A stretch of 64,000 bases of DNA from contig DAIEGT010000001.1 of NCBI GenBank assembly GCA_027356105.1, positions 61,929-125,928 of the forward strand, in the 5' to 3' direction. The translations under genes were made by a program, and so were the position numbers. The notes below the pieces were generated by a model. It was not told where the DNA came from, did not search any database, and worked only from the letters and a program-made list of their open reading frames with translations. Of this stretch, positions 1 to 64,000 are shown one piece after another (position 1 is the stretch's first letter; every line of letters starts with the position of its first letter). This DNA comes from Candidatus Saccharimonadota bacterium. Its GTDB lineage: Bacteria; Patescibacteriota; Saccharimonadia; Saccharimonadales; UBA4665.

Positions 1-2
1 CT

Positions 3-239
3 TTAAAATCTGCTTTAAAGGATTTCAAATCAGCTATTAAAAATAATTCAAAAGAAGTAACTAAAAAACAGTCAACACTCCAGAGTAACTTAGACCGAGC
101 GGCTAAAAAGAATGTTATACATAAAAACAAAGCTAATAGATTGAAAAGAAGAATGGCTAAGACGGCTAAATTAAACTCTACTCAAAAACCAGTGGCTAAA
201 ACTACTAAAAAAGTAGTCAAAAAAGTAACTAAAAAATAG
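3..239 (+). CDS. rpsT: 30S ribosomal protein S20, C-terminal part (5' end cut by window edge)
   Basis: Frame 3 is open from the window edge to TAG at 237-239. It translates LKSALKDFKSAIKNN...AAKKNVIHKNKANRLKRRMAKTAK..., a lysine-rich bS20-like KNVIHKNKA.R.K signature. It is absent from the ORF track because no start lies in the window. Confidence 0.7.
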   Translation, partial: LKSALKDFKSAIKNNSKEVTKKQSTLQSNLDRAAKKNVIHKNKANRLKRRMAKTAKLNSTQKPVAKTTKKVVKKVTKK

Positions 240-244
240 TTCGA

Positions 245-1171
245 TTAGACTAATTTTTCAATTTCTAGGAAATATAATTCCATAGCTTGATCTATATCAA
301 AATTGTTTATAGATTTTGAATTTAAATCTATCTGGAGTAAATTGTTTGTAATTTTTTGTAATTGTTTTGCTGATAATTTATTTGCAAAACTTTTAAAGTT
401 ATTCAAACTATTTAAATTAATACCTGTTTCTTTTGCTAATGTGTTTATTGGGTTCTTAGATAATTTTAAAATACTAATATTAAACAGTGCCCAGGTGAAT
501 GTTGATAAAATCTTTGCTGATGGTTCATTTTGAAATCTTAAACTCCTATATATATCAATAGCTTTCTTGGACCTATTATTAAATACATCACTAATTAAAT
601 TAAATATATTACTATCGAGTGACAAATCGCATAATTCTTTTATAGAACTTACGGTAATTGATTTATTAAACAATATTAATTTATCTAATTCATTCGACAA
701 TCTCTGTTTATCTTTAGATACATTTTCAATTAAAAATTTCGTAGTGATAAAATCAATTTTACCATCATGTTTAGATACATAATCTTCTACCCATTTGTTG
801 ATATTGAATTTATTATCTAAATTATAGGTTAGAAAATTTGTTTTAGATTTCAAGGTTTTAGCTACGACTGTCTTATTATCTAATTTGTGTAAAAGAAGTA
901 TTATTTCAATTAGCGGATTATCTCTATCTATAATCATTTCCAAAAATCTAATTATTTCTGCATTTATATCAATAATAGATAATACAAATAAACTTTTTTC
1001 ATTAAATAAACTAGTGCTTATAATTTGATCCATTAAACTAGCTAAATCAAAATCATCTAAATAGAAATTGCTAATCGATAATTGACCGTAGTTATCAATA
1101 AATTTAGATTTAACCAAATTAATCTGACGATCTATCTCAAAACTATCGTTTCCGACTATAGTAGTTATCAT
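245..1171 (-). CDS. holA: DNA polymerase III delta subunit
   Basis: 308 aa. The N-terminal pattern (IVGNDSFEIDRQ...SLFNEKSLFVL) and length fit HolA, and adjacency to rpsT is a common arrangement. Confidence 0.65.
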   Translation of the reverse strand: MITTIVGNDSFEIDRQINLVKSKFIDNYGQLSISNFYLDDFDLASLMDQIISTSLFNEKSLFVLSIIDINAEIIRFLEMIIDRDNPLIEIILLLHKLDNKTVVAKTLKSKTNFLTYNLDNKFNINKWVEDYVSKHDGKIDFITTKFLIENVSKDKQRLSNELDKLILFNKSITVSSIKELCDLSLDSNIFNLISDVFNNRSKKAIDIYRSLRFQNEPSAKILSTFTWALFNISILKLSKNPINTLAKETGINLNSLNNFKSFANKLSAKQLQKITNNLLQIDLNSKSINNFDIDQAMELYFLEIEKLV

Positions 1172-1175
1172 AGTT

Positions 1176-2054
1176 TTATTCTATCAACAATTTCTGACAT
1201 CGTAGGCATAGATGTGTTCCTCTCCCGGCTACTCTAATTTTAACGATCGGTAAGCCACAAATAAAACAAGGCTGATCCTGACGTCTAAAAACCTGAGCAA
1301 ATTGTAGATAACTACCTTTTTTGCCTTCTGCATTAATATAATTTTTAGCGGTTGAACCACCTTTATCTATGCTCAATTTTAGAACACTCCTAATTGAGAC
1401 AAACAAGCTTTCAATGTTTTTATCAGTCAAGGAACTTACTTGACTCTCCGGATGAATTTTTGATAAAAATAAGCTCTCATCTGCGTATATGTTACCAATA
1501 CCGGCAACTACCGTTTGGTTTAATAATACTGCTTTTATTTTTGATTTTGGATGTTTTAAAAGATTTCTTTTGAAATTTGTTTTTGAAAAATTATCCATTA
1601 ATGGTTCAGGCCCATATTTTTTAAAATAATCTTCATCTGTAAGTGTAATAGTTGGCAGAATCTTTACCCAACCAAATTTACGTTGATCATTAAAAAAGAT
1701 CATCCCATTATTATTAAGCATTATTTCTATCCTAGTAGATCTATCTGGAAGATCATTTATAAAAGAATCATTTGGATGTCCAGCGGCAAACCGATTATTT
1801 AAATCAACAAACACTATTTGACCAGTCATTTTTAAATGAATCAGTAAGCTGTAATGACTAGATAAATCAACCATTAATAATTTTGCTCTTCTTCTAATAT
1901 TAATTATCTTTGAGCCAAATACGAAAGTTTTAAGAATATTTTTATCACTTTGAAGACTATTTGCGTTTAATAAATTAATACCGGTAATTTCATAACCAAG
2001 CGCAAGATTTAGTAATCCGTTTTTAACTGTTTCCACTTCGGGTAATTCAGGCAT
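1176..2054 (-). CDS. mutM: formamidopyrimidine-DNA glycosylase
   Basis: It starts MPELPEVETV (Fpg/Nei catalytic N-terminus). The C-terminal zinc finger CFICG...(16)...CLRCQ is intact. Confidence 0.9.
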   Translation of the reverse strand: MPELPEVETVKNGLLNLALGYEITGINLLNANSLQSDKNILKTFVFGSKIINIRRRAKLLMVDLSSHYSLLIHLKMTGQIVFVDLNNRFAAGHPNDSFINDLPDRSTRIEIMLNNNGMIFFNDQRKFGWVKILPTITLTDEDYFKKYGPEPLMDNFSKTNFKRNLLKHPKSKIKAVLLNQTVVAGIGNIYADESLFLSKIHPESQVSSLTDKNIESLFVSIRSVLKLSIDKGGSTAKNYINAEGKKGSYLQFAQVFRRQDQPCFICGLPIVKIRVAGRGTHLCLRCQKLLIE

Positions 2055-2090
2055 GTTATGATTATATCAATATCTCATTAGAAAAATATT

Positions 2091-2330
2091 ATGGAACCAA
2101 TTAAAAAAGTATTGAGCAAAAAGAATTTTGAAAAACCTATCAGTATTGAGGCAGTACAAAAGTATATTTTAGAAAACTTTAATTCAAGTGTTCAAATTCA
2201 GATAACAAAAAATAACTTAATCATAATAGTTCAAAATTCAGCACTTGCAAGTTCTATCAGACTTCGACAATTAGAAATAATTAAAACCTGTTCGATTAAA
2301 AATTTAAAGTTAATAATTAGAACTATTTAA
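2091..2330 (+). CDS. small DUF721/DciA-like protein (tentative)
   Basis: 79 aa. The pattern LIIIVQNSALASSIRLRQLEIIKTC resembles the DUF721 core (L.v.v.ssawa.eLr.....il). This is weak, pattern-level evidence only. Confidence 0.3.
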   Translation: MEPIKKVLSKKNFEKPISIEAVQKYILENFNSSVQIQITKNNLIIIVQNSALASSIRLRQLEIIKTCSIKNLKLIIRTI

Positions 2331-2902
2331 AGATTCAAATTATTCGTATAATTGTTATAGCTTGGAACCTGTGATTGAAATAAGCTCAATATTACACTTA
2401 AATTTCCGCCGAAATTACTGTTTGAACCATTACAACTAGATTGCCATGTATTAACTATGTTGTTTGAGTTAAATATAAAATAAAAGTTATATAAATCACC
2501 TGTTGCACATAAACCCACAGGGTTGTTTACAGTATTTTTATTAGTTTTAAGCGTAAAACCATTTAAATATATTGATCTCAAAAAAGCATCGTAACTTCTT
2601 TGAGAATTAGGAAAGACTTGGTTTATAACTATATCATTATCATAGCCCTTAATAATCTGAAGATTAACATCTAAATTTGAAACGATTATCTTAACCTCAT
2701 TATGAGTAGATTGAGAAGTTATAGGACCATTTATATCTAATGTTGCTAACGCTGAAGTATTGGAATAATTAGCAAAATTATTTAATTTTGTATTATATTG
2801 GCTTTTATTTGTTGAGTTATTAGAAAAAAATAATACTATAGTCACAATAACTAAAGCAAGTGTGAATAGAAGCACTAATAGACTCCGTGTATAGCTCATC
2901 AT
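2327..2902 (-). CDS. hypothetical membrane-anchored secreted protein
   Basis: 191 aa with an N-terminal TM helix (LLVLLFTLALVIVTIVLFF) and then an Asn/Ser/Thr-rich domain. No recognisable family. Confidence 0.45.
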   Translation of the reverse strand: MMSYTRSLLVLLFTLALVIVTIVLFFSNNSTNKSQYNTKLNNFANYSNTSALATLDINGPITSQSTHNEVKIIVSNLDVNLQIIKGYDNDIVINQVFPNSQRSYDAFLRSIYLNGFTLKTNKNTVNNPVGLCATGDLYNFYFIFNSNNIVNTWQSSCNGSNSNFGGNLSVILSLFQSQVPSYNNYTNNLNL

Positions 2903-2957
2903 ATCAATTTAGATTTTATCATTTTTTCGTATTTTATGCAAACAAATATAATAATAT

Positions 2958-5612
2958 CTAAAGTTCGCCCCAATTTAACCCCACAACAACATCAACGTCT
3001 AATTTTACAGATAACTTAGTTATATTCTCCATAGTATCTCGAACTAGTTCAGTTACCTTTTCAACTTGATCTTCCCTGCATTTAATCAAAACTGAATCGT
3101 GTATTTGTAAAACTAATTTTGCATCAAAACCAGATATAATTAACTTCTTATCTAGCTCAATTAAAGCTAGTTTCATTAAATCTGCTTCTGTGCCTTGAAT
3201 CGGCATATTTATTGCTGCCCTTTTAGCAGACTCTCTTAACATAAAGTTAGTTGAATTAATATCTTTAAATGGTCTTCTTCGACCAAATTTTGTTTGAGCA
3301 TAACCATATTTTTTCGTAAATTCTATAATGCTATCCATATAATCAAACAATGCTTTATGGATTAATTTATACCTATCAATAAAATTATTTGCATCATTAT
3401 AATTCATACTTGTTGCTTCAACTAACCCATGGGCACTCATACCATATAAAATACCGAAATTGATAGTCTTAGCAGCCCTTCTCATATCCTTTGTAACAAG
3501 TTCCGGCTCACAATCATAAACTTGAGCAGCTGTTAAGGTATGAATATCATACGAACCTTCAGAAAAAAGCTTAATTAACTCCTGGTCGTCTGCTAAATCT
3601 GCGGCGATACGTAGTTCAAACTGTGAATAATCGGCTGATATTAACCTATAACCATCTTCACAGACGAAAGCCGTTCTAATTTTTTTACCTAGTTCAGTCC
3701 GAATTGGAATATTTTGCAAATTTGGATCTGTACTAGAAAGTCTTCCCGTTTGAGCAATAGTCTGGTTATAAGTCGTATGGATTAAGCTATTCTCATCAAC
3801 CAATTTTGGTAAAGTATCAAGATAAGTGTTTTTTATTTTTACTACCTCTCTATACTGGACTATAAAAATCACTATAGGGTGTAAATTAATTATTTTTTCT
3901 AATTGATTAAAATCGGTTGAATAATGATTTTTATTCTTCTTAAGACCGGCAGTCGGTATATTAAGCTGATTATATAACACATCAGCCAACTGATTTGGAC
4001 TAGATATATTAAACTCACGGCCTGATTGATGAAATATTTCGACTTTTAAATCTTCAATCATCTGATTTATTTGAATATTAAAATTATTCAGATAATTAAC
4101 ATCGAGTTTAATTCCAGTTAATTCCATTTTTGATAAAACAGGTATAACGGGAAAATCCATAGATGATAAAATTTCAATCATCTTTTTGTCGGCTTGTAGC
4201 TCCAATGTTAACGATTCATAAACTTTATCGATAACAGCTGTGATTATATCTCCAGCAGAAATCAATAATTCATCATCCATTTCATCGAACTTATTTGTTT
4301 CAAAATCAAGATAACTTTGCGCTAAGCCATTTAAAGTCTGATCTTTAATTAACGGGTTTAATAAAAATGAGCTAATGAGAATATCGTGAAATTCTGTAGG
4401 AAGTTTTAACGCATATTGAAGACAAAATTTAAATATTTTTTTTAAATCGTAGCCTATTATCTTTTTTTCAAAAATTTTATACTTATTCAACCACCCTATA
4501 AAATGATCCAGACCTATAGAATTTATATCAAAAACATAAGTTATTTTATTAGACTTAACCATGAAGACACTTAGATTTTTTGATTGCCTATCTGAAAATC
4601 TCCAATAGATTGAAAGATACTCAGAATTAAACTTAAAATCTATATTCAAATCAGACTTTGATAATATGTACTGTTTTTTAGGTAACTCTACTTGATTAGA
4701 TATTTTATTCACCATCGAAGATTGTTCGATATTAAATAAATCTGAGACCGGTTTAATTAAACTTTTAAAATCAAATTCGTTCAATAAATCAGTTAATTTT
4801 TCTTTATCAACCAAACTATCTCTATCTTTAGAAAAATCAATTTCTAAAGGTGCATCAAGCCAAATTTCAGCTAATTCTTTACTTAAATAAGCCATCTTTT
4901 TACCTTCAGCTAATTTAGTCGCTATCTTTGAATTAATCAACGCTAAATTATCATATATATTATCCAATGTTTTAAACTGGCTAAGTAAAGCTACGGCACC
5001 TTTATCGCCAATACCACTAACACCTGGGATATTATCTGAACTGTCACCTTTTAATGCTTTATAATCAAGAAATTGTGAAACATTTATGCCGTATTTTGTT
5101 ACAAATGACTCAGGTGAAAATAATTCAATATTACTAAGACCTGTCTTTAGCACATATACATGCACTAATGGACCAATTAGCTGAAGCATATCTAAATCAG
5201 AAGTTACTAAATAAGTATTTATCCCAGCATTTGAAGCTTTATAAGCTAAGGTGCCCATGATATCATCAGCTTCATAATCGTCAAATTCATATAAATTCCA
5301 GCCAAAAGCTTTAATTAAATCCATTAAATATGGTATTTGTTTATAAAAATCTTCTGGGGCTGGTTTTCTATTTGCTTTATAGTTAGGATAAATCGACTGT
5401 CTTTTTCTAATATTAGTCTTGGGTTTATCCCAAGCAACAGCTACATGATCTGGTTTCAGTCTTTTCAAAAGTTCTATTGCCATCGAAGTAAAACCATATA
5501 TACCACCTGTTGGTAAACCTTTTTTATTTGAAAGATTGGGCATCGCATAATAACCACGATAGAATACGCTCTTACCATCAATCACAACTAATGACTTTTT
5601 ACTTTCATCCAT
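2958..5612 (-). CDS. polA: DNA polymerase I
   Basis: 884 aa. It has a 5'-nuclease N-terminus, pol motif A (DYSQFELRIAA), motif B (RRAAKTINFGILYGMS) and motif C (LQIHDSVL). Confidence 0.95.
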   Translation of the reverse strand: MDESKKSLVVIDGKSVFYRGYYAMPNLSNKKGLPTGGIYGFTSMAIELLKRLKPDHVAVAWDKPKTNIRKRQSIYPNYKANRKPAPEDFYKQIPYLMDLIKAFGWNLYEFDDYEADDIMGTLAYKASNAGINTYLVTSDLDMLQLIGPLVHVYVLKTGLSNIELFSPESFVTKYGINVSQFLDYKALKGDSSDNIPGVSGIGDKGAVALLSQFKTLDNIYDNLALINSKIATKLAEGKKMAYLSKELAEIWLDAPLEIDFSKDRDSLVDKEKLTDLLNEFDFKSLIKPVSDLFNIEQSSMVNKISNQVELPKKQYILSKSDLNIDFKFNSEYLSIYWRFSDRQSKNLSVFMVKSNKITYVFDINSIGLDHFIGWLNKYKIFEKKIIGYDLKKIFKFCLQYALKLPTEFHDILISSFLLNPLIKDQTLNGLAQSYLDFETNKFDEMDDELLISAGDIITAVIDKVYESLTLELQADKKMIEILSSMDFPVIPVLSKMELTGIKLDVNYLNNFNIQINQMIEDLKVEIFHQSGREFNISSPNQLADVLYNQLNIPTAGLKKNKNHYSTDFNQLEKIINLHPIVIFIVQYREVVKIKNTYLDTLPKLVDENSLIHTTYNQTIAQTGRLSSTDPNLQNIPIRTELGKKIRTAFVCEDGYRLISADYSQFELRIAADLADDQELIKLFSEGSYDIHTLTAAQVYDCEPELVTKDMRRAAKTINFGILYGMSAHGLVEATSMNYNDANNFIDRYKLIHKALFDYMDSIIEFTKKYGYAQTKFGRRRPFKDINSTNFMLRESAKRAAINMPIQGTEADLMKLALIELDKKLIISGFDAKLVLQIHDSVLIKCREDQVEKVTELVRDTMENITKLSVKLDVDVVVGLNWGEL

Positions 5613-5698
5613 CTTATATAGTATAAACCCATCCGATCAGTTATTATTAATTAAAAAATAAACATAAGAATTTAAACTCTAGTTTATAATTAGATTAA

Positions 5699-8383
5699 AT
5701 GTCATTTGTTATTAATAAAAATTTCCTAAATATGTCTGACAAAGAACTCCTTGACTCTCTAAAGGTTGATATGGGTGGTCTATCGGATAAAAGAGTGCTC
5801 AAAAACATCTTAAAATATGGCGATAATAGTTTTAAGAATTATAAACCCAAATTATATTTCAGTACCGCTAAACCAAAATATTATAAAGCAAAGTTTTTAT
5901 ACTATTTTATAGTTATAATTTTTGCGATTTTAGATGATAATCTATTTGTACTAAGTATCATTCTTGCAATCATAATTATTGAAGTAGTAAATCTTTTTAG
6001 TGTAAATAACAAAATTGAAGAAAATATCAGTAAATCACTAAAAATAAACAAAATAAAGGTTAAAAGAAACGGAAAATTAAAATATGTAAATACTGAAGAT
6101 CTAACTGTAGGTGACATCGTTTATTATGAAAAAAATATTATAATCCCAGCCGACATACGTTTATTAAAAATCGAAAGTATGACCGTTATTAAGAGCCACT
6201 ATACTTCAAACCAAAGTTATCAGATAAAAAATTTAGAGAATCCGCACAATAAACTTAGTTTAGAAAATTATGTATTTACTGGAGATGAGATAATAGAAGG
6301 CTCTGGATATGGTGTAATTTTTCAAGTAGGTATGTTAACAAGACTTGGCAAAATTCTTTCACTGAAGCAAATAATCCAAAAACACGTATCTAATTTTTCA
6401 GACATCAGGGCGAAAACTTCGCAACTAATAATGGCATCGGCTATTATATTATGTTTCGGTTTCTATTTTTTAAATCTAAATTTTTTAAAATTTGATAATT
6501 ATATCCTAGGTAACATCATTTTATCTATTTTAATAATAGCTATGCCATTTAGTTTTTTAATAAATTTTAAAAATCTATTTAAAAATGGTAGCAAAACAAT
6601 GTCTAGCGAAACTGATCAATCTTTGTCTGAAACAGACCTATTAATCTCAAGTTACGATAATTTATTTCTTTCAAATGAAAAAGAATATATATCAAAACTA
6701 TACACTGGTTATACAGAGTATAACCCAAGTGATTTTAAATTATTGAATTCAAAAAAAACACAACTAAGAATGTTCTATAACTCACTCTACTACTCCAGCC
6801 AGCCAAAGATTTTATCCGAATATTATAACGATAACTCAAACTTAAGATTCAACGAGTCGTATTATTCAAATACGGTCCATAGATTTATAAATTCCTTGGA
6901 GTTAGATTCTGAACAAACTTTTTTTAACTCAGATGAAATTGATTTCATAACTTTGGAACATAATATAAATATATCGATTGTTAGAGACAATAAAAAAATT
7001 ATCTGCTATATTCAAGCGCCAGCAGATTTATTGATTAATAAAATTAAAGATATCCAAGATAATGAAACGATTAGACCTTTTAATAAATTAGATTTTAAAT
7101 ATTTTGATAGCATAATCCAAAACTCGGAATCAATTGTTTTGGGATATGCGTATAAAGAATTTAACCTACAAAAGAAAAAATTTAAAACATCAGAAATTTT
7201 GAGCGAACTGACGTATCTTGGCCAAATAGAAATAAATGACATGATTGAAAGTAAAAATATAGAATCCTTATATAGAGCCAGGAATCATAACATTAAACTT
7301 ATTACTTTTTGCCGAAATATCTATCAAAGTCAAAATTTAAAAAATATGATACTTGGGTTAAAGAAAAATAATCCTATTAAAACTAAAACCATAGTTGGGA
7401 ATAATTTATCTTATATAGACCAATATTTAAACGATGACGTCAATCATCTAATTATTATAGAAAATAATAGCGAGATAAAATTTGAAATTATTAGACGACT
7501 AAATGAAATGGGAACAACCATAAGCTATGTCGGAGAAAGTATTGAAGACTTACCCGCCCTCAAGCTAGTGTCAAACGGAATAGTTTCTAACGATAACTCG
7601 CTTAAAGAATTATCCATAAAGTATTTAATAAATATCGAACAAACAAACCTGTACCAATTAATAAATTTAATTATTGAATCTAAGAAAAAAGTTCTAAATA
7701 TAGTGAAAATTTATTATTCATTATTTACTAATAGTATTGCTGCACTAATATTGATAATTGTCGGAATTTTAACTATTAAATTTTTTAACCTACCTACAGC
7801 TATTACGCCAAGTTTAATTATTATTTATATATTAATAGGTCAAGTTATACCAAATAGGTCTTTACTTAAAGACAAACACTATAACCAAGAATTAAAATCA
7901 ATAAAAGCAAACCTAATAGATAAAGAAGCACTAACAAGAATAATTTTTTGGTCAATAACTATGGCAATTTTAGCCTATTCAAACTTCATTTTATATTTTG
8001 TTAGATTTGGCTTAACTCCATACTATATTTCAACATCAAACCCAATTTATTTAAGTGCAATAACGATGACTTTAGTTACCCTAATATTTTTAAATTATAT
8101 AAACGTTATTTTCGAAAAAACTAATTTTTATCATAAAGACTTAATTAATAGATTAACTTCAAATAAGTCAACGTTTGGTTTAATTTTGATTTCTGTTATA
8201 AGTCTTGCATTTATTATATATGGTAATTATTTCAATCGATATCTAAACAAACTAAATTTCAATGATATAGTTTTTGTAATATTTTCTGCTATGATATTTA
8301 TAATCATAAAGATCATCTTTTTATATGGTAGAAACCATACAAAAAAAGAGCTAATTAGACTTTATCAAGAACTTTTCAGTTAG
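5699..8383 (+). CDS. P-type ATPase-like membrane protein with degenerate catalytic motifs
   Basis: 894 aa. It has a cation-ATPase N-terminus (GGLSDKRVLKNILKYGDNSF), an A-domain pattern (VKRNGKLKYVNTEDLTVGDIVYY...IPADIRLL; FTGDEIIEGSGYGVIFQVGMLTRLGKI) and C-terminal TM helices. No DKTGT occurs anywhere, TGES is replaced (HYTSNQS) and GDGVND is replaced (GESIEDLPALK). Confidence 0.7.
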   Translation: MSFVINKNFLNMSDKELLDSLKVDMGGLSDKRVLKNILKYGDNSFKNYKPKLYFSTAKPKYYKAKFLYYFIVIIFAILDDNLFVLSIILAIIIIEVVNLFSVNNKIEENISKSLKINKIKVKRNGKLKYVNTEDLTVGDIVYYEKNIIIPADIRLLKIESMTVIKSHYTSNQSYQIKNLENPHNKLSLENYVFTGDEIIEGSGYGVIFQVGMLTRLGKILSLKQIIQKHVSNFSDIRAKTSQLIMASAIILCFGFYFLNLNFLKFDNYILGNIILSILIIAMPFSFLINFKNLFKNGSKTMSSETDQSLSETDLLISSYDNLFLSNEKEYISKLYTGYTEYNPSDFKLLNSKKTQLRMFYNSLYYSSQPKILSEYYNDNSNLRFNESYYSNTVHRFINSLELDSEQTFFNSDEIDFITLEHNINISIVRDNKKIICYIQAPADLLINKIKDIQDNETIRPFNKLDFKYFDSIIQNSESIVLGYAYKEFNLQKKKFKTSEILSELTYLGQIEINDMIESKNIESLYRARNHNIKLITFCRNIYQSQNLKNMILGLKKNNPIKTKTIVGNNLSYIDQYLNDDVNHLIIIENNSEIKFEIIRRLNEMGTTISYVGESIEDLPALKLVSNGIVSNDNSLKELSIKYLINIEQTNLYQLINLIIESKKKVLNIVKIYYSLFTNSIAALILIIVGILTIKFFNLPTAITPSLIIIYILIGQVIPNRSLLKDKHYNQELKSIKANLIDKEALTRIIFWSITMAILAYSNFILYFVRFGLTPYYISTSNPIYLSAITMTLVTLIFLNYINVIFEKTNFYHKDLINRLTSNKSTFGLILISVISLAFIIYGNYFNRYLNKLNFNDIVFVIFSAMIFIIIKIIFLYGRNHTKKELIRLYQELFS

Positions 8384-8944
8384 TATTTTTTTTAGGCTAC
8401 CTAGATTATTATTATTTAAAATCGTAATGTCGCACATTATTTTAATTTCCGCCGTATTTAAATTCTGATTATTTTTATTGTATGCCATTTCTTCGTTTTC
8501 TTGTTTCAAAAAATCACTAAATGATACATCGTCATCGGCTGGTCTATCTCGATTTAGATTATCCTTTATTCTCTGATATCTAATTTCCGGGTCAGCATCA
8601 ACCCAAACCATAATCCCATTTAAAGATTTCACCTTGCTAGCTTCATTGGTATTCCTAATAGACGAAACCACTAAACCACCAAATTCATCTTTGAATTTTT
8701 TATACTGATTAATCGCTTCTTCTACTAAGTACGATTTACCATATTTAATTTCTAGGTGATTGCTTAATTCTCTAGTATTTTCTCGGTTAATTTCTTTGGC
8801 TTGTTTTAATAACTCTTGACGCAAAAACTGACTAACAGAAATAAATTTATAGTTAAGCAGGTCTGCCAATATATTTGATACGGTATCTTTGCCGGATCCA
8901 TTCGTTCCGCTTATACCGATAATTCTAAGGCCTAAATCAGTCAT
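8351..8944 (-). CDS. P-loop nucleotide kinase-like protein (adenylate/dephospho-CoA kinase superfamily)
   Basis: 197 aa with Walker A GISGTNGSGKDT at the N-terminus. Size fits small nucleotide kinases; specificity is unknown. Its 3' end overlaps the convergent ATPase-like gene by 33 nt. Confidence 0.5.
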   Translation of the reverse strand: MTDLGLRIIGISGTNGSGKDTVSNILADLLNYKFISVSQFLRQELLKQAKEINRENTRELSNHLEIKYGKSYLVEEAINQYKKFKDEFGGLVVSSIRNTNEASKVKSLNGIMVWVDADPEIRYQRIKDNLNRDRPADDDVSFSDFLKQENEEMAYNKNNQNLNTAEIKIMCDITILNNNNLGSLKKILTEKFLIKSN

Positions 8945-10089
8945 TATCCAATATAATCATGTAGTTTTTTTGCATCACGGTGTTTTCTGAGTTTAGCTAA
9001 TGCTTTAGCTTCAATCTGCCTAATTCTTTCTCGAGTAACAGAAAATTCTTGTCCGACTTCTTCTAGAGTATGACTTTTACCATCATCAAGGCCAAACCGT
9101 AGTTTAATGATTTTTTGCTCTCGATCAGTTAAGGCTGCTAGCATATCTTTAACTTGCTCTTTTAATAGTTGGCCAGTAGCAGATTCTTCTGGTGTTATTG
9201 TATCTTCATCTTCAATAAAATCAGATAAGACTGAGTCTTCTTCATCATCTCGTATTGAAGCATCCAAAGATGTAATATCTTGCTTTATTTTCATTATGTG
9301 TTCTACTTTATCGACTTCAAGTTCCATGGCTACAGCAATTTCTTCATTTGTTGGCTCTCTATTTAACTCTTGAGTTAATCTTCTTTGGGTTCGTAAAAGT
9401 TTATTAATTGTTTCAAACATATGAACTGGTATACGAATTGTACGAGCTTGATCGGCAATTGCTCTAGTGATAGCCTGCCTAATCCACCAAGTGGCATAAG
9501 TCGAAAACTTAAAACCTTTATCAGGATCAAACTTTTCAACAGCTCTAAGTAGTCCTGTATTGCCTTCCTGAATCAAATCAAGTAGGTCTAAACCTCTACC
9601 GACATATCTTTTGGCTATTGATACTACTAATCTCATATTAGCTTCAGCCATCTGGTCTTTTGCGGCTTGCTCGCCTTTAATTACTCTGTGCGCTAAGGCT
9701 AATTCATCTTCAGATGAAAGAAGGGGTATTTTTCCGATTTCTCTTAGATATAATCTAACAGAATCATCAGCTATGTCATCATCTAAATAAACTCCAGTAG
9801 TAACCTCTTCAGTTGGTTCTTCCTCTTCGTCAATAATCCATTCGTCGCTAAAATGACTATTTTCTGGTGGCTCTGAAGTAGTGATCTCAATGTTTGCTTC
9901 AGCCAACTCTGTAAATAAATTATCCAATGCTTCTGCATTTTCAGATACATCCGGGTATAGATCATTAATAATTTTTTGAGAGATATGACCATCTTTTTTA
10001 GCCTTAGTGACTAATTCATCACGAGTTAATGGAACTGCTTGTTTTTTTTGAGTTTTATCAGATTTAATTGATTTAGGTTTTCTTCCCAT
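8944..10089 (-). CDS. rpoD: RNA polymerase sigma-70 factor
   Basis: 381 aa with region 2 ([27 protein letters not shown]) and region 4.2 ([23 protein letters not shown]). It lies in the classic dnaG-rpoD operon. Confidence 0.95.
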
Positions 10090-10095
10090 GTTAAT

Positions 10096-11859
10096 TTAAC
10101 TCCTTTTAATCTTATTTAAAAATGTATTTAAATTATTTACATTTTTTAGTAATGCTTCAACTTCAGTATCATTTGCTAACAATAGCTTTTCTTGAATATC
10201 ATCTTTTTGAGATTTCACATAATTGTCGACTAATCTTAATCTAAGAAAACTTGCCTCATAATATAGGCTATCTAAGTCGAGTTTTTGATACAATTCTTCG
10301 TATAATAATACTATTATTTTAACATAATCAGTCGAAATATTAAACTCGGTTAATTTAGCTTTAGATTTGTTAAAATCAAAATCTGGAGTTTTTGATAATA
10401 AACTATAAATATTTATTGAATCTTCTTGAATAAATACTGATTTCTTTAGAGGCTTTAGTAATTCCCTTAAAGTTGGCCTTAAAAGTACTAAACAAATAAA
10501 CTTATCCTCGACTTTTAAAAACTCTTGATTAGATTTATTGAGACTATTGATGTTGACTTTCGATCTTTTTAAAGCTACAACCTCAGACAAATAATTCTGA
10601 CTTTTTTTATTAATAGCATTTCGATCTATTTCTATAATGTCGGATACTTTATTTAAATAGAATTCTTTTTCAACTTCGTCTTGCAGTTTATTAACAATTG
10701 GCAACATTTTATCAGTAAATTTTTTCTTACCTTCAGCTGATTTAATATCGTAAACTGTTAAATACCTACTAATTAACCAATCTAAGGCATATTGATGGTT
10801 TTCAATAGCCTTAACCCAAAGACCAGGGTCTTTTTTAATTAAATCATCTGGGTCCTTACTATCATTGATACTTATAATACTTAGATTTATATTCAACTTA
10901 GAAGCTAAAATTATGGCTCTTTCAGTTGCCTCTAACCCGGCTTTATCGGAATCAAATGCTAATCTAATATCACTAGTAAATCTGGCTAAAATCTTTAGAT
11001 GGTAACTAGTAATTGCAGTACCGGCAGTTGCAACTACATTTGTAACTCCACTTTGATGTGAGCTTATAACATCTAAGTTACCTTCAACAATAACAGCATA
11101 GTTAAGTTTTCTGATTGTTTCCTTAGCTAAATTAAGCCCGAATACATGTCTACTTTTGTCATATAAAACAGTTTGAGGAGTGTTAATATATTTAGCGATA
11201 TTTGTTTGATTATCAAGTATTCTAGCAGTAAACCCTATTACCTTACCCTGCTGGTCTTGAAGAGGAATAATTAACCTTCCACGAAACATGTCGTTATTGG
11301 TTCGAGAATTTGAACTAATAAGACCAGCCAATTTAATTTCATTTAAACTAAAATTTTTTTTAGTTAAAAAATCTTGCAAAGCGTGGCCTGAATTTGGCGA
11401 ATAGCCAAATTTCCATTCTACGGCTGTTTTTTTAGAAAATTTTCGATTATTAAAAATATATTCTAACGCTATTTTATTATTCTTAAACTGAACCTGATAA
11501 AATTTTGTCGATAATTCCAAAACTTCATAAAGTCGTTCTTTATTTATATCGTTTGTTTTAACCTTAGAACTATTTTTATTTAATTCAGCCTCTAACCCAA
11601 CCCGACTTGCCAATAATCTTAAAGCTTCTTTAAAATCTAAGCCTTCCATTTCCATAATAAACGAGTAGATATTTCCACCCTTCCCAGAGCTAAAGTCATG
11701 CCATATTTGTTTTTCAGGGCTAACAATAAAACTCGGCGTTTTTTCATTATTAAAGGGACTCAGACCACGCCAATTTCTACCAGCTCTAGTTAAATGGATA
11801 TACTCCCCAACTAAATCCTCTATATTTATTCTCTGCTTTATCTCTTCAATTATGTCCAT
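10096..11859 (-). CDS. dnaG: DNA primase
   Basis: 587 aa. It has an N-terminal primase zinc-binding-domain pattern (PFNNEKTPSFIVSPEKQIWHDF) and a TOPRIM region (VIVEGNLDVIS...AFDSDKAG). The zinc ligands are substituted (see findings). Confidence 0.9.
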   Translation of the reverse strand: MDIIEEIKQRINIEDLVGEYIHLTRAGRNWRGLSPFNNEKTPSFIVSPEKQIWHDFSSGKGGNIYSFIMEMEGLDFKEALRLLASRVGLEAELNKNSSKVKTNDINKERLYEVLELSTKFYQVQFKNNKIALEYIFNNRKFSKKTAVEWKFGYSPNSGHALQDFLTKKNFSLNEIKLAGLISSNSRTNNDMFRGRLIIPLQDQQGKVIGFTARILDNQTNIAKYINTPQTVLYDKSRHVFGLNLAKETIRKLNYAVIVEGNLDVISSHQSGVTNVVATAGTAITSYHLKILARFTSDIRLAFDSDKAGLEATERAIILASKLNINLSIISINDSKDPDDLIKKDPGLWVKAIENHQYALDWLISRYLTVYDIKSAEGKKKFTDKMLPIVNKLQDEVEKEFYLNKVSDIIEIDRNAINKKSQNYLSEVVALKRSKVNINSLNKSNQEFLKVEDKFICLVLLRPTLRELLKPLKKSVFIQEDSINIYSLLSKTPDFDFNKSKAKLTEFNISTDYVKIIVLLYEELYQKLDLDSLYYEASFLRLRLVDNYVKSQKDDIQEKLLLANDTEVEALLKNVNNLNTFLNKIKRS

Positions 11860-11929
11860 TGATGTAATGTTAATATATTTATAAACTAATGATAAACTAT
11901 ATTAGATAGATAAACACAAAAAGTATGAA

Positions 11930-12322
11930 ATGAAAAATAACGATTATATACCAGGAAAATGCAATATTAATTCCTATGAAGTCGAATTAAGATTCCGAAT
12001 GGCTGTTTTAAGTTTAGTAATTTCTATAATTTTACTTATTATCTTGCTTATATTTTTTTCAAATCACTACATTCGGTTAATCTTAACTGTACCAATATTT
12101 TTAATGATTTTAAATCTATTCCAAACTCAGCAAAAATTCTGCGTATTTTATGGCTTAAAAGGTGAAGAAAATTCCAAACAAGATAGTAAGAAATCAAGCA
12201 TTATAAAATCCCTAATATCAAGGTATAAAGATAGAAAGAAATCTATAAAAATGATTATCTTGTCAATTCTAATTACACTAGTAATTAACATTCCTTTGGT
12301 TTTTTTACCAAATATTAATTAA
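11930..12322 (+). CDS. hypothetical membrane protein
   Basis: 130 aa with three hydrophobic helices. No family recognised. Confidence 0.4.
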   Translation: MKNNDYIPGKCNINSYEVELRFRMAVLSLVISIILLIILLIFFSNHYIRLILTVPIFLMILNLFQTQQKFCVFYGLKGEENSKQDSKKSSIIKSLISRYKDRKKSIKMIILSILITLVINIPLVFLPNIN

Positions 12323-12365
12323 ACTCTATATATCAAATAGTTTTTATGGTTAAATAATAGATATA

Positions 12366-12980
12366 ATGGATCAAAATAACATAAACAATTTAAATAGCAA
12401 TCCTTATGATTTTATATTAAATAATTCCAAATCTAAAAACCCAATATTTAATTTTTCTAATAAACGCCAATTATTCATATTATTATCTGTGGGTTTAATA
12501 TTTTTTATAATAATCTTTGCGGTAATAAATAGTATATTCGCCGGAAAACCAGCTATTGATATTAACTCGTATACTAGAACTATTCAAATTGAACAAGAAA
12601 TTGTCCATTTAACATCGGAACCCGGTACAAGCACTTTAACAGGTGTTAATTTAGGATATGACTTAACTAATTCCAATAGCACAATTAATTTAGTTATAAA
12701 TTCTCAGGAGCAACAACTATTAGCATATCTTAAACAAAATGGTTACTCTCTAAGTCAGAGCACCGTAAATCTTGGACTTAATACTTCCGTCGACAATGCT
12801 TTAGTTGCGGCTTATGGCAATGGAAATTTTAATACTGTATTTCAACAAGAACTACTAAGCCAATTAAATTATTACCAACAATCACTAAACACAACTTTTA
12901 AATTGTCTACTGGCATCAATGGCAAAAAATTATTATCTCAGTTTTACGCGCAAAATACTCAGTTAATTAAAATACTTTAA
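12366..12980 (+). CDS. hypothetical membrane-anchored protein
   Basis: 204 aa with a single N-terminal TM (LFILLSVGLIFFIIIFAVI) and an extracytoplasmic domain. Confidence 0.4.
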   Translation: MDQNNINNLNSNPYDFILNNSKSKNPIFNFSNKRQLFILLSVGLIFFIIIFAVINSIFAGKPAIDINSYTRTIQIEQEIVHLTSEPGTSTLTGVNLGYDLTNSNSTINLVINSQEQQLLAYLKQNGYSLSQSTVNLGLNTSVDNALVAAYGNGNFNTVFQQELLSQLNYYQQSLNTTFKLSTGINGKKLLSQFYAQNTQLIKIL

Positions 12981-12983
12981 TTA

Positions 12984-13316
12984 TTATTCTATTATGGCCT
13001 GTTGATAACTATGACGGATAAGGTCTTTAATTTCTTCAGCGTTTAATTGACCAGTAATAATAATTGATATCCAATTTTCTGAATTAAGATTAATGCCATC
13101 TACTACTTCTTCATATTTTTCTTTTAATACGCCTGCCAATTTTTTATCACAAAGTAAACTAAGTTTTAGAGGATCTTTACTGAAATCGAGCAAGGCAAAC
13201 ATTTTTTTATCAACATAAAAAACTGTTTGATAATCTGAGAATGGTTTAGATGATGATGTGTCACCTAAGCTTTGAATAAAATCTGTTAAGAATTCTAGGT
13301 TTATTGAATTTATCAT
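12984..13316 (-). CDS. YjbR/MmcQ-like protein
   Basis: 110 aa. The pattern KMFALL...PLKLSLLCD...NWISIIITGQLNAEEIKDLIRHSY resembles the YjbR (DUF419) family. Confidence 0.45.
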   Translation of the reverse strand: MINSINLEFLTDFIQSLGDTSSSKPFSDYQTVFYVDKKMFALLDFSKDPLKLSLLCDKKLAGVLKEKYEEVVDGINLNSENWISIIITGQLNAEEIKDLIRHSYQQAIIE

Positions 13317-13865
13317 TTAAATATTCTTAAATTTAGTTAAGTAATACTTCAATTCTGCTATTGAATTTTCAATATCGCTCATCGCCCTATGCTGATTATT
13401 TTTCTCAAACTCTAGTTTATATTTTTCAGCCATAATTATCTTGAACGAACTAACATCTAAAAGCCTATAGTGAAGTCGTTTATCTAGTAAAGGCCAGAAC
13501 TTTGCAATGAATTTACGGTCTGAATAAATAGAATTTCCAGCAATATAAACAACTTGATCTTTTGCGTGTTGATCAATTAGAGTTAATATATTTTCTTCTA
13601 TTAGATTAGAATAAACAGATTCTTTATTTTCAGAAGTAAATTTTTCTAAATTAATCGGAAATTTTTGATACCAATCATTTTCGCTAATCAATTCTTTAAC
13701 TTTAGCAATGTCGTGTTTAACAATAGCTTCATAGGAAACTATAGGAGAAAAATCAAAATCAGTTAAAATTAAGGCTACTTCAAGTATTAAATCAGTATCT
13801 GGATTTAAACCAGTCATTTCTAAGTCAAGCCAAAGCAATTTAGATTCAGTAGATATATCTGCCAT
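13317..13865 (-). CDS. orn: oligoribonuclease
   Basis: 182 aa with DEDDh exonuclease motifs (LWLDLEMTGLNPDTDLILEVA; HRAMSDI). Confidence 0.85.
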   Translation of the reverse strand: MADISTESKLLWLDLEMTGLNPDTDLILEVALILTDFDFSPIVSYEAIVKHDIAKVKELISENDWYQKFPINLEKFTSENKESVYSNLIEENILTLIDQHAKDQVVYIAGNSIYSDRKFIAKFWPLLDKRLHYRLLDVSSFKIIMAEKYKLEFEKNNQHRAMSDIENSIAELKYYLTKFKNI

Positions 13866-13911
13866 TTATTTATATGTATTATATCTGGATACGGCTTAAA
13901 TTAAAATTAAA

Positions 13912-14490
13912 TTACTTAGCGGCAGTTAAGGCGTTAGAATACCAAACAATCTCTTTGAGTAAAGTTTCAAGTTGAGCATTAGGTCCATAAGGATTAGCCT
14001 CAAGTTCAGCTGACAAATTTCCTTCATCATCAACAGCATTAGTCATAGCAACGTTAATTAGTTGAGCGGATTTAGCCATTACAACTGATTGGCATTCAGA
14101 TAACACTTCTTTTAGATCAGTAGCCGCTCTTACTCCTCCTACTGTCCCATGGGAAACAACAGCAGTAGGTTTTCTATAAAGTTCATTCGTTAGATAATCT
14201 AAAGCATTTTTAAGTACAGCTGGCATTGAATGATTATATTCAGGTGTAACAAAAATATAAGCATCAAATTCGTTAATCTTATCCAACCATACTTGTACTA
14301 TTTGACTTGGTTTTCGGTCTGGGTTATACCTTGGTGAAATTGCTTCATCAAAAAAAGGCATTTCATAATCTTTTAAATCAACTATTTCAGCAGAAACATC
14401 GTTTTTAGCAGCAATATTAGCCACCCACTTTGCAACTTTATCTGATTGTCTTCCCTGTCTTGTTGATCCAACTACAACTGCTAATTTCAT
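13912..14490 (-). CDS. NADPH-dependent FMN reductase family protein
   Basis: 192 aa. It has a flavodoxin-like N-terminus (MKLAVVVGSTRQGRQS) and the PEYNHSMPAVLKNALD motif. Confidence 0.75.
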   Translation of the reverse strand: MKLAVVVGSTRQGRQSDKVAKWVANIAAKNDVSAEIVDLKDYEMPFFDEAISPRYNPDRKPSQIVQVWLDKINEFDAYIFVTPEYNHSMPAVLKNALDYLTNELYRKPTAVVSHGTVGGVRAATDLKEVLSECQSVVMAKSAQLINVAMTNAVDDEGNLSAELEANPYGPNAQLETLLKEIVWYSNALTAAK

Positions 14491-14567
14491 GAGGTTCTCC
14501 TTTTTTCTTAATTTACTTTTATGTTATTGTATTTTTATATTAAATGATTTACTATACTTTGTAAAGT

Positions 14568-14903
14568 ATGTTAAATAATAACAAAGCGATAGACGTAGAA
14601 AAAAATATCGGTTGTATTGCCGAAGCGATGGATATTATTGGTAACAAATGGACGGCTTTAATTTTACGTGACTTCTTTAAAAGCGACCAGCGTTTCTGTC
14701 AACTGGAAAAATCTATCCCGGATATAAACCCAAGAATTTTATCTCAAAGATTAAGATTTTTAGAGTTTAATGACATCATATCTTCTAAATCAAAGAAGAG
14801 TTGTGCTAATAGAAAAGTCTATAGTCTAACAAAAAAAGGCTGGGATCTACTTCCAATTCTTCAAAGCATGGCTGTTTGGGGTCAATCTTATAATTCTATA
14901 TAA
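14568..14903 (+). CDS. HxlR-family transcriptional regulator
   Basis: 111 aa with a winged-HTH pattern (GNKWTALILRDFF...RFCQLEKSIPDINPRILSQRLRFLE). It is divergent from the FMN reductase gene. Confidence 0.8.
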   Translation: MLNNNKAIDVEKNIGCIAEAMDIIGNKWTALILRDFFKSDQRFCQLEKSIPDINPRILSQRLRFLEFNDIISSKSKKSCANRKVYSLTKKGWDLLPILQSMAVWGQSYNSI

Positions 14904-14906
14904 AAA

Positions 14907-16559
14907 TTACATCTTATCTGGAGCAAAAATTCCTAAAATATTTAACCCATGTCTTAAAACGTCGGCGTATTTATTTACAAGTTTAAGTCTAATTGATTGG
15001 CGTTCAGAACCAAGCACCTTATTGTGCTCATAAAATTGATTAAATTCTTGGCTTAGTTCATAAAGGTAATTACAGGCAATATTAGGTTTAAGTTCAGCTA
15101 CTGCCTGATTTAATATCGATTCATAATCAAATAGTTTGAGAGCTAAACCCCTTTCAGCGTCAATATATTTCACTTTTTCGTCAACACTATTTGTTTGGAC
15201 TGCTTTTCCTAAAATAGACCTTGCTCGTGCATGAGCATACATCAGATATGGTCCAGTATTACCCTGAAGACTAACTGATTGATCAATATCAAAAACTATA
15301 TCACCTCCAAGTTTTACCTTAAGAAGCTGATATCTTATAGCACCTGCAATAAGTTTATTATCAAAATTTTCATTATGTTCAGCTAGTTTACCTGATACTT
15401 GGTCTACTAGCCAATTGATATCTAATACTTTACCTTCCCTGGAACTCATTTTGCCAGTTGATAGCTTAACTAATCCTGTATTTATATTGATAGTTTCATC
15501 AGAAGTTGTAATATTTAATAGTTCACTTGCTTTGAAGATTACTTTGAAGTAATCCTTTTGCCCATTATCTGTAATAATGTAGCTTTTATCAGGTGCAAAA
15601 TCATTTTCTTTTAATTTAATTAGTCCCAAATCTCTTGCAGCATAAAGTCCGTTCCCAGTAGAAGATATAAATACTACTGTAAATAAATGATAATCTTCAC
15701 CTCTAAATATGATTGCTGAATCACTTTTAGTAAAAACCCTGCCGATATTCTCGTTAACAATTTTAAAGCCAATTTTATATGCTTCACTCTCAAGATATCT
15801 TTTTTCAACAGGTTTTGAACCAAGCTTTTCTAAAATTATATCTAAATCTTCAAAACTCCACTTTTTACAAATAGAATAAACCTGATAATAGAAATCATCT
15901 TCTAATTTATAAGACTTTTTTGTTAACTCAATAATCTCAGCTTTTATTTCTTCACTTTCATCATATGCTTTTGAGCCTTCGGCATACATTCGAGACATAA
16001 AATTATTTCTATCATCAGGCTTTAACTGATTTAACTTATCTAAATCTCCGTCAAGATATTTCAAGATTGACCACATACTTTTGCCAACATGAGTACCAAT
16101 ATCGCCATGATAACTAACTCGATGTACTTTCCCGCCTCCAAATTCTAATAAGTTAGCAATCGTATCGCCAATAACTGCATTTAAGGCATGGCCAACGTGC
16201 ATAGATTTAAACGGATTTGGATTATTAGTTTCTATAACAATGGTCTGATTTGAAAAAAAATTATTTTTTGATAAATAATTATCATTCAATAAAATTTCAT
16301 CGGCCAGTTTAAAGTTAATAAACCCCGGAGCCGAGAATGTTATATTCGTTAATAAGTTTTGTGATAATTTTTCTAACTCTAAGATTATAGTATTAGCGAT
16401 TTCCTCTGGAGTTTTACCTAAAACATTTGCTAATTTTAAAGCTACATTAGTAGAAAAATCACCATACTTAGGATCTGATTTAAGTAATTCTAAATTTACA
16501 TCAACATTAAATTTATCTCTAATAATTTTTAAGAATAAATCAGTAATCTCTGTTTTCAT
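14907..16559 (-). CDS. argS: arginine--tRNA ligase
   Basis: 550 aa with a class I HIGH motif (NPNPFKSMHVGHALN) and a DALR-type C-terminus ending ...APDKM. Confidence 0.9.
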   Translation of the reverse strand: MKTEITDLFLKIIRDKFNVDVNLELLKSDPKYGDFSTNVALKLANVLGKTPEEIANTIILELEKLSQNLLTNITFSAPGFINFKLADEILLNDNYLSKNNFFSNQTIVIETNNPNPFKSMHVGHALNAVIGDTIANLLEFGGGKVHRVSYHGDIGTHVGKSMWSILKYLDGDLDKLNQLKPDDRNNFMSRMYAEGSKAYDESEEIKAEIIELTKKSYKLEDDFYYQVYSICKKWSFEDLDIILEKLGSKPVEKRYLESEAYKIGFKIVNENIGRVFTKSDSAIIFRGEDYHLFTVVFISSTGNGLYAARDLGLIKLKENDFAPDKSYIITDNGQKDYFKVIFKASELLNITTSDETININTGLVKLSTGKMSSREGKVLDINWLVDQVSGKLAEHNENFDNKLIAGAIRYQLLKVKLGGDIVFDIDQSVSLQGNTGPYLMYAHARARSILGKAVQTNSVDEKVKYIDAERGLALKLFDYESILNQAVAELKPNIACNYLYELSQEFNQFYEHNKVLGSERQSIRLKLVNKYADVLRHGLNILGIFAPDKM

Positions 16560-16667
16560 TAATCAATTATACCAATAACAGGCTATATCTTACTAAAACA
16601 TACTACGCTAATTTATTTTGTAAATTAAGCTACATAAACTGATTACTGAAAATTTTATTACTCTAGA

Positions 16668-17159
16668 TTATTCAGTCGGCTGACGATATCGATTAATCCA
16701 ACCCTGCATACCAATTACATTGCCACTATAATATCTTGTATTGCCTGGATTTATAGCAACTGATTCACTAAAAACCTTTGACGCTTCACGAATGACATTA
16801 GCTATCGATATTCGATGTTCCGGATTAATATTACCGGTGAACATTAAACTTTGAAGTTTTTCTAAACTAGAGGATGATCTACTCCACTTCTTATCTTCTG
16901 TGCCAGCTGCTTTTACGACTTCTTCGCCTAAAATAAGCAAATTAGCCCATTTATCCTGTATTTCTTCTGGTAATTGGCTAAGCCTTACATCATTCAAATA
17001 AACTAATGGATTACGAAGTGTAATCTCGGCGCTCTTTGCCTGTTCTGTCGTTCCGGTAACTGCAAAAATATCAGCCCATTCGCTACCTAAGGACAACTGA
17101 AGTTCACCTACTTGTTGTGGGCTTTGTTGTAATTCTGGATAATTTATATCTTTTAACAT
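16668..17159 (-). CDS. hypothetical protein
   Basis: 163 aa, soluble, with no recognisable motifs. Confidence 0.4.
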   Translation of the reverse strand: MLKDINYPELQQSPQQVGELQLSLGSEWADIFAVTGTTEQAKSAEITLRNPLVYLNDVRLSQLPEEIQDKWANLLILGEEVVKAAGTEDKKWSRSSSSLEKLQSLMFTGNINPEHRISIANVIREASKVFSESVAINPGNTRYYSGNVIGMQGWINRYRQPTE

Positions 17160-17249
17160 AAAATTATGTTACCATAAGCTTGTTAAATTGTCAATCTAAT
17201 TATATTTAACGAATACTTAACACTTAAGAAATTTAGTTTTTAAAATTTA

Positions 17250-17885
17250 TTACTTATTCTTAGCTGCATCAAGTACGCTTAGCAACGATACGATAGCTAT
17301 ATTTAAGCGAGGATCCAATTTAACCTGGCTACCACGAATATCTAGAGTCATTTTAACAACTAATGGGTTCTTTTTATGCGTAATTCTACCTACAAGTTGT
17401 GGATTATTGCCTTGTAATCCTGAGTTAATTGAAAAAGTTTGTATTACGAACATTAGAGCTAGTTCAATAAATGGACCTACGACCGGTATTAAACCTGCCC
17501 ATCTTCGAATTAAAGCTAAGGTACCACTAGTCTCCTGTACAAATCCAAAATCGTTACCATTTACATCAATTAAATCCATATGGTCTCTTATGAGAACTGA
17601 TTTTAAGCTCTTCTGTCTAATAGTAGCTAGCTTTTCTCCAGTTTGGCTATCAAAAATATCGTACATCTTTTGAAAACTAACGATCTGACGTCCACCTATA
17701 CGTACAATCTCTTGTTGCATAGAATTATCAGTAAATATTCGCACATCACCTTTTAAGCTCCATGCCTTCATTTTAATATATCCTACCAGAGTATCTGTTT
17801 CAGGATCCATAATCGTTATTGAAGCACCAAACAATTTAAAAAATTTTCTTCTAAATTCTAAAATACTATAATTTAAATAATCCAT
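17250..17885 (-). CDS. hypothetical protein, possibly scramblase/LOR (tubby-like) fold
   Basis: 211 aa with a repetitive beta-strand-like pattern (FKLFGASITIMDPETDTLVGYIKMKAWSLKGDVRIF...) and a hydrophobic segment near residue 130. The family call is weak. Confidence 0.3.
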   Translation of the reverse strand: MDYLNYSILEFRRKFFKLFGASITIMDPETDTLVGYIKMKAWSLKGDVRIFTDNSMQQEIVRIGGRQIVSFQKMYDIFDSQTGEKLATIRQKSLKSVLIRDHMDLIDVNGNDFGFVQETSGTLALIRRWAGLIPVVGPFIELALMFVIQTFSINSGLQGNNPQLVGRITHKKNPLVVKMTLDIRGSQVKLDPRLNIAIVSLLSVLDAAKNK

Positions 17886-18156
17886 AAAATACTTACCTTT
17901 AAATATAATCTAAATGATGTCGATATATTAACATAATGCAGTTATAGATTTAACCCTAAGATTTTAATTACTAAAAAATATTCTTTAAGTATAAAGTTGT
18001 TAATGATTTGGTATACCTTCCTGCTTTCGCTTGGAACCGCCTCAAGAGTAAGTTGCTTCGCTGGCATGAAACATTTGAGACGTCACCTTTGCAAAGTCTA
18101 GCCCGGCAACTACCGTGCAGGGTTAGAACCTTAATAAGACTACTGTTTTAGTTTTT

Positions 18157-18537
18157 TTATGTCTGCGCAACAAGTATAATCTGCGGCACGTTGCCAAAGT
18201 CTTTATCATATGTCAACAACGGCATCGATAGATACATGCACTCTGCTGCAATCCAAAGATCATTGGGTGATATTGGTGTACCCTTTTTTCTTAGATAGCC
18301 ATAGATCTCCACATAATTAGTAATTATTTCTGGGACTAATCCGGGACTGGTCGTGATATTTTTATCTTTAAGAAAAGTATCAAGTATTGGACGGTTCTTT
18401 TGTGGGTTGTTGCCTGCGGCTATACCGGCCTGCAGTTCAGCGAGTACCACGTACGGTATATATAACTCTTCATTTGGTAAGTCGTGGTTTTCACCACGTA
18501 GTAAGGCACTGATAACATTTGTATCAACACCGATCAT
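18157..18537 (-). CDS. vapC: PIN-domain toxin VapC
   Basis: 126 aa. It has the N-terminal MIGVDTNVI acidic motif, the C-terminal LLTYDKDF motif, and a 1-nt-spaced tandem arrangement with the upstream antitoxin. Confidence 0.85.
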   Translation of the reverse strand: MIGVDTNVISALLRGENHDLPNEELYIPYVVLAELQAGIAAGNNPQKNRPILDTFLKDKNITTSPGLVPEIITNYVEIYGYLRKKGTPISPNDLWIAAECMYLSMPLLTYDKDFGNVPQIILVAQT

Positions 18538-18792
18538 TTAAGTTTTATCCCACATAGTTTTATCGATCGATTCAAAATCAGCAAGGACTTCTTGGTTAAG
18601 ACCTTTATTATCGATAAGCCCACTATATTGGCGCCAGCTTATAGTATCTTTAGCTGTTATGCCACCGACTTTGTCCTGTAGTGCGTCAAGTACGAATTCA
18701 TTAATGCTCATTGATTTTAGCTTAGCGAGCTTATCTATACGTCTTTTTAGCACAGGACTAACATTGCGAACAGTTATTTGAGTAGTATGCAT
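18538..18792 (-). CDS. vapB: VapB-type antitoxin (ribbon-helix-helix-like)
   Basis: 84 aa. The N-terminus ITVRNVSPVLKRRIDKLAKLKSMSINEFVLDAL is typical of RHH antitoxins, and it lies directly upstream of vapC. Confidence 0.7.
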   Translation of the reverse strand: MHTTQITVRNVSPVLKRRIDKLAKLKSMSINEFVLDALQDKVGGITAKDTISWRQYSGLIDNKGLNQEVLADFESIDKTMWDKT

Positions 18793-18870
18793 ATCTTATA
18801 TGCTACAACGAAGTCAATATGATGTCAATGACATTAGAGTAAATTCTATGGTACGTCATAGTGCCTGAAG

Positions 18871-19484
18871 TTATAGCCATTCTTCTTGTAAGCGTAGTTT
18901 AAATTCATCTTTGTCGGTAGGTATTTCTCTTACTAGAAGGTAATGGTCTGTTAATCCAGCCCTGTATTCGGATTTTACTGTGCCGCGTAGCAACATTGCA
19001 AGGGAGTGAACGGGTTGTTCTGGAGACAACAGACTCCGTAAAGCTGCCACCGACCCTAAGGTTGTCACAATATCCTCCCCAATAAAGGGTGTTTTTGCAG
19101 ATATCGCAAGTTCTTTATCCGCAGGAGTTTTAAAAGTGAAGTCATATTTAGTGGTAGTACCTGGCCGTCGAATCATATGTATGATTGGTTTCTGTAGTTC
19201 CTTACCTAGTTGTGTTATAAATTGTCGCATACCATCTGGCACGTAGAGAAGAACGTCAGCGTTCTGTACATGTGGGAAAACAGCAAAATGACCCATTACA
19301 ACAGCAAGCTCTTTCGGGTGCCGATAAAGCTTTTCAGCATCGGCTTTAAGAGTAGCGTGAATTCCAGATGCAAAGTAAAGTTGCCTTCCGTAAACACCCC
19401 AGCACTCAACATTGCCTCCCATGTCTCAGTTGCAGCTTTATTTTCGTCAAAATTAGACGTTTGCGTTGAGGTTGTCTCATTCAT
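18871..19484 (-). pseudogene. phosphoribosyltransferase (PyrE-like PRTase), apparently frameshifted near the 5' end
   Basis: The long frame carries a PRPP loop (FIGEDIVTTLGSV). The ORF 19296..19484 in the adjacent frame supplies ...AGVFTEGNFTL, which joins to ASGIHATLKAD in the long frame to recreate the G(H/N)F.L.SG.H(S/A) PRTase N-terminal motif. This needs a 1-nt correction near 19385. Confidence 0.45.
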
Positions 19485-19547
19485 TAGTAATTAGTTTATC
19501 AAATAAAAAAGGCGTTTGAATTGAAAGATTTTAAGCGTAAGTAATAT

Positions 19548-19623
19548 GGTACACCCGACAGGATTCGAACCTGTGACCTCTGGCTCCGCAAGCCAACGCT
19601 CTATCCAGCTAAGCTACGGGTGC
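19548..19623 (-). tRNA. tRNA-Arg (anticodon GCG)
   Basis: Hand-folded 76-nt cloverleaf. Acceptor GCACCCG/CGGGUGU, D arm GCUU/GAGC with A20, anticodon stem UUGGC/GCCAG, loop UUGCGGA, T arm ACAGG-UUCGAAU-CCUGU, encoded CCA. Confidence 0.85.
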
Positions 19624-19672
19624 AAAACTATACAATTCACCTTAGTATTATATAGGATATACTAATATAAAT

Positions 19673-19765
<93 letters not shown>

Positions 19766-19773
19766 TATTTAGA

Positions 19774-19896
19774 TTACACCGCATCTTTAAGATTATTAAA
19801 TAGGACTTCACCTTTTTTAACTTCTAAATTTAATTTATCCAGTGCTGAAAATTTACCGTATCGTTTTGTTAATCCTTTGATTTCCACTATAGCCAT
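19774..19896 (-). pseudogene. truncated ABC-transporter ATPase N-terminal stub
   Basis: A 40-codon ORF behind a GAGGG SD translates [31 protein letters not shown], the canonical ABC ATPase N-terminus. It then diverges (LFNNLKDAV*) exactly where Walker A should start. Its stop lies 10 nt from the tRNA-Ser 3' end. Confidence 0.55.
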
Positions 19897-20032
19897 CACA
19901 CCCTCATTTCTTTATATGTTTCAACAATATCTGAAACTTTTGAAAATTACAATTTTAACGAAAGCGGCTTAACAATAAATTTAAAATGGAATTATAACCA
20001 ATTGATGGTTTTTCATAACTCACCATTACAAA

Positions 20033-21088
20033 TTATTTATGCTGTGACTTTCTTTCATTTAAACTGATAAAATTTTGTGAAGGTTGTGTTTTTGAGACCT
20101 CCTCTTTATTTATCTGTTTTTTGTGTTTTTTCTTTAAAAACTTACTAAAGTAAAGCACCGCTAATATTAGAAATATACCTACATAAATGTAGATATATTT
20201 ATTTAAGTTAGTTCTTAAATCATTCGAAAAGTAAGATATCATTTTAATAATATAGTCAGCGAATTGATTCTTAGAAATTGCCGATATATTTGATAAATTA
20301 TTGAATATTGGACTTATCACAAATTTACCTATTAAAATCACAATAACGGCAAATGCTAGTGAACGAAATAGGAATTTTATAAATCTAAATTTAAGACCAA
20401 ATATTAAAATCGAAAATAACACGATTCCGATTAATAAAAATATTAAATAATTAGGAAGATGCATTAAAAATTGGTAATAATTAGGTAAATTACTATATGA
20501 AACGTAATAAGGTATAGAAGAGTTAGATATACCAATAAACGAGCCTAAATTGTCCTGATTTAATGTTTGAAAGCTAGATAATGTCAGATTAGAATTTAGG
20601 GAGTCTGTAATGCTAATTGTACAATTTAATTCTGTAGTCTGTTGGTATAAGACTAATCGATTGCAATAGTCTTTAACTCCGGGTGTAGTTATTATTTGAT
20701 TAATCAAATTTGTCTTAAAATTTAATAAACTAATCTGAAAAACAGGTTTAGTAGTTTTACCTTCTAACCAGTTATAGTTTGCAGTAAGTACTTGGTTTTT
20801 AATTTGATTGAAATAGGTCAAACTAATAGATTGCTCTAATGCAGATTTAATCTCTTGGCTACTAGGTTTTACTATCTGTGTTAAACTGCTTGAACTTAAA
20901 CTATTTAAAATCTGTGAGGATAGATTATTGATTACGATCTGATAATCTCCAGCATTCGAAGACCAAGATGAGATTTTACTGGAATTACTTAAATCACTTT
21001 TAATTATCTGACTAATCGGCAATAAGAATAAAGCAACCGCGAAAATTAAACCAAAAATTATTGAATAAATCTTCCGGACTATATACAT
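20033..21088 (-). CDS. hypothetical polytopic membrane protein
   Basis: 351 aa with an N-terminal TM, a ~190 aa Ser/Asn-rich ectodomain and four C-terminal TM helices. Confidence 0.5.
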   Translation of the reverse strand: MYIVRKIYSIIFGLIFAVALFLLPISQIIKSDLSNSSKISSWSSNAGDYQIVINNLSSQILNSLSSSSLTQIVKPSSQEIKSALEQSISLTYFNQIKNQVLTANYNWLEGKTTKPVFQISLLNFKTNLINQIITTPGVKDYCNRLVLYQQTTELNCTISITDSLNSNLTLSSFQTLNQDNLGSFIGISNSSIPYYVSYSNLPNYYQFLMHLPNYLIFLLIGIVLFSILIFGLKFRFIKFLFRSLAFAVIVILIGKFVISPIFNNLSNISAISKNQFADYIIKMISYFSNDLRTNLNKYIYIYVGIFLILAVLYFSKFLKKKHKKQINKEEVSKTQPSQNFISLNERKSQHK

Positions 21089-21268
21089 GATTCTTTCTTT
21101 TTAAATAATAAGAGATTTAAAATCATCCTACTTAGACTATAATAAAAATATTAAGTTAAAGATAGCTTTAATCAGTAACTTATTGAATAAATCCTAACAT
21201 AAACGGTATTATATGGCTCTTTTACGGCTATAACAATTATAATAATCTAATCTACGGAGACTTATTTA

Positions 21269-21448
21269 ATGTCATCATTTTTTATTTCAGTTGTTTTAGC
21301 AATCGGAGCAGTAAGTTTTGTTTATAATAAACTTACAACTCGCAGAGGTATTGTAGGAAGTCAAATGATAAAACTACTAGTGTTAATATTTATAATCTCA
21401 TTGGTAGTTTGCTATACGATACTAAAATTTTTCTTAAAAATTAATTAA
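21269..21448 (+). CDS. small hypothetical membrane protein (59 aa)
   Basis: ATG is preceded by ACGGAGA. It translates MSSFFISVVLAIGAVSFVYNKLTTRRGIVGSQMIKLLVLIFIISLVVCYTILKFFLKIN, giving two hydrophobic helices. It falls below the ORF-track length cutoff. Confidence 0.35.
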   Translation: MSSFFISVVLAIGAVSFVYNKLTTRRGIVGSQMIKLLVLIFIISLVVCYTILKFFLKIN

Positions 21449-21507
21449 ATAGAGCGAAATTTAAGTTTTTTATTTAAAAAATCAGTAAAAATTGGTACTA
21501 TAAGGCT

Positions 21508-22368
21508 ATGGATGGTGGTAAGTCTCTATTGAACGAGAAAACATTGGGCAAAAAACTACAGCGAGCTCGACAAGAGGCTGGTTTAACCCAACAAGGTCTC
21601 TGCGCAAAAGCAAATTTAAGCTATTCGACTTTGGCAAAAATTGAACGTGGTGCTATCAAGGCACCTTCTATATTTACAATCGAAGCCATAGCTAACGCTA
21701 TTAATATAAGCTTAGATCAATTAGTCGGTCATCAAACTAATAAAATAAACTACAAACGAACCAAATCCGGCATAGAATTCATATATTTCGATTTAAACGG
21801 TTGTTTAATCAGATTTGCCGAAAGAGCATTTTCGCTAATCGCAAAAAACTACGCCATAAGCACTGATACGATAGAGGCAATCTTATGGCGAAACAACGAC
21901 GATTTGAATAGAGGTAAAATGTCCATCGATGAATTCGATAAGCTATTTAGTGAAAAATTAAATATACAACATTTTAGTTGGATTGATTATTATCTTAAAG
22001 CTATCGAAGCTGTCCCCTCTTTAATTAATCTGATGACCTGGGCGGCTGAAAACTATCATATTGGAATAATGACAAACAGTATGCCCGGAGTTTTCAATAA
22101 AGTTCTCGAGAGCGGTCTTATTCCAAAATTAAACTACGATGTTATTATTGACTCTTCTGAAACTGGATTTATTAAACCAGAACCAGAAGCTTACCAAATA
22201 GCCACTAGTCGAGCTGGGTTTCCTGAAGATAAAATTTTACTAATCGACGATACTAAAGCCAATCTTATTGCGGCTGAAAAACTAAACTGGAAAATCATGT
22301 GGTTTGACTACGCTAGACCAGAAGATTTATCAGCTGAAATTCGGTCCAACCTGGAACCAGCTAATTAA
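21508..22368 (+). CDS. XRE-family HTH domain fused to a HAD-like hydrolase domain
   Basis: 286 aa. The N-terminus has an HTH_3 pattern (LGKKLQRARQEAGLTQQGLCAKANLSYSTLAKIERG). The C-terminal part has HAD motifs I (YFDLNGCL), II (MTNS), III (IKPEPEAY) and IV (LIDDTKAN). Confidence 0.7.
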   Translation: MDGGKSLLNEKTLGKKLQRARQEAGLTQQGLCAKANLSYSTLAKIERGAIKAPSIFTIEAIANAINISLDQLVGHQTNKINYKRTKSGIEFIYFDLNGCLIRFAERAFSLIAKNYAISTDTIEAILWRNNDDLNRGKMSIDEFDKLFSEKLNIQHFSWIDYYLKAIEAVPSLINLMTWAAENYHIGIMTNSMPGVFNKVLESGLIPKLNYDVIIDSSETGFIKPEPEAYQIATSRAGFPEDKILLIDDTKANLIAAEKLNWKIMWFDYARPEDLSAEIRSNLEPAN

Positions 22369-25004
22369 TCAGAAAATCGTTTCTTTTCTTCTAGCAAATT
22401 ACCTAGGTACTTCAAGTTATTTTCTAAATCGGCTTTGGTTTGATCGATTAGATTTTTTGGTGCTTTATTCACATAGTCCTGATTATTTAAACGATTATTG
22501 AGTAAATCAATCGCTTTTTGAGATTGAGATATGAGATCATTCAACTTATTTAGGTAATTTAAAATGGTCGATTTATCTATATCAAGCCATGCTTTATAGG
22601 TTGTAGTGGTTAGGTAAAAGCCAGTACCCGATGTAACTTCTTCAACCCCCTCTAACTTAACTAACCTTTTAATAATTTCGCTGTTGTTTTTTATTGACTC
22701 ATTGACGGTGAAATAAAGTGTTAAATTAGTTAAATTAGTCTTTGTCACTATATCTCTAGCTTCTATGACAATATTTTTGATTTGTTCGAATGCTCTTACT
22801 TGATTCTGATTGCTTCTTGGTAATTCTTGATATTCTTGAAGAGCTAAAACGTTATCATTTTCAAGCTCAAGAGTCTGCCAGATTGCTTCAGTCACGAATG
22901 GTGCAAATGGATGCACTAATTTTAATATGCTCTTAAAAGAAGAAACCATGAATGACTTATTTGGATACTGTTTCAAAAACTCAATATACCAATCAGCATA
23001 ATCATTCCAGACTAATTTATAAACAACATCGTAGGCTTCAGAAAAGTTATAATTATCTAAAAGTTCAATAATCTGTGACTGAGCATGGTTAATTTTAGAT
23101 GCTATATAGTGATCAGCATCAGAGATTATTTCAACATTTTCCTTTTCTTCATCTACTCCGTTAAGAGTTCCTTCAATAAAACGAGCTATATTCCATAATT
23201 TATTACAGAAATTACGGCCAGCTTTTACCTTATCATCAGAGAAAATTTGATCATTCCCCGGACTAACACCGGTTATTAACGCCAATCTTAAAGAGTCGGC
23301 TCCGGTTTGATTAATAATATCAATCGGATTAATAATCGTTTCTGGTCTGGATTTACTCATTTTCTTACCATCACTTGTCCTAACAAGACCATGGAGGTAA
23401 ACCTTTTTAAACGGCACTTCACCTGTCATAAAGGTAGTTGATAATATCATCCTTGCTACCCAGAAAAAAATGATATCCCAACCAGTCTCTAAAATACTTG
23501 TTGGATGATATTTTTGAAAATCTAAACTTTCTTTCATCAAATCTTTGAAACTTAAACTGTAATCTAAGGCAATTTCGGGGTTAATTAAAGTCGAAAATGT
23601 CCAAAGTGAGCTACTAAACCAGGTGTCTAGAGTATCAGGGTCTTGCTGCCACTGTCTTAAGCCTTCACTTTCGTCAGTCGGGGGTGTTAATCCACAGTAG
23701 ATCTCTTCCCTACCATCAACATCTTGTCGGTACCAAACAGGTATCCGATGACCCCACCAAATTTGTCTTGATATACACCAATCCCTTAGATTATTTATCC
23801 AATTAAAATAAGTGCTTTCAAATCTAGATGGAATTATTTCTATATCTTTTTCAGTAATAACATCTGTTAAAATCTCTTTAAACGATCTTTCTCTTCCCTT
23901 CCACTCTACAACCGGTTTATTAACATCAACAAACCACTGCAATTTGATTTGAGGTTCTATAACTCCCCCGCCCCGAGAATTTATTGAAAGATTATGTTGA
24001 TGATTTTCATCTATCTTAATTACTAAATTTTTTGTTGTTAATTTATCAATTATTTTCGGACGAGCTTCCCTGATATTCATGCCAGAAAACTCACCACAAT
24101 TAGCTAATAGATTCCCGTGAAAGTCAATTATCTGTTCATAATCAAGATTATGTCTCTGAGCTATTTCAAAGTCGATTTCACTATGCCAAGGAGTGATAGT
24201 CATAACCCCAGTTCCAAACTCTGGATCGATTACATTATCTTTAATAACAGTGGCAGTAATTTGCCCATTAATCCATTCTGCTGTAAATTGATCACCGTGT
24301 TTATATTTCAAATATCTTTTGTCTTCTGGGTGCATTACAACATACTTATCACCAAATTTAGTCTCAGGTCTGGTAGTAGCAATTTCAAAAGGTCCAAATT
24401 TTAAATAATAAAGTTTAGTTGTCTCTAACTGATGTTCAACCTCATCATCTGAAACAGTTGTTTCTAAATTAGGATCCCAATTAACGATTCTAGCACCTCT
24501 GTAAATTAAACCTTTTTGATACATTGCCATAAAAGTCTCATTAACAATTCTAACTAAGGTGTCATCAAGTGTGTATCTTAATCTGCTCCAATCAGCACTG
24601 GCGCCCATGGCTCTCATTTGTGAAAGCATTGTGCCCCGACTACTAGCAACAAACAGTCGAGTACGACTGAGAAACTCTTCCCTGCCAATTTGATGTTTAT
24701 TTAGACCCTGTTCGCTTAATTGTTTTTCAATTAATGAATTTACGGCTAGAGCGGCATGATCTGTGCCTGGCAACCAAAGGACGTCCATCCCCTTTAACCG
24801 AGCATGCCTCGAGATTATATCCTGCAAAGTTAAAAATAAAGCATGGTGCACACCCAAGGTTCCAGTCTCATTAGGTGGTGGCATTGCCATTGAAAATTTA
24901 GGTTTATTTGATTCAGGATGTGCCTGAAAAACCTCTTTTTTCTCCCAAAGAGCGTAGATTAAATCTTCGAATTGACTAGCCTGATAAGTTTTTTCAAGTT
25001 TCAT
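22365..25004 (-). CDS. valS: valine--tRNA ligase
   Basis: 879 aa with PPPNETGTLGVHHAL (HIGH region), GTDHAALA, KMSKS (KKMSKS) and a C-terminal coiled coil. Confidence 0.95.
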   Translation of the reverse strand: MKLEKTYQASQFEDLIYALWEKKEVFQAHPESNKPKFSMAMPPPNETGTLGVHHALFLTLQDIISRHARLKGMDVLWLPGTDHAALAVNSLIEKQLSEQGLNKHQIGREEFLSRTRLFVASSRGTMLSQMRAMGASADWSRLRYTLDDTLVRIVNETFMAMYQKGLIYRGARIVNWDPNLETTVSDDEVEHQLETTKLYYLKFGPFEIATTRPETKFGDKYVVMHPEDKRYLKYKHGDQFTAEWINGQITATVIKDNVIDPEFGTGVMTITPWHSEIDFEIAQRHNLDYEQIIDFHGNLLANCGEFSGMNIREARPKIIDKLTTKNLVIKIDENHQHNLSINSRGGGVIEPQIKLQWFVDVNKPVVEWKGRERSFKEILTDVITEKDIEIIPSRFESTYFNWINNLRDWCISRQIWWGHRIPVWYRQDVDGREEIYCGLTPPTDESEGLRQWQQDPDTLDTWFSSSLWTFSTLINPEIALDYSLSFKDLMKESLDFQKYHPTSILETGWDIIFFWVARMILSTTFMTGEVPFKKVYLHGLVRTSDGKKMSKSRPETIINPIDIINQTGADSLRLALITGVSPGNDQIFSDDKVKAGRNFCNKLWNIARFIEGTLNGVDEEKENVEIISDADHYIASKINHAQSQIIELLDNYNFSEAYDVVYKLVWNDYADWYIEFLKQYPNKSFMVSSFKSILKLVHPFAPFVTEAIWQTLELENDNVLALQEYQELPRSNQNQVRAFEQIKNIVIEARDIVTKTNLTNLTLYFTVNESIKNNSEIIKRLVKLEGVEEVTSGTGFYLTTTTYKAWLDIDKSTILNYLNKLNDLISQSQKAIDLLNNRLNNQDYVNKAPKNLIDQTKADLENNLKYLGNLLEEKKRFSD

Positions 25005-25050
25005 TATATTTAATCATAACAATTTATAGACTTATGCCCAAAAATCTAAG

Positions 25051-26124
25051 TTACATCTTTAAATTTGGATATATATCAATATCATAAGGATTTACTGGTT
25101 TAACACCGTTGACTATTTGGTAATATCCCCTCGTAGCTATCATCGCAGCGTTATCGGTACATAATTTTATATCGGGAGTGAAAAATTTATCTTCCCCAGA
25201 TATATTTTGAATTTCTTGTCTCAATAAGCTATTAGCGGCGACTCCACCAGCCAACAAAACTGAACTTGGGTTATATTGATTAATCGCTAACTTAACCTTA
25301 TTAGCTATTGTTTTAACTATACTGGCCTGGAAGCTAGCAGCAATATTAGCTTTTTGAGTCATTTTGAGACGCTCAGAGACCTTAAAGGATGGAAAGTTGA
25401 AATCTTCCCCAATCTCCGCTTGAGCTAGTCTTAAAACGGCTGTTTTTGGCCCAGAAAATGAAAAATCATAGATATTATCTAACCTAGCTTCTGGTAAATG
25501 ATAAAAATTTGCGTCTCCTTCAAGTGCTAGACGAGAGACTGAAGGTCCGCCAGGATAGGGAAGCCCAATAATTTTAGCAACCTTATCAAAAGCTTCACCA
25601 ACTGCATCGTCTCTAGTTACTCCGAGTATTTTGTATTCTAAATGATTAAAAAAGACTACTAACTGACTATGACCACCTGATACTATAACGGCCAGAAGAG
25701 GGAATGACGGCACACTAGAATTCATTTTATAACCTTCAATTTTTGATTGGTTTAAAAAATTTGCGTAAACATGACCTATTACATGATTAACAGGGAAGAG
25801 TGGCTTATTATAGCTAATTGAAAGTGTTGAAGCCGTTAAAACACCAATCAAAAGACTACCACTTAAACCAGCGCCATTAGTTACGGCAATAGCATCAATT
25901 TCGTCCATTGTAGTTTTAGCTGTAGACAAGGATTGTTTAATTACCGGTAAAATTGACTCAATGTGGCTTCTAGCCGCAATTTCGGGTACTACACCACCGT
26001 ATTTAGCATGTAAATCCATACTACTTGCTATTTCATTACTAAGTAGAGTAGTGCCATCTTCAATAACGGCGGCCGCTGTTTCATCGCAACTAGTTTCAAT
26101 TCCCAAAATTTTCATCCAAATCAT
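25051..26124 (-). CDS. tsaD: tRNA N6-adenosine threonylcarbamoyltransferase
   Basis: 357 aa with MKILGIETSCDETAAAV and the metal-binding HVIGH motif. The real start is probably the second Met (26115). Confidence 0.9.
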   Translation of the reverse strand: MIWMKILGIETSCDETAAAVIEDGTTLLSNEIASSMDLHAKYGGVVPEIAARSHIESILPVIKQSLSTAKTTMDEIDAIAVTNGAGLSGSLLIGVLTASTLSISYNKPLFPVNHVIGHVYANFLNQSKIEGYKMNSSVPSFPLLAVIVSGGHSQLVVFFNHLEYKILGVTRDDAVGEAFDKVAKIIGLPYPGGPSVSRLALEGDANFYHLPEARLDNIYDFSFSGPKTAVLRLAQAEIGEDFNFPSFKVSERLKMTQKANIAASFQASIVKTIANKVKLAINQYNPSSVLLAGGVAANSLLRQEIQNISGEDKFFTPDIKLCTDNAAMIATRGYYQIVNGVKPVNPYDIDIYPNLKM

Positions 26125-26141
26125 AGTATACTGAAAAATAA

Positions 26142-27455
26142 ATGAATTTTCGAAAATTAGTTAAAAAGCTTATACCCAGGAATCTGTTTTGGAAAATTGA
26201 ACCGATTGGTCATTTTTTCGAAGCATTTATTGTTAATTTAATTAATTTTTTTCCAATGCGACAGGTTAAGGTTATCGGCGTAACTGGGACAAACGGCAAA
26301 ACGACCACAACTCTTTTGATTCATAATATGCTAAATAAAGCTGGCTATAAAGTTGGATTCAATTCAACAATTGGCTATGGCTATAAAGATGAATTTATCC
26401 CTCAAATACACCATATGACAAACGTCTCGACTAAGGAAATGATTTCTCGGGTAAAAAAAATGAAAAAACAGGGTATGGAATGGCTAGTTTTAGAAACCAC
26501 TTCTCACGCCTTAGCCCAGTACCGAGTTTGGGGTGTACCTTATTCGATAGCTGTCTTTACGAATTTAACACACGAGCACTTAGCTTATCATCGAACTTTT
26601 GAAAGATATCGTCAGGCTAAAGTTAAATTATTTAAAATGGCCAATCATAACAGACAAGGTCTACGGTTTGGTGTCATAAATTCAGATGATCAAAATAGCC
26701 CATATTTTGAAAAAAATATCAAAAATAACATTAAGTACGGCATGAAAAGTGGTGACTTGAAGCCTAGAAATGTTGATTTAAAACCAACTCAGCTTAGCTA
26801 TGACTCTTCATATGAAAATACAGATTATCACATAGTTTGCCAGATACCGGGCAGCTTTAATGTTTATAATTCATTAGCCGCTCTAGCGGTTGGTATTAAA
26901 TTGAATCTATCTAAAAAACAAATTGAGGATGGCATAAGTTCGTTAAGTTTCGTTGAAGGCCGAATGAATATAATTGATCAGGGCCAGCCCTTTACGGTTA
27001 TTGTCGATTATGCTCATTCTCCTGATAGTTTTGAAAAATTATTTAAAGATATTAAACCAATGGTTAAAAATAAACTGATTGTATTATTTGGATCTTTAGG
27101 CGGAGGGGATCTGGGCAAAAGAGGTATACAGGGTCAATTAGCTGGAAAATATGCCGATTACACCTTTGTCTGTCAGGAAGATGATCGACAAGAAGACGGT
27201 CTGAAGATTATGAATGATATTGCAATTGGGATAAAAAGTGAAGGTAAAAAAGAAAACCAAGATTTCTTTTTGATTCATGATCGACCAGAGGCAATATTAG
27301 CTGCCCTCAAAAAAGCTGAAAAAAATGATATTGTACTTTTCTTAGGCAAGGGGCATGAAAAAACCATGGAAGATAAAGATGGCGAACATCCTTGGAACGA
27401 AACTGAGGTTGTCGAAAAATGTCTAACAGAAATTGGCTACACGAAACACCGTTAG
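26142..27455 (+). CDS. murE: Mur ligase, MurE-like (UDP-MurNAc-L-Ala-D-Glu : diamino acid ligase) with short N-terminus
   Basis: 437 aa with GVTGTNGKTTT, LETTSHAL, FTNLTHEHLAYH, VDYAHSPDSFEKL and GKGHE. The P-loop lies at about residue 46 rather than about 110. Confidence 0.7.
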   Translation: MNFRKLVKKLIPRNLFWKIEPIGHFFEAFIVNLINFFPMRQVKVIGVTGTNGKTTTTLLIHNMLNKAGYKVGFNSTIGYGYKDEFIPQIHHMTNVSTKEMISRVKKMKKQGMEWLVLETTSHALAQYRVWGVPYSIAVFTNLTHEHLAYHRTFERYRQAKVKLFKMANHNRQGLRFGVINSDDQNSPYFEKNIKNNIKYGMKSGDLKPRNVDLKPTQLSYDSSYENTDYHIVCQIPGSFNVYNSLAALAVGIKLNLSKKQIEDGISSLSFVEGRMNIIDQGQPFTVIVDYAHSPDSFEKLFKDIKPMVKNKLIVLFGSLGGGDLGKRGIQGQLAGKYADYTFVCQEDDRQEDGLKIMNDIAIGIKSEGKKENQDFFLIHDRPEAILAALKKAEKNDIVLFLGKGHEKTMEDKDGEHPWNETEVVEKCLTEIGYTKHR

Positions 27456-28420
27456 GCGTTAATCTTATTTCTTTCCATATAACCTGTATACCAACTCAAA
27501 TTCTGACCTAAGAATTTTGCAATTAATTCAATTCCTAAATCAGCTGTCTTATAATTTACATCTTGGAGTGGATTGAATTCAACTACATCTACTCCTATAA
27601 CTCGACATTTCTGACCGATATATTCAGCAATCGTTGCAATTTCCCGATAAGTTAAACCTTTGGCATTTGGCATACCTGCTGCAGGCGCATAAATTTGATC
27701 GATGACATCTAAATCCAAACTAACCCAAACATTACTACTTATTTGGGAAATTTCATCAATCAACTTTAATAAGGGGGCTAAGTTATTACTTAATAGATCA
27801 AAAAGTGTAAAGGTTTTAATATTTAAACGAGAAATTAGATCTAATTCGGCTTGGTCCCAGTCGCTACCACCGATATGAAGTAGGTTATTTGGACTTAATT
27901 TTCGACCTTGACTATAGAGATTACTTAATCTTTCATCACCTAAACCTAGCAGGGAGGCGACATGCATTCCGTGGATATTACCACTTAAAGTAGTATCTTT
28001 AGTATTCATATCACCATGAGCATCCAAATAAATCATCACCAAATCTTGTTTAAGAGCCGCTGATGCACCAGATATTAGACCTAAATTAATCGAATGATCA
28101 CCACCGAGGGCGACAATTTTTTGACCTGATGAAATTATCGTATCAGTTAATTGAGCAACTTCTTGATTTACTCGAATTATTTCATCTGCATACCTTAAGC
28201 GTTCGTCTCCAATTTCAATATCTTTCCGTGGACGAACAATGATATCACCATGATCTTTTATCTCGAGACCAGCTGAAGAGAGTTTTTGAACTATATGTTG
28301 ATATCTAAAGGCCTGTGGACCGATATCAACACCTAAGTTTTCAGCACCTAGATCGAGTGGTATACCAATTAAATTAATCAAATTATCCATTATTAAAAGT
28401 TTATCACAGATATAAAACAA
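27452..28420 (-). CDS. ureohydrolase (arginase/agmatinase/formiminoglutamase family)
   Basis: 322 aa with Mn-binding motifs GGDHSI, DAHGD and SLDLDVID. The start is likely the internal MDNLINLIGIP. Confidence 0.8.
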   Translation of the reverse strand: MFYICDKLLIMDNLINLIGIPLDLGAENLGVDIGPQAFRYQHIVQKLSSAGLEIKDHGDIIVRPRKDIEIGDERLRYADEIIRVNQEVAQLTDTIISSGQKIVALGGDHSINLGLISGASAALKQDLVMIYLDAHGDMNTKDTTLSGNIHGMHVASLLGLGDERLSNLYSQGRKLSPNNLLHIGGSDWDQAELDLISRLNIKTFTLFDLLSNNLAPLLKLIDEISQISSNVWVSLDLDVIDQIYAPAAGMPNAKGLTYREIATIAEYIGQKCRVIGVDVVEFNPLQDVNYKTADLGIELIAKFLGQNLSWYTGYMERNKINA

Positions 28421-28476
28421 AAAATCATCAAGTTTAGATTTATTAAATATGTAAAATATAAAATAATTTTACGATA

Positions 28477-29915
28477 CTAAACTAACAAAAAATATTCTAA
28501 GGGCACTGTTATAAATTTTTGATTTTTATTAACATCTAACCTAGTTTGCGATACTATTAGCCCATATTTTGCCTTAACTTTTTGAAGACTATTAATTGCT
28601 TGCCTAAATCCTTTCTTACCCATACATACTTCTAAAATTATTTTTTGGCTATCGACCGATGGGAGCAAAATAAAGTCAGCTCCAGATTCTGCATTATCAT
28701 AAGTAAGAGATGCCCCCGGAATGTTACTATACAAATACGATAGCCCAACGCCAGTTACATCCTCAAGTAGCCGACCTTTATATTGATCGTACAGCTCTAC
28801 GCTGCCAATTAAGTTATAATACATCGCTCGATAAGTACTAGACGTAAATAAGTATTTTGAAGGTTTTTTTACTTGACTATAGTGAGCGCCGTACGGATAA
28901 ACACGTAATAACATTTCTGTTTTTTCTAAAGTATCAAGAGCCTGAATAACAGTTTTTGGATTAAGATTAAGGATACTGGCTAGCTTACCTACACTAACTA
29001 CATCGGCTCCTGCAATAGCATATAATAACTGACTTATCTTACTAAGTGTTGGCTTGTCAAAATTATTAAGTTCACTAACATCTTTATTTATTATGTTCTC
29101 AATCAGCCGTTGGATTTGCTGATAAATTAGCTGCTCATTAGATAGATTTAAAGCAAAAGGTAGGCTACCGTACTTTAGATATCGGTCAATTTCAAAATGG
29201 TCTATATCTTTCCAGTAATCAGTAACTAATCTTGTTTCTGCTTGAAGTTTTCTATAAACTTCCACTGCACTAGTCGATGAATAAAGAGCTGATCGAATTC
29301 GAGTATCAAGTCCTTCGGGAAGTTTTTTCTGAAATTTTGCATCGATATATTCACTAAACTTTAAGGGATAAAGCTTCTCTAACAACATCCGACGATCAAC
29401 ATCGGGATTAGTTTGTAGCGCAACAGCGGAGGAGCCTGTAACCATCACAAAAACATTCCTAGTTCTATCAAAGAGTGTCTTAACAGTTAAAGCCAAGGAT
29501 GATTGATACTGAGCCTCATCCAAAAATAAAAGAAGTGGGGAATCTAACTTTTCAAAGCTTTGTCCCATTAACTCTTCATAGGCCGAGAGTATGTCTGATA
29601 AGTTATAACCAAGGTCTGTCAATCGGTCTAGAGAAATATAGAGTTTATTTATTCCTTTTTTTGGTTATGGAAATAAATCTGAGCCATTAAAGTAGTTTTT
29701 CCGACACCCCTTAACCCGGCTACCGATATCCAACGTGGTTCGGTACGCTTTTCTAAGAATTCATCCAGGTATTTCGATAGCTTATTATAAAGATTTCTTC
29801 TAGGTAATTCTCGACCATGAAAATCATTAACTAAAGTCTTAAGCAATTCTTCTGATTGCGTCATCTGATTTCGTAAAAAGACTAATAATTGTGAATTTAT
29901 ATCATATTTATTCAT
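28477..29915 (-). pseudogene. AAA ATPase (DUF4143-type) split by a frameshift in an A7 run
   Basis: ORF 29649..29915 carries Walker A (GLRGVGKTT) and stops just after AAAAAAA (T-run 29656-29662 on +). ORF 28477..29622 carries Walker B (LLFLDEAQY) and the C-terminal domain. One extra A would give the continuous read ...FHNQKKGINKLYISLDRLTDLGYN... Confidence 0.65.
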
Positions 29916-30086
29916 ATCTTTATGGCACTACAATGGTTAAGTAATGTCAATCTCTTAACCATTGTAGTACCTATTAATTCAATTAATTGAGCTAGTATTC
30001 AGGTTTATAGTTTAATATTTCTCTGTTACTTAGGTGAGATCGCCAAAGCCAATCTTACAGATAACTATTAAAAAATTGGATAGGTC

Positions 30087-30116
30087 TTGACAGAGCTTTT
30101 AGCACTTTAGTATTAT
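30087..30116 (+). promoter_or_regulatory. sigma-70-type promoter of groESL
   Basis: TTGACA (30087-30092), an 18-nt spacer, then TATTAT (30111-30116). The -10 sits inside the first CIRCE element. Confidence 0.5.
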
Positions 30117-30125
30117 GAGTGCTAG
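30099..30125 (+). promoter_or_regulatory. CIRCE operator 1 (HrcA site)
   Basis: TTAGCACTT-N9-GAGTGCTAG against the consensus TTAGCACTC-N9-GAGTGCTAA. Confidence 0.8.
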
Positions 30126-30129
30126 AGCA

Positions 30130-30156
30130 TTAGCACTCTAGCTACTATAGTGCTAA
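30130..30156 (+). promoter_or_regulatory. CIRCE operator 2 (HrcA site)
   Basis: TTAGCACTC-N9-TAGTGCTAA, lying 4 nt after CIRCE 1. Confidence 0.8.
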
Positions 30157-30185
30157 TGAGAATTAAACTAACGGAGGTATTAAAA

Positions 30186-30452
30186 ATGTCTACACCCCTA
30201 CAACCTTTAGGCGATAATGTTGTCGCTCAAATTGAAGCAGCTGAAAAGAAAACAGCTAGCGGATTATATCTACCTGATAAAGCTACTGAAAAACCTAAAG
30301 TAGCCAAGGTATTAGCAATCGGTAAAGATGTTAAAAATATTAAAGTTAACGACCGAATTGTTTATAAAAGTTATTCTGAAACAGAAATTAAAATCGGATC
30401 GGAAGAGTTTGTAGTCGTAAAAGAAAAAGATGTTCTTGCGACCGTAAAATAA
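30186..30452 (+). CDS. groES: co-chaperonin GroES
   Basis: ATG at 30186 is preceded by ACGGAGG. It translates MSTPLQPLGDNVVAQ...TASGLYLPD.... The ORF-track start at 30150 lies inside CIRCE 2 and is rejected. Confidence 0.95.
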   Translation: MSTPLQPLGDNVVAQIEAAEKKTASGLYLPDKATEKPKVAKVLAIGKDVKNIKVNDRIVYKSYSETEIKIGSEEFVVVKEKDVLATVK

Positions 30453-30480
30453 TTTAAACAAGATTTAAGGAGTATTTAAG

Positions 30481-32118
30481 ATGGCAAAGAAAGTTTTTTA
30501 TGATGATGATGCAAGAAGAAGAGTTTTAGCTGGTGCTCAAATTCTTTACAATGCAGTTAAAACAACCATGGGACCAAAAGGCCGAAATGTCGTAATCTCA
30601 AAAAGTTATGGTAATCCAACCATCACTCACGATGGAGTAACTGTTGCTAAAGGAGTTGAACTGGCTGATGTTGATGATGAAACTTTGGGTTATAAAGTTG
30701 GTGCCGAACTTATTAAACAAGCAGCTAGTAAAATGAATGATGTAGCTGGTGATGGTACAACAACCGTAACTGTCCTAACTTACCAAATTCTAAATGAAGC
30801 CAATCGTTTAATTGCAGCTGGACATAACCCAATGTTACTTCGTAAAGGTTTAGAATCTGCAGCTAGCAGTGTTATTGCTAAATTAGCAACCCTAAGTGAA
30901 GATATTCATACTAAAAAATCCCGAGTCGCTGAAGTAGCTACTATTTCAGCTGGAGATAGCGAAATCGGAAACTTAATTGCTGATGTAATTGAAAAAGTTG
31001 GCAAAGACGGTGTGGTAACAGTTGAAGAAGGGCAGGGACTCTTACTTGAATCTGATGTAGTTGAAGGTTTCACATTTGATAGAGGTTTTGTGAGCCCATA
31101 TATGGTAACAGATACTGCCAGGATGGAAGCTGTATACGACAAACCAGCTATTGTTATTACTGATAAGAAAATATCTTCTATCCAAGAATTTCTACCACTA
31201 CTTGAAAAAATTGCCCAAAGCGGCAAGAAAGATTTAGTCTTAATTGCTGAAGACGTAGAAGGTGAAGCTCTTGGAACTTTGATACTTAACCGATTAAAGG
31301 GAGTATTTAATGCTGTAGCCATTAAAGCGCCATCTTTTGGTGATAAAAGAAAAGATATTCTAAACGACATCGCTATCCTTACGGGTGCTGAAGTGATCAC
31401 AGACGACAGAGGCATGACATTTGATAATGTTGAGTTAGATGTTGTTGGTAGTGCCAGGAAAGTTATAGTTTCAAAAGATGAAACTACTATCGTAGAAGGC
31501 AACGGTAATAATTCAGAAGTTACTGCCAGAATAAAACAAATTGATTCACAAATAAAACTATCAACAAGTGATTATGACAAAGAGAATCTCGAGAAAAGAA
31601 GAGCATCGCTCAGTGGAAAAGTTGCTGTTATTAAAGTTGGTGGAGCTACTGAAACTGAAATCGAAGAGAAGAAATTTAGAGTTGACGATGCAGTCGCAGC
31701 AGTAAAAGCTGCTCTTGAAGAAGGTATAGTCGCCGGTGGAGGTGTTACCCTAATTAATTTAGCTAGCGGTATTACGATAAAAGGGAACGATTCTATCTCA
31801 GCTGGAGCTCAAATTTTGAAAAATTCTCTAGAGCAACCATTTAGAATCCTATTAACTAATGCTGGGCTGAACCCAGATGAATGGCTCCCACAAGTCAAAG
31901 CTGCTAAATCTGGTTTTGGTGTTGATGTAAACAATCCAGTTAAATTAGTTGATTTAAAGTCAGCAGGTGTCATTGATCCAACTAGAGTTACTAAAGAGGC
32001 TATTCAAAATGCTGTTTCAATTGCCGCCACGGCTGCCACTATGGGAGCATTAGTCGTTGAAGTACCTAAGGAAGAAAAATCTGGAAGTGTTGGACCGGAA
32101 ATGGGTGGAATGATGTAA
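30481..32118 (+). CDS. groEL: chaperonin GroEL
   Basis: 545 aa with AGDGTTTVTVL, an overall GroEL sequence and a GGMM C-terminus. Confidence 0.97.
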   Translation: MAKKVFYDDDARRRVLAGAQILYNAVKTTMGPKGRNVVISKSYGNPTITHDGVTVAKGVELADVDDETLGYKVGAELIKQAASKMNDVAGDGTTTVTVLTYQILNEANRLIAAGHNPMLLRKGLESAASSVIAKLATLSEDIHTKKSRVAEVATISAGDSEIGNLIADVIEKVGKDGVVTVEEGQGLLLESDVVEGFTFDRGFVSPYMVTDTARMEAVYDKPAIVITDKKISSIQEFLPLLEKIAQSGKKDLVLIAEDVEGEALGTLILNRLKGVFNAVAIKAPSFGDKRKDILNDIAILTGAEVITDDRGMTFDNVELDVVGSARKVIVSKDETTIVEGNGNNSEVTARIKQIDSQIKLSTSDYDKENLEKRRASLSGKVAVIKVGGATETEIEEKKFRVDDAVAAVKAALEEGIVAGGGVTLINLASGITIKGNDSISAGAQILKNSLEQPFRILLTNAGLNPDEWLPQVKAAKSGFGVDVNNPVKLVDLKSAGVIDPTRVTKEAIQNAVSIAATAATMGALVVEVPKEEKSGSVGPEMGGMM

Positions 32119-32130
32119 CGAAGGGTATTT

Positions 32131-32155
32131 AATAAGTAAAAAAGACTTATTTTTT
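32131..32155 (+). terminator. candidate intrinsic terminator after groEL
   Basis: AATAAGT-7 nt-ACTTATT followed by a T run. The stem is A/U-rich, so support is weak. Confidence 0.4.
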
Positions 32156-32185
32156 AATTTTTTTTGGGTTATAATAATTGGACCA

Positions 32186-33709
32186 ATGCGTCAAGATTAT
32201 AATCAAAGATCAATTGACGGATTCAGGCCCACTAGAAGATTAAATTCAAAACCACTTCGAACATCTAACCGAAATTTTAATGCCACTTCTGCGAATCGAA
32301 CTAATTATTCTAATGCCTATAATCCTAATTTGATAAATAACCCTAGTAGTAAACCAAACAAGGCTAAAAAGCCCTTTAAAAAGCGTTTAAAGCGCTATTT
32401 ATTAGTAGCATTAGTACTTGTTGTCTTAATCATCGGCGGTTACTTTTATTCACTAGCGCAAACAGCCAGTAAAGTTTTTCACGGTAATGTTTTCTCAAAC
32501 ATAACATCCTTATTTGGTTCTACAAAATTAAATGGAGAAAGTACTGGTCGAGTTAATATTTTGCTGGCAGGCTATCAAGGAAATTCTTCAACCGAAGGGG
32601 CTCTAACTGATTCAATTATGGTTGTTAGTATTAACACCAAGAATAATACCGCCTTCACATTTAGTATTCCTCGAGATTTCTACTTAAATGTGCCCGGTAT
32701 TGGTGATGAAAAAATTAATGCTGCGAACGACAATTCCTCATTTAATCAATCTGGTTACTTTGAGGGAGGGATTGGCCAACTCCAAAAGACAATTGAGAAA
32801 GATTTAAATATTCCAATTAATTATTATGCTCTTATAAACTACAATGCTTTTGAACAAGCTGTTAATGCAGTTGGTGGGATTAACGTTAATATTCAAAGCA
32901 GTGATCCAAGAGGCTTATATGATCCGAATGTTGATAAAGCCCATGGCGGTCCATTGCTACTGCCTAACGGGAACGTACATCTTAATGGGTTATCGGCTTT
33001 GGCCCTAGCACTAGCCAGAGGTGATTCACCATATTCTTATGGTTTTCCACTGAGTGACATTAACCGAACTCAGCACCAAAGACAAATGTTAATTGCGCTT
33101 GAGCAAAAAGCATTAAGCACCGGAACTCTAACTAATCCTATTAAAATTTCTAAATTATTTAATGCAATAGGTAATAACGTAACAACCAATTTAAGCTTAG
33201 CTGACGTTATAAAATTAGCTCAACTGGCTCATTCAATTAATTTAAACAATATTAGCTCGTATGGACTTAGTTATGGTGGAACTTCACCTTTACTAAAAGC
33301 TGCTTACATTGCTGGCCAAGATCAATTGATACCAACCATAGGACTTAATAACTTTAGTCAAATAAGTCATTATTATCTACAAATTACTTCAAATAATCCG
33401 GTTGTCAAAGAATACGCATCGATCGATATATTAAATGCTAGCAACACTGCTAACCTAGCTAAAACAGAGGAAACTGTCCTTAACTCGGCCGGACTCAATA
33501 CAACATATATTGGTAATGCCAGTGCTCTATACAATAACTCAATGCTAATTGATTTATCTGGTGGGACAAAACCAGCTACGCTCTCATATTTAAAAACTTT
33601 ACTTCCTAAGGGTTCAGTAGTCACTCAAACCACAACTGGTTCAGTCGAAGCAAATGAAGGCTCAGGTTACAACGCTAACTTCATCTTAATAGAAGGTACG
33701 AACTGGTAA
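32186..33709 (+). CDS. LytR-CpsA-Psr (LCP) family cell-wall glycopolymer transferase
   Basis: 507 aa with a basic cytoplasmic tail, one TM and an LCP core (RVNILLAGYQG...TDSIMVVSINTKNNTAFTFSIPRDFY). Confidence 0.85.
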   Translation: MRQDYNQRSIDGFRPTRRLNSKPLRTSNRNFNATSANRTNYSNAYNPNLINNPSSKPNKAKKPFKKRLKRYLLVALVLVVLIIGGYFYSLAQTASKVFHGNVFSNITSLFGSTKLNGESTGRVNILLAGYQGNSSTEGALTDSIMVVSINTKNNTAFTFSIPRDFYLNVPGIGDEKINAANDNSSFNQSGYFEGGIGQLQKTIEKDLNIPINYYALINYNAFEQAVNAVGGINVNIQSSDPRGLYDPNVDKAHGGPLLLPNGNVHLNGLSALALALARGDSPYSYGFPLSDINRTQHQRQMLIALEQKALSTGTLTNPIKISKLFNAIGNNVTTNLSLADVIKLAQLAHSINLNNISSYGLSYGGTSPLLKAAYIAGQDQLIPTIGLNNFSQISHYYLQITSNNPVVKEYASIDILNASNTANLAKTEETVLNSAGLNTTYIGNASALYNNSMLIDLSGGTKPATLSYLKTLLPKGSVVTQTTTGSVEANEGSGYNANFILIEGTNW

Positions 33710-33713
33710 AATA

Positions 33714-34259
33714 CTAGATTATTCTGGTTAGGCCAATAAAGACCAAGAATAGCATAATAACACCACCAATGAATAAAGCATAAGCTACAACTTGTGCGAT
33801 TGTCCCAACTGTTGAGAAGGCATAGGCATCTCCGAGTAGTAATCCTCGTAAAGTTTCTCCTTGGAACAGAGTTGAGGCTTCTTGTTTTAATTGTGCGTTC
33901 GAAGGATCTGCTTGTGACTCAGTGCTAACTTGAGCATAAGTTTTACCACCGGCAATTTCTGAAAGATGAACAGCTATAAAATGATTAGCATAGGCTTTAG
34001 CCTGAGGTCCGGTTAATAATTGTTGTCCAGCATATCTATTCAAATATGGCCCAATTAAAGGACTAGCTAGAGCTGGGCTACCTTTAGGTGGAAAATAAAT
34101 CTTCTGGGCAGATAATTCTGTTTTAACATTAGAAGAGGTAAATGAATAAGTCCACCAGGCTAAACCACCCATCGCAAATAATACTACGGTCGCCACTACG
34201 CCAAATGAAACCAATACTTTATCAATTAATTTTCGATTTAACTCAGTTTTTTTTGACAT
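33714..34259 (-). CDS. hypothetical two-TM membrane protein
   Basis: 181 aa with N- and C-terminal TM helices flanking a ~110 aa loop. Confidence 0.45.
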   Translation of the reverse strand: MSKKTELNRKLIDKVLVSFGVVATVVLFAMGGLAWWTYSFTSSNVKTELSAQKIYFPPKGSPALASPLIGPYLNRYAGQQLLTGPQAKAYANHFIAVHLSEIAGGKTYAQVSTESQADPSNAQLKQEASTLFQGETLRGLLLGDAYAFSTVGTIAQVVAYALFIGGVIMLFLVFIGLTRII

Positions 34260-34332
34260 AGTTTTTCCTTTTTTTAATATCAGCTAGATGGTACATCTAA
34301 AAAATAGAAAAAGCAATAGCAGTTTAAGATAT

Positions 34333-35889
34333 TTAGCCTTCAATAATTGGATTTACAATTTTTTCGTTATGATTATGAATAGTATTTCTAAGTGGTGTTT
34401 CTTTTAAGATTATGGCTAGTACGAAAGCCACCCCGACAAACGGTAAAGCTGAGATAAAAACATCGTGAAAGGCCATACTAAATGCATTGGAAATGGGTAC
34501 TAAAATACTACTTGAAACATGAATATTTGAACCACTAAATCCCGACAAAACACTTCCTTTAACCTTATCGACGACTTGAGCTGGTAATAGTTTGCTAAGG
34601 TGATAACTAAGACGACTAATCAATATTACTCCAAAAACAGCAGTACCAATCGAGCTACCAAAACTTCTAAAGAAAGTTACTAGTCCCGTAGCGGTACCCA
34701 TATGTTTAACGTCAATTGAGTTCTGAACCGCTAGGGTCATAACCTGCATAAACATACCCATTCCGAGACCAGTGACTACCATCCACATAGATAAACTGAG
34801 CTGGCTTGTTGACGCTGTAACGTGACTAAACAACCATACCCCAATACCAACCAAAATTGTACCAATAATTGGAAAGATTTTATATTTTCCAATACGTGAA
34901 ATTAACTGTCCTGATCCAATAGAAGCGACTAGCATTCCACCAACAAAAGGCAACAAGTAAAGTCCACTAGCAGTTGGCGAATCACCTCTAACCATTTGTT
35001 GATAGACAGGCAAGAATATTATAGTGCCCATTAAGATAACACCAATAACGAGAGATAAAGCACTCGATACTGTAAAAATACTATTTTTAAATAATTCTAG
35101 TGGAATAATTGGCTCTTTTGCTCTCGTTTCCTGATAAATTAAAGCAATTAAACTCACTAATCCTAGACCAAATAATCCAATAATTTTATCTGATCCCCAA
35201 GGATAGGTAATACCTCCCCAGGTTAAAGCTAGAATAAAACTAACAAGTGAAGTAGCCATTAAAATTGATCCTATCCAATCAAAAGAATGTTTTCCTTCTT
35301 TCTTTGGAAGGTGAAGTCGTGCTGCAATCGCAGTTAAGGCTAAAATACCAATCGGTAAGTTAATATAAAAAATCCATCTCCAGGATAAAGATTCAGTAAA
35401 AAAACCACCAAGCAACGGTCCTGCTATACTAGATATACCAAAAACAGCTCCAAAATATCCTTGATATTTACCCCTCTGTCTCGGGGGAACAATATCACCG
35501 ATTGTAGCAAGAGACAAACTCATTAAACCACCACCTCCAAGACCTTGGATGCCTCTAAAGATTACTAATTGATTCATTGTTTGGCTGAGACCAGATAGGA
35601 CAGATCCAATTAAAAATAAGACTATCGCGAATTGAAAAACTTTTTTCCGGCCAAGTTGATCAGATATTTTGCCGTAAAGAGGTGTAACAACAGCGCTAGT
35701 TAAAAGATACGCCGTGGCGACCCAAGAAAGTTTACTTACACCATGTAAATCTGAAGCTATTCTTGGCAGAGCGGTTGAAACAATTGTTTGATCGAGTGCT
35801 GCTAAAAACATTGCCAGCATCAGAGCAGAGATTATTATCTTAATTTCACTGTGAGATTTTTGCTCGGGTTGATCTTTATTATTTTCCAT
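34333..35889 (-). CDS. MFS transporter, DHA2 (EmrB/QacA-like, 14-TM) family
   Basis: 518 aa with the pattern LDQTIVSTALPRIASDLHG...GKISDQLGRKKVF and about 14 hydrophobic segments. It is in an operon with marR. Confidence 0.85.
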   Translation of the reverse strand: MENNKDQPEQKSHSEIKIIISALMLAMFLAALDQTIVSTALPRIASDLHGVSKLSWVATAYLLTSAVVTPLYGKISDQLGRKKVFQFAIVLFLIGSVLSGLSQTMNQLVIFRGIQGLGGGGLMSLSLATIGDIVPPRQRGKYQGYFGAVFGISSIAGPLLGGFFTESLSWRWIFYINLPIGILALTAIAARLHLPKKEGKHSFDWIGSILMATSLVSFILALTWGGITYPWGSDKIIGLFGLGLVSLIALIYQETRAKEPIIPLELFKNSIFTVSSALSLVIGVILMGTIIFLPVYQQMVRGDSPTASGLYLLPFVGGMLVASIGSGQLISRIGKYKIFPIIGTILVGIGVWLFSHVTASTSQLSLSMWMVVTGLGMGMFMQVMTLAVQNSIDVKHMGTATGLVTFFRSFGSSIGTAVFGVILISRLSYHLSKLLPAQVVDKVKGSVLSGFSGSNIHVSSSILVPISNAFSMAFHDVFISALPFVGVAFVLAIILKETPLRNTIHNHNEKIVNPIIEG

Positions 35890-35895
35890 TGTCTA

Positions 35896-36342
35896 CTATT
35901 TTATCTCCTTAATATCTTTTACAAATCTTTTTAGCAAGTTGGAAAACTCCTCTTGATCGACAGTAGACCAATTTTTTAAAGCTTCTGCTACGTTCTTTTT
36001 GCGTTCTAAACTAAAACTTTCAACAACTTTCCGAGCTTTTTCAGTTGGCTCTAAATAGACTTCTCGACGATCATTATCTGATTGATGCCGTTTAATTAAT
36101 TCCATATCTTCTAATTCTTTGGTTTTTCGACTAAGGTAGGGAGCCTCAATTTCTAATATTTTCGCCAAATCATTTAATCTAATATTAGTTTTTTGATTTA
36201 AAAGAACATGCAAAATTCCTAAACTAGGTCTATCCAGAGTTAAGTTTGTCGCTAAAACTATTTTCTTCCAAGTTGTATGGCTCTTTAGAACATTGAATAA
36301 TTGATTCAAAGATTCATCTAACTCGTTTATGTAATCACTCAT
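35896..36342 (-). CDS. MarR-family transcriptional regulator
   Basis: 148 aa with a winged-HTH pattern (LNDLAKILEIEAPYLSRKTKELEDMELIKRHQSDNDRREVYL). Confidence 0.85.
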   Translation of the reverse strand: MSDYINELDESLNQLFNVLKSHTTWKKIVLATNLTLDRPSLGILHVLLNQKTNIRLNDLAKILEIEAPYLSRKTKELEDMELIKRHQSDNDRREVYLEPTEKARKVVESFSLERKKNVAEALKNWSTVDQEEFSNLLKRFVKDIKEIK

Positions 36343-36357
36343 ATATTTAAATTATTA

Positions 36358-36388
36358 TATATATTTACTTAAGTTAAGTAAATATATA
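36358..36388. promoter_or_regulatory. 31-nt perfect palindrome, candidate MarR operator
   Basis: TATATATTTACTTAA-G-TTAAGTAAATATATA (15-nt arms) lies 16 nt upstream of the marR start codon. Confidence 0.45.
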
Positions 36389-36497
36389 ATTAATTATAAT
36401 TTATCAAATTAGAATAACAGATACTAGCACTTGACCAATATAATTTTTTATTATAATATAGTTAATAGTTAATTTACCAAGATATAGCTATACATTT

Positions 36498-37136
36498 ATG
36501 GATTTACATAGAGTAGAAAATAATAAACCCGACTGGGAGAATATCCCAGAATCAAAACATAATGCTTGGCAAAAACTTGCTAGTAAAACAAATTCTATAT
36601 TGACGCCAGGCAATATTGTTACTTCTGCCGGCTTAGGATTAGTCACATATGGAAGCACTAAGCTAGGTACTAACCTAATAGAAAGTTTTGTTTTTATCAC
36701 TGGCGGAAGAGCAGCCGATCCTTTTGACGGATATATAGCTAACAAAACTGGTACGAAAAGCCCGCTTGGAGAGATTTATGATGCAACGGCTGATAAAATA
36801 GAAATGGTAGTTGTAGGTGCTGGAATTATTGAGAATAACTTAATTCCACTTCCTATAATGTTAGGTATTCTAGTACAAAATGGTTTAAATACCTTTTTTT
36901 CTATCAGGGCAAAAAAAGATAAGAGCATACCTAAAATGCATCCTTCTAGATTGGGCAAGTATGCCACCGCAAGTCAATGGGCTACCATTGGGCTATATGG
37001 TATATCGACCATATTAGAACAAAAGAATATTATTAACACAAGTCATATAGTTAGCTACCTTGGTGATGCCAGTTTAGTACCGACAACAATTACTTCGATC
37101 AGCGCAACTTACGACTATTCGAAATCTTCTAAATAA
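36498..37136 (+). CDS. CDP-alcohol phosphatidyltransferase family protein
   Basis: 212 aa. The motif DPFDGYIANKTGTKSPLGEIYDATADK fits D-x2-DG-x2-A(R/N)-x8-G-x3-D-x3-D, and the protein is polytopic. Confidence 0.65.
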   Translation: MDLHRVENNKPDWENIPESKHNAWQKLASKTNSILTPGNIVTSAGLGLVTYGSTKLGTNLIESFVFITGGRAADPFDGYIANKTGTKSPLGEIYDATADKIEMVVVGAGIIENNLIPLPIMLGILVQNGLNTFFSIRAKKDKSIPKMHPSRLGKYATASQWATIGLYGISTILEQKNIINTSHIVSYLGDASLVPTTITSISATYDYSKSSK

Positions 37137-37158
37137 AATATTATTATAGAATTGATAT

Positions 37159-37473
37159 ATGAAAAAAAGATCACGCATTAGTCCATATCTATTTACCGGT
37201 AATTCAATTAGATTAAGGGTAAAAATTTTCTTTTTACTTATAATAACTGCCTTGATTTCAGGGGGAATAGTACATTTTTACGATACTATAAACTCAAATA
37301 ACGCCTTAACTAAATCTTATTCTCAAAAGATTAATTATCTAAATAGCTACAACCAAACTCAAAAAGATTTCACTTTTTTAATTAACCAGTTCAATAATTC
37401 ACTAAACTGTTTTCAGCTACAAACCACTATCGACCAAAATCTCTGTACGCAACACAACAATACTACTAACTAA
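37159..37473 (+). CDS. hypothetical membrane-anchored protein
   Basis: 104 aa with one TM. Confidence 0.35.
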   Translation: MKKRSRISPYLFTGNSIRLRVKIFFLLIITALISGGIVHFYDTINSNNALTKSYSQKINYLNSYNQTQKDFTFLINQFNNSLNCFQLQTTIDQNLCTQHNNTTN

Positions 37474-38027
37474 ATCCCAAACCACTGCAAAACAATATCA
37501 ATCCAATTTTTATTAGTGCCTTTATAAGGTAATTTTTTGCTAAGCAAATCCATAACTTGATTGGCGTCATTTTCGTTTAAATAAAAACTAACTGCTGTGG
37601 AGAATCGTTTAATTGGCAATAGTGAGATAGAGATTATACCATCAACTGATTTATTATCTGAGAACGACTGAAAAATTGAGAAATAGAAAGTCTTATTATC
37701 AACTGTAATATCTCTATTGCTAAAAATTATTTTAATGATTTTAGGTTTTTTAAGACTTAACGTAATAAGAATAATCACACCAATAAAAATCGCTACAATA
37801 GCTATATAGTCTTTTAAGAATATAAATATTAGTGTGTTTACGACAAATGCCACTAATACAATTAAAAGATATCTGGTAAATTTCTTAGCTGGTAAAGTAT
37901 CAAAACCGTTTAATTCAATTCTCTCATTATTATCATTTGGAAGAGTAGGGTTATCGGTAGTGATAATATCATTTTGATCAGACATTTTGTCTGCATTTTC
38001 CGGATGGTAAAAATTATCGTTTTCCAT
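37470..38027 (-). CDS. hypothetical membrane protein
   Basis: 185 aa with two adjacent TM helices followed by a small soluble domain. Confidence 0.4.
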   Translation of the reverse strand: MENDNFYHPENADKMSDQNDIITTDNPTLPNDNNERIELNGFDTLPAKKFTRYLLIVLVAFVVNTLIFIFLKDYIAIVAIFIGVIILITLSLKKPKIIKIIFSNRDITVDNKTFYFSIFQSFSDNKSVDGIISISLLPIKRFSTAVSFYLNENDANQVMDLLSKKLPYKGTNKNWIDIVLQWFGI

Positions 38028-38071
38028 TTAATTTATACTATACTAAATTTTTTTAAAACTATGACAAAATC

Positions 38072-38164
38072 TGGCGGAGAGAGAGGGATTCGAACCCTCG
38101 CGGGGAATTGCTTCCCCCTATCGATTTAGCAAACCGACCCCTTCAGCCACTTGGGTATCTCTCC
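38072..38164 (-). tRNA. tRNA-Ser (anticodon GCU)
   Basis: 93-nt type II tRNA. Acceptor GGAGAGA/UCUCUCC, anticodon stem UCGGU/AUCGA, loop UUGCUAA, long variable arm, T arm GAGGG-UUCGAAU-CCCUC, G73, CCA. Confidence 0.85.
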
Positions 38165-38175
38165 AAAAAATTATC

Positions 38176-38265
38176 TGGCGGAAGAGGTGGGATTTGAACC
38201 CACGGTACCATTTCTGGCACGCTGGTTTTCAAGACCAGTTCCTTAAACCACTCGGACACCCTTCC
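38176..38265 (-). tRNA. tRNA-Ser (anticodon UGA)
   Basis: 90-nt type II tRNA. Acceptor GGAAGGG/CUCUUCC, anticodon stem CUGGU/ACCAG, loop CUUGAAA, T arm GUGGG-UUCAAAU-CCCAC, G73, CCA. Confidence 0.85.
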
Positions 38266-38449
38266 ATAACAGATAATCTTAAAATCTATTATACTACACA
38301 TTCTAGGCATGAAACCCTCATAATTAATGTTGTGTTTATTGTGTTGTAAATAACATAAAACTTTATTGATATATCTTTAAGACTTAAGTTATACTGTTGA
38401 TAAGACAAAAATACAATAATATTTAATATTAAAGTTTTTGGAGGGTATA

Positions 38450-38929
38450 ATGGCGAGACGAAACCGCGATGACGATTTAATGTTAGAGGAAGATGAGTTA
38501 ACTGCTGCCTTCTTGGGTGAAGACGACAATATGACAAATCAACAGGATCAAACTCAAAACATGCCAACTGCAAAAGACTGGGAAGAAGATGAAGACGATA
38601 ATATTCCCGGACAATTAGCTGTTGATGTTTATGAAACAAAGGAAAAACTTGTTGTAAAAGCCAGGACTGCTGGTGTAAACAGGAACGAATTGGATGTCAG
38701 TATTGCTGATAATCAATTAACAATTAAAGGAACCTTGAGTTCTGGTGTAGAAGAAGACGTCGAGAACTACTTCTTGCAAGAATGTTATTGGGGTGAATTC
38801 TCAAGAACTATCGCATTACCAGTACCAGTTAAAGAAGAAGAGATTGAAGCTGTTCTAAAAGATGGCGTTCTAACAATTTCTTTTGGTAAAGTTAAGCAAG
38901 ATACTATAAAGAAGATTCAAGTTCTTTAA
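38450..38929 (+). CDS. Hsp20/alpha-crystallin small heat-shock protein
   Basis: ATG at 38450 follows GGAGGG. It has an alpha-crystallin domain (LAVDVYETKEKLVVKARTAGV...GEFSRTIALPVPVKEEEIEAVLKDGVLTISF). Confidence 0.9.
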   Translation: MARRNRDDDLMLEEDELTAAFLGEDDNMTNQQDQTQNMPTAKDWEEDEDDNIPGQLAVDVYETKEKLVVKARTAGVNRNELDVSIADNQLTIKGTLSSGVEEDVENYFLQECYWGEFSRTIALPVPVKEEEIEAVLKDGVLTISFGKVKQDTIKKIQVL

Positions 38930-38950
38930 ATAGAGTAGGGCTTAATTAAT

Positions 38951-38980
38951 AAAAAACCTCGGGTAGAACCGAGGTTTTTT
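38951..38980. terminator. bidirectional intrinsic terminator between hsp20 and the pilin operon
   Basis: AAAAAA-CCTCGG-gtagaa-CCGAGG-TTTTTT. The GC stem is flanked by an A run and a T run, so it is usable on both strands. Confidence 0.65.
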
Positions 38981-39018
38981 ATTTAAATAAGACTATTTTT
39001 CTTTATAGTATTTAAGTC

Positions 39019-39450
39019 TTAGGCTGCTGTAACAGAAGTACTAGCAGTATTTGCAACAAAACTTACTATAACTTGAGCGGCAATTACTACTACAATACCA
39101 ACTAAAGCATATATTAAAGTATTCTTGGCTGAACTTACCTTATTTGAATCTCCACCAGATGTTACATATTTAAAACCAGCAACAATTAACATTACTACCG
39201 AAATAACTCCAACTATATATGTAAAAGTAGTCACAATTGTGTGTGCGAGTGTTCCAAGGGTGGCTGTAGCACTACTGCTTCCACAAGAACCATTCGCTGT
39301 TCCTGTTGATGATTGTGTTATTCCATTACAAATATTAGTAATAGGGACTGTAGCATAAGCTGAACTGCTAGTAATTGGTAATAAAACTGGTACAAATGTC
39401 ATAAGACTAATTGTTAATACTGTTAAAAACTTTTTGATTTTAAGTGCCAT
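39019..39450 (-). CDS. VirB2/TrbC-like T4SS pilin paralog 1
   Basis: 143 aa with a signal peptide ending AYA, a short Cys-containing ectodomain, and two hydrophobic helices joined by the loop FKYVTSGGDSNKVSSAKNTLIYALVG. Confidence 0.7.
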   Translation of the reverse strand: MALKIKKFLTVLTISLMTFVPVLLPITSSSAYATVPITNICNGITQSSTGTANGSCGSSSATATLGTLAHTIVTTFTYIVGVISVVMLIVAGFKYVTSGGDSNKVSSAKNTLIYALVGIVVVIAAQVIVSFVANTASTSVTAA

Positions 39451-39533
39451 TTTGATCTTCCTTTATTTATAAATTATTAAAATACTTACGGTATTTAGAA
39501 ACAATTATATATTAAATCATTAAAATACAATAA

Positions 39534-39932
39534 TCAACCATTTTTAACCTTACTGAAGACTAACAACATCAGTGTACGAGATATGATGACAAATGCTAAG
39601 CCAATTAGAGCGTATGTTAAAGTTTGTTTCGCTTGAGTAACCTTATTCGAATCTCCGGAACTGGAAGAGTATCTAAACCCACTTACAATCATTAAAATAA
39701 CTGTCAAAATACCCGCTACATAAGAAAAAATATTGAGAATTGAATTTATTATATTGCTAATTGGGTTGCCTGTGTGTGCATTGTTATTTATAGTAGAGCA
39801 GACGTTGGTTGAACTTAAAGAAGAATTTGAAGAACAGGCTTTGAAGACATTTGCTGCAAATGAAGTATTTGTAACCAAAAGAGGTGTGGTTAGTATGATC
39901 ATGGAAATAATTAATACTTTACCTATTTTCAT
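39534..39932 (-). CDS. VirB2/TrbC-like T4SS pilin paralog 2
   Basis: 132 aa with a signal peptide ending SFA and the loop FRYSSSSGDSNKVTQAKQTLTYALIG between two helices. Confidence 0.7.
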   Translation of the reverse strand: MKIGKVLIISMIILTTPLLVTNTSFAANVFKACSSNSSLSSTNVCSTINNNAHTGNPISNIINSILNIFSYVAGILTVILMIVSGFRYSSSSGDSNKVTQAKQTLTYALIGLAFVIISRTLMLLVFSKVKNG

Positions 39933-40258
39933 ACTTTAATATTCCCCATAACAATATCAATAATAGTAGTAGCACTTGCTGTAATTATTCCCCCAACAAT
40001 TGTATAAATGATTGTCTTTCTAGCATTTGCAACCTTCTGAGGATTTCCTTCTGAAGTTATTAACATAATACCGCCAATCACAATCATTAAGACCGTTAAG
40101 CTGCCAATTATATAAAATACCACTCCCAGTACATCGTTTAGTGTAAGGTTTGAAGCTTTAGTAGTTGGTAGACCAGAAATACTACAAATAGCTGAATTAC
40201 CTGAAACACATACGGTTGAAACTCCTAATAAATGTATCATTCTAAATAAATTCATCAT
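39929..40258 (-). CDS. VirB2/TrbC-like T4SS pilin paralog 3
   Basis: 109 aa with the loop MLITSEGNPQKVANARKTIIYTIVG. It shares an ATGA overlap with its neighbours. Confidence 0.65.
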   Translation of the reverse strand: MMNLFRMIHLLGVSTVCVSGNSAICSISGLPTTKASNLTLNDVLGVVFYIIGSLTVLMIVIGGIMLITSEGNPQKVANARKTIIYTIVGGIITASATTIIDIVMGNIKV

Positions 40259-40620
40259 TTAATACTCGATGCTATGAAATTTACTATAATTGAGGCAGAA
40301 AATGCAATTACTAAGCCAATTAAGCCGTTTTGAATTATTTTACGAGCTTTAACAACTGATTCTGAATTACCGGCACTTGTGATATAGGCGATTCCGCCAT
40401 AAATTACATAAAAAAAGGCTAGTATTAAAATAACCCGAAGCAGTATTTCTATAATTGCAGCCACTACCAACCATATATCAGATATTGAACTAATGCTCGG
40501 CGAACAAAGACCATTGGCGCCAACTGTTCCGTTTAAATATTCATACCAGCTTGGAAAACCTAATAAATTACCGTGTTTACAAACTGTTGAGGTTGTAGCT
40601 GCTAAAATCTGAAAATTCAT
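40255..40620 (-). CDS. VirB2/TrbC-like T4SS pilin paralog 4
   Basis: 121 aa with the loop IAYITSAGNSESVVKARKIIQNGLIG. It has ATGA overlaps on both sides. Confidence 0.65.
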   Translation of the reverse strand: MNFQILAATTSTVCKHGNLLGFPSWYEYLNGTVGANGLCSPSISSISDIWLVVAAIIEILLRVILILAFFYVIYGGIAYITSAGNSESVVKARKIIQNGLIGLVIAFSASIIVNFIASSIK

Positions 40621-41192
40621 GCTTTAAAAAATCCTGCTGGAATTAAATAATTTAATATAGCGTATATAAAAATGAAAAATATTAATGCAATGATTGATGA
40701 TCGTATTCTCTTGATTGCATTTGCAACTTTCTGTGAATCACCACCTGCGGTTGTGTATAGAATACCAGCATATATAATTGAGCCAACTATTACCAGCCCG
40801 ACTCCATCAGATAAAAATCTTATTAATGAAAAAAGCAAATCAATAATTGGTGAACTATTTTGGCTACAATAAGCAGCTCCACTAGCTCCGGCTACACATG
40901 CATCACCTTTACAGCCAAAATCTATTGAGGTTGTTTGTTTTTCTGATCCAGTACCACATTGGTAAGTAGTTGGGGTTGAGACTGTTGAAGTAGTAGTAGT
41001 AGTGGTGGTGGTAGTGGTAGTTGAGTTAGGACGTGGAGTTGCAAGAACAGCATAGACCGCATTACTACCAATTAGACTAGACTGACTAATTAGTAAAAAT
41101 AATAGAACAGGCCACGATAGTTTAATGAGTTTCAAATGCAATATTTTGATTCTATTATAATATACGTTTTTTTTTGCTTTTTTATTTCGCAT
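40617..41192 (-). CDS. VirB2/TrbC-like T4SS pilin paralog 5 with poly-Thr linker
   Basis: 191 aa with a long signal/anchor, an 11-Thr run, a Cys-rich segment and the loop ILYTTAGGDSQKVANAIKRIRSSIIA between two helices. Confidence 0.65.
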   Translation of the reverse strand: MRNKKAKKNVYYNRIKILHLKLIKLSWPVLLFLLISQSSLIGSNAVYAVLATPRPNSTTTTTTTTTTTSTVSTPTTYQCGTGSEKQTTSIDFGCKGDACVAGASGAAYCSQNSSPIIDLLFSLIRFLSDGVGLVIVGSIIYAGILYTTAGGDSQKVANAIKRIRSSIIALIFFIFIYAILNYLIPAGFFKA

Positions 41193-41262
41193 ATATCATA
41201 ATTGTACTGAAGTGATAAATTAAATCAAGTTATCGAGATATAGATTTGGTATAAAAATAGAA

Positions 41263-44085
41263 ATGCATACATTTAAAAGAACATACGTCGTTGGGCTTGG
41301 TATCTTATTGATATTAATCGCCTTAGTGCTACCAGTTAGTACTACTCTTGCGGTTACAGCAACTTCAACATCTGGCGGTAACAGTACTTCTTATCAAAAC
41401 AACAATGCAGAGCTTACTTATAATGGGCAAACATTCTATGAGTGTAAGACCACTACTTTGGCCGATTTCTGTAGTTTTAGTTTTTCTGGAAATGATACAT
41501 CTTACGGGGCTCCTAACTTAACATCTTCAAACGTTGCCAATACATCTGCTTCAGGTGCAACACCTTCGAGCGGATCTTTTACCTATTATTTTAATCAATC
41601 AATGATAAATGCAATGTGTCCAGGGACTGCTGCAAATATTAGTGGTTTTCCAGCAACTTGTACAACGGGAACTATTTCGAATTTAAGTTGTAATAGTTTT
41701 TGGAATATATTTAAAAATACAAATTCAGCCTTCATTGTGTCGGGTGCTTCAAGTATAGTTAACTCAAGTGGTTTGATTAATAATACATTCGATCCTAATT
41801 CTGCAATGTATTTTACAGCCTCAAAACCATTCTCTTTCAATGATTTAACTTCTTCACCTCCAATACAAGGTACTACCTGTCTTGGCCCGAACCCAATAAC
41901 TTCATCAAGATCAATTGGTCAACCTCAAGGAAGTGTAATTAGTGTAGCTGCTGGTTCTTATGTAGTGCCATCTACTACCACAACTGGTTCAACTGGTAAC
42001 TCAAACAATAACACCAAGGCGGACTGCACAGCGAGTGGTATAGATCTAAGCTGGATTATATGTCCTGTTATTGATGGGATATCAAACATAATAAGTGGCT
42101 TCTATAACTCGGTACTTGCTCCAATGTTAAATGTTGATAGTAGCCAATTTATTGGATCTTCTAGTTTTTTCTACCAAGCCTGGTCAAATTTTAGAATAAT
42201 TGCTGATATTCTTTTAGTATTAATAATGTTGCTGGTTGTTTTTGGCGAAACAATTGGTGGTGGACTTTTAGATGCCTATACAATTAAAAAAGCTATCCCA
42301 AGATTAGTAGTAATGGTTATTCTAAGTAATCTATCTGTCTATATTGTTGTTGCTTTAATCGATGTATTTAATATTCTTGGAAAAGGAATTGAAGCTCTTC
42401 TAGTTGCGCCTTTCCCGAATCTCAATATTTCAACAAAAGATTTTTCTGGAGTCACTTCACTTACGCTTTTATTTGGCGGTATTTGGGCTGGGGCAGCTGC
42501 TTTTGGTGGAATCGCTTTCTTTTTACTGTTTTTACTTATTCCAGGTATTCTAGCGTTAGTTGCTACTTTTATAACTTTAGGCCTAAGACAAATTATAATT
42601 ATGTTTCTTCTAATTGCTTCACCGATTGCATTCATTCTATATATAATGCCAAATACGGAAAAATATTTTAAAAAGTGGTGGGGATTACTTATTAAAACCT
42701 TAATGGTATACCCAATAGTTTTTGCAATCTATGCTTTGTCTCAAATTGCTATAGTAGGGCTATTTAAAATAAACACCAGCTCAGGCACACTAAACGTTAT
42801 CGATAGTTTGCTGGCTATTTTCGCCATGTTATTACCAATATTCTTAATTCCCTTTGCATTTAAAATGTCTGGTGGATTAGTTGGTGGTGCGTATGGTTTA
42901 TTGAATAAAGCTATGAAAGGTGAGCCATATAAGCGTTTTATAGCAGGGCAAAGGAAAAAATCATTCGGCAAACAGTTTGGCAAAATGCAAAGCAATAATA
43001 GGTATAACACAGACACGAGGTTTGATAAATTAAATACAGCTAACCGATTCAGAAATAGTTTATTACAAAATGCCACACTACTACCCGAAGCCCTACAAGG
43101 TAAAAAATCACCTAGCGCTATTAAGAATAATCTAGCCGCTGCTAGAGGATTAAGAAATAATCAAATCGGTATGGAGGCCTTAAAAAACCAGAGTCCAGCA
43201 CTCCAATCTATAGGAGGAGACCCTGATGCTGTTAACGCAGGTGTAGCGCATGGCACTAATGAAGATCTTATTGCTACTTTCTTAGCTGATATCGTTGGGA
43301 AAAGGAAGGGTTCTGCGCTTACAGACCAGGAGTTACGTGATATTAAATTAAAGGCTAGGAACGTTGCTCAAGCTGTTAGGGGTATAGGTCACGGGGCATT
43401 TAAAGAAATCGCACCAACTCTGAAGGCCCAATCTTCTGGGGCATATTCAAAAAGTCCAACTTCAAACGGAATTGCAACTATGCTTAGTGAAGTTATTGCT
43501 GCATCTGATGGTAATATAGAGTTGGCGAGACAAGGAGCTATAAGAGCCACCAAAACTGCGGGAGAGGCCGGTAGGAGCGACTTAGCACTGAGCGCTGGTG
43601 ATACATTGACTGCTTTAGATGAGGTACAAAAAGTATATGATACTTATGGGACGTTTAATAGTGTTGAAGCAGTCGCAAGGCTTAGTGAAATAAATAACAA
43701 ATACTACGAAAGAATTATCCAAACCAAAGGTGCATCTGCTTTGGTTGGAGCAAAATCTTCAGCCATCGACAATATTGCACCTACAATGGTTAAAGGACTC
43801 GATAGTTATACTACGAGTGGGCCAAACTCCGATGATTTCTTCAAACGACTGGCTGCTATTGCCAATACTTACGATACGCTTAGTAGTATTAGTCCGGAAA
43901 GCGCAGCCAAATTTTCTGATCAAGTATTGTCCAGTAGAGATTTCGGTGACGGCTCTGCTACAGTAATAGAACTGCTTGAAAAACATAGAACTGATCCAAG
44001 ATTCTTAAACTTCAGAAGAGAAGGTATGATGCAATCTCCAGGTACACAGACACCAGGATCTCCGCCTACGACACCTACTGTTTAA
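41263..44085 (+). CDS. VirB6/TrbL-like polytopic T4SS channel protein with large N- and C-terminal extensions
   Basis: 940 aa. It has a signal/anchor, a ~300 aa Cys/Ser/Thr/Asn-rich ectodomain, and at least six TM helices at about residues 310-560 (e.g. GIAFFLLFLLIPGILALVATFITLGL, IIMFLLIASPIAFILYIM, LLAIFAMLLPIFLIPFAF). A ~370 aa soluble tail follows. It sits beside the VirB3/VirB4 genes. Confidence 0.6.
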   Translation: MHTFKRTYVVGLGILLILIALVLPVSTTLAVTATSTSGGNSTSYQNNNAELTYNGQTFYECKTTTLADFCSFSFSGNDTSYGAPNLTSSNVANTSASGATPSSGSFTYYFNQSMINAMCPGTAANISGFPATCTTGTISNLSCNSFWNIFKNTNSAFIVSGASSIVNSSGLINNTFDPNSAMYFTASKPFSFNDLTSSPPIQGTTCLGPNPITSSRSIGQPQGSVISVAAGSYVVPSTTTTGSTGNSNNNTKADCTASGIDLSWIICPVIDGISNIISGFYNSVLAPMLNVDSSQFIGSSSFFYQAWSNFRIIADILLVLIMLLVVFGETIGGGLLDAYTIKKAIPRLVVMVILSNLSVYIVVALIDVFNILGKGIEALLVAPFPNLNISTKDFSGVTSLTLLFGGIWAGAAAFGGIAFFLLFLLIPGILALVATFITLGLRQIIIMFLLIASPIAFILYIMPNTEKYFKKWWGLLIKTLMVYPIVFAIYALSQIAIVGLFKINTSSGTLNVIDSLLAIFAMLLPIFLIPFAFKMSGGLVGGAYGLLNKAMKGEPYKRFIAGQRKKSFGKQFGKMQSNNRYNTDTRFDKLNTANRFRNSLLQNATLLPEALQGKKSPSAIKNNLAAARGLRNNQIGMEALKNQSPALQSIGGDPDAVNAGVAHGTNEDLIATFLADIVGKRKGSALTDQELRDIKLKARNVAQAVRGIGHGAFKEIAPTLKAQSSGAYSKSPTSNGIATMLSEVIAASDGNIELARQGAIRATKTAGEAGRSDLALSAGDTLTALDEVQKVYDTYGTFNSVEAVARLSEINNKYYERIIQTKGASALVGAKSSAIDNIAPTMVKGLDSYTTSGPNSDDFFKRLAAIANTYDTLSSISPESAAKFSDQVLSSRDFGDGSATVIELLEKHRTDPRFLNFRREGMMQSPGTQTPGSPPTTPTV

Positions 44086-44177
44086 ATAAATTGATAAGTA
44101 TGGTAAATATTTTTAAAAAAATTTTTATAAGAGTTCCAAAGATATAAAATTAAGTGATTTTGTTATAATCTAATTAT

Positions 44178-45086
44178 ATGTCAACATACAAAGTTATTCA
44201 GGATATAGAAGCAGAAGATCATATAATTGGTCCATTCTCGCTTAGGCAGTTCGTTTACCTTCTAATATCACTCTTCTTTGGTTATATTTCCGTCATAATT
44301 ATGCTAAAAGGAGCTGTTTATTTTGATATATTGTTTATACCTTTCGTATTATTTTTTGGTTTTTTGGCATTTCCGTTTATTAAAGATCAACCAACAGAAG
44401 TTTGGGCATTAGCAAAAATTAGATTCTTGGCTAAACCTCGAAAAAGACTTTGGAATCAGACAGGTATAAAAAACAATGTTACTATAACTGTTCCAAAGAA
44501 GATAAACAAACAACTTACCAAAAATCTAGATAATAATGAAGTTAAAAATCGACTGAAAAGATTATCTGAAACTATCGATTCAAGAGGATGGGTCATTAAA
44601 AATATTGATGGGCCAATCCTGCAGTTTGATAAAGACGATCAGGATGCCGATCGATTAATTATGCCGACTAAAGAAGTTCCAGACGAAACTGATTTAGACA
44701 ACAAATTCGATATTCTAGACTCAGATGCAAATCCAACGGCAAGTAAAATTGATTCTATGATAACTGAAACTGAATATAATCATCGTCAAAGATTAATAAA
44801 CCTTGTTAATTCAGCACCTCAAACACCTCAATTACCTAAAGCGCATAAAGCAATAACAAGTCCTGTTGAACTTCCGATAAAGTTGAAGAAAACTGAAACT
44901 ACTCAAGAAATCCAAGCACCCACAGTACCAGCAAAACCCGTTACTGAGATAACGAAAGAAACAAATAATTCAGTTAAAAATGCTATAATAAATTTTTCAG
45001 GTAACGACAATTTAAGTCTCCAGACAATGTCCAAAGAGATAAATAAAAAAACGTTAGAGCAAGAAGTTGTTATATCATTAAGATAG
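44178..45086 (+). CDS. PrgI/VirB3-like T4SS membrane protein
   Basis: 302 aa. The N-terminus YKVIQDIEAEDHIIGPFSLRQFVYLLISLFFGYISVII plus a second TM matches the PrgI-family pattern. It lies upstream of virB4. Confidence 0.6.
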   Translation: MSTYKVIQDIEAEDHIIGPFSLRQFVYLLISLFFGYISVIIMLKGAVYFDILFIPFVLFFGFLAFPFIKDQPTEVWALAKIRFLAKPRKRLWNQTGIKNNVTITVPKKINKQLTKNLDNNEVKNRLKRLSETIDSRGWVIKNIDGPILQFDKDDQDADRLIMPTKEVPDETDLDNKFDILDSDANPTASKIDSMITETEYNHRQRLINLVNSAPQTPQLPKAHKAITSPVELPIKLKKTETTQEIQAPTVPAKPVTEITKETNNSVKNAIINFSGNDNLSLQTMSKEINKKTLEQEVVISLR

Positions 45087-45105
45087 GTTTAGCGGTGGGC
45101 AATAA

Positions 45106-45927
45106 ATGAATCCAAATAATTTTCAGAGCAATCAACCAAACCCGAGTATTGTTGGTCAAAACAACTTAAGTAATACACCCACCCAAAACAGTATTAACCC
45201 AAATAGCACTCAAAATATACTAGAAATTGCTGAGATTAGAGACGGTATAGTTATTATGAACGATGGTTCTTTTAGATCTGTTATCATGGTAAAAAGTATC
45301 AACTTTGACTTAATGAGCCAAGAAGAGCAGGAAGCAATTGAATTCAGCTACCAAGGATTTTTAAACTCATTGTATTTCCCAATCCAAATCTTTATACATT
45401 CCCAAAAAATTGATTTAAAACCCTACATTGATCGATTAGATAAAATTAGAACAGAGCAAGATAATATGCTTCTAGCTCTTTTAATGGCCGATTATCTAGA
45501 TTTTATTGAAGCTGTCAGCCAAAAAGCCAATATTATGGACAAACTATTTTATATAATAATCCCTTACTACCCAAATAATGAAGAACAGAAAACTGTTTAT
45601 GGTAGCAAAAGCTTTTTATTTGGTTTAGCAGATCTTTTCTCGAAAAACCCATCTAAGCACGTAATTATTAATGAAGCTGATTTGGAAAAAGCTAAGACTG
45701 AACTGCGAAACAGAGTACAATCAGTACTATCTGGTTTAGCTCAAACAAATTTACAAAGCCTACCTCTTGATACCCAAGAGTTAATTGAGTTATATTATGA
45801 TGTCTATAATCCTGACACCTCAACTAGACAACAACTAACAAATATTGATAATTTGACTGAAGATTTTATAGTAAAAGGCGACGGCGTAGCCCCTCAACCA
45901 CACCTTGATAATGGATTAAAGGGTTAA
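45106..45927 (+). CDS. T4SS-associated hypothetical protein (VirB4 N-terminal-domain-like pattern)
   Basis: 273 aa with a Q/N-rich N-terminus, then ILEIAEIRDGIVIMNDGSFRSVIMVKSINFDLMSQEEQEAIEFSYQGFLNSLYFPIQIF. This resembles the start of monoderm VirB4/PrgJ-type proteins. It has no P-loop. Confidence 0.4.
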   Translation: MNPNNFQSNQPNPSIVGQNNLSNTPTQNSINPNSTQNILEIAEIRDGIVIMNDGSFRSVIMVKSINFDLMSQEEQEAIEFSYQGFLNSLYFPIQIFIHSQKIDLKPYIDRLDKIRTEQDNMLLALLMADYLDFIEAVSQKANIMDKLFYIIIPYYPNNEEQKTVYGSKSFLFGLADLFSKNPSKHVIINEADLEKAKTELRNRVQSVLSGLAQTNLQSLPLDTQELIELYYDVYNPDTSTRQQLTNIDNLTEDFIVKGDGVAPQPHLDNGLKG

Positions 45928-45937
45928 CTTAGGATTA

Positions 45938-47770
45938 ATGATGTTTAACAAGAAAAACCAAGTAAGTCCCGTAAATTTAGCCAAGGAACAAGAGCTACGT
46001 GAACAAAAGGAAGTTCAAGCAGCTTTCCAAAAAGGTATTACAGCTTTAAGAGATTTTATTGCCCCAAGTTCGATTGAATTTTCTTCAAGTTATTTTCAAA
46101 TAGGTACTAGATTTGCTAGAACTTTTTATGTTTATGGTTATCCTAGACAACTCTATACGGGCTGGCTCAGTGGTTTAGTTAATATTGATGAAGTTATGGA
46201 TATGGCCTTGTATGTCTACCCAGTAAACAGCCAAGTAGTACTTGAAAATCTAAGGAAAAAAGTTAGTCAATTAGAAGCCGGTATTCAAATTGATAACGAA
46301 AAAGGTAAGGTCCGAGATCCTTCAAAAGAAGCAGCTATAACTGATGCCGAAGAGATTAGAGATAAGTTGCAGGTGGGCGAAGAAAGATTTTTCCGTTTTG
46401 GACTTTACTTTACAATATTCGGTAACTCAAAAGAAGATTTAGACTTCATTTCAAATAAAGTCGAATCAATGTTAGGTCAACAATTAATTTATTCAAAACC
46501 AGCATCATCTCAACAGGAACAAGGATTTAACAGTACCATCCCTCAAATGACCGATCACTTACAGGTTAGAAGAAACCTTAGTACTGGTGCATTAAGTACA
46601 AGTTTTCCTTTCACTAGTGCTGATTTAACCCAGGAAAATGGCATTCTGTATGGGGTAAACATGCATAACTCGGGACTTGTTATATTTGATAGATTCTCAC
46701 TCGAAAATAGTAACTCGGTTGTTTTTGCTAAATCTGGTGCCGGTAAATCTTTTACTGTTAAGCTAGAAGCTCTGAGAAGCTTGATGTTTGGCACAGAAAT
46801 AATGATCATTGATCCAGAAAACGAATACCAGAAAATGTGTGAAGCAGTTGGTGGGGCATACATAAGACTAAGCTTAAATTCGAACACTAGATTAAATCCG
46901 TTTGACCTTCCAAAAGTCGTCGACACTGAAGAAGCCGATAATGCGCTACGCAGTAACTTAATAACTCTTCATGGATTATTCAGGTTAATGATGGGTGGAG
47001 CGCAGAATCAAATGATGGGTGGTGAATCTGTCTTAGCTCCAGCCCTAAATCCAATTGAAGAATCTGATTTAGACACTGCGCTAATTGCAACTTATGAAAA
47101 GGCTGGTATTACAAACGATCCTTTTACGCATAATTCACCACCTCCAACAACTCTTGATTTATATGACACCTTACTTCACATGGGTGGCACTGGTCCTCAG
47201 TTAGCACAAAGATTAAGAAAATATACTACAGGGACTTTTGCTGGTATTTTCTCGCAACTTTCCAATATTGAAATAAATAACCCTCTTGTTGTTTTTAATA
47301 TTCGAGATTTAGAGGATGAATTAAGACCTGTTGCTATGTATATAATCTTAAACTTTATCTGGAATAAAACTAAAAGCGACCAGAAAAAAAGAATTCTCAT
47401 AGTAGATGAGGCTTGGCAGCTAATGAAGTACGAGGATTCGGCTAACTTCTTGTTCTCGCTAGCAAAAAGAGCAAGAAAATATAATCTAGGTATTACGACT
47501 ATTTCGCAGGATGTTGAAGATTTCATCGGTTCAAGGCTAGGTAGGGCAATCGTAGCTAATGCTAGTATGCAAATACTCCTTAAACAGTCCCCTACAGCAG
47601 TTGATTTATTGTCTGATGTCTTTAAACTAACTGCGGAAGAGAAAAAAAGGTTAAGTCAATTTCCAATCGGCCAAGGTTTATTTTTTGCTGGTCAAAACCA
47701 TGTTCACATTCAAATAATTGCCTCTCCACAAGAAAATCAGTTAATCAATACTAACCCAGTAAACAAATAA
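45938..47770 (+). CDS. virB4: VirB4-family T4SS ATPase
   Basis: 610 aa with Walker A (AKSGAGKSFTVK), Walker B (RILIVDEAWQL) and an N-terminal FARTFYVYGYPRQLYTGWLSGL pattern typical of VirB4/TraE/PrgJ. Confidence 0.85.
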   Translation: MMFNKKNQVSPVNLAKEQELREQKEVQAAFQKGITALRDFIAPSSIEFSSSYFQIGTRFARTFYVYGYPRQLYTGWLSGLVNIDEVMDMALYVYPVNSQVVLENLRKKVSQLEAGIQIDNEKGKVRDPSKEAAITDAEEIRDKLQVGEERFFRFGLYFTIFGNSKEDLDFISNKVESMLGQQLIYSKPASSQQEQGFNSTIPQMTDHLQVRRNLSTGALSTSFPFTSADLTQENGILYGVNMHNSGLVIFDRFSLENSNSVVFAKSGAGKSFTVKLEALRSLMFGTEIMIIDPENEYQKMCEAVGGAYIRLSLNSNTRLNPFDLPKVVDTEEADNALRSNLITLHGLFRLMMGGAQNQMMGGESVLAPALNPIEESDLDTALIATYEKAGITNDPFTHNSPPPTTLDLYDTLLHMGGTGPQLAQRLRKYTTGTFAGIFSQLSNIEINNPLVVFNIRDLEDELRPVAMYIILNFIWNKTKSDQKKRILIVDEAWQLMKYEDSANFLFSLAKRARKYNLGITTISQDVEDFIGSRLGRAIVANASMQILLKQSPTAVDLLSDVFKLTAEEKKRLSQFPIGQGLFFAGQNHVHIQIIASPQENQLINTNPVNK

Positions 47771-47852
47771 AGTATACTCCGGTATTTTAATCTATAAATA
47801 AGTAGTTAATAATTCTCTCATGATATAAAATAGAATTAAACTAAACTAAACT

Positions 47853-50183
47853 ATGCAACAGCAACTACTGAAATTTCTAGTTAAAAATAAAAAAATTAGT
47901 ATAACATCGATTATAATAATTGCACTTGGTGGAACAATATTTTTCTCAGGCGCATTTTTACCTGCTTTAGAATTACAAAATCTAGAGAAATTGATGCTAA
48001 AGTATACAACTAAAATTGAAGCACATATGGAACAAACCGCTTCTAGAAAAGTTTTTAAACTTTTAGCATGTAAGGGTTTTGGTGGAGGAGTAGGTGGCGC
48101 AGCTTTTGGTTGTAATAAATCAAATCCTGAAGAAGAGATGACCAAAGCTCAAAACATAACTGAAGCAGATGCGGCTGCTGCAGCTGGTGAAGAGATGACA
48201 TCTGAAATCGATAAATTTAACTTTAATGATCCACAAATTACCAAAACTTTATCCAATCAAGGAATCAAGGTAAACAGTGATGCGACCGGACAATTAACTG
48301 GTTTTAAGGACACCTCGAATGGTAGCTCGCTTACAGAAAATGACTTTAGTAATAATTCAAGTATTTCTACCGAATTAAACACCGCCTTACCTGAAAGCAG
48401 CGTAAATCTAATAGACAATGTTGAACCAATGTTAAATAGTGAGGATGGGGTTGATTTTGCAGGAATTGATGCTCCGCCGACCGATACTCAATCACAAGTT
48501 GATAATCTTATTGAATCTGACGTACAAAGTGGTGTTATTGAACAAACAGCAACTGCTGCAACAACTGATAAAAACCCAACCCCAACAGATCAAAATAATG
48601 CAAGTGCCAATAATACTGTCGAAAACGCCGTTCAAGCTACCCAGGATGCTCTAAATTCAGGCGCTACTGAAACTCAGGCTTTAAGTGCTGGAGTATCTAA
48701 AATGAGTCTGGGTAATTCATTACTAGCAAGTAGTATAGCAACATCTGTATGTAGTATTTATAATGCTGCTGCACATGGTTCGGGTCAAAGAATTGTAACT
48801 ATAACCAATTTATTAATGAGACATTCTGGATTAATATTTAGCTTGGCTGATCAAATGAAAGTAGGTAGTCCTACACCTACGGCTGTGGGTTCTTTTATGA
48901 ACATTCTTCATGCTAAAAATAGTTCGGGTCAAACTTACGAATCTTCAGTTTCTTATAGAAAAATGTCGGGTTTACCTGTATATAGGAATAGTCCGGATAT
49001 TTCACCCTCCAGCCTTCCTATAGCTAGTAGTGGTACATTATTAGTTAATGAAACTACAAAAATCATGAACACTATGGGTGGAACTTTTACATGTAAGATT
49101 TTAAACAGCCCGTTTGGCGGATTATTCCAAGGTGCGCTCGGAATTGTACAATTAGTTACCGATATTGGTAGCTTTGGTGCTAGTCAAGTTGCTATAACGG
49201 CAGGTCTTTTGGCTGGGAATTACGAAATCCAGCATACCTTAATTCCAGATATTCTAAAATATTTCACAGTAGTAGGATTAAGTGGAATTGAGAACGGACC
49301 ATCTTGGGTTAATAATGCTTTTCTGGGAAGTGTTATAACAAGTAATAGAATCGCTCAAAGTTTAGGTGGTCAACCAATGTCAACTACAGCTGCTAACTCA
49401 GCGGCTGCTGTTGTGGGTTACGATCAAGCTAAACAAGAGTCTAGTTTACCACTTACAACTAGATTATTTTCAATCGATAATCCTTCTTCTCTGATATCAA
49501 GGGTAATCCCATATATTCCTACTAGTATATCTGGACTTTTTTCGGATATATCTAATTATTTTACCGACTTCTTTAGTACCTTATTTAAAAATACTGCTGA
49601 TTTATTAATGCCTTCAAAAATTTTTGCTGCAACAAATTATCAAAGTCCAGGCGCATCTTACGGTGTAACAACTTATGGTTTATCAGATTCACAGGCAACA
49701 AAATATCCAATCATCCAAAACGAAAACTATCTCTACGGATCAGATAATCTAACTCTTCCAGACGGAAGTGTGTTGTCTTTAAAAAGAATTACTTTAACCG
49801 GCAATCCTTATAGTTACCCAAATGGTGCAGCTGATAATTCTGCGACTGATTTATACCACTGTTTCAGTCAAAGCTTTGCTTCTCAAAGTAGCTCGAGTTC
49901 AACTATCCCGCTTAATTTTAGTAGTGGCAACAATGATCCAATTTGCGGTTCAATGGGTAGTTTAGATTCTGCGAATGACCCACCACACCCGATTGGAGAA
50001 AATGAAGTTTTATATGCTTACTGTCACACATTTGCAGCTACATTTGTTAGTGATACTCTGACTGAAGATGAGTGTGTGAAACAATTAACTCCTCAATACA
50101 GTGACGATATAGGCCATTTTTCACAGTACATACTAGACAGTGCTGTAGTTCATAATTATTATTCAATGATGAGTACCCAATGA
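47853..50183 (+). CDS. large membrane-anchored orphan protein of the T4SS-like operon
   Basis: 776 aa with an N-terminal TM (ISITSIIIIALGGTIFFSGAFL), an acidic/low-complexity linker and a ~500 aa domain with no recognisable motif. Its stop overlaps the next start (ATGA). Confidence 0.5.
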   Translation: MQQQLLKFLVKNKKISITSIIIIALGGTIFFSGAFLPALELQNLEKLMLKYTTKIEAHMEQTASRKVFKLLACKGFGGGVGGAAFGCNKSNPEEEMTKAQNITEADAAAAAGEEMTSEIDKFNFNDPQITKTLSNQGIKVNSDATGQLTGFKDTSNGSSLTENDFSNNSSISTELNTALPESSVNLIDNVEPMLNSEDGVDFAGIDAPPTDTQSQVDNLIESDVQSGVIEQTATAATTDKNPTPTDQNNASANNTVENAVQATQDALNSGATETQALSAGVSKMSLGNSLLASSIATSVCSIYNAAAHGSGQRIVTITNLLMRHSGLIFSLADQMKVGSPTPTAVGSFMNILHAKNSSGQTYESSVSYRKMSGLPVYRNSPDISPSSLPIASSGTLLVNETTKIMNTMGGTFTCKILNSPFGGLFQGALGIVQLVTDIGSFGASQVAITAGLLAGNYEIQHTLIPDILKYFTVVGLSGIENGPSWVNNAFLGSVITSNRIAQSLGGQPMSTTAANSAAAVVGYDQAKQESSLPLTTRLFSIDNPSSLISRVIPYIPTSISGLFSDISNYFTDFFSTLFKNTADLLMPSKIFAATNYQSPGASYGVTTYGLSDSQATKYPIIQNENYLYGSDNLTLPDGSVLSLKRITLTGNPYSYPNGAADNSATDLYHCFSQSFASQSSSSSTIPLNFSSGNNDPICGSMGSLDSANDPPHPIGENEVLYAYCHTFAATFVSDTLTEDECVKQLTPQYSDDIGHFSQYILDSAVVHNYYSMMSTQ

Positions 50184-51550
50184 AATCAATACTATCGATT
50201 ATCTTTTCATTCATAATTTTAGCAGTTTTTAGTGTAACTAATATTTATGCTCTAACTCCTGCTAAGTGGTATTCAATAAACACAGATTCGGTTTACTACA
50301 CCGGTCAAAGTACTACCTGTTCTACCCCAGTTATGTCGTTACTTTCCCAAAATCCTAATTCATTAAATAGTACCTGGTCAAGTACTGCTTCACCTCCTTA
50401 TTCAATCGAAAATTTCGTTATAAATGTCTTGCAAGATGTAGCAACCAAACTAAACTTACCTTCATCTGATACGGTTACACAGCAACATGTTTTAGCTTTA
50501 GTTGCTTGGGCATATTTAGAGGGTGGAAATATACATAATACTTTTTGGTTTAATCCTTGGAATACTTCTTATAGCCAACCCAACTTACTAGCAGCCGTTC
50601 AAAGTCCAGGTGGATTCCCAACCTACGCAAGTTTTAATGCTGGAGTTGAGGCAGCGGCAATTTCAATGACGGGTTCATATCAAACAAGAATTGGTACGGT
50701 TTTAGCTAATCCATCCTCAAACGCGACCGATGTATTAAACGCAGTCGCATATCCTTTACCTAATTATCCAAGCAATCTCGGCTGGGATACTTCCAGCCCG
50801 CCAGCTGTATATGGTTCAAAGCTATTGCAAGTACTGTCTCAAGCAGAAAACTCTTACAGCCAATATGCTAGCATTGTTATTGGACCAGGTCAGCAAGACA
50901 CTAATCATGTCTCAACATCAAGCTTAGCTTATAATTATGGCTCCCTCGGTTCGACTCAAACTGTTACTAACCCAACTCCAAACGCTTTAGTTACTTCAAA
51001 TCCTTGTTCAACCGCAATTAATTGCCAAACCAATTCTTCTGGAGCTAGTTCGGTTAATTCGGCTATACTCTGTGAAGCTCAAAGATATAACGGAATATAT
51101 TACTCATGGGGTGGCGGTCATGGTAGTTACGCAACATTCAGACAGAATTGTCCTGAAACAGCTATTTCTAGCGCTGCAGCTTCATCAACCTCAGCTAATC
51201 CTGGTCCGTGTGGAACAGACTGTAGTGGTTTAGTAACAGTAGCTATTGATGCGGCGTTTAATCAAAATTATTCTATGTCGGTTAGTGATACGACAGGATT
51301 GATGGTAGGAGACGGCGCGCAATACTGGCAACCAATTTCTCTAAACCAAGTACAGCCAGGAGATATAGCTACCTGGCACGGCGTATTAAACGGCACGGCT
51401 GATGGACACGTAGAAATAGTTGATCATTATGACTCTGCTTCTAATACACTCTACACTTTTGGTTCACATTCAACCGGCAGTAAAACTAGTGAGATAAACT
51501 CAACCAATTACTTTATGGCCTATTATAGGTGGACAGGACCAACCAGCTAA
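50180..51550 (+). CDS. secreted cell-wall hydrolase with C-terminal NlpC/P60 domain (VirB1-like role)
   Basis: 456 aa with a signal peptide. The C-terminal part has GPCGTDCSGLVTVAID (catalytic Cys context DCSG) and GDIATWHG...DGHVEIV (His). The ~280 aa N-terminal domain is unassigned. Confidence 0.7.
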   Translation: MKSILSIIFSFIILAVFSVTNIYALTPAKWYSINTDSVYYTGQSTTCSTPVMSLLSQNPNSLNSTWSSTASPPYSIENFVINVLQDVATKLNLPSSDTVTQQHVLALVAWAYLEGGNIHNTFWFNPWNTSYSQPNLLAAVQSPGGFPTYASFNAGVEAAAISMTGSYQTRIGTVLANPSSNATDVLNAVAYPLPNYPSNLGWDTSSPPAVYGSKLLQVLSQAENSYSQYASIVIGPGQQDTNHVSTSSLAYNYGSLGSTQTVTNPTPNALVTSNPCSTAINCQTNSSGASSVNSAILCEAQRYNGIYYSWGGGHGSYATFRQNCPETAISSAAASSTSANPGPCGTDCSGLVTVAIDAAFNQNYSMSVSDTTGLMVGDGAQYWQPISLNQVQPGDIATWHGVLNGTADGHVEIVDHYDSASNTLYTFGSHSTGSKTSEINSTNYFMAYYRWTGPTS

Positions 51551-51942
51551 TTATGAAAAAATTTTCTATATTCTTTGGTTTAATGGTTTTATTATATCTA
51601 ATTTCTAGCCTTTTACAGGGCTCGTTAAATTATGTCTCTTTAAACAATAATGTTTTTTATCAGCCAATACTTAACGCCACTTCATCTAAAACTAATCTAA
51701 TAAGCAATATTAATAATTTAGTAATTGTTTCTTATAAAGCCTTTAGTGATGGGTTTTATCTTGTTAATATAAATAACAATAGCGGAACTGATAGCGCTGT
51801 AGTTATCCTTCAAGACGTCAAAGGTACATATACCGTTATCATGGGGCCTGGAACAACTTTTAATATCAATGGAGCGGTTGGTTTGCCAAACGATTTAATT
51901 AGTTATCTTAACTCAAAAGGACTTAATAATGCGGCGCATTAA
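51529..51942 (+). CDS. hypothetical membrane-anchored protein (T4SS-like operon)
   Basis: 137 aa with one TM and a beta-rich domain. The start is probably the MKKFSIFF Met a few codons in. Confidence 0.4.
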   Translation: MDRTNQLIMKKFSIFFGLMVLLYLISSLLQGSLNYVSLNNNVFYQPILNATSSKTNLISNINNLVIVSYKAFSDGFYLVNINNNSGTDSAVVILQDVKGTYTVIMGPGTTFNINGAVGLPNDLISYLNSKGLNNAAH

Positions 51943-52486
51943 GCTTGCAATACTATTTTTGGGGACATTTTTACTATTGATTAGTATCTATAAGTTCTTT
52001 GTTTATTTTAATAATCTTTCTAACTCAGGTTCTGTTCAAATTAACACTTCTGAATCAACCCTTACTTCCTATATCTATAATTCTAGCTCAACTTACTACT
52101 CATTAGGTAGTGGAGATGTAAAGTTCAGAATCAAACCAGGTCATTACAGTATGCTGTTTGATTATAATAACAATCTTTCTTACAGGAACATTGTTGTTAC
52201 TAATGGATCGTCTCAAAATATTTCTATTAATATTGTTGATCAGTTTTTAAAAAATACTGATACAAACAATTTAATTAAGTTATTACCACAATATGGTCCA
52301 GCTTTTGAATATTCAATAACTTATTCTTATTCTTTCTCTTCGGGTATTGCCATGCCACTGGTTACTATCTCTTATACTGATCAAAAATCACTTAGCGATG
52401 CTTTGGCTTGGTTAGAGCAAGTAGGGGCTAATTATAGTTTGTTAAATATTAACAAAGTACCGGTATCGTCTGTGCCTTTTAATTAG
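51929..52486 (+). CDS. hypothetical membrane-anchored protein (T4SS-like operon)
   Basis: 185 aa with one TM (LAILFLGTFLLLISIYKFFVYF) and a beta-rich domain. It overlaps the upstream gene. Confidence 0.4.
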   Translation: MRRIKLAILFLGTFLLLISIYKFFVYFNNLSNSGSVQINTSESTLTSYIYNSSSTYYSLGSGDVKFRIKPGHYSMLFDYNNNLSYRNIVVTNGSSQNISINIVDQFLKNTDTNNLIKLLPQYGPAFEYSITYSYSFSSGIAMPLVTISYTDQKSLSDALAWLEQVGANYSLLNINKVPVSSVPFN

Positions 52487-53546
52487 ATTTAATTGCAACT
52501 ATATAGCTGTCATTAAAGTTATTTATTACTAAATCGGCATCTGTTGTAGTGATAAATGTCTGATAATTATTAATTAAATTAGTTAAATGTTTTCTTCTCT
52601 TACCATCAAGTTCACTAAAAACATCATCAAGTAGTAGAATTGGTTTTTGTTGTCTAACTTCCTCGAGTTGTTTTAGCTCCATTATCTTTAACGCAAGGAC
52701 TAGTGTTCTGTTCTCACCTCTTGAAGCAACAAGCAGGGAATCTTTTTTATTTAAGTTAACCCTGAAATCATCTTTATGTGGTCCGGTTTGCGTATAGCCA
52801 AGTAGGCTATCGATTTTTAGATTTTCCTGAAGGTGTTTTATCATCTGGGAGGCGTAATCTTGTTCGTTCCATTTAGATAAATAAACTAACTCAATGTCAT
52901 ATTTAGGTTTAATTGATGCGATTTCATTATATAGTTCATTAATAGATTGGTTTAAGCTATCAATAAGCTTGTTTCTATAGCCAACTATCAAAGTCGCTAG
53001 TTCAGTTAACTTAATATCCCATACAAAAATATCATCTGATTTAACAACATCATTTTTAAGTAAGCTGTTTCTTTGGACCAATGTTCTTTGGTATTTATTA
53101 ATTAACTTATCGTAACCTGGGTTTGTTTTATCAATTAGGTCGTCCAAGTATTTTCTTCTTCTTTCTGGACTACCACCTAAAACATTTAGATTATTAGGTT
53201 CAAATAATACAACCGGTAATGATTTATCGTAGGGAAGACGGTTATACTCTATCTGATTAATAATATATTTACGGCTAAGTTGCTCTTTTTGATTTTTTAT
53301 AACGACGCTTCTGCTTAACTGATCACTATCGAGTGCAGTTAATTTAGTCGAATCATTTAAATTATTTATTAAATCCTTAGAAGTGACTTGCTTGAATGTT
53401 TTATTAGTAGCAATTACATATATAGCTTCGAGTAAATTAGTTTTACCACTACCATTTGGTCCGACAATAATATTAACACCGTTTTCAAACTCAAACGATT
53501 GATTAATATATGATCTAAATTGCTTTAGATTTAAGTTTGAAATCAT
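52479..53546 (-). CDS. recF: DNA replication and repair protein RecF
   Basis: 355 aa with LKQFRSY, Walker A GPNGSGKTNLLEAIY, and the signature/Walker B region LLLDDVFSELD. Confidence 0.9.
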   Translation of the reverse strand: MISNLNLKQFRSYINQSFEFENGVNIIVGPNGSGKTNLLEAIYVIATNKTFKQVTSKDLINNLNDSTKLTALDSDQLSRSVVIKNQKEQLSRKYIINQIEYNRLPYDKSLPVVLFEPNNLNVLGGSPERRRKYLDDLIDKTNPGYDKLINKYQRTLVQRNSLLKNDVVKSDDIFVWDIKLTELATLIVGYRNKLIDSLNQSINELYNEIASIKPKYDIELVYLSKWNEQDYASQMIKHLQENLKIDSLLGYTQTGPHKDDFRVNLNKKDSLLVASRGENRTLVLALKIMELKQLEEVRQQKPILLLDDVFSELDGKRRKHLTNLINNYQTFITTTDADLVINNFNDSYIVAIKSN

Positions 53547-53705
53547 TAATCTTAATTATAACTGATTAGATATCATAGTATGTTAACAAGTGGTTTGAAA
53601 TAATCAAGCTGTAGCTAAATATTAAATAGTTAGGCCTTTTTGAAAATTTACTATTTTACTACTTAGTCTATAATAAGATTAGTTTAATAATTAAAAAATA
53701 AAAAT

Positions 53706-55184
53706 ATGTTCGATCAACAGGGACATCAAGAAGACTCAAACGTTATAGTTGGACCTTTTTACCCTAATCAAAACCAAAATAAAGTTAAAAAAATTAAGCT
53801 TTTATCTTTATTTAATAACATGGGCTTACCTCTTAAGCTAGTATCTTTAGTTATTTTGATATTTATCTTATCTGGGGCATTTTTTGCGATTAAATATAGT
53901 TTTACTAAGTTCAGTACGGCATCACTTCCATCTCAGACCAAAACAATACTTACTACGAAGTCTGGCTCTCCTAAAAATAAAACCGTCGTTACTACTAATA
54001 ACTCGACTACTAGTAAAACCACTACATCTAATTCATCAACTATACCATCCAAAACGCCCGTAGCTACGGTAAAAATATCCTCTGGTAATACTACTGTTAA
54101 TAAGCCAAGTCCTAGTGGAAATTCAACCTCTTCAGGAGGATCAAGCAGCAGTACAGGTACAAGTTCTGGTAGCACAGGATCATCTGGTAGCTCTGGGTCT
54201 TCAGGAGGATCAAGCAGTGGATCTGTTCCTTATTACGGAGTTGTAACAGCTGGGAATTCAAAGGCTAATTGTATTCAGTTAAATATTCCTAATGGCTTTA
54301 TAAATGATTCGCAGTTTTCTGCAGTTACAGCAATCACTGGTGTAGCTTACAACTGTGTTATAACCTATAACGATAATATGCCAGCTTGGTCTAATTGGGA
54401 TAACCCTTGGCAATTTACAAGTTATTATAATTGGGGAGCTTGGGTAGCAGAATCAACTAACCATCAAGTTGTCTTGGCTGAAGATTTAATACCGACTTCT
54501 TTAGAGAACAATAGTAACCCCTTAACGTGGGAGCAGTCCTGTGCGGCCGGTAACTACAATAGCTATGCAACTACCCTAGGTGATAATCTTGTTGCTGAAG
54601 GTGGTGCTAACACTATCATAAGACTTGGCGTTGAAGCTAATGGAACCTGGGAGGACGATTTTGTTGGAACAACTACCCAAGAACAGAACGCTTGGGCACA
54701 ATGTTTTGACCAAGAAGTTTCCGCAATGAGAGCAGTACCTAACAATCATTTTTTATTTGTCTGGAACCCTAATATCTGTACTCAAAATCTTCCTCTAAAT
54801 GAATGGTATCCGGGAAATGCATATGTCGATATTATTGGTGCCGACGCTTACAATCTAGATTGTGGCACCAGTAAAACTGTTTCGCAGGAAGGATGGACGG
54901 CATACTCCACTGACAGTTCTTCTAATAGTCCTAATAACCCAAATTTTCCTAGTTTAGCTAATATTGAGTCTTTCGCCGTGGCCAACGGCAAACCTTTTGC
55001 ATTGCCTGAATGGGGTCTAGATAATGGTTATCCGGACGACGCAACCTATGTAACTAATATAGCTAACATAGTTAGAAATACTAATACTTCTTTTCAAGCT
55101 TATTTTGATTGTGGTTGTGATAGTATTACACCCCTTGGTAATACAATTCCTCTAGCAACTGCAGCCTATTCATCAGGTTTTTAA
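53706..55184 (+). CDS. membrane-anchored glycoside hydrolase, clan GH-A (GH26-like)
   Basis: 492 aa with one TM, a long Ser/Thr/Gly linker, and a catalytic-domain pattern: IRLGVEANGTWEDDF (acid/base Glu), AYVDIIGADAYN and KPFALPEWG (nucleophile Glu). Confidence 0.45.
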   Translation: MFDQQGHQEDSNVIVGPFYPNQNQNKVKKIKLLSLFNNMGLPLKLVSLVILIFILSGAFFAIKYSFTKFSTASLPSQTKTILTTKSGSPKNKTVVTTNNSTTSKTTTSNSSTIPSKTPVATVKISSGNTTVNKPSPSGNSTSSGGSSSSTGTSSGSTGSSGSSGSSGGSSSGSVPYYGVVTAGNSKANCIQLNIPNGFINDSQFSAVTAITGVAYNCVITYNDNMPAWSNWDNPWQFTSYYNWGAWVAESTNHQVVLAEDLIPTSLENNSNPLTWEQSCAAGNYNSYATTLGDNLVAEGGANTIIRLGVEANGTWEDDFVGTTTQEQNAWAQCFDQEVSAMRAVPNNHFLFVWNPNICTQNLPLNEWYPGNAYVDIIGADAYNLDCGTSKTVSQEGWTAYSTDSSSNSPNNPNFPSLANIESFAVANGKPFALPEWGLDNGYPDDATYVTNIANIVRNTNTSFQAYFDCGCDSITPLGNTIPLATAAYSSGF

Positions 55185-55220
55185 TTGATATCTTTATATT
55201 AAGCTTAACTTAATTGTTAT

Positions 55221-56312
55221 CTAGCTTTTTAAGGGCATTATAATATGAATATAGTCTTTTTGATTTGGATCACTAAGCATTGTTGGTTCAAGTTTTTCAT
55301 TGAAACTAAATTCAATTTCTTCACCACTAAAAACATTTAGGGCATCGAGGATGTATCTAGAATTTAGTGTAATCTCACCGTCACCATTAGCTACTGCATC
55401 AGCTGAAGCAGAGTTTTCTCCAACCTGGGAAGCAATAGATCTAATAAATAAAGATTGATCAGCCGAATTAACTTCAATTTTTACACTACCAGCATTTTCT
55501 TTAGCAAAAAGGGAAGATACTTTAACTATATTTAACATATCTGTTCTTTTTAGTTTGGCAGTAGTTTTAAATTTTTCTGGGATTAACTTCTTATAATCTG
55601 GGTAATTACCACTAAGTAGTCTAGTTAGAAGTTCTATTTCTCCAAGTACAAACTTAACCTGATTTTCATCATAAATAATTTCAATTAACTCCGAGCTATC
55701 TGGTAATAATCTTAATAATTCATGCATTGAACTAGCTGGGACTAAGATTTTTATATCCTGATTTTGTTTAGTAATTTCTTTCTCGGCTAATCTATAACTA
55801 TCAGTTGAAGCGATATATAACTTAGAATTAGAGGTAATTAGTAATACACCGGTTAAAATTGGTCTTGTTTCATCACTACTGGCAGTAAAGATAACCTGGG
55901 ACAGTGCTTCTTTTAATTTATTGGCTGCAATCGTAATTGATTTTTTAGATTCGATTGACGGCATAACAGGGTAATCATCTGAGATAATACCGTTAATACT
56001 AGAAGTATATTTATCAGTATTTATTTTAAGTTTTGTGCCATCTAGTTCTAAATTAATAATTCCTGAAGGCAATGAAGATATAAAATCTTGCATTAAACGA
56101 GCTGGAACAGTGATTGAACCTTCAGTTGAAACTTTAGCCCCAATCGAATGAGTAATAGCTATATTTAAATTAGTAGCTGAAATTGTTAGAAGGTTATTAC
56201 TGGTTTTAATTAATACATTAGCAAGTACTGGTAAAGTAGCTCTGGTACTAGCAACTCTAGATACTGAGTTTAGAGCTTTATTTAAGTTTTCTTGTGTGAC
56301 TTGTAGCTTCAT
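55221..56312 (-). CDS. dnaN: DNA polymerase III beta sliding clamp
   Basis: 363 aa starting MKLQVTQENLNKALNSVSRV with a three-domain beta-clamp pattern. It lies downstream of dnaA. Confidence 0.92.
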   Translation of the reverse strand: MKLQVTQENLNKALNSVSRVASTRATLPVLANVLIKTSNNLLTISATNLNIAITHSIGAKVSTEGSITVPARLMQDFISSLPSGIINLELDGTKLKINTDKYTSSINGIISDDYPVMPSIESKKSITIAANKLKEALSQVIFTASSDETRPILTGVLLITSNSKLYIASTDSYRLAEKEITKQNQDIKILVPASSMHELLRLLPDSSELIEIIYDENQVKFVLGEIELLTRLLSGNYPDYKKLIPEKFKTTAKLKRTDMLNIVKVSSLFAKENAGSVKIEVNSADQSLFIRSIASQVGENSASADAVANGDGEITLNSRYILDALNVFSGEEIEFSFNEKLEPTMLSDPNQKDYIHIIMPLKS

Positions 56313-56543
56313 TAGTTATCCCCTTAATATATAATTAAATATTTATTTAAATTGTTATTCATTATTATTGGTACGGTGGAAAAATAGGATAAGTTGGACC
56401 TGACAGGTATTAATATAGTTAAATTAGCTGTGTTTAAGCTGTGTTTAATTAGCGAACAAAAATAGGATAAGTATGTGTTTATACGCTGACTAAAAGTACT
56501 AACAATTTTAAACCCAGTATTATCAACAAGATATAAACAAGTT
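56313..56543. promoter_or_regulatory. dnaA-dnaN spacer with repeated DnaA-box-like motifs (second oriC module)
   Basis: AAAATAGGATAAGT occurs twice (56381-56394 and 56459-56472) and contains TTATCCTAT on the - strand. A tandem 11-mer GCTGTGTTTAA x2 lies at 56427-56448. The flanks are very AT-rich. Confidence 0.55.
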
Positions 56544-57908
56544 TTAAACATACAATCTTTCTATGATTTCAGTCACAGCTTTTTTAATATCCATATTTAT
56601 AGCAATTTCTTTTTCAATCTTCTCAACAGAGTGAATAGCTGTTGTGTGATCTTTTCGGCCAAGCTCAGTCGCTATTTTTGGGAAAGATAAATGGAGTTCT
56701 TTGCGAAGTATATACATAGCCACTTGTCTAGGTACAACGATATCCTTATCTCTCTTAGAACCAAGGATATCTTCATTCGAAATTTGAAAATATCGAGCCG
56801 TCTTATCAATAATTTGTTTAGAACTTAGATGTCTTGGTCTTGAACCGTTGTTCGAAAAAAGACTTGATACGATGGCAAGGGTTGGATCAAGTGTTCTCAT
56901 CTCACAAAAGGCTAGGAGTTGATTTAGGGCTCCTTCAAGCTCCCTAATGTTGGTTGGAATATTGTTGGCTAAATACTCTACAATATCGTTTGGTAAGGAT
57001 GCACCCTGTTCGGCTGCTTTGTTTTGGATAATAGCGCATCTTGTCTCGAAGTCAGGGTTTTGCATATCGATACTCATTCCCCAGGCAAAACGACTTCGAA
57101 GTCTTTCCTCTAGGGTAGGAATATCTTTTGGTGGCTTATCAGAACTGATAATAATCTGTTTATTAGCCTGGTGAAGAGCGTTAAAGGTGTGAAAGAATTC
57201 TTCCTGCATCTTCTCTTTACCAGCGATAAACTGAACATCGTCAATTATAAGAACGTCAGCTGCTCGATAATGAGAAGCAAAGTCAGCTGTTTTTCGAAAC
57301 CTCAGCGCATCAACGAATTCCTGAACAAACTGTTCAGTTGATATATAGAGGACTTTTGAAAAATGTTTACTACTAACTAAAGCATTACCAACTGCTTGGA
57401 TTAAATGGGTTTTACCAATACCAACCCCACCATATAAAAAGAGTGGGTTATATTTAGTGCCTGGTTGGGCAGTAATAGCCTGACAAGCGGCAAAAGCCAG
57501 TTCATTACCAGCCCCAACGACGAAGTTATCGAAGGTATATTTTTCGTTTAGACCCTGTCTATATGAATGAGACAGTGAGTTAGAAATATAACGGTCATTA
57601 AAAGACTGAATAACCGGACTTTTGTTTTCTTCAATAATAACTTCTTCAGATTTTTTATTTTCAAAGGGAACAATCTTAAATTCCAGATCATTAACCTGTA
57701 AACCATTCTTGGTTAGTAAGGAAGAGATAAGTTCAGTGAATTTTTTCTCTAGTTGCTGTTTAATGAAGACATTATTAACACCGATAGTGACAACTCCTTC
57801 CGAGCTGTTAAGCAGGCGAGTGTTCTTAAACCAGGTGACAAAATTTCCATGAGAGATGGAAAGTTCTATTTCACCAAGCACTGCTTGCCAAAGATTATCG
57901 GTCTGCAT
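56544..57908 (-). CDS. dnaA: chromosomal replication initiator DnaA
   Basis: 454 aa with Walker A GGVGIGKTHL, the box VII region and a C-terminal DNA-binding domain (HTTAIHSVEKI). An AGGAGG SD lies upstream. Confidence 0.95.
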   Translation of the reverse strand: MQTDNLWQAVLGEIELSISHGNFVTWFKNTRLLNSSEGVVTIGVNNVFIKQQLEKKFTELISSLLTKNGLQVNDLEFKIVPFENKKSEEVIIEENKSPVIQSFNDRYISNSLSHSYRQGLNEKYTFDNFVVGAGNELAFAACQAITAQPGTKYNPLFLYGGVGIGKTHLIQAVGNALVSSKHFSKVLYISTEQFVQEFVDALRFRKTADFASHYRAADVLIIDDVQFIAGKEKMQEEFFHTFNALHQANKQIIISSDKPPKDIPTLEERLRSRFAWGMSIDMQNPDFETRCAIIQNKAAEQGASLPNDIVEYLANNIPTNIRELEGALNQLLAFCEMRTLDPTLAIVSSLFSNNGSRPRHLSSKQIIDKTARYFQISNEDILGSKRDKDIVVPRQVAMYILRKELHLSFPKIATELGRKDHTTAIHSVEKIEKEIAINMDIKKAVTEIIERLYV

Positions 57909-57919
57909 ATTCCTCCTAT

Positions 57920-58053
57920 TTATCCTATATAATAAACGAATTATGAATAGTTTTCCACAATTAAATTATTTATTCAATATTTTTGACTACAAAAGGGCTC
58001 TAAAGAGATAACTTATCCACATTTTTATTCTCTATCTATATAATAGTGGATAA
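57920..58053. promoter_or_regulatory. oriC-type DnaA-box cluster between dnaA and rpmH
   Basis: It contains TTATCCTAT (57920-57928), TTTTCCACA (57951-57959), a perfect TTATCCACA (58013-58021) and AGTGGATAA, which is TTATCCACT on the - strand (58045-58053). Confidence 0.7.
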
Positions 58054-58132
58054 CAATTGAAGAAAAGAGGAAAACTTGTTATACTTGTAGGGCTAAACAT
58101 TGTTAATTTTACTAAATACGAAAGTTTAAACT

Positions 58133-58276
58133 ATGCCAAAACGTACACATCAACCAAAAAAACAAAAAAGACTTAAAGTTCATGGTTTTATGAAACGAAT
58201 GTCTTCTAAAGGTGGAATTAAGGTCTTAAAGAGCCGACGACTAAAGGGTAGAGCTAAAATCTCTGCTTCGAAGTAG
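58133..58276 (+). CDS. rpmH: 50S ribosomal protein L34
   Basis: The 47-aa [50 protein letters not shown] falls below the ORF-track cutoff. It occupies the canonical position upstream of rnpA. Confidence 0.9.
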
Positions 58277-58295
58277 TCTCTTTTAAGGATTTTTT

Positions 58296-58637
58296 GTGCT
58301 TGCAAGTATTAATCGAATACACGGTCGTGGAGTCTTTAAAAAGCTCTTACGCGAAGGTAAAATGATTCGAGGCGAGCAAATAAGTCTAAATTATTCTAAA
58401 AGCCGATCTAATAGATTAAAATCAGCCGTGGTGGTTAGTAAAAAAACCTCTAAATCAGCTGTTAAAAGAAATCGAATTAGACGACGAGTCTATGAAATAG
58501 TTCGAAAAGAATATTTACCTAAAAATCTTGGCTACAATCTAATTTTTTTAGTTTTCTCAGAAGATATTGTAAATATTCCACACGAGGAACTAGTTCGTAG
58601 AATCGATAGTTTAATAAAAAAAGCCAATATTCTCTAA
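58296..58637 (+). CDS. rnpA: RNase P protein component
   Basis: 113 aa with a GTG start, a basic sequence and the RNR motif KSAVKRNRIRRRV. Confidence 0.8.
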   Translation: MLASINRIHGRGVFKKLLREGKMIRGEQISLNYSKSRSNRLKSAVVVSKKTSKSAVKRNRIRRRVYEIVRKEYLPKNLGYNLIFLVFSEDIVNIPHEELVRRIDSLIKKANIL

Positions 58638-58705
58638 TTTATCGTCATTTTTTCAGATGAACTATGATAAAATAAACTAAATTAACCTATTAATTTTATA
58701 ACTAT

Positions 58706-59635
58706 ATGTTTACGACTTTTATTGTTCAACCTATCTTTAACCTGCTAGTTTTAATCTATGCTATCTTGCCTGGACATAACTTTGGTTTGGCCCTAATTAT
58801 CTTCACTATTATTATTCGGTTATTGCTTTGGCCACTAGTTAAAAAACAACTTCATCAAGCCAAAGCGATGAGAAAACTCCAACCTGAGATTAAGAAAATT
58901 AAGCAGGAGACTAAAGGTAATAGAACTAAAGAGTCTCAGATGCTGATGGAACTCTATAAGGAAAAAGGGATTAGTCCTCTAGGAACCTTCCCAACCCTTA
59001 TTATTCAGTTTGTTGTTTTGATCGGTCTCTACAGCGGACTAAGAGACATTATTTCAAACCCACATAGCTTAATTACCTTTGCTTACCCAGCTCTTAGGCA
59101 TTTGTCTTTCATGCATAGTTTAGCTGGCAATATTCACCTCTTCGACAACACTCTTTTTGGCATAGTTGATTTATCTAAAAGTGCCCTTGGACCTAAAGGA
59201 CTCTATCTACCAGCCATGATTATAGTCATTGGTAGTGCTATAGCTCAGTTCTACACCTCAAAACAACTCATGCCTTCCAGTAAAGATTCTAAGAGCCTTA
59301 GATCAATTCTTAAAGAGGCTGGTAAAGGTTCTCAAGCTGATCAAGCAGATGTTAACGCAGCAGTTGGTAAAAGCACCAGATACTTACTCCCAGTTATGAT
59401 TTTCTTATTTACGGTTAACTTGGCTTCAGCCCTAAGTCTTTATTGGTTAGTCGGTGGAGTTGTCGCTTATATCCAACAAGCTTACGCCCTAAGAGAGGAC
59501 GAAGAAGAATTAGAAAAAATTGCTGATCGACCAACTAAGAATATTGATTTAATACCAGAAGCAGAAATTATTGAAAAACCTGCCGCTAGTAAAAATAAGC
59601 CGAAAAATAAAAATAATAAAAAGAGGAAAAAATAA
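58706..59635 (+). CDS. yidC: membrane protein insertase YidC (short monoderm type)
   Basis: 309 aa with GLALIIFTIIIRLLLWPL...KQ...MRKLQPE pattern, five TMs and a basic C-terminal tail. Confidence 0.9.
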   Translation: MFTTFIVQPIFNLLVLIYAILPGHNFGLALIIFTIIIRLLLWPLVKKQLHQAKAMRKLQPEIKKIKQETKGNRTKESQMLMELYKEKGISPLGTFPTLIIQFVVLIGLYSGLRDIISNPHSLITFAYPALRHLSFMHSLAGNIHLFDNTLFGIVDLSKSALGPKGLYLPAMIIVIGSAIAQFYTSKQLMPSSKDSKSLRSILKEAGKGSQADQADVNAAVGKSTRYLLPVMIFLFTVNLASALSLYWLVGGVVAYIQQAYALREDEEELEKIADRPTKNIDLIPEAEIIEKPAASKNKPKNKNNKKRKK

Positions 59636-60213
59636 TGAATGACTCAATCAATGAAGCAACTCTTTATGCTCAGAAATATTTAGAAGATTTATTATCTTTC
59701 TTTGGACTAAATATTAACGTTGACTCAACAATCGACGATGAGGTTATTCAGTTATCGATTCCTAGCTCCAGAATGAATGGATTTCTAATTGGTCAGAATG
59801 GTGATAATATGAGATCTTTTCAGTATTTAGTCATGATGGCCCTGAAGAATAAAGAGTATGAACACTTCAGAGTTAGTTTAGATATTGCCGATTACAAGAA
59901 ACATCGAGCCGACAGGTTAAAGGAAGTCGCTGAGGGTTGGGTTAAAGAAGTTCAAGAAACTAAGAAACCAATGGATCTTGAGCCGATGAATCCAGCTGAT
60001 CGAAGAATAGTTCATCAGTTAGCTGCCGATTATGGCTTGTTGAGTGAATCAGTTGGTTTTGGACGAGATAGGCACATTGTCCTTCAACCATTAGTTGAAG
60101 AAGCAGCTAGCTTGAAAAAAGAAGCTGCTAAGCAAGAAACAAAAGAAACAGTAGCAGTCGAAAAAGAGACAGCAAAAGAAATAAAAGATAAACCAGCTAA
60201 AAAAAACTATTAA
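59635..60213 (+). CDS. jag: Jag/KhpB-like RNA-binding protein (KH + R3H)
   Basis: 192 aa with an R3H motif (ADRRIVHQLAADYGLLSESVGFGRDRHIVL). It follows yidC with an overlapping stop/start. Confidence 0.8.
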   Translation: MNDSINEATLYAQKYLEDLLSFFGLNINVDSTIDDEVIQLSIPSSRMNGFLIGQNGDNMRSFQYLVMMALKNKEYEHFRVSLDIADYKKHRADRLKEVAEGWVKEVQETKKPMDLEPMNPADRRIVHQLAADYGLLSESVGFGRDRHIVLQPLVEEAASLKKEAAKQETKETVAVEKETAKEIKDKPAKKNY

Positions 60214-60262
60214 GAAAGTTGCCAAAGATACCAAAAATACCAAAACAACTAAAGCTAAAAAA

Positions 60263-61354
60263 TCAGCCAAGTAGGCGACTGTAGACTTCTAGGGTCTGCT
60301 CGGCCATTGTTCGCCAAGAATAGTTTTTAATCTGATTTAAGCCTTTTTGAATCATTTCATCTGATAGAGTTTTATTATTTAACACTGATTCGATTTTTTT
60401 AGACATATCGTCAACATCTAGTGGATCAAAGTAGACAGCCGAAGCACCGTATATTTCAGGTAAACAGGTAGCATTACTACTTATGACTGGTGCAAGGTGT
60501 CTCATTGCTTCAAGCCCTGGTAAACCAAAACCTTCACTAAGAGACGGGAAGATGTAGCCGGCTGTGTGCTCATAGAGCCATCTAAGCTGGCTGTCGGGCA
60601 CAAAACCAAGGAAATCTACCTGTTTTATGCCTTTCTCACTCACAAAGCGCTCAAGTTGTTCATAGTTAAAGTCTTTTTTACCAATTAGAGCTAAACGTAA
60701 ATCAGGAAATTTATCTTTAAGCTGGCTAAAGGCAAGCACTAGTCGCTCTAGGTTCTTATGAGGAGTTGGCCGACCAACATACATAATGTATTTTTTATTT
60801 TGCAAGGAGTTGACAGCTTCGGCTGATTGCTTAATTTCATCAGCACCTTCGTAAGTGACAACAATTTTATTCTGTTTAATCTTTGCGAAACTGGCAATAT
60901 CTTTTTTGACGTATTCAGAAGGAGTAATAATTGCCTTAGACTTAAAGGCAACTACCAGAATGACCATTTTATAAACTAGTTGCTTGATTCTAAAGACAAT
61001 CTTGTTTTTAGCAGGGTTATCAAAACGGGCAGTTGTCAGATCGTGAATAGTCGTAATTACTTTGCCGAAATATAAAATTGGTTGTTGTGTCATGCCAAAA
61101 TGAACTAAATCTGGTTTTAGTTTTATTAGCTGAGCCAAAAAGCCAATTTGTTCACTAAAGGTAAATTCTTTGTAGGGACAGAGTAACTTCTTAAAGTTAT
61201 TATTAATAGGGATGAAATCATCAAAATCTTTAGCTTTTAGTAAGACAATATAATCGTTTGTTCTATCGATCTGTTGGAGGTAGTGAAGTAGCCTTTCAAT
61301 GTAGCGACCGGTGCTTTCTCCAATGGTCCTGGCATCGATAACTATTTTACTCAT
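60263..61354 (-). CDS. glycosyltransferase family 4 (GT-B)
   Basis: 363 aa with the EX7E motif region PSLSEGFGLPGLEAM. Confidence 0.85.
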   Translation of the reverse strand: MSKIVIDARTIGESTGRYIERLLHYLQQIDRTNDYIVLLKAKDFDDFIPINNNFKKLLCPYKEFTFSEQIGFLAQLIKLKPDLVHFGMTQQPILYFGKVITTIHDLTTARFDNPAKNKIVFRIKQLVYKMVILVVAFKSKAIITPSEYVKKDIASFAKIKQNKIVVTYEGADEIKQSAEAVNSLQNKKYIMYVGRPTPHKNLERLVLAFSQLKDKFPDLRLALIGKKDFNYEQLERFVSEKGIKQVDFLGFVPDSQLRWLYEHTAGYIFPSLSEGFGLPGLEAMRHLAPVISSNATCLPEIYGASAVYFDPLDVDDMSKKIESVLNNKTLSDEMIQKGLNQIKNYSWRTMAEQTLEVYSRLLG

Positions 61355-61461
61355 AGTTTATATTCTATCATCTTAGAAGATTAGCCACGTTAAGGGATTG
61401 TAATTGCGGCTAAACTTAGTAACCCTTAATGTTTAAAGTTGTGTGCTTCGCCCAATGATTC

Positions 61462-61857
61462 TTATAAATATTGACCAGTATTCCCTTGTTGAGAAACAAT
61501 AGGATCGCCATTTTCATCTACTTCTTCGAGTCTAATTATAAAATTATTTGGTAGCCATGGAGAAATCACTGCATTTCTAGCTGTTTGAAGCACGCCTCTT
61601 AGAGGACATACTATTAGACCATCACTATCATAAGTTGGTCCAGAACAGGGAATTTTTTCTCTGACACTCTGTAGAAAAAAGTTTGCAGCTCCCAATGCTC
61701 CAATCGCTCTATCTGTAGATGGATGAATTGAATTAAAATGTTCTAAGCCTTCCAAGGCTGCTTTAATAATTACTTCTTCCGGACAAATATGTTCCGTAGT
61801 TTCTGGACCAAACTCTTGCATAAACATATTATATACTATATTAGTAAAATATGCCAA
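61462..61857 (-). CDS. hypothetical protein
   Basis: 131 aa, soluble, with four Cys. No family recognised. Confidence 0.35.
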   Translation of the reverse strand: MAYFTNIVYNMFMQEFGPETTEHICPEEVIIKAALEGLEHFNSIHPSTDRAIGALGAANFFLQSVREKIPCSGPTYDSDGLIVCPLRGVLQTARNAVISPWLPNNFIIRLEEVDENGDPIVSQQGNTGQYL

Positions 61858-62229
61858 ATAATTGTTTAGAATTAGCTAGATTTCGAGATATGTTCTAAAG
61901 CTCTAATAAAAAATTTTTCATATTAGTTGATGAGTTAAAACACTAAACAACAATAAACCTGGTAATGTTTTGGTTGATTAACACAAACCACATCAAGCAT
62001 TTAATGAAAAAGCTATAGCTGATAATTAAAGTAATATCGGGCTTCATCAAGGTAGAGTACAGCATCGTTTAGGCTTAAAAATCAAAAGGTAAATCAATGC
62101 ATCCTATGAATTAGTAAAGTAGGAGGTTTACAGATAAAAATAAACAAAAATACTAGCTTTTTGTATTATATATAATATAAAACTATTTATTTTTAACTAA
62201 AACAAGTATATAGTCCAAATTAATGAAAC

Positions 62230-63099
62230 ATGGTGGTAGCTTTCAAACAAGAAGTAACTATCATGAACCAAATATCAACCAAGACAACTAAACAGACAAA
62301 CCGAAACCCTAAAACACGTCAGGTAACTAAACAACAACTATTAATTCTAAATCGAATATATCAATTTAGATTCGTTAGCACTTATCAGATTCAGCAATTA
62401 CTGGGCAAGAAACAAATTCAACAAGCCCAGCAAAGACTAAACCTTTTACTATCAAGAGGTTGGATTGGTCGAAACTTCACAAAATCTGATCGTTTAACTG
62501 GTCGGTTCGCTTCATATTATCTATTACCACCAGGCCTTAAAATCCTAAGACAAAATAACGAGGATAAAACTTTAAACGAAAAAGTTCTTCGTAATATATA
62601 CAAAGACAAATCAGCTTCAAAGAGATTTATTGATCACTGCCTAGCAGTTGGTGATATCAACCTTCATTTAATTAGATTAAACGGCGACAGTATTAAGTTC
62701 ATCAATAAATCACAGTTAGCCTATTATGACTATCTACCTAGACCACTGCCGGATGGTTTCGTAAAAATAAAACAAAAGAGTAGCAATCTATCCGATATCT
62801 ATTTTCTAGAATATTTTGAGCAGTCAGTACCTTTCTTTGTTCATCGAAAAAGGATTAAACAATATATAGAATATATGGAAGAAGGTTATTGGCAGTCTGA
62901 AAATGAAGGAGCCCATCCACATAATAGGTTTGTAGCTGAAACCGAAGCTCTTCAAAAGAGAATAAAAAGATTTACAGGTAAGTTTTTAGCTGACTATTAT
63001 TATGACTATGAACCAATCGTCATCACCAACCTAAATCTTCTTAAAACCACAGAAGACCCAGCTATTTGGTATTTAATCAATGAAGCAGTTGATAATTAG
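62230..63099 (+). CDS. replication-relaxation family protein (plasmid/ICE-type winged-helix protein)
   Basis: 289 aa. The N-terminus LLILNRIYQFRFVSTYQIQQLL...AQQRLNLLLSRGWIGR follows the Replic_Relax pattern (iL..l...r.lt..Qi..l......a..rL..L...g.i.r). Confidence 0.55.
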   Translation: MVVAFKQEVTIMNQISTKTTKQTNRNPKTRQVTKQQLLILNRIYQFRFVSTYQIQQLLGKKQIQQAQQRLNLLLSRGWIGRNFTKSDRLTGRFASYYLLPPGLKILRQNNEDKTLNEKVLRNIYKDKSASKRFIDHCLAVGDINLHLIRLNGDSIKFINKSQLAYYDYLPRPLPDGFVKIKQKSSNLSDIYFLEYFEQSVPFFVHRKRIKQYIEYMEEGYWQSENEGAHPHNRFVAETEALQKRIKRFTGKFLADYYYDYEPIVITNLNLLKTTEDPAIWYLINEAVDN

Positions 63100-63200
63100 C
63101 CTAGAGACTTATCAAAAATTTTATAGGTAAAATCTACCACAGATTACCCCTTATTCAATGGTATAATTAAATCTAACAAGTTGTAACTACAGGAGATTTA

Positions 63201-64000
63201 ATGTCAAAAAGAGCATTTATTACCGGTATCACTGGTCAAGACGGTGGACACTTAGCTGATCTTTTGCATCAAAAAGACTATGAAATTTTCGGAATGATAA
63301 GGGGCCAAAATAATGCTAAAAAAGAATTAGTCGAGAGAGAACTACCTTACGTAAAGCTTATTGAAGCCGATATGACAGATGAAACATCGCTTGTCAGAGC
63401 CCTAGATGTTTCACAACCCAATGAAGTCTATAATTTAGCGGCTATTAGTCATGTTGGATTTTCATTTCAAAACCCTCAAATTACGCTTGAAGTTACAGGT
63501 AAAGGTGTTTTAAATCTACTAGAAGCTATTAGGCTAACTGGTGGCGAAAAATCGATTAGATTTTATCAGGCATCGACTTCTGAAATGTTCGGTGGACTTG
63601 ATTATAATAGACCAGGCAAAGGCTATGACGAGATGGCATTATTTCATCCAAGAAGCCCATATGGTGTTGCTAAACTTTATGCCCACTGGATAACCAAGAA
63701 TTACCGCGAAAGTTATGGTATGCACGCTAGTTGTGGCATCTTATTTAATCATGAAGGACCAAAACGAGGCATAGAATTTGTCACTCGAAAGATAAGTAAC
63801 GCAGTTGCTAGAATTCATCTTGGATTACAAGACAAGATTGAGCTAGGCAATTTAGATTCTAAAAGGGATTGGGGTTATGCTGGTGATTATGTAGAGGGAA
63901 TGTGGCGAATGTTGCAGCAAGATAAGCCAGATGATTATGTGCTTGCAACCGGCGAAACGCACTCTATCAAAGAATTTTTAGAACTAGCTTTTAAAGAAAT
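63201..64000 (+). CDS. gmd: GDP-mannose 4,6-dehydratase (3' end beyond window)
   Basis: It starts MSKRAFITGITGQDGGHLADLL (Rossmann GxxGxxG) and contains FYQASTSEMFG and SPYGVAKLYAHW (YxxxK). An AGGAG SD lies upstream. Confidence 0.9.
   Translation, partial: MSKRAFITGITGQDGGHLADLLHQKDYEIFGMIRGQNNAKKELVERELPYVKLIEADMTDETSLVRALDVSQPNEVYNLAAISHVGFSFQNPQITLEVTGKGVLNLLEAIRLTGGEKSIRFYQASTSEMFGGLDYNRPGKGYDEMALFHPRSPYGVAKLYAHWITKNYRESYGMHASCGILFNHEGPKRGIEFVTRKISNAVARIHLGLQDKIELGNLDSKRDWGYAGDYVEGMWRMLQQDKPDDYVLATGETHSIKEFLELAFKE

Follow-up and report, generated by a model that had tools for sequence, protein, structure and literature searches.

The 64,000-nucleotide window analysed here, from a Candidatus Saccharimonadota bacterium, contains near its probable replication origin a set of genes resembling a type IV secretion system (T4SS). 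This raises the question of whether the locus is a conjugative element or a resident chromosomal machine, and what such a machine might do. An ORF check of positions 39019-52486 returned thirteen ORFs with exactly the coordinates and strands of a preliminary description of this DNA. All thirteen are intact and closely packed or overlapping, and they form two divergent units, with five pilin genes on the - strand and the main operon on the + strand:

39019..39450, - strand: VirB2/TrbC-type pilin 1, 143 aa (PF18895, E 1.9e-13)
39534..39932, - strand: VirB2-type pilin 2, 132 aa (PF18895, E 1.2e-10; alignment of pilins)
39929..40258, - strand: VirB2-type pilin 3, 109 aa (PF18895, E 8.8e-13; alignment of pilins)
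40255..40620, - strand: VirB2-type pilin 4, 121 aa, the most divergent (PF18895, E 7e-6, 26.5 bits)
40617..41192, - strand: VirB2-type pilin 5, 191 aa (PF18895, E 1.3e-9 at residues 116-183; alignment)
41193..41262, no strand: AT-rich divergent intergenic region of 70 bp separating the pilin array from the main operon
41263..44085, + strand: extended VirB6/TrbL-like protein, 940 aa (homologue's TrbL match; Foldseek)
44178..45086, + strand: PrgI/VirB3-like membrane protein, 302 aa (PF12666 PrgI, residues 5-91)
45106..45927, + strand: TrsD-like protein, 273 aa (NCBIfam matches to the N-termini of VirB4 models)
45938..47770, + strand: VirB4 ATPase of CD1110 (MPF-FATA) type, 610 aa (conju_CD1110, PF19044, 4AG5)
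47853..50183, + strand: N-terminally anchored, mostly alpha-helical protein, 776 aa (full HMMER; iterated HMM)
50180..51550, + strand: two-domain peptidoglycan hydrolase, 456 aa (family profile; motifs)
51529..51942, + strand: small N-terminally anchored protein, 137 aa (iterated HMM; alignment)
51929..52486, + strand: N-terminally anchored protein, 185 aa (iterated HMM; alignment)

As proposed earlier for five VirB2/TrbC-like pilins, all five - strand ORFs matched PF18895 (T4SS_pilin; E 1.9e-13 to 7e-6). Four passed its gathering score, and the ORF at 40255-40620 reached 26.5 against 26.6. Pilin 1 has a signal peptide, a Cys-containing variable N-terminal region and a pair of TM helices with a TSGGDSNKV loop between them. 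It also matched TrbC (30.3 bits, cutoff 27.9), the NCBIfam Mbov_0395 pilin-like model (E 4.9e-9) and a Pontibacillus plasmid pilin (31% identity over 147 aa, E 3e-12). The alignment revealed that pilin 4 has the two-helix and polar-loop layout common to the other pilins; pilin 5 carries a long N-terminal extension with a poly-Thr tract. Pairwise identity among the five is 23-34%, compared with about 25% reported for tandem arrays of VirB2-like pilins (PMC12102498). The 70-bp region presumably holds divergent promoters; a promoter scan of it gave matches at chance level only.

The 940-aa protein consists of a signal anchor, a ~270-aa Cys-containing exo-domain, a polytopic TM core (~260-555) and a ~380-aa helical-repeat C-terminal domain. 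We found no direct Pfam or NCBIfam match to it. Residues 255-582, however, are 30% identical to P0310 (E 4e-42), and the aligned region of P0310 matches TrbL (PF04610) above threshold. When an AF2 model was searched with Foldseek, the highest-probability PDB matches were R388 TrwI/VirB6 (7O3V_F, probability 0.90; 8RTD_L, 0.84), with non-significant E values of about 0.7-1. The protein is thus probably VirB6-like by a transitive and structural assignment, which is weaker than the VirB6/TrbL-like giant first stated.

The next assignments, to PrgI/VirB3 and VirB4, held. The ORF at 44178-45086 matched PF12666 PrgI (34.7 bits, cutoff 27), with an N-terminal two-TM PrgI domain followed by a ~210-aa tail. 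VirB4 matched NCBIfam conju_CD1110 at 358 bits (cutoff 325; positions 177-733 of 752), P-loop_TraG (PF19044) at 98.9 bits, AAA_10, and PDB 4AG5 (E 8e-51). The 273-aa protein between them matched conju_CD1110 at positions 6-100 (E 2.6e-7), TrsD NF041427 (E 4e-7), VirB4_plasma (98-288) and VirB4_CagE (18-187), all below curated cutoffs, and it is 30% identical to the protein upstream of Pontibacillus VirB4. It is a free-standing TrsD-like homologue of the VirB4 N-terminal domain, and the VirB4 motor is split into a 273-aa TrsD-like N-domain and a 610-aa CD1110-type ATPase.

The 776-aa protein has at least 150 representative homologues (full HMMER) and invariant cysteines at C300, C414 and C670. 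Its AF2 model (pLDDT 78, pTM 0.83) had no Foldseek match at E <0.5 in PDB and BFVD. The 456-aa hydrolase has a signal anchor, a phage-tail-lysozyme-like domain and a C-terminal NlpC/P60-CHAP domain with DCSG and GHV motifs. Its earlier naming as an NlpC/P60 hydrolase is weaker than stated for the single sequence, which is below the NLPC_P60 threshold (E 8.7e-4; 19.7 against 23), but is supported by the family profile, which matched the phi29 gp13 lysozyme domain 3CSQ (E 5e-19) and a CHAP lysin (E 0.013). The protein is a functional VirB1 analogue. Beyond the hydrolase, the envelope set comprises three further anchored proteins. Alignment showed a C-terminal domain common to the 137-aa and 185-aa proteins, and the former cross-matches the family of the latter. 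Alignment reading and position suggest a PEGA-like beta domain in the 185-aa protein, whose positional counterpart in Southlakia epibionticum ML1, SEML1_0005, is annotated PEGA (Wang 2023, Table S2, PMC10633639).

The locus is flanked by hsp20, two tRNA-Ser genes and recF, in agreement with the preliminary description. The dnaA-rpmH spacer nearby is probably the origin:

57909..58132, no strand: probable oriC, three DnaA-box-like sites in the dnaA-rpmH spacer

Besides the perfect DnaA box TTATCCACA at 58013, the sole perfect one in the 64 kb, it contains two boxes with one mismatch each, at 57951 and 58045; the minimum of the cumulative GC skew lies near it, at 54-57 kb. The boxes and the skew minimum therefore place the end of the locus ~5.5 kb from oriC, close to the ~6 kb originally given. 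The main operon is transcribed against the direction of dnaA, dnaN and recF, so that with this probable oriC it is origin-proximal and, as described before, head-on.

To place the locus within its class, we compared 40 full-length loci, each taken from a different species of Saccharimonadia. In 38 of the 40 species the genes follow the order hsp20, pilins, VirB6, PrgI, TrsD, VirB4, variable genes, recF, dnaN, dnaA. PrgI and the TrsD-like protein were present in every locus, and iterated HMM searches recovered all four genes downstream of VirB4 at the same position: the 776-aa family in 39 loci, the hydrolase family in 26, and relatives of the 137-aa and 185-aa proteins in 24 and 23. For all 13 proteins, profile searches found family members in the corresponding place in related Saccharimonadia. 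This removes the claim that half of the coding capacity lacks a family, and with it the label of orphan for the 273-aa, 776-aa and two small proteins. Median identity was 82% for VirB4 (80-84% across Saccharimonadia), 68% for DnaA, 66% for the TrsD-like protein, 60% for DnaN, 45% for RecF and for PrgI, 36-43% for the pilins, 29% for VirB6 and 27% for the 776-aa protein. Conservation is thus extreme in the cytoplasmic motor, and evolution is fast in the surface parts. The origin-proximal position and orientation are ancestral to the class.

We found no integrase and no T4CP in the 64-kb window or 10 kb beyond, no flanking direct (att) repeats around the locus and no VirB8-like protein at it. 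GC content is 0.33-0.38 across the locus, consistent with the earlier impression of no compositional break. Because the flanks are housekeeping genes and there is no integrase or T4CP, no direct repeat and no GC break, we conclude that the locus is a fixed chromosomal machine and not an ICE.

A counterpart is found in Southlakia, where SEML1_0004-0019 (PMC10633639) occupies the same slot, from dnaA-dnaN-recF to hsp20/tRNA-Ser, with the same divergent layout, gene order and sizes. Both clusters have a pilin array, VirB6-like protein, PrgI, ~290-aa protein, ~610-aa VirB4, large protein, hydrolase with lysozyme and cysteine-peptidase domains and small exported proteins, and both lack a coupling protein or relaxase (PMC10633639). 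There are five pilins here and six in Southlakia, one VirB6-like gene here and two there (the NTF2-like gene between those two is missing here), a post-VirB4 protein of 776 aa against 1114 aa, and one lysozyme-like hydrolase domain against two. A GH26-like gene between recF and dnaN is present here and absent from the Southlakia slot. The peptidase domain annotated for SEML1_0007 was not detected in its positional counterpart, the 776-aa protein, which belongs to a fast-evolving family encoded directly downstream of virB4.

All Southlakia T4SS core genes scored essential by Tn-seq (Wang 2023, PMC10633639, Tables S1 and S2). Taken together, we conclude that the locus is very probably the chromosomal type IV secretion-like system of Saccharimonadia (TM7), orthologous to SEML1_0004-0019, and that it likely serves as a pilus-based contact or conduit during epibiotic growth, a function that we infer from orthology with Southlakia. 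The FEMS review PMC12857230, which describes class-wide features, supports the core reading. The preliminary proposal of a chromosomal, non-ICE epibiont apparatus is likewise borne out by class-wide synteny, by VirB4 being more conserved than DnaA, by the lack of T4CP, integrase and att repeats and by published work (PMC10633639, PMC12102498, PMC12857230). It is scarcely credible that the locus is instead what is left of an ancient conjugative element, in decay and no longer functional. Although T4CP, VirB8 and relaxase are absent within it and several genes are highly divergent, 13 of 13 ORFs are intact and tightly arranged, median identities point to strong purifying selection on VirB4 (82%) and the TrsD-like protein (66%), and the Southlakia orthologues are essential (PMC10633639).

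By analogy with VirB systems, VirB3 and VirB6 would tether VirB4 to the membrane. VirB4 would pull pilins out of the membrane and polymerise them on the VirB6 platform as a short pilus or tube, and the hydrolase would open the wall. The exposed, host-facing part might consist of the 776-aa Cys-rich helical protein, a guess as to its role, and the PEGA-like proteins. Such a connection with the host bacterium would carry macromolecules, the candidate cargo being effectors on the way out, or nucleic acids or nutrients of the host on the way in. The inward direction would make the locus a DNA/RNA uptake machine like H. pylori ComB or archaeal Ced, importing host nucleic acids for nucleotides that the epibiont cannot make. 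We hold this only tentatively, as a sub-case of the pilus-based system and not a true alternative. Uptake has been proposed in a PNAS perspective (PMC11665869), a 2026 preprint on host-RNA feeding reports possible T4SS pili at the interface, and a locus without T4CP or relaxase would suit it. VirB4 also matches CedB (E 2.4e-15) and CedD (E 3.2e-7) weakly, far below cutoffs, but these matches reflect the shared P-loop domain only, and no sequence feature of the locus indicates transport direction.

The preliminary description had seen no DNA-transfer genes and no relaxase, T4CP, integrase or att repeats. The last three are indeed absent, but one gene contradicts the remainder:

62230-63099: MOBC-type Replic_Relax gene (PF13814, 50 bits, cutoff 25.3)

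PF13814 represents the MobC relaxase superfamily (PMC5357655), and putative PD-(D/E)xK-type residues (H136, D142, D175, E194, K207) are conserved without change in five homologues. The gene is 15 genes from virB4 and 10 kb from the locus, across oriC. Relaxase homologues of MOBC type no more than 20 CDS from virB4 were reported in 15 cases (PMC12102498), a minority that this genome, unlike most with a Patescibacteria-clade T4SS, would join. Directly after the nearest plasmid-borne VirB4, from Embleya (38%), come a T4CP and a member of the replication-relaxation family, and other parts of Patescibacteria genomes commonly encode T4CP homologues (Quinonero-Coronel 2025, PMC12102498). These observations would fit conjugative DNA transfer, current or residual, by an integrated element or as Hfr-like chromosomal transfer, with the product of 62230-63099 as relaxase and a T4CP encoded elsewhere in the genome. 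We consider this improbable. The gene is part of a polysaccharide-synthesis cluster beyond oriC, and a relative carries it in the same place, with 50% identity; it thus behaves as a resident chromosomal gene. At BLAST level its product resembles neither the Embleya replication-relaxation protein nor any PLSDB plasmid. The lack of T4CP, integrase and att repeats in the 64 kb and 10 kb beyond, the synteny of the T4SS block in 38 of 40 species and the conservation of VirB4 above DnaA also count against transfer, and the Southlakia T4CP homologue is dispensable whereas its T4SS is essential (PMC12102498). Since neither the locus nor its surroundings encode a coupling ATPase, its essential job is most likely not conjugation.

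Patescibacteria-clade T4SS (Quinonero-Coronel 2025, PMC12102498) share with the locus an MPF-FATA-related VirB4 adjoined by TrsD and PrgI, a VirB6 homologue, tandem divergent VirB2-like pilins and dnaA/dnaN proximity. The system is already published: that study described the monoderm core, pilin arrays, absence of relaxase and dnaA proximity, and the novelty seen earlier in the last three is lost. The preliminary reading is right at its core, yet every element of the argument is already in the literature.

The Agrobacterium VirB/VirD4 system (MPF-T) has VirB2, VirB3, VirB4, VirB6 and VirB1-like functions in common with the locus, which, in a monoderm organism, lacks VirB5, VirB7, VirB8, VirB9, VirB10, VirB11, VirD4 and an outer-membrane core complex. 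Monoderm MPF-FATA systems (pCF10 Prg, pIP501 Tra, CTn2 CD1110 type) share the CD1110-type VirB4, PrgI/VirB3, a VirB6/PrgH-type channel protein, a two-domain wall hydrolase (PrgK, TraG) and a VirB2-like small protein, PrgF (ter Beek 2025 preprint). Unlike them, the locus has no T4CP, relaxase, oriT, VirB8-like protein (PrgL) or adhesin; it has a split VirB4 and five pilin paralogues, and is chromosomally fixed and vertically inherited, with VirB4 38% or less identical to any plasmid copy.

Two non-mobilizable Bacillota megaplasmids, of Pontibacillus (NZ_CP062975.1) and Jeotgalibacillus (CP009417.1), have the same gene order as here: pilins, large membrane protein, small two-TM protein, TrsD-like protein, VirB4 and giant hydrolase-like protein. 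Neither a relaxase nor a T4CP is annotated within 9-10 kb. These cassettes are only 30-36% identical to the locus, with two pilins rather than five, and unlike it they belong to free-living hosts and are not origin-proximal. In the Pontibacillus cassette, two pilins are accompanied by a protein of 779 aa and one with two TM helices, along with a TrsD-like protein (E 2e-29), VirB4 (36%) and a giant peptidase. The locus had been described as mixing VirB2 pilins with a monoderm core, but its closest monoderm relatives (Pontibacillus) have VirB2-like pilins in the same gene order, and such pilins occur in nearly all Gram-positive conjugative T4SS (2025 preprint); the Pontibacillus cassette supports a monoderm ancestry that includes the pilins.

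The locus at 39019-52486 holds exactly the 13 ORFs listed for it in the preliminary description, of which five are minus-strand and eight plus-strand ORFs. A 70-bp AT-rich spacer lies between the two groups, and overlaps of a few bases occur between several of the genes. A promoter and terminator scan gave the same counts as shuffled controls and was left unused, and an Rfam scan found nothing beyond four tRNAs.

Main features of the secretion locus
39019-39450, minus strand: pilin 1
40617-41192, minus strand: pilin 5, the pilin closest to the main operon
41263-44085, plus strand: VirB6-like protein, 940 aa
44178-45086, plus strand: PrgI/VirB3-like protein, above the Pfam threshold
45106-45927, plus strand: TrsD-like protein, 273 aa
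45938-47770, plus strand: VirB4 ATPase, 610 aa, NCBIfam CD1110 family (358 bits, curated cutoff 325)
47853-50183, plus strand: anchored helical protein, 776 aa
50180-51550, plus strand: two-domain wall hydrolase, 456 aa, from family-profile matches

All five minus-strand products matched the Pfam T4SS_pilin model (PF18895; E 1.9e-13 to 7e-6), and pilin 1 also passed the Pfam TrbC/VirB2 model. Each pilin begins with a signal peptide, followed by an N-terminal region that varies and contains Cys, and then by two hydrophobic helices; this is the VirB2 pattern, and the loop between the helices carries a conserved T-S-x-G-D/N-S-x-K-V motif. With pairwise identities of 23-34%, they form a tandem array of divergent VirB2-like pilins adjoining the operon, a membership feature of the Patescibacteria chromosomal T4SS. 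Pilin 5 has an N-terminal extension of about 100 aa with a run of about 11 Thr (residues ~58-70) and four Cys; Southlakia (S. epibionticum ML1) has a similarly long pilin, SEML1_0015 (185 aa). Pilin 5 may be a glycosylated or tip-type variant.

The PrgI-like and TrsD-like genes lie directly upstream of virB4, and both were found in 40 of 40 related loci. The VirB4 protein matches the solved C-terminal domain of Thermoanaerobacter VirB4 (PDB 4AG5, E 8e-51). It is 80-84% identical to hundreds of Saccharimonadales VirB4 proteins and at most 38% identical to plasmid VirB4, and these similarities would place it in the Patescibacteria clade related to MPF-FATA. The 273-aa protein, previously called an orphan, matched the TrsD model and the N-terminal parts of VirB4 models (CD1110 positions 6-100, VirB4_CagE 18-187 and Mbov_0397 98-288) with E-values between 1e-5 and 1e-7; none of these matches reached its curated NCBIfam cutoff. 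The 610-aa ATPase spans positions 177-733 of the CD1110 model, and the two genes together encode a split VirB4. An hhalign comparison of the 273-aa family with the VirB4 family gave no match, as expected if the two families cover different parts of a full-length VirB4, and the 273-aa family profile likewise matched nothing in the PDB. TrsD-like proteins are the commonest T4SS partner of VirB4 in Patescibacteria (Quinonero-Coronel 2025, PMC12102498).

The 940-aa protein had no direct profile match in Pfam or NCBIfam. Its residues 255-582 align with a homologue from Saccharibacteria RAAC3, P0310 (30% identity, E 4e-42), and the equivalent segment of P0310 passes the Pfam TrbL/VirB6 model, giving a transitive assignment. 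The topology is that of a polytopic core (residues ~260-555) between an exo-domain of about 270 aa and a helical-repeat tail. When the AlphaFold model was searched against the PDB with Foldseek, the highest-probability matches were R388 TrwI/VirB6 chains (probability 0.84-0.90, target TM-score 0.39-0.45), which at E ~1 are weak matches. A PDB profile search with the family gave only noise (haemagglutinin HA2 and PLC-beta, E >0.05). Based on the transitive TrbL match, the topology and the Foldseek match, we assign the protein with moderate confidence as an "extended VirB6".

Profile searches found no VirB8-like protein (PrgL/TraM, NTF2 fold) among the locus proteins. The interval between the VirB6-like and PrgI genes contains no gene in the window; in relatives it carries unrelated, fast-evolving genes and no conserved VirB8-like gene. 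Profile searches of the window also gave no matches to the VirB7/9/10 core complex or the VirB11 ATPase of diderm MPF-T VirB/D4 systems.

Downstream of virB4, the 776-aa protein and the two small anchored proteins had been described as orphans, and all three proved to belong to families. For the 776-aa protein, a word-indexed search returned only four relatives; a full HMMER scan extended the family to at least 150 cluster representatives, 800-1300 aa in length, and it is present in 39 of 40 loci. The family has conserved DLLHCF and RFRQYLLD motifs and invariant cysteines. The AlphaFold model is confident (pLDDT 78, pTM 0.83) and mostly helical with a single N-terminal anchor, and Foldseek searches with it against the PDB and BFVD gave no match with E <0.5. 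The modelled fold may be new and specific to the secretion system. The small proteins, of 137 and 185 aa, share a C-terminal domain and have relatives in 23-24 of the 40 loci; from our reading of the alignment, the 185-aa protein probably carries an additional PEGA-like beta domain. For the 456-aa hydrolase, the family profile matches phi29 gp13 in its lysozyme domain (E 5e-19) and has weak matches to CHAP lysins. A Glu that is almost invariant in the family (E114) is retained in the window sequence, as are the NlpC/P60 motifs DCSG and GHV.

These components correspond to a system that has already been described. In Southlakia, the cluster comprises SEML1_0006-0019, with 0004 and 0005 as flanking genes, and occupies the interval from dnaA-dnaN-recF to hsp20/tRNA-Ser. 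It has a Gram-positive-like composition with unexpected pilins and no coupling or relaxase proteins, and its genes are essential for on-host growth by Tn-seq (Wang 2023, PMC10633639). A survey of Patescibacteria reported an MPF-FATA-related VirB4 clade with TrsD, PrgI and VirB6, arrays of 2-11 pilin genes at ~25% identity, rare relaxases and dnaA nearby (Quinonero-Coronel 2025, PMC12102498), and a 2025 FEMS review (PMC12857230) restates this picture. The window cluster is likewise beside dnaA/dnaN, with no relaxase or T4CP inside it. Relative to Southlakia it is trimmed: there are five pilins and a single VirB6-like gene, the protein after VirB4 is shorter, and the hydrolase has one lysozyme domain. 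We conclude that the locus is a genuine member of the published, experimentally studied Patescibacteria/Saccharimonadia chromosomal T4SS. The interpretation in the preliminary description was therefore essentially correct and a rediscovery, as Wang 2023 and Quinonero-Coronel 2025 already describe the system.

To place the locus among its relatives, we used VirB4 to retrieve 80 loci from different species, of which 40 had full flanks. The order hsp20, pilins (-), VirB6-like (+), PrgI, TrsD-like, VirB4, variable stretch, recF (-), dnaN (-) and dnaA (-) was conserved in 38 of these 40. In the same 38, the stretch between VirB4 and recF spans 6-9 kb and its genes are poorly alignable. Iterated local HMMs showed this stretch to contain the same families, with the 776-aa family recovered in nearly every locus, the hydrolase family in 26 of 40 and the small anchored proteins in just over half.

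Median identity of relatives to the window proteins
VirB4: 82%
DnaA: 68%
TrsD-like: 66%
DnaN: 60%
RecF: 45%
PrgI: 45%
Pilins: 36-43%
VirB6-like: 29%
776-aa protein: 27%

The cytoplasmic motor VirB4 is more conserved than DnaA, whereas the surface parts are almost unalignable. On these sequence comparisons, the locus has the signature of a core machine that is inherited vertically and turns its surface towards the host, and not that of a mobile element. The contrast fits a host-facing interface under diversifying pressure.

The surroundings of the locus are housekeeping DNA of a low-GC Saccharimonadia genome, with polA, dnaG, rpoD, argS, valS, groEL, recF, dnaN, dnaA, rpmH, rnpA and yidC nearby. 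The dnaA-rpmH spacer contains, at 57.95-58.05 kb, the sole perfect DnaA box of the window and two near-perfect ones, and these lie near the cumulative GC skew minimum. The end of the locus is therefore ~5.5 kb from oriC, which bears out the origin proximity proposed earlier. The main operon (41263-52486, plus strand, ~11 kb) faces the fork that leaves the origin (~58.0 kb) through dnaA, dnaN and recF, and is thus head-on, as had also been proposed. It is head-on only ~5 kb from the origin, and the pilin array is co-directional with the fork. Operon orientation relative to recF, dnaN and dnaA is kept in 38 of 40 related species and in Southlakia, where the main-operon orthologue is essential (Wang 2023, PMC10633639). 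The cited literature on the system treats gene dosage and not operon orientation.

The best plasmid matches to the window VirB4 are on monoderm megaplasmids (30-38% identity). In Pontibacillus NZ_CP062975.1 (4110-14102), two VirB2-like pilins come first, followed by a 779-aa protein, a two-TM protein, a TrsD-like protein and VirB4, with a giant peptidase last; a Pontibacillus pilin matches window pilin 1 at E 3e-12 and the TrsD-like protein matches at E 2e-29. The annotation shows neither a relaxase nor a T4CP within 9 kb of this cassette, and the same is true near a similar cassette in Jeotgalibacillus CP009417.1 (8670-14691). Both hosts are free-living Bacillota with non-mobilizable megaplasmids, and the Pontibacillus cassette adjoins chemotaxis and flagellar genes. 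The gene order of the Bacillota cassettes is the same as in the window locus, pilins included; their large protein after the pilins is a membrane protein, and the giant one after VirB4 is hydrolase-like. Because the whole cassette occurs in the same order on these megaplasmids, we argue that the pilins came down together with the monoderm system and were not taken over from diderms, and the earlier idea of VirB2-type pilins mixed into a monoderm-style core does not hold. A 2025 preprint agrees, reporting that almost all conjugative systems of Gram-positive bacteria have VirB2-like PrgF proteins. A tblastn search of PLSDB plasmids with pilin 1 gave no match.

The closest plasmid-borne VirB4 is on the Actinomycetota plasmid Embleya NZ_CP108778.1. 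Upstream of VirB4 there are a pilin-like ORF, a 753-aa protein and a PrgI::TrsD fusion, and downstream of it a T4CP, a protein annotated as "replication-relaxation family" and an NlpC/P60 protein. The fusion is annotated as a "PrgI family protein" (8365-9414, 349 aa); its N-terminus resembles the window PrgI and its middle the TrsD-like protein (E 3e-10), which supports a physical VirB3-TrsD-VirB4 assembly.

We searched the window and its surroundings for genes of DNA transfer. A Pfam scan of the 49 larger window ORFs gave no match to a T4CP (VirD4/TcpA), in keeping with the earlier claim of no VirD4 in 64 kb, and a further 10 kb outside the window had none. At 11930-12980, two ORFs of 130 and 204 aa had no Pfam match at E 0.001, and the ORFs at 61462-61857 and 16668-17159 had none either. 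Pfam scans of the window found no integrase, and a search for flanking direct repeats (att) returned only short chance-level pairs and pilin paralogy. The absence of an integrase, att repeats and a compositional break at the locus thus stands. On the synteny in 38 of 40 loci and the conservation data, we rejected both an ICE and a pseudogenised remnant.

The claim of no relaxase in the 64 kb does not stand, because a gene at 62230-63099 (plus strand, 289 aa) matches Replic_Relax (PF13814, 50 bits), of the MobC relaxase superfamily. The protein has a wHTH-like N-terminal region and invariant H136, D142, D175, E194 and K207, residues that appear to resemble nuclease catalytic residues. The gene is outside the cluster, 9.7 kb away, 15 genes from virB4 and across oriC. 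It sits within a polysaccharide-synthesis cluster, and one relative has it in the same place at 50% identity. A tblastn search with the protein against PLSDB plasmids gave no match, and the Embleya replication-relaxation neighbour belongs to the Replic_Relax family by annotated name only.

A MOBC-type PD-(D/E)xK relaxase homologue resident beside oriC, together with the neighbours of the Embleya VirB4, raises the alternative that the Saccharimonadia T4SS is not fully divorced from DNA processing. Under this alternative, the system would descend from an actinobacterial or Bacillota-type conjugative module (MOBC/T4CP) that already had the pilins, and could still nick and move origin-proximal chromosomal DNA or take up host DNA, or the relaxase could have been exapted. 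We consider this very unlikely. The MOBC-type gene itself merits a check across Saccharimonadia. The essential role of the system is most likely host contact or macromolecule exchange and not conjugation, because there is no nearby coupling ATPase and because the T4CP homologue is dispensable in Southlakia (Quinonero-Coronel 2025, PMC12102498).

Sequence analysis shows the parts list, the membrane topology and the conservation pattern, and the requirement of the system for epibiotic growth is known for Southlakia only. By analogy with VirB systems, PrgI and the VirB6-like protein would tether the split VirB4, which would pull pilins from the membrane and build a short pilus or tube. The hydrolase would open the cell wall, and the 776-aa Cys-rich protein and the PEGA-like proteins would form the exposed end. 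Within the exchange role, import of host nucleic acids is an attractive possibility, proposed in a PNAS perspective (PMC11665869) and a 2026 preprint. The system matters: it is described as the first T4SS essential to the survival of its own carrier bacterium (PMC12857230, PMC11665869), and it is conserved through a whole class of ultrasmall epibionts. The window is one more well-assembled example and raises no new question. What it adds is the motor/surface contrast, the fold of the 776-aa family, the Bacillota cassettes and the MOBC-type gene.

Two further observations concern the surrounding DNA. A GH26-like gene (53706-55184, plus strand, 492 aa) between recF and dnaN encodes a membrane-anchored, probably surface-exposed protein with a long Ser/Thr/Gly linker and a glycosidase domain of GH26 type. 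By tblastn, none of the 80 retrieved loci contained a homologue of the protein; recF and dnaN are ~1.1 kb apart in most of them, and the gene appears to be at this position only in the window lineage. Pfam searches of 50 members of the 776-aa family found a GH26 domain in two and nothing else, which hints at a possible functional link between the GH26 gene and the secretion locus. Finally, G+C content is 0.26-0.32 in window positions 1-17000 (polA, a cation ATPase, rpoD, dnaG and argS) compared with 0.33-0.40 in 17000-64000, and the step lies close to a PIN-domain gene (18157-18537) and to a tRNA-Arg/tRNA-Ser pair (19547-19764).

Follow-up and report, generated by a model that had tools for sequence, protein, structure and literature searches.

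Like other Patescibacteria, Saccharibacteria live in attachment to host bacteria. The saccharibacterial T4SS was the first for which an essential role in the growth of its own bacterium was shown (PMC10633639, PMC12857230). Two questions arise for this monoderm system: whether a pilus is built, and why about six pilins are encoded. To date there is no observation of a pilus of a Patescibacterial T4SS, which is treated as a possibility only (PMC12857230). Here we address these questions through a run of small genes in a 64,000-nucleotide stretch of a Candidatus Saccharimonadota genome (the window). The original prediction, made from the letters of the window, was of five co-expressed pilin paralogues. 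We find that they are genuine VirB2-like T4SS pilins and that the combination of pilin classes, gene overlaps and control motifs across related genomes favours a division of labour among them.

Results

Five tandem genes encode VirB2-like pilins

The five predicted ORFs are present in tandem on the minus strand, and each of the encoded proteins matches the Pfam family PF18895 (T4SS_pilin; E = 1.9e-13 to 7e-06). The array opens with a 191-aa protein (class 1 in the scheme developed below; 40617..41192; 38.4 bits) and continues with proteins of 121 aa (class 2; 40255..40620; 26.5 bits, E = 7e-06), 109 aa (class 3, the shortest; 39929..40258; 48.6 bits) and 132 aa (class 4; 39534..39932; 41.7 bits). 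The final gene encodes a protein of 143 aa (class 6; 39019..39450; 50.7 bits). The span of total lengths, 109 to 191 aa, is as originally given. Four of the proteins pass the curated gathering score of 26.6 bits. The 121-aa protein falls 0.1 bit under it and reaches 131.9 bits against an HMM of its own positional orthologues, which are themselves PF18895-like. The 143-aa protein additionally passes the threshold for TrbC/VirB2 (PF04956; 30.3 bits, gathering score 27.9); two of the other four score 22.0 and 19.5 bits against that model and two have no match. Many database homologues of these pilins carry both families.

A single architecture had been proposed for all five, and the part that stands is the helical hairpin, found in every protein. 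This C-terminal helix-loop-helix can be aligned across the array (pairwise identity 23-37%), with four invariant residues (G92, G100, V105 and A108, numbered as in the 143-aa protein). The loop motif put forward earlier is essentially correct, except that its first position is F or I and never M, and that the 191-aa protein has TA for T/S-S and A-I for A-K/R. Signal peptides are less general than predicted, with a canonical leader in three of five proteins. Class 1 combines a leader that is long and basic with a poly-Thr tract encoded by an imperfect ACY trinucleotide run, an ectodomain with four cysteines (residues 79, 94, 99 and 109) and a hairpin that ends in LIPAG. Signal peptides followed by two-cysteine ectodomains occur in class 4 (…TSFA/AN; clear by hydropathy) and class 6 (…SSAYA/T). 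The 121-aa protein has neither a basic N-terminus nor a hydrophobic core (maximum 9-residue Kyte-Doolittle value 1.47), and the leader of the 109-aa protein is weak. Orthologues of both mostly show similarly atypical N-termini, and the window ORFs cannot be extended upstream. Within its ectodomain the class 2 protein carries the motif C..LLGFPSWYEYL..C, kept in orthologues, and orthologue N-termini and their consensus place a conserved G/S-LP motif ahead of helix 1 in class 3. The cysteines noted in the ectodomains are present throughout, always in even number (two in four of the proteins, four in class 1).

An AlphaFold2 model of the 143-aa pilin has helices at residues 61-97 and 102-142, with a hairpin pLDDT of about 76-83. 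Foldseek comparison of this model with the PDB returned nothing at E <= 0.001; the best match (E = 0.7) was to an unrelated chain and the top matches were unrelated helical proteins. Because a two-helix hairpin is too simple a fold to discriminate in such a search, we do not count this result against the pilin assignment. A profile search of PDB sequences with a 55-sequence alignment gave chance-level matches only (for example, MacB and cytochrome bd). A tblastn search with the 143-aa pilin found no match in 72,556 plasmids, so no annotated plasmid relative can serve as a reference.

The array adjoins a monoderm-type T4SS

The pilin genes are divergent from a set of monoderm-type T4SS genes on the plus strand, across a 70-nt control region (41193..41262) that separates pilin gene 1 from a VirB6-like gene. 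Within this region a minus-strand TTGATT-16-TACAAT (41228-41201) is promoter-like by consensus match. The first plus-strand gene (41263..44085) encodes a 940-aa polytopic membrane protein for which hydropathy indicates a signal or anchor segment at the N-terminus, an exported domain, some 6-7 TM helices at residues 306-541 and a hydrophilic tail of ~400 aa. It has no Pfam or NCBIfam family, and on topology and synteny we treat it as a candidate, extended VirB6-like channel subunit. It is followed by a PrgI (VirB3-like) gene (44178..45086, plus strand; PF12666, 34.7 bits, gathering score 27) and by a gene for a TrsD-like protein that resembles the N-terminal domain of VirB4 (45106..45927, plus strand). 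Matches of the latter are weak and below cut-off (TrsD NF041427, 30 bits; the N-terminal part of conju_CD1110, 29 bits; TraC_F_IV, E = 0.004), and its orthologue in the closest relative, L081, carries PF26593 (TraC-like).

The machinery is identified most clearly by a VirB4-type T4SS ATPase of the monoderm (CD1110) type (45938..47770, plus strand; NF045971, 358 bits, cut-off 325; Pfam P-loop_TraG, 98.9 bits). It is 80-84% identical to orthologues in the best 80 Saccharimonadales loci, and these best 80 VirB4 loci all lie in Saccharibacteria or Patescibacteria genomes. Two further plus-strand genes follow. One (47853..50183) encodes an exported or anchored 776-aa protein with one N-terminal hydrophobic segment and no Pfam or NCBIfam match, which corresponds in position to SEML1_0007 of Southlakia epibionticum ML1. 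The other (50180..51550) encodes a candidate cell-wall hydrolase, possibly in a VirB1/PrgK-like role (NlpC/P60, 19.7 bits, under the gathering score of 23); its syntenic counterpart SEML1_0006 contains domains of the lysozyme and cysteine-proteinase types (PMC10633639).

VirB4 and PrgI are encoded within 7 kb of the pilins, and this linkage recurs in about 40 genomes. Pfam searches of all window ORFs of at least 180 aa, and of some smaller ones, recognised neither a VirD4-type ATPase nor a VirB5. A conjugative T4SS would be identified by a VirD4-type coupling protein and a relaxase linked to the system, and no such linked pair was recognised in these searches. What the locus combines is PF18895 pilins (four of five at or above the gathering score), linkage of these pilins to secretion machinery and the form of a Patescibacterial VirB2 array. 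We are nearly certain that it is the pilin array of a chromosomal, origin-proximal monoderm-type T4SS of Saccharimonadales (Saccharibacteria/TM7), orthologous to SEML1_0014-0019.

The genes dnaA and dnaN lie ~15 kb from the array. A Replic_Relax (PF13814) protein is encoded some 10 kb from the T4SS genes, beyond these origin genes, at 62230-63099.

Pilins fall into position-fixed classes

Comparison of copy number among related genomes, proposed along with the original prediction, was carried out on about 40 genomes. Arrays usually contain six genes (range 4 to 9, with the extra copies in the class 4-6 part) and show strong positional orthology. For 33 six-gene arrays from species-level genomes the best-hit matrix is near diagonal: 1044, 1048, 885 and 1007 of 1056 comparisons at positions 1, 2, 3 and 6, respectively, return the same position. 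This consistency among 33 species-level genomes shows that the classes are older than the species themselves and that their order is fixed. Position-specific HMMs assign the window pilins to classes 1, 2, 3, 4 and 6, with wide margins for the first three. The 191-aa protein reaches 146.7 bits with the position-1 HMM and no more than 37.5 with those for other positions; the 109-aa protein scores 85.7 bits at position 3 and the 143-aa protein 131.7 at position 6. The 132-aa protein scores 105.9, 96.8 and 85.8 bits at positions 4, 5 and 6. Classes 4, 5 and 6 are mutually close and copy number varies in their part of the array, pointing to some recent duplication there and thus to possible redundancy.

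When every window ORF of at least 50 aa was searched by HMM for a sixth pilin, only the five were found. As L081 has the same five-gene layout, we conclude that this sub-lineage has five pilins and that none was missed.

Classes have ectodomain motifs of their own (FfGlPxWYkYL in class 2, LP in class 3), and hairpin identity among orthologues is 62% in class 6 versus 39-49% in the others. For the N-terminal ectodomains, identity between orthologues is no higher than 20-34%, whereas VirB4 exceeds 80%.

A conserved gap isolates the last pilin gene

Three 4-nt ATGA stop/start overlaps were correctly recognised in the array (40617-40620, 40255-40258 and 39929-39932). The stoichiometric co-expression originally drawn from them applies to the four translationally coupled genes and does not extend to the fifth (39019-39450), which is isolated by an 83-nt gap (39451..39533, minus strand) with a TATAAT -10-like hexamer and the ribosome-binding site AAAGGAAG. 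We consider this gap a candidate internal promoter. The same arrangement recurs in the 33 six-gene arrays, where the median lengths of junctions 1-3 are -1, -1 and -4 nt and that of the junction ahead of the last gene is 74 nt. Among 39 equivalent gaps, 27 contain TGnTATAA (shuffle mean 0.8) and 27 contain A[AT]GAAAGG (shuffle mean 0.3). By these motifs, the last pilin, which is also the most conserved, is preceded by a conserved gap of ~75 nt with a putative extended -10 promoter and a ribosome-binding site predicted to be strong. In L081 the gap reads TTGATT-17-TAATAT followed by AAAGGAAA; in the window the TG extension is missing and a -35-like hexamer stands at a 15-nt spacer.

Downstream, between the last pilin gene and a convergent Hsp20 gene, lies a strong hairpin with A and T runs on its flanks (38948..38983; -19.6 kcal/mol, z = -6.2, equalled by none of 200 shuffles), probably a bidirectional terminator. 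A generic promoter and terminator scanner called neither the promoter in the window gap, with its 15-nt spacer, nor this hairpin, whose A/T runs lengthen the stem. The case for the promoter is therefore built on comparison across genomes, and that for the terminator on folding. An Rfam scan of 38000-41400 found no family in the 83-nt gap; it returned only two tRNA-Ser genes and sub-threshold terminator-like matches around 38945-39013.

Discussion

Taken together, the motifs in the gap, the overlaps upstream of it, the positional orthology and the conservation of the last gene favour, on sequence evidence, one abundant major pilin with a set of coupled minor pilins in specialised roles, rather than antigenic variants that could stand in for one another. 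A major pilin with tip or minor subunits was among the options first listed for this array. The five proteins would be VirB2-type helical-hairpin pilins in the cytoplasmic membrane, three of them delivered with cleavable Sec leaders and two with short atypical N-termini, and their variable, presumably disulfide-bridged N-terminal ectodomains would point outward. They would represent five of six ancient, position-fixed classes instead of interchangeable copies. The last gene (class 6), with a separate promoter-like region, a ribosome-binding site that is strong, a terminator and the hairpin of highest conservation, probably yields the abundant major subunit. The four overlapping upstream genes probably give minor pilins at a low, fixed ratio, which may start the fibre or conduit, form its tip or anchor it, the job of VirB5 in Gram-negative systems. 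The split between major and minor subunits is drawn from promoter and ribosome-binding-site motifs and from conservation. From the far side of the divergent promoter, VirB4 and the TrsD-like, VirB3-like and VirB6-like proteins would power polymerisation, and the product would be used for contact with the host bacterium, or for exchange with it, and not for conjugation. We regard this full account, from pilin identity through fixed classes to a major last pilin with coupled minor ones, as probable, with considerable room for doubt.

More tentatively, the system may be a heteromeric T4SS structure of fixed, non-interchangeable pilin classes in which the internal promoter provides the major pilin and three or four coupled minor pilins replace VirB5 as a priming or tip complex that contacts the host. 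These minor pilins would have class-specific disulfide-looped ectodomains, two of them without a classical signal peptide. We find this reading plausible but give it somewhat less than an even chance. If true, this would be the first description of minor pilins as a system in a T4SS pilus, and it would come from a monoderm.

It could instead be argued that the pilins are interchangeable variants that diversify an exposed surface, to widen host range or to evade phages and host defences. Such surface-diversifying paralogues have been proposed for the virB2 genes of Bartonella and Anaplasma and suggested for Patescibacteria (PMC12102498). Several of our observations would suit this: the low identity within the array, ectodomains that diverge among orthologues far more than VirB4 does, the variable copy number with extra genes in the class 4-6 part, and the poly-Thr ACY run of class 1, which could change length. 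Variants of this kind would nevertheless not be expected to keep classes and gene order that predate speciation, nor class-specific conserved motifs, and the overlapping stop and start codons imply joint rather than alternative expression. In Southlakia epibionticum, moreover, each of the six pilin genes (SEML1_0014-0019) scored as essential by Tn-seq (PMC10633639; PMC12857230), which redundancy would not predict, although the essentiality of upstream genes could partly reflect polar effects. Overall we judge interchangeable variants unlikely.

A second alternative is that there is no extracellular pilus, and that the PF18895 proteins remain in the membrane or wall as part of the translocation channel or of a short stalk through the wall, with the several pilin classes assembled into a hetero-oligomeric ring or conduit. 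Pili are generally lacking in monoderm T4SSs of this type (PMC10633639, PMC12102498), and two of the classes lack cleavable leaders. There are also weak matches, at 35.7 and 26 bits and so below the cut-off of 40, to NF045849, a Mycoplasma ICE 'pilin-like conjugal transfer protein', which suggests that small hairpin proteins may occur in pilus-less monoderm systems. Counter to this, the family is related to the fibre-forming TrbC/VirB2 pilins, and a separately promoted, strongly translated and highly conserved last subunit suits a polymer better than a ring of fixed ratio. Variable, disulfide-looped ectodomains likewise suggest exposure to the environment. We therefore see a channel without a pilus as distinctly unlikely.

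Finally, the ORFs could belong to some other, unrelated family of small proteins with two helices, membrane-bound or secreted. They might be holin-like, which was named at the outset as a finding that would overturn the pilin assignment, or Sec-secreted 'effectors', as early work labelled the TM7x homologues (bioRxiv 10.1101/2022.03.25.485537). PDB fold and sequence searches are non-committal on this point. We nevertheless hold it very improbable, given five PF18895 matches, one protein over the TrbC/VirB2 gathering score, linkage to VirB4, VirB3 and VirB6-like genes kept in about 40 genomes, and a PHROGs scan with no phage or holin family match to any of the five, on which the holin-like reading is rejected.

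The preferred arrangement of one major and several minor pilins has a functional analogue elsewhere. Type IV pili and the pseudopili of type II secretion have several low-abundance, co-transcribed minor pilins, which are proposed to start assembly and to make up the tip, together with a major subunit that is expressed separately and at a high level. The analogy is functional only, as fold and machinery are unrelated and there is no sequence relationship.

Closer relatives are the TrbC/VirB2 (PF04956) conjugative pilins of Gram-negative T4SSs, such as Agrobacterium VirB2 and RP4 TrbC. Some TrbC/VirB2 pilins are cyclised or lipid-bound. Like them, the window pilins are small and have two hydrophobic helices on either side of a short polar loop, in three of the five behind a canonical leader, they are encoded with VirB3, VirB4 and VirB6 homologues, and the 143-aa protein passes PF04956. 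Unlike them, the other four proteins fall under the PF04956 threshold, the bacterium is a monoderm without an outer-membrane complex, no VirB5 was recognised among the ORFs searched with Pfam, there are five or six classes instead of one, and the N-terminal ectodomains are longer and contain a cysteine pair. With Bartonella and Anaplasma phagocytophilum, as cited in PMC12102498, the window shares divergent tandem VirB2 genes beside the T4SS of a host-associated organism; the paralogues there are viewed as antigenic or host-range variants, whereas the classes here are fixed in position, coupled and, in Southlakia, each essential.

The closest match is Candidatus Southlakia epibionticum ML1 (Wang et al. 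2023, Cell, PMC10633639; reviewed in PMC12857230), of the same phylum, where the layout of SEML1_0004-0020 is mirrored by the window: RecF, small exported proteins, hydrolase, large protein, VirB4, TrsD, PrgI, VirB6-like protein, pilins and convergent Hsp20. In both, a VirB6-like gene is divergent from tandem PF18895 pilins, with a tRNA-Ser nearby and dnaA and recF close by. The early junctions include a 4-nt overlap in Southlakia as well, and an 83-nt gap precedes the last gene, there annotated 'pilin'. This orthology is based on synteny and a shared Pfam family. The window differs in its number of pilins (five against six, with no class-5 duplicate of the major one) and in having a single large VirB6-like gene in place of two such genes and a small one in Southlakia (SEML1_0011-0013), of which SEML1_0013 and SEML1_0011 have structure-based VirB6/T4SS annotations (PMC10633639 Table S2).

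The multi-pilin array is not the novelty that was at first implied. Quiñonero-Coronel et al. (2025, Microb Genom) reported 441 VirB2 arrays of 2-11 pilin genes in 383 Patescibacteria assemblies, most commonly in Saccharimonadia and Microgenomatia, and arrays of this kind are thereby a known hallmark of T4SSs in the group (PMC12102498). As in the window, these arrays match the same Pfam models (PF18895 and PF04956) and lie in tandem near virB4 and near dnaA, and their mean within-array identity is about 25%, against the 23-37% found here. Nothing essential differs, and the window array is a typical member. Since such arrays, including the essential six-gene one in a cultured relative, were published in 2023-2025, it is a further orthologue of a known feature, not a new kind.

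The more useful outcome is the comparative pattern of fixed classes, overlapping early genes, a conserved candidate internal promoter with a strong ribosome-binding site ahead of the most conserved last gene, and class-specific ectodomain motifs, which yields a concrete model of major and minor pilins that is testable in cultured, genetically tractable relatives. The published survey stresses variability and host adaptation, and neither 'ortholog' nor 'minor pilin' occurs in its text (PMC12102498); positional orthology and the internal promoter are what the present analysis adds to it.

Five tandem pilin-family genes

The five tandem ORFs of the original prediction are real and lie exactly where they had been placed, head to tail on the minus strand: gene 1 (191 aa, 40617-41192), gene 2 (121 aa, 40255-40620), gene 3 (109 aa, 39929-40258), gene 4 (132 aa, 39534-39932) and gene 5 (143 aa, 39019-39450). 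Their predicted identity as VirB2-like pilins is borne out by matches of all five to Pfam PF18895 (T4SS_pilin; E = 1.9e-13 to 7e-06), of which four exceed the gathering score and the remaining one misses it by 0.1 bit. The 143-aa protein also exceeds the gathering score of TrbC/VirB2 (PF04956), both domains occur in ~60% of its database homologues, and one homologue carries the NCBI name 'pilin [Candidatus Saccharimonadales bacterium]'. These proteins are members of the T4SS pilin family.

Alignment of the five revealed a common C-terminal helix-loop-helix with four invariant residues, at pairwise identities of 23-37%. The loop motif proposed earlier, beginning with F, I or M, is essentially correct, except that the 191-aa protein deviates slightly and the first position is F or I, never M. 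Cysteines per ectodomain are always even (2, 2, 2, 2 and 4). A signal peptide had been assigned to all five; the 121-aa protein has no recognisable one and the 109-aa protein only a weak one, and neither ORF can be extended upstream. An AlphaFold2 model of the 143-aa pilin (55-sequence alignment; pLDDT ~76-83 in the hairpin, 68.8 overall) has a leader helix, an ectodomain with little defined structure and hairpin helices at 61-97 and 102-142. Searches of solved structures by fold and by sequence returned nothing significant; a hairpin of just two helices would not be expected to match, and these results weigh neither way.

Three ATGA stop/start overlaps can be read directly in the sequence, as predicted. 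Translational coupling does not extend to the last gene, which follows an 83-nt gap carrying TATAAT and a AAAGGAAG ribosome-binding site. A strong hairpin (-19.6 kcal/mol, z = -6.2) lies 3' of this gene.

The gene of the 191-aa pilin holds an imperfect run of ACY trinucleotides (40950-41024, minus strand), whose product STTTTTTTTTTTSTVSTPTT separates the leader from the Cys-rich ectodomain. This segment might serve as an O-glycosylated spacer; alternatively, slippage might vary the length of the tract. Position-1 pilins of relatives span 129 to 297 aa.

Genomic setting

The pilins are linked to a monoderm-type T4SS, whose plus-strand operon diverges from the array. It encodes a 940-aa polytopic protein of extended-VirB6-like topology (41263-44085), PrgI/VirB3 (a family match), a 273-aa TrsD-like protein with weak matches that resembles the VirB4 N-terminal domain (45106-45927), a 610-aa VirB4 ATPase of the monoderm CD1110 type (45938-47770; 358 bits against a cut-off of 325), a 776-aa protein with a single N-terminal anchor (47853-50183) and an NlpC/P60-like protein matched below threshold. 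The 940-aa and 776-aa proteins match no Pfam or NCBIfam family; the former has an exported N-domain of ~270 aa, rich in Ser, Thr and Cys, and a C-terminal tail of ~400 aa. VirB4 function appears split, the TrsD-like protein and the ATPase being separated by 10 nt and the ATPase aligning to positions 177-733 of the CD1110-type model. The same split is present in the closest relative locus, L081, and in the cultured relative Candidatus Southlakia epibionticum ML1 (SEML1_0009/0008).

Immediately downstream of the array are a convergent Hsp20 gene (38438-38929, plus strand) and two tRNA-Ser genes (anticodons GCT and TGA; 38072-38265, minus strand). Hsp20 also converges on the last pilin gene in L081 and in Southlakia (SEML1_0020, scored essential in the PMC10633639 tables; tRNA-Ser SEML1_0022 is nearby). 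On the other side, RecF, dnaN, dnaA, rnpA and yidC lie within ~15 kb, so the T4SS adjoins the replication origin; surveyed Patescibacterial systems are often near dnaA (PMC12102498). Just past the origin cluster (dnaN, dnaA, rnpA, yidC, jag), ~10 kb from the T4SS, a 289-aa protein (62230-63099, plus strand) matches Replic_Relax (PF13814; 50 bits, gathering score 25.3). The same survey found relaxase absent from most Patescibacterial T4SSs (PMC12102498). Elsewhere, an arginase-family protein is encoded at 27452-28420 (minus strand; PF00491, 189 bits); arginine catabolism by the arginine deiminase system is a noted host-association trait of Saccharibacteria, according to published papers.

VirB4 is 80-84% identical to its orthologues in the best 80 genomes, nearly all labelled Saccharibacteria, Saccharimonadales or Patescibacteria. 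Together with a G+C content of ~33%, this identifies the window as Saccharimonadales chromosome.

Arrays in related genomes

An HMM of the five window hairpins, run on related loci, recovered 276 pilin ORFs, in every case located upstream of the T4SS core and oriented divergently from it; 165 of them have exactly two cysteines. Arrays that no contig end cuts short mostly contain six genes (27 arrays); three arrays contain seven genes, two contain nine, one five and one four. The nearest relative found, whose putative major pilin is 72% identical, shares the five-gene layout of the window (163, 137, 109, 130 and 144 aa), followed by Hsp20. Three loci (L025, L033, L070) gave no pilin match despite a full 10-kb upstream flank, and their arrays may therefore be elsewhere.

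In 33 six-gene arrays, the best match of a pilin at position 1, 2, 3 or 6 in another genome almost always occupies the same position, and positions 4 and 5 resemble position 6. Pilin classes are thus ancient and fixed in position. By position-specific HMMs, window genes 1 to 5 fall into class 1 (146.7 bits; next best ≤37.5), class 2 (131.9; ≤53.2), class 3 (85.7; 61.2), class 4 (105.9; 96.8 for class 5) and class 6 (131.7; 127.9 for class 5), so that only the class-5 duplicate is missing. Class 1 pilins combine a long, low-complexity ectodomain rich in Cys with the C-terminal end LIPGG; class 2 carries C…FfGlPxWYkYL…C, usually without a signal peptide; class 3 contains the shortest pilins, with an LP motif.

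Most class-2 and class-3 pilins (loci L002-L080) lack a Sec signal peptide and begin instead with a short uncharged N-terminus, ~M..L..FAA. In a minority of the class-2 proteins (for example those of L067, L031, L019, L078 and L058), the same ectodomain motif follows a complete signal peptide. The short N-termini point either to another route of membrane insertion or to a short leader of an unusual kind.

Expanded arrays have nine pilins (L049, L071) or seven (L055, L061, L064). The additional genes sit mostly around and after the gap found ahead of the putative major pilin in arrays of six, a pattern that points to recent duplication of class 4-6 type genes in Saccharimonadales.

Early array genes are coupled: median junctions 1-3 are -1, -1 and -4 nt, followed by 9 nt at the fourth and 74 nt before the last gene. 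Of 39 gaps before the last gene, 27 contain the extended -10 motif TGnTATAA (shuffle mean 0.8) and 27 contain A[AT]GAAAGG (shuffle mean 0.3). Judged by these motifs, a putative promoter and ribosome-binding site are conserved there. Hairpins are best conserved in class 6 (62% mean identity versus 39-49% in the other classes); pilin N-terminal parts are just 20-34% identical among orthologues.

Discussion

The last gene (class 6) probably supplies the abundant major subunit and the coupled upstream genes specialised minor pilins. These may prime a fibre or conduit, form its tip or anchor it, possibly in place of VirB5, with variable, disulfide-looped ectodomains as the probable exposed surface.

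A bolder reading, in which this monoderm builds a T4SS pilus with a set of minor pilins of its own, is quite possible.

Alternatively, the pilins could be interchangeable variants, a view supported by variable ectodomains and by copy-number change in the class 4-6 part of the array. Positional orthology of the classes, coupling of the early genes and individual essentiality of the Southlakia pilin genes argue against this, and we think it unlikely. That the pilins form a membrane-embedded channel with no pilus, a direction in which weak matches to a 'pilin-like' protein of Mycoplasma ICEs point, seems rather improbable. An unrelated two-helix family is effectively excluded by the PF18895 matches and the absence of a phage or holin family match for any of the five.

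Pilin arrays of this kind are already on record. SEML1_0014-0019 of Southlakia are six PF18895 genes, each scored essential (Wang et al., PMC10633639), with junctions of 26, -4, 5, 20 and 83 nt (PMC10633639 tables). There, likewise, a convergent Hsp20 follows the pilins, a VirB6-like gene is divergent upstream, and the T4SS core gene order is that of the window. In published work, epibiotic growth requires both the orthologous array and the T4SS, and neither a coupling protein nor a relaxase is needed. In a survey of Patescibacteria, Quiñonero-Coronel et al. (2025, PMC12102498) counted 441 VirB2 arrays, each with 2-11 genes, in 383 assemblies. The arrays were commonest in Saccharimonadia and Microgenomatia and had a mean within-array identity of 25%; the authors suggested that they help adaptation to different hosts. 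A 2025 review restates the array findings and calls a pilus an intriguing possibility (PMC12857230). The phenomenon is already known, and given the Southlakia array and the 441-array survey, the window array is one more member of this known feature.
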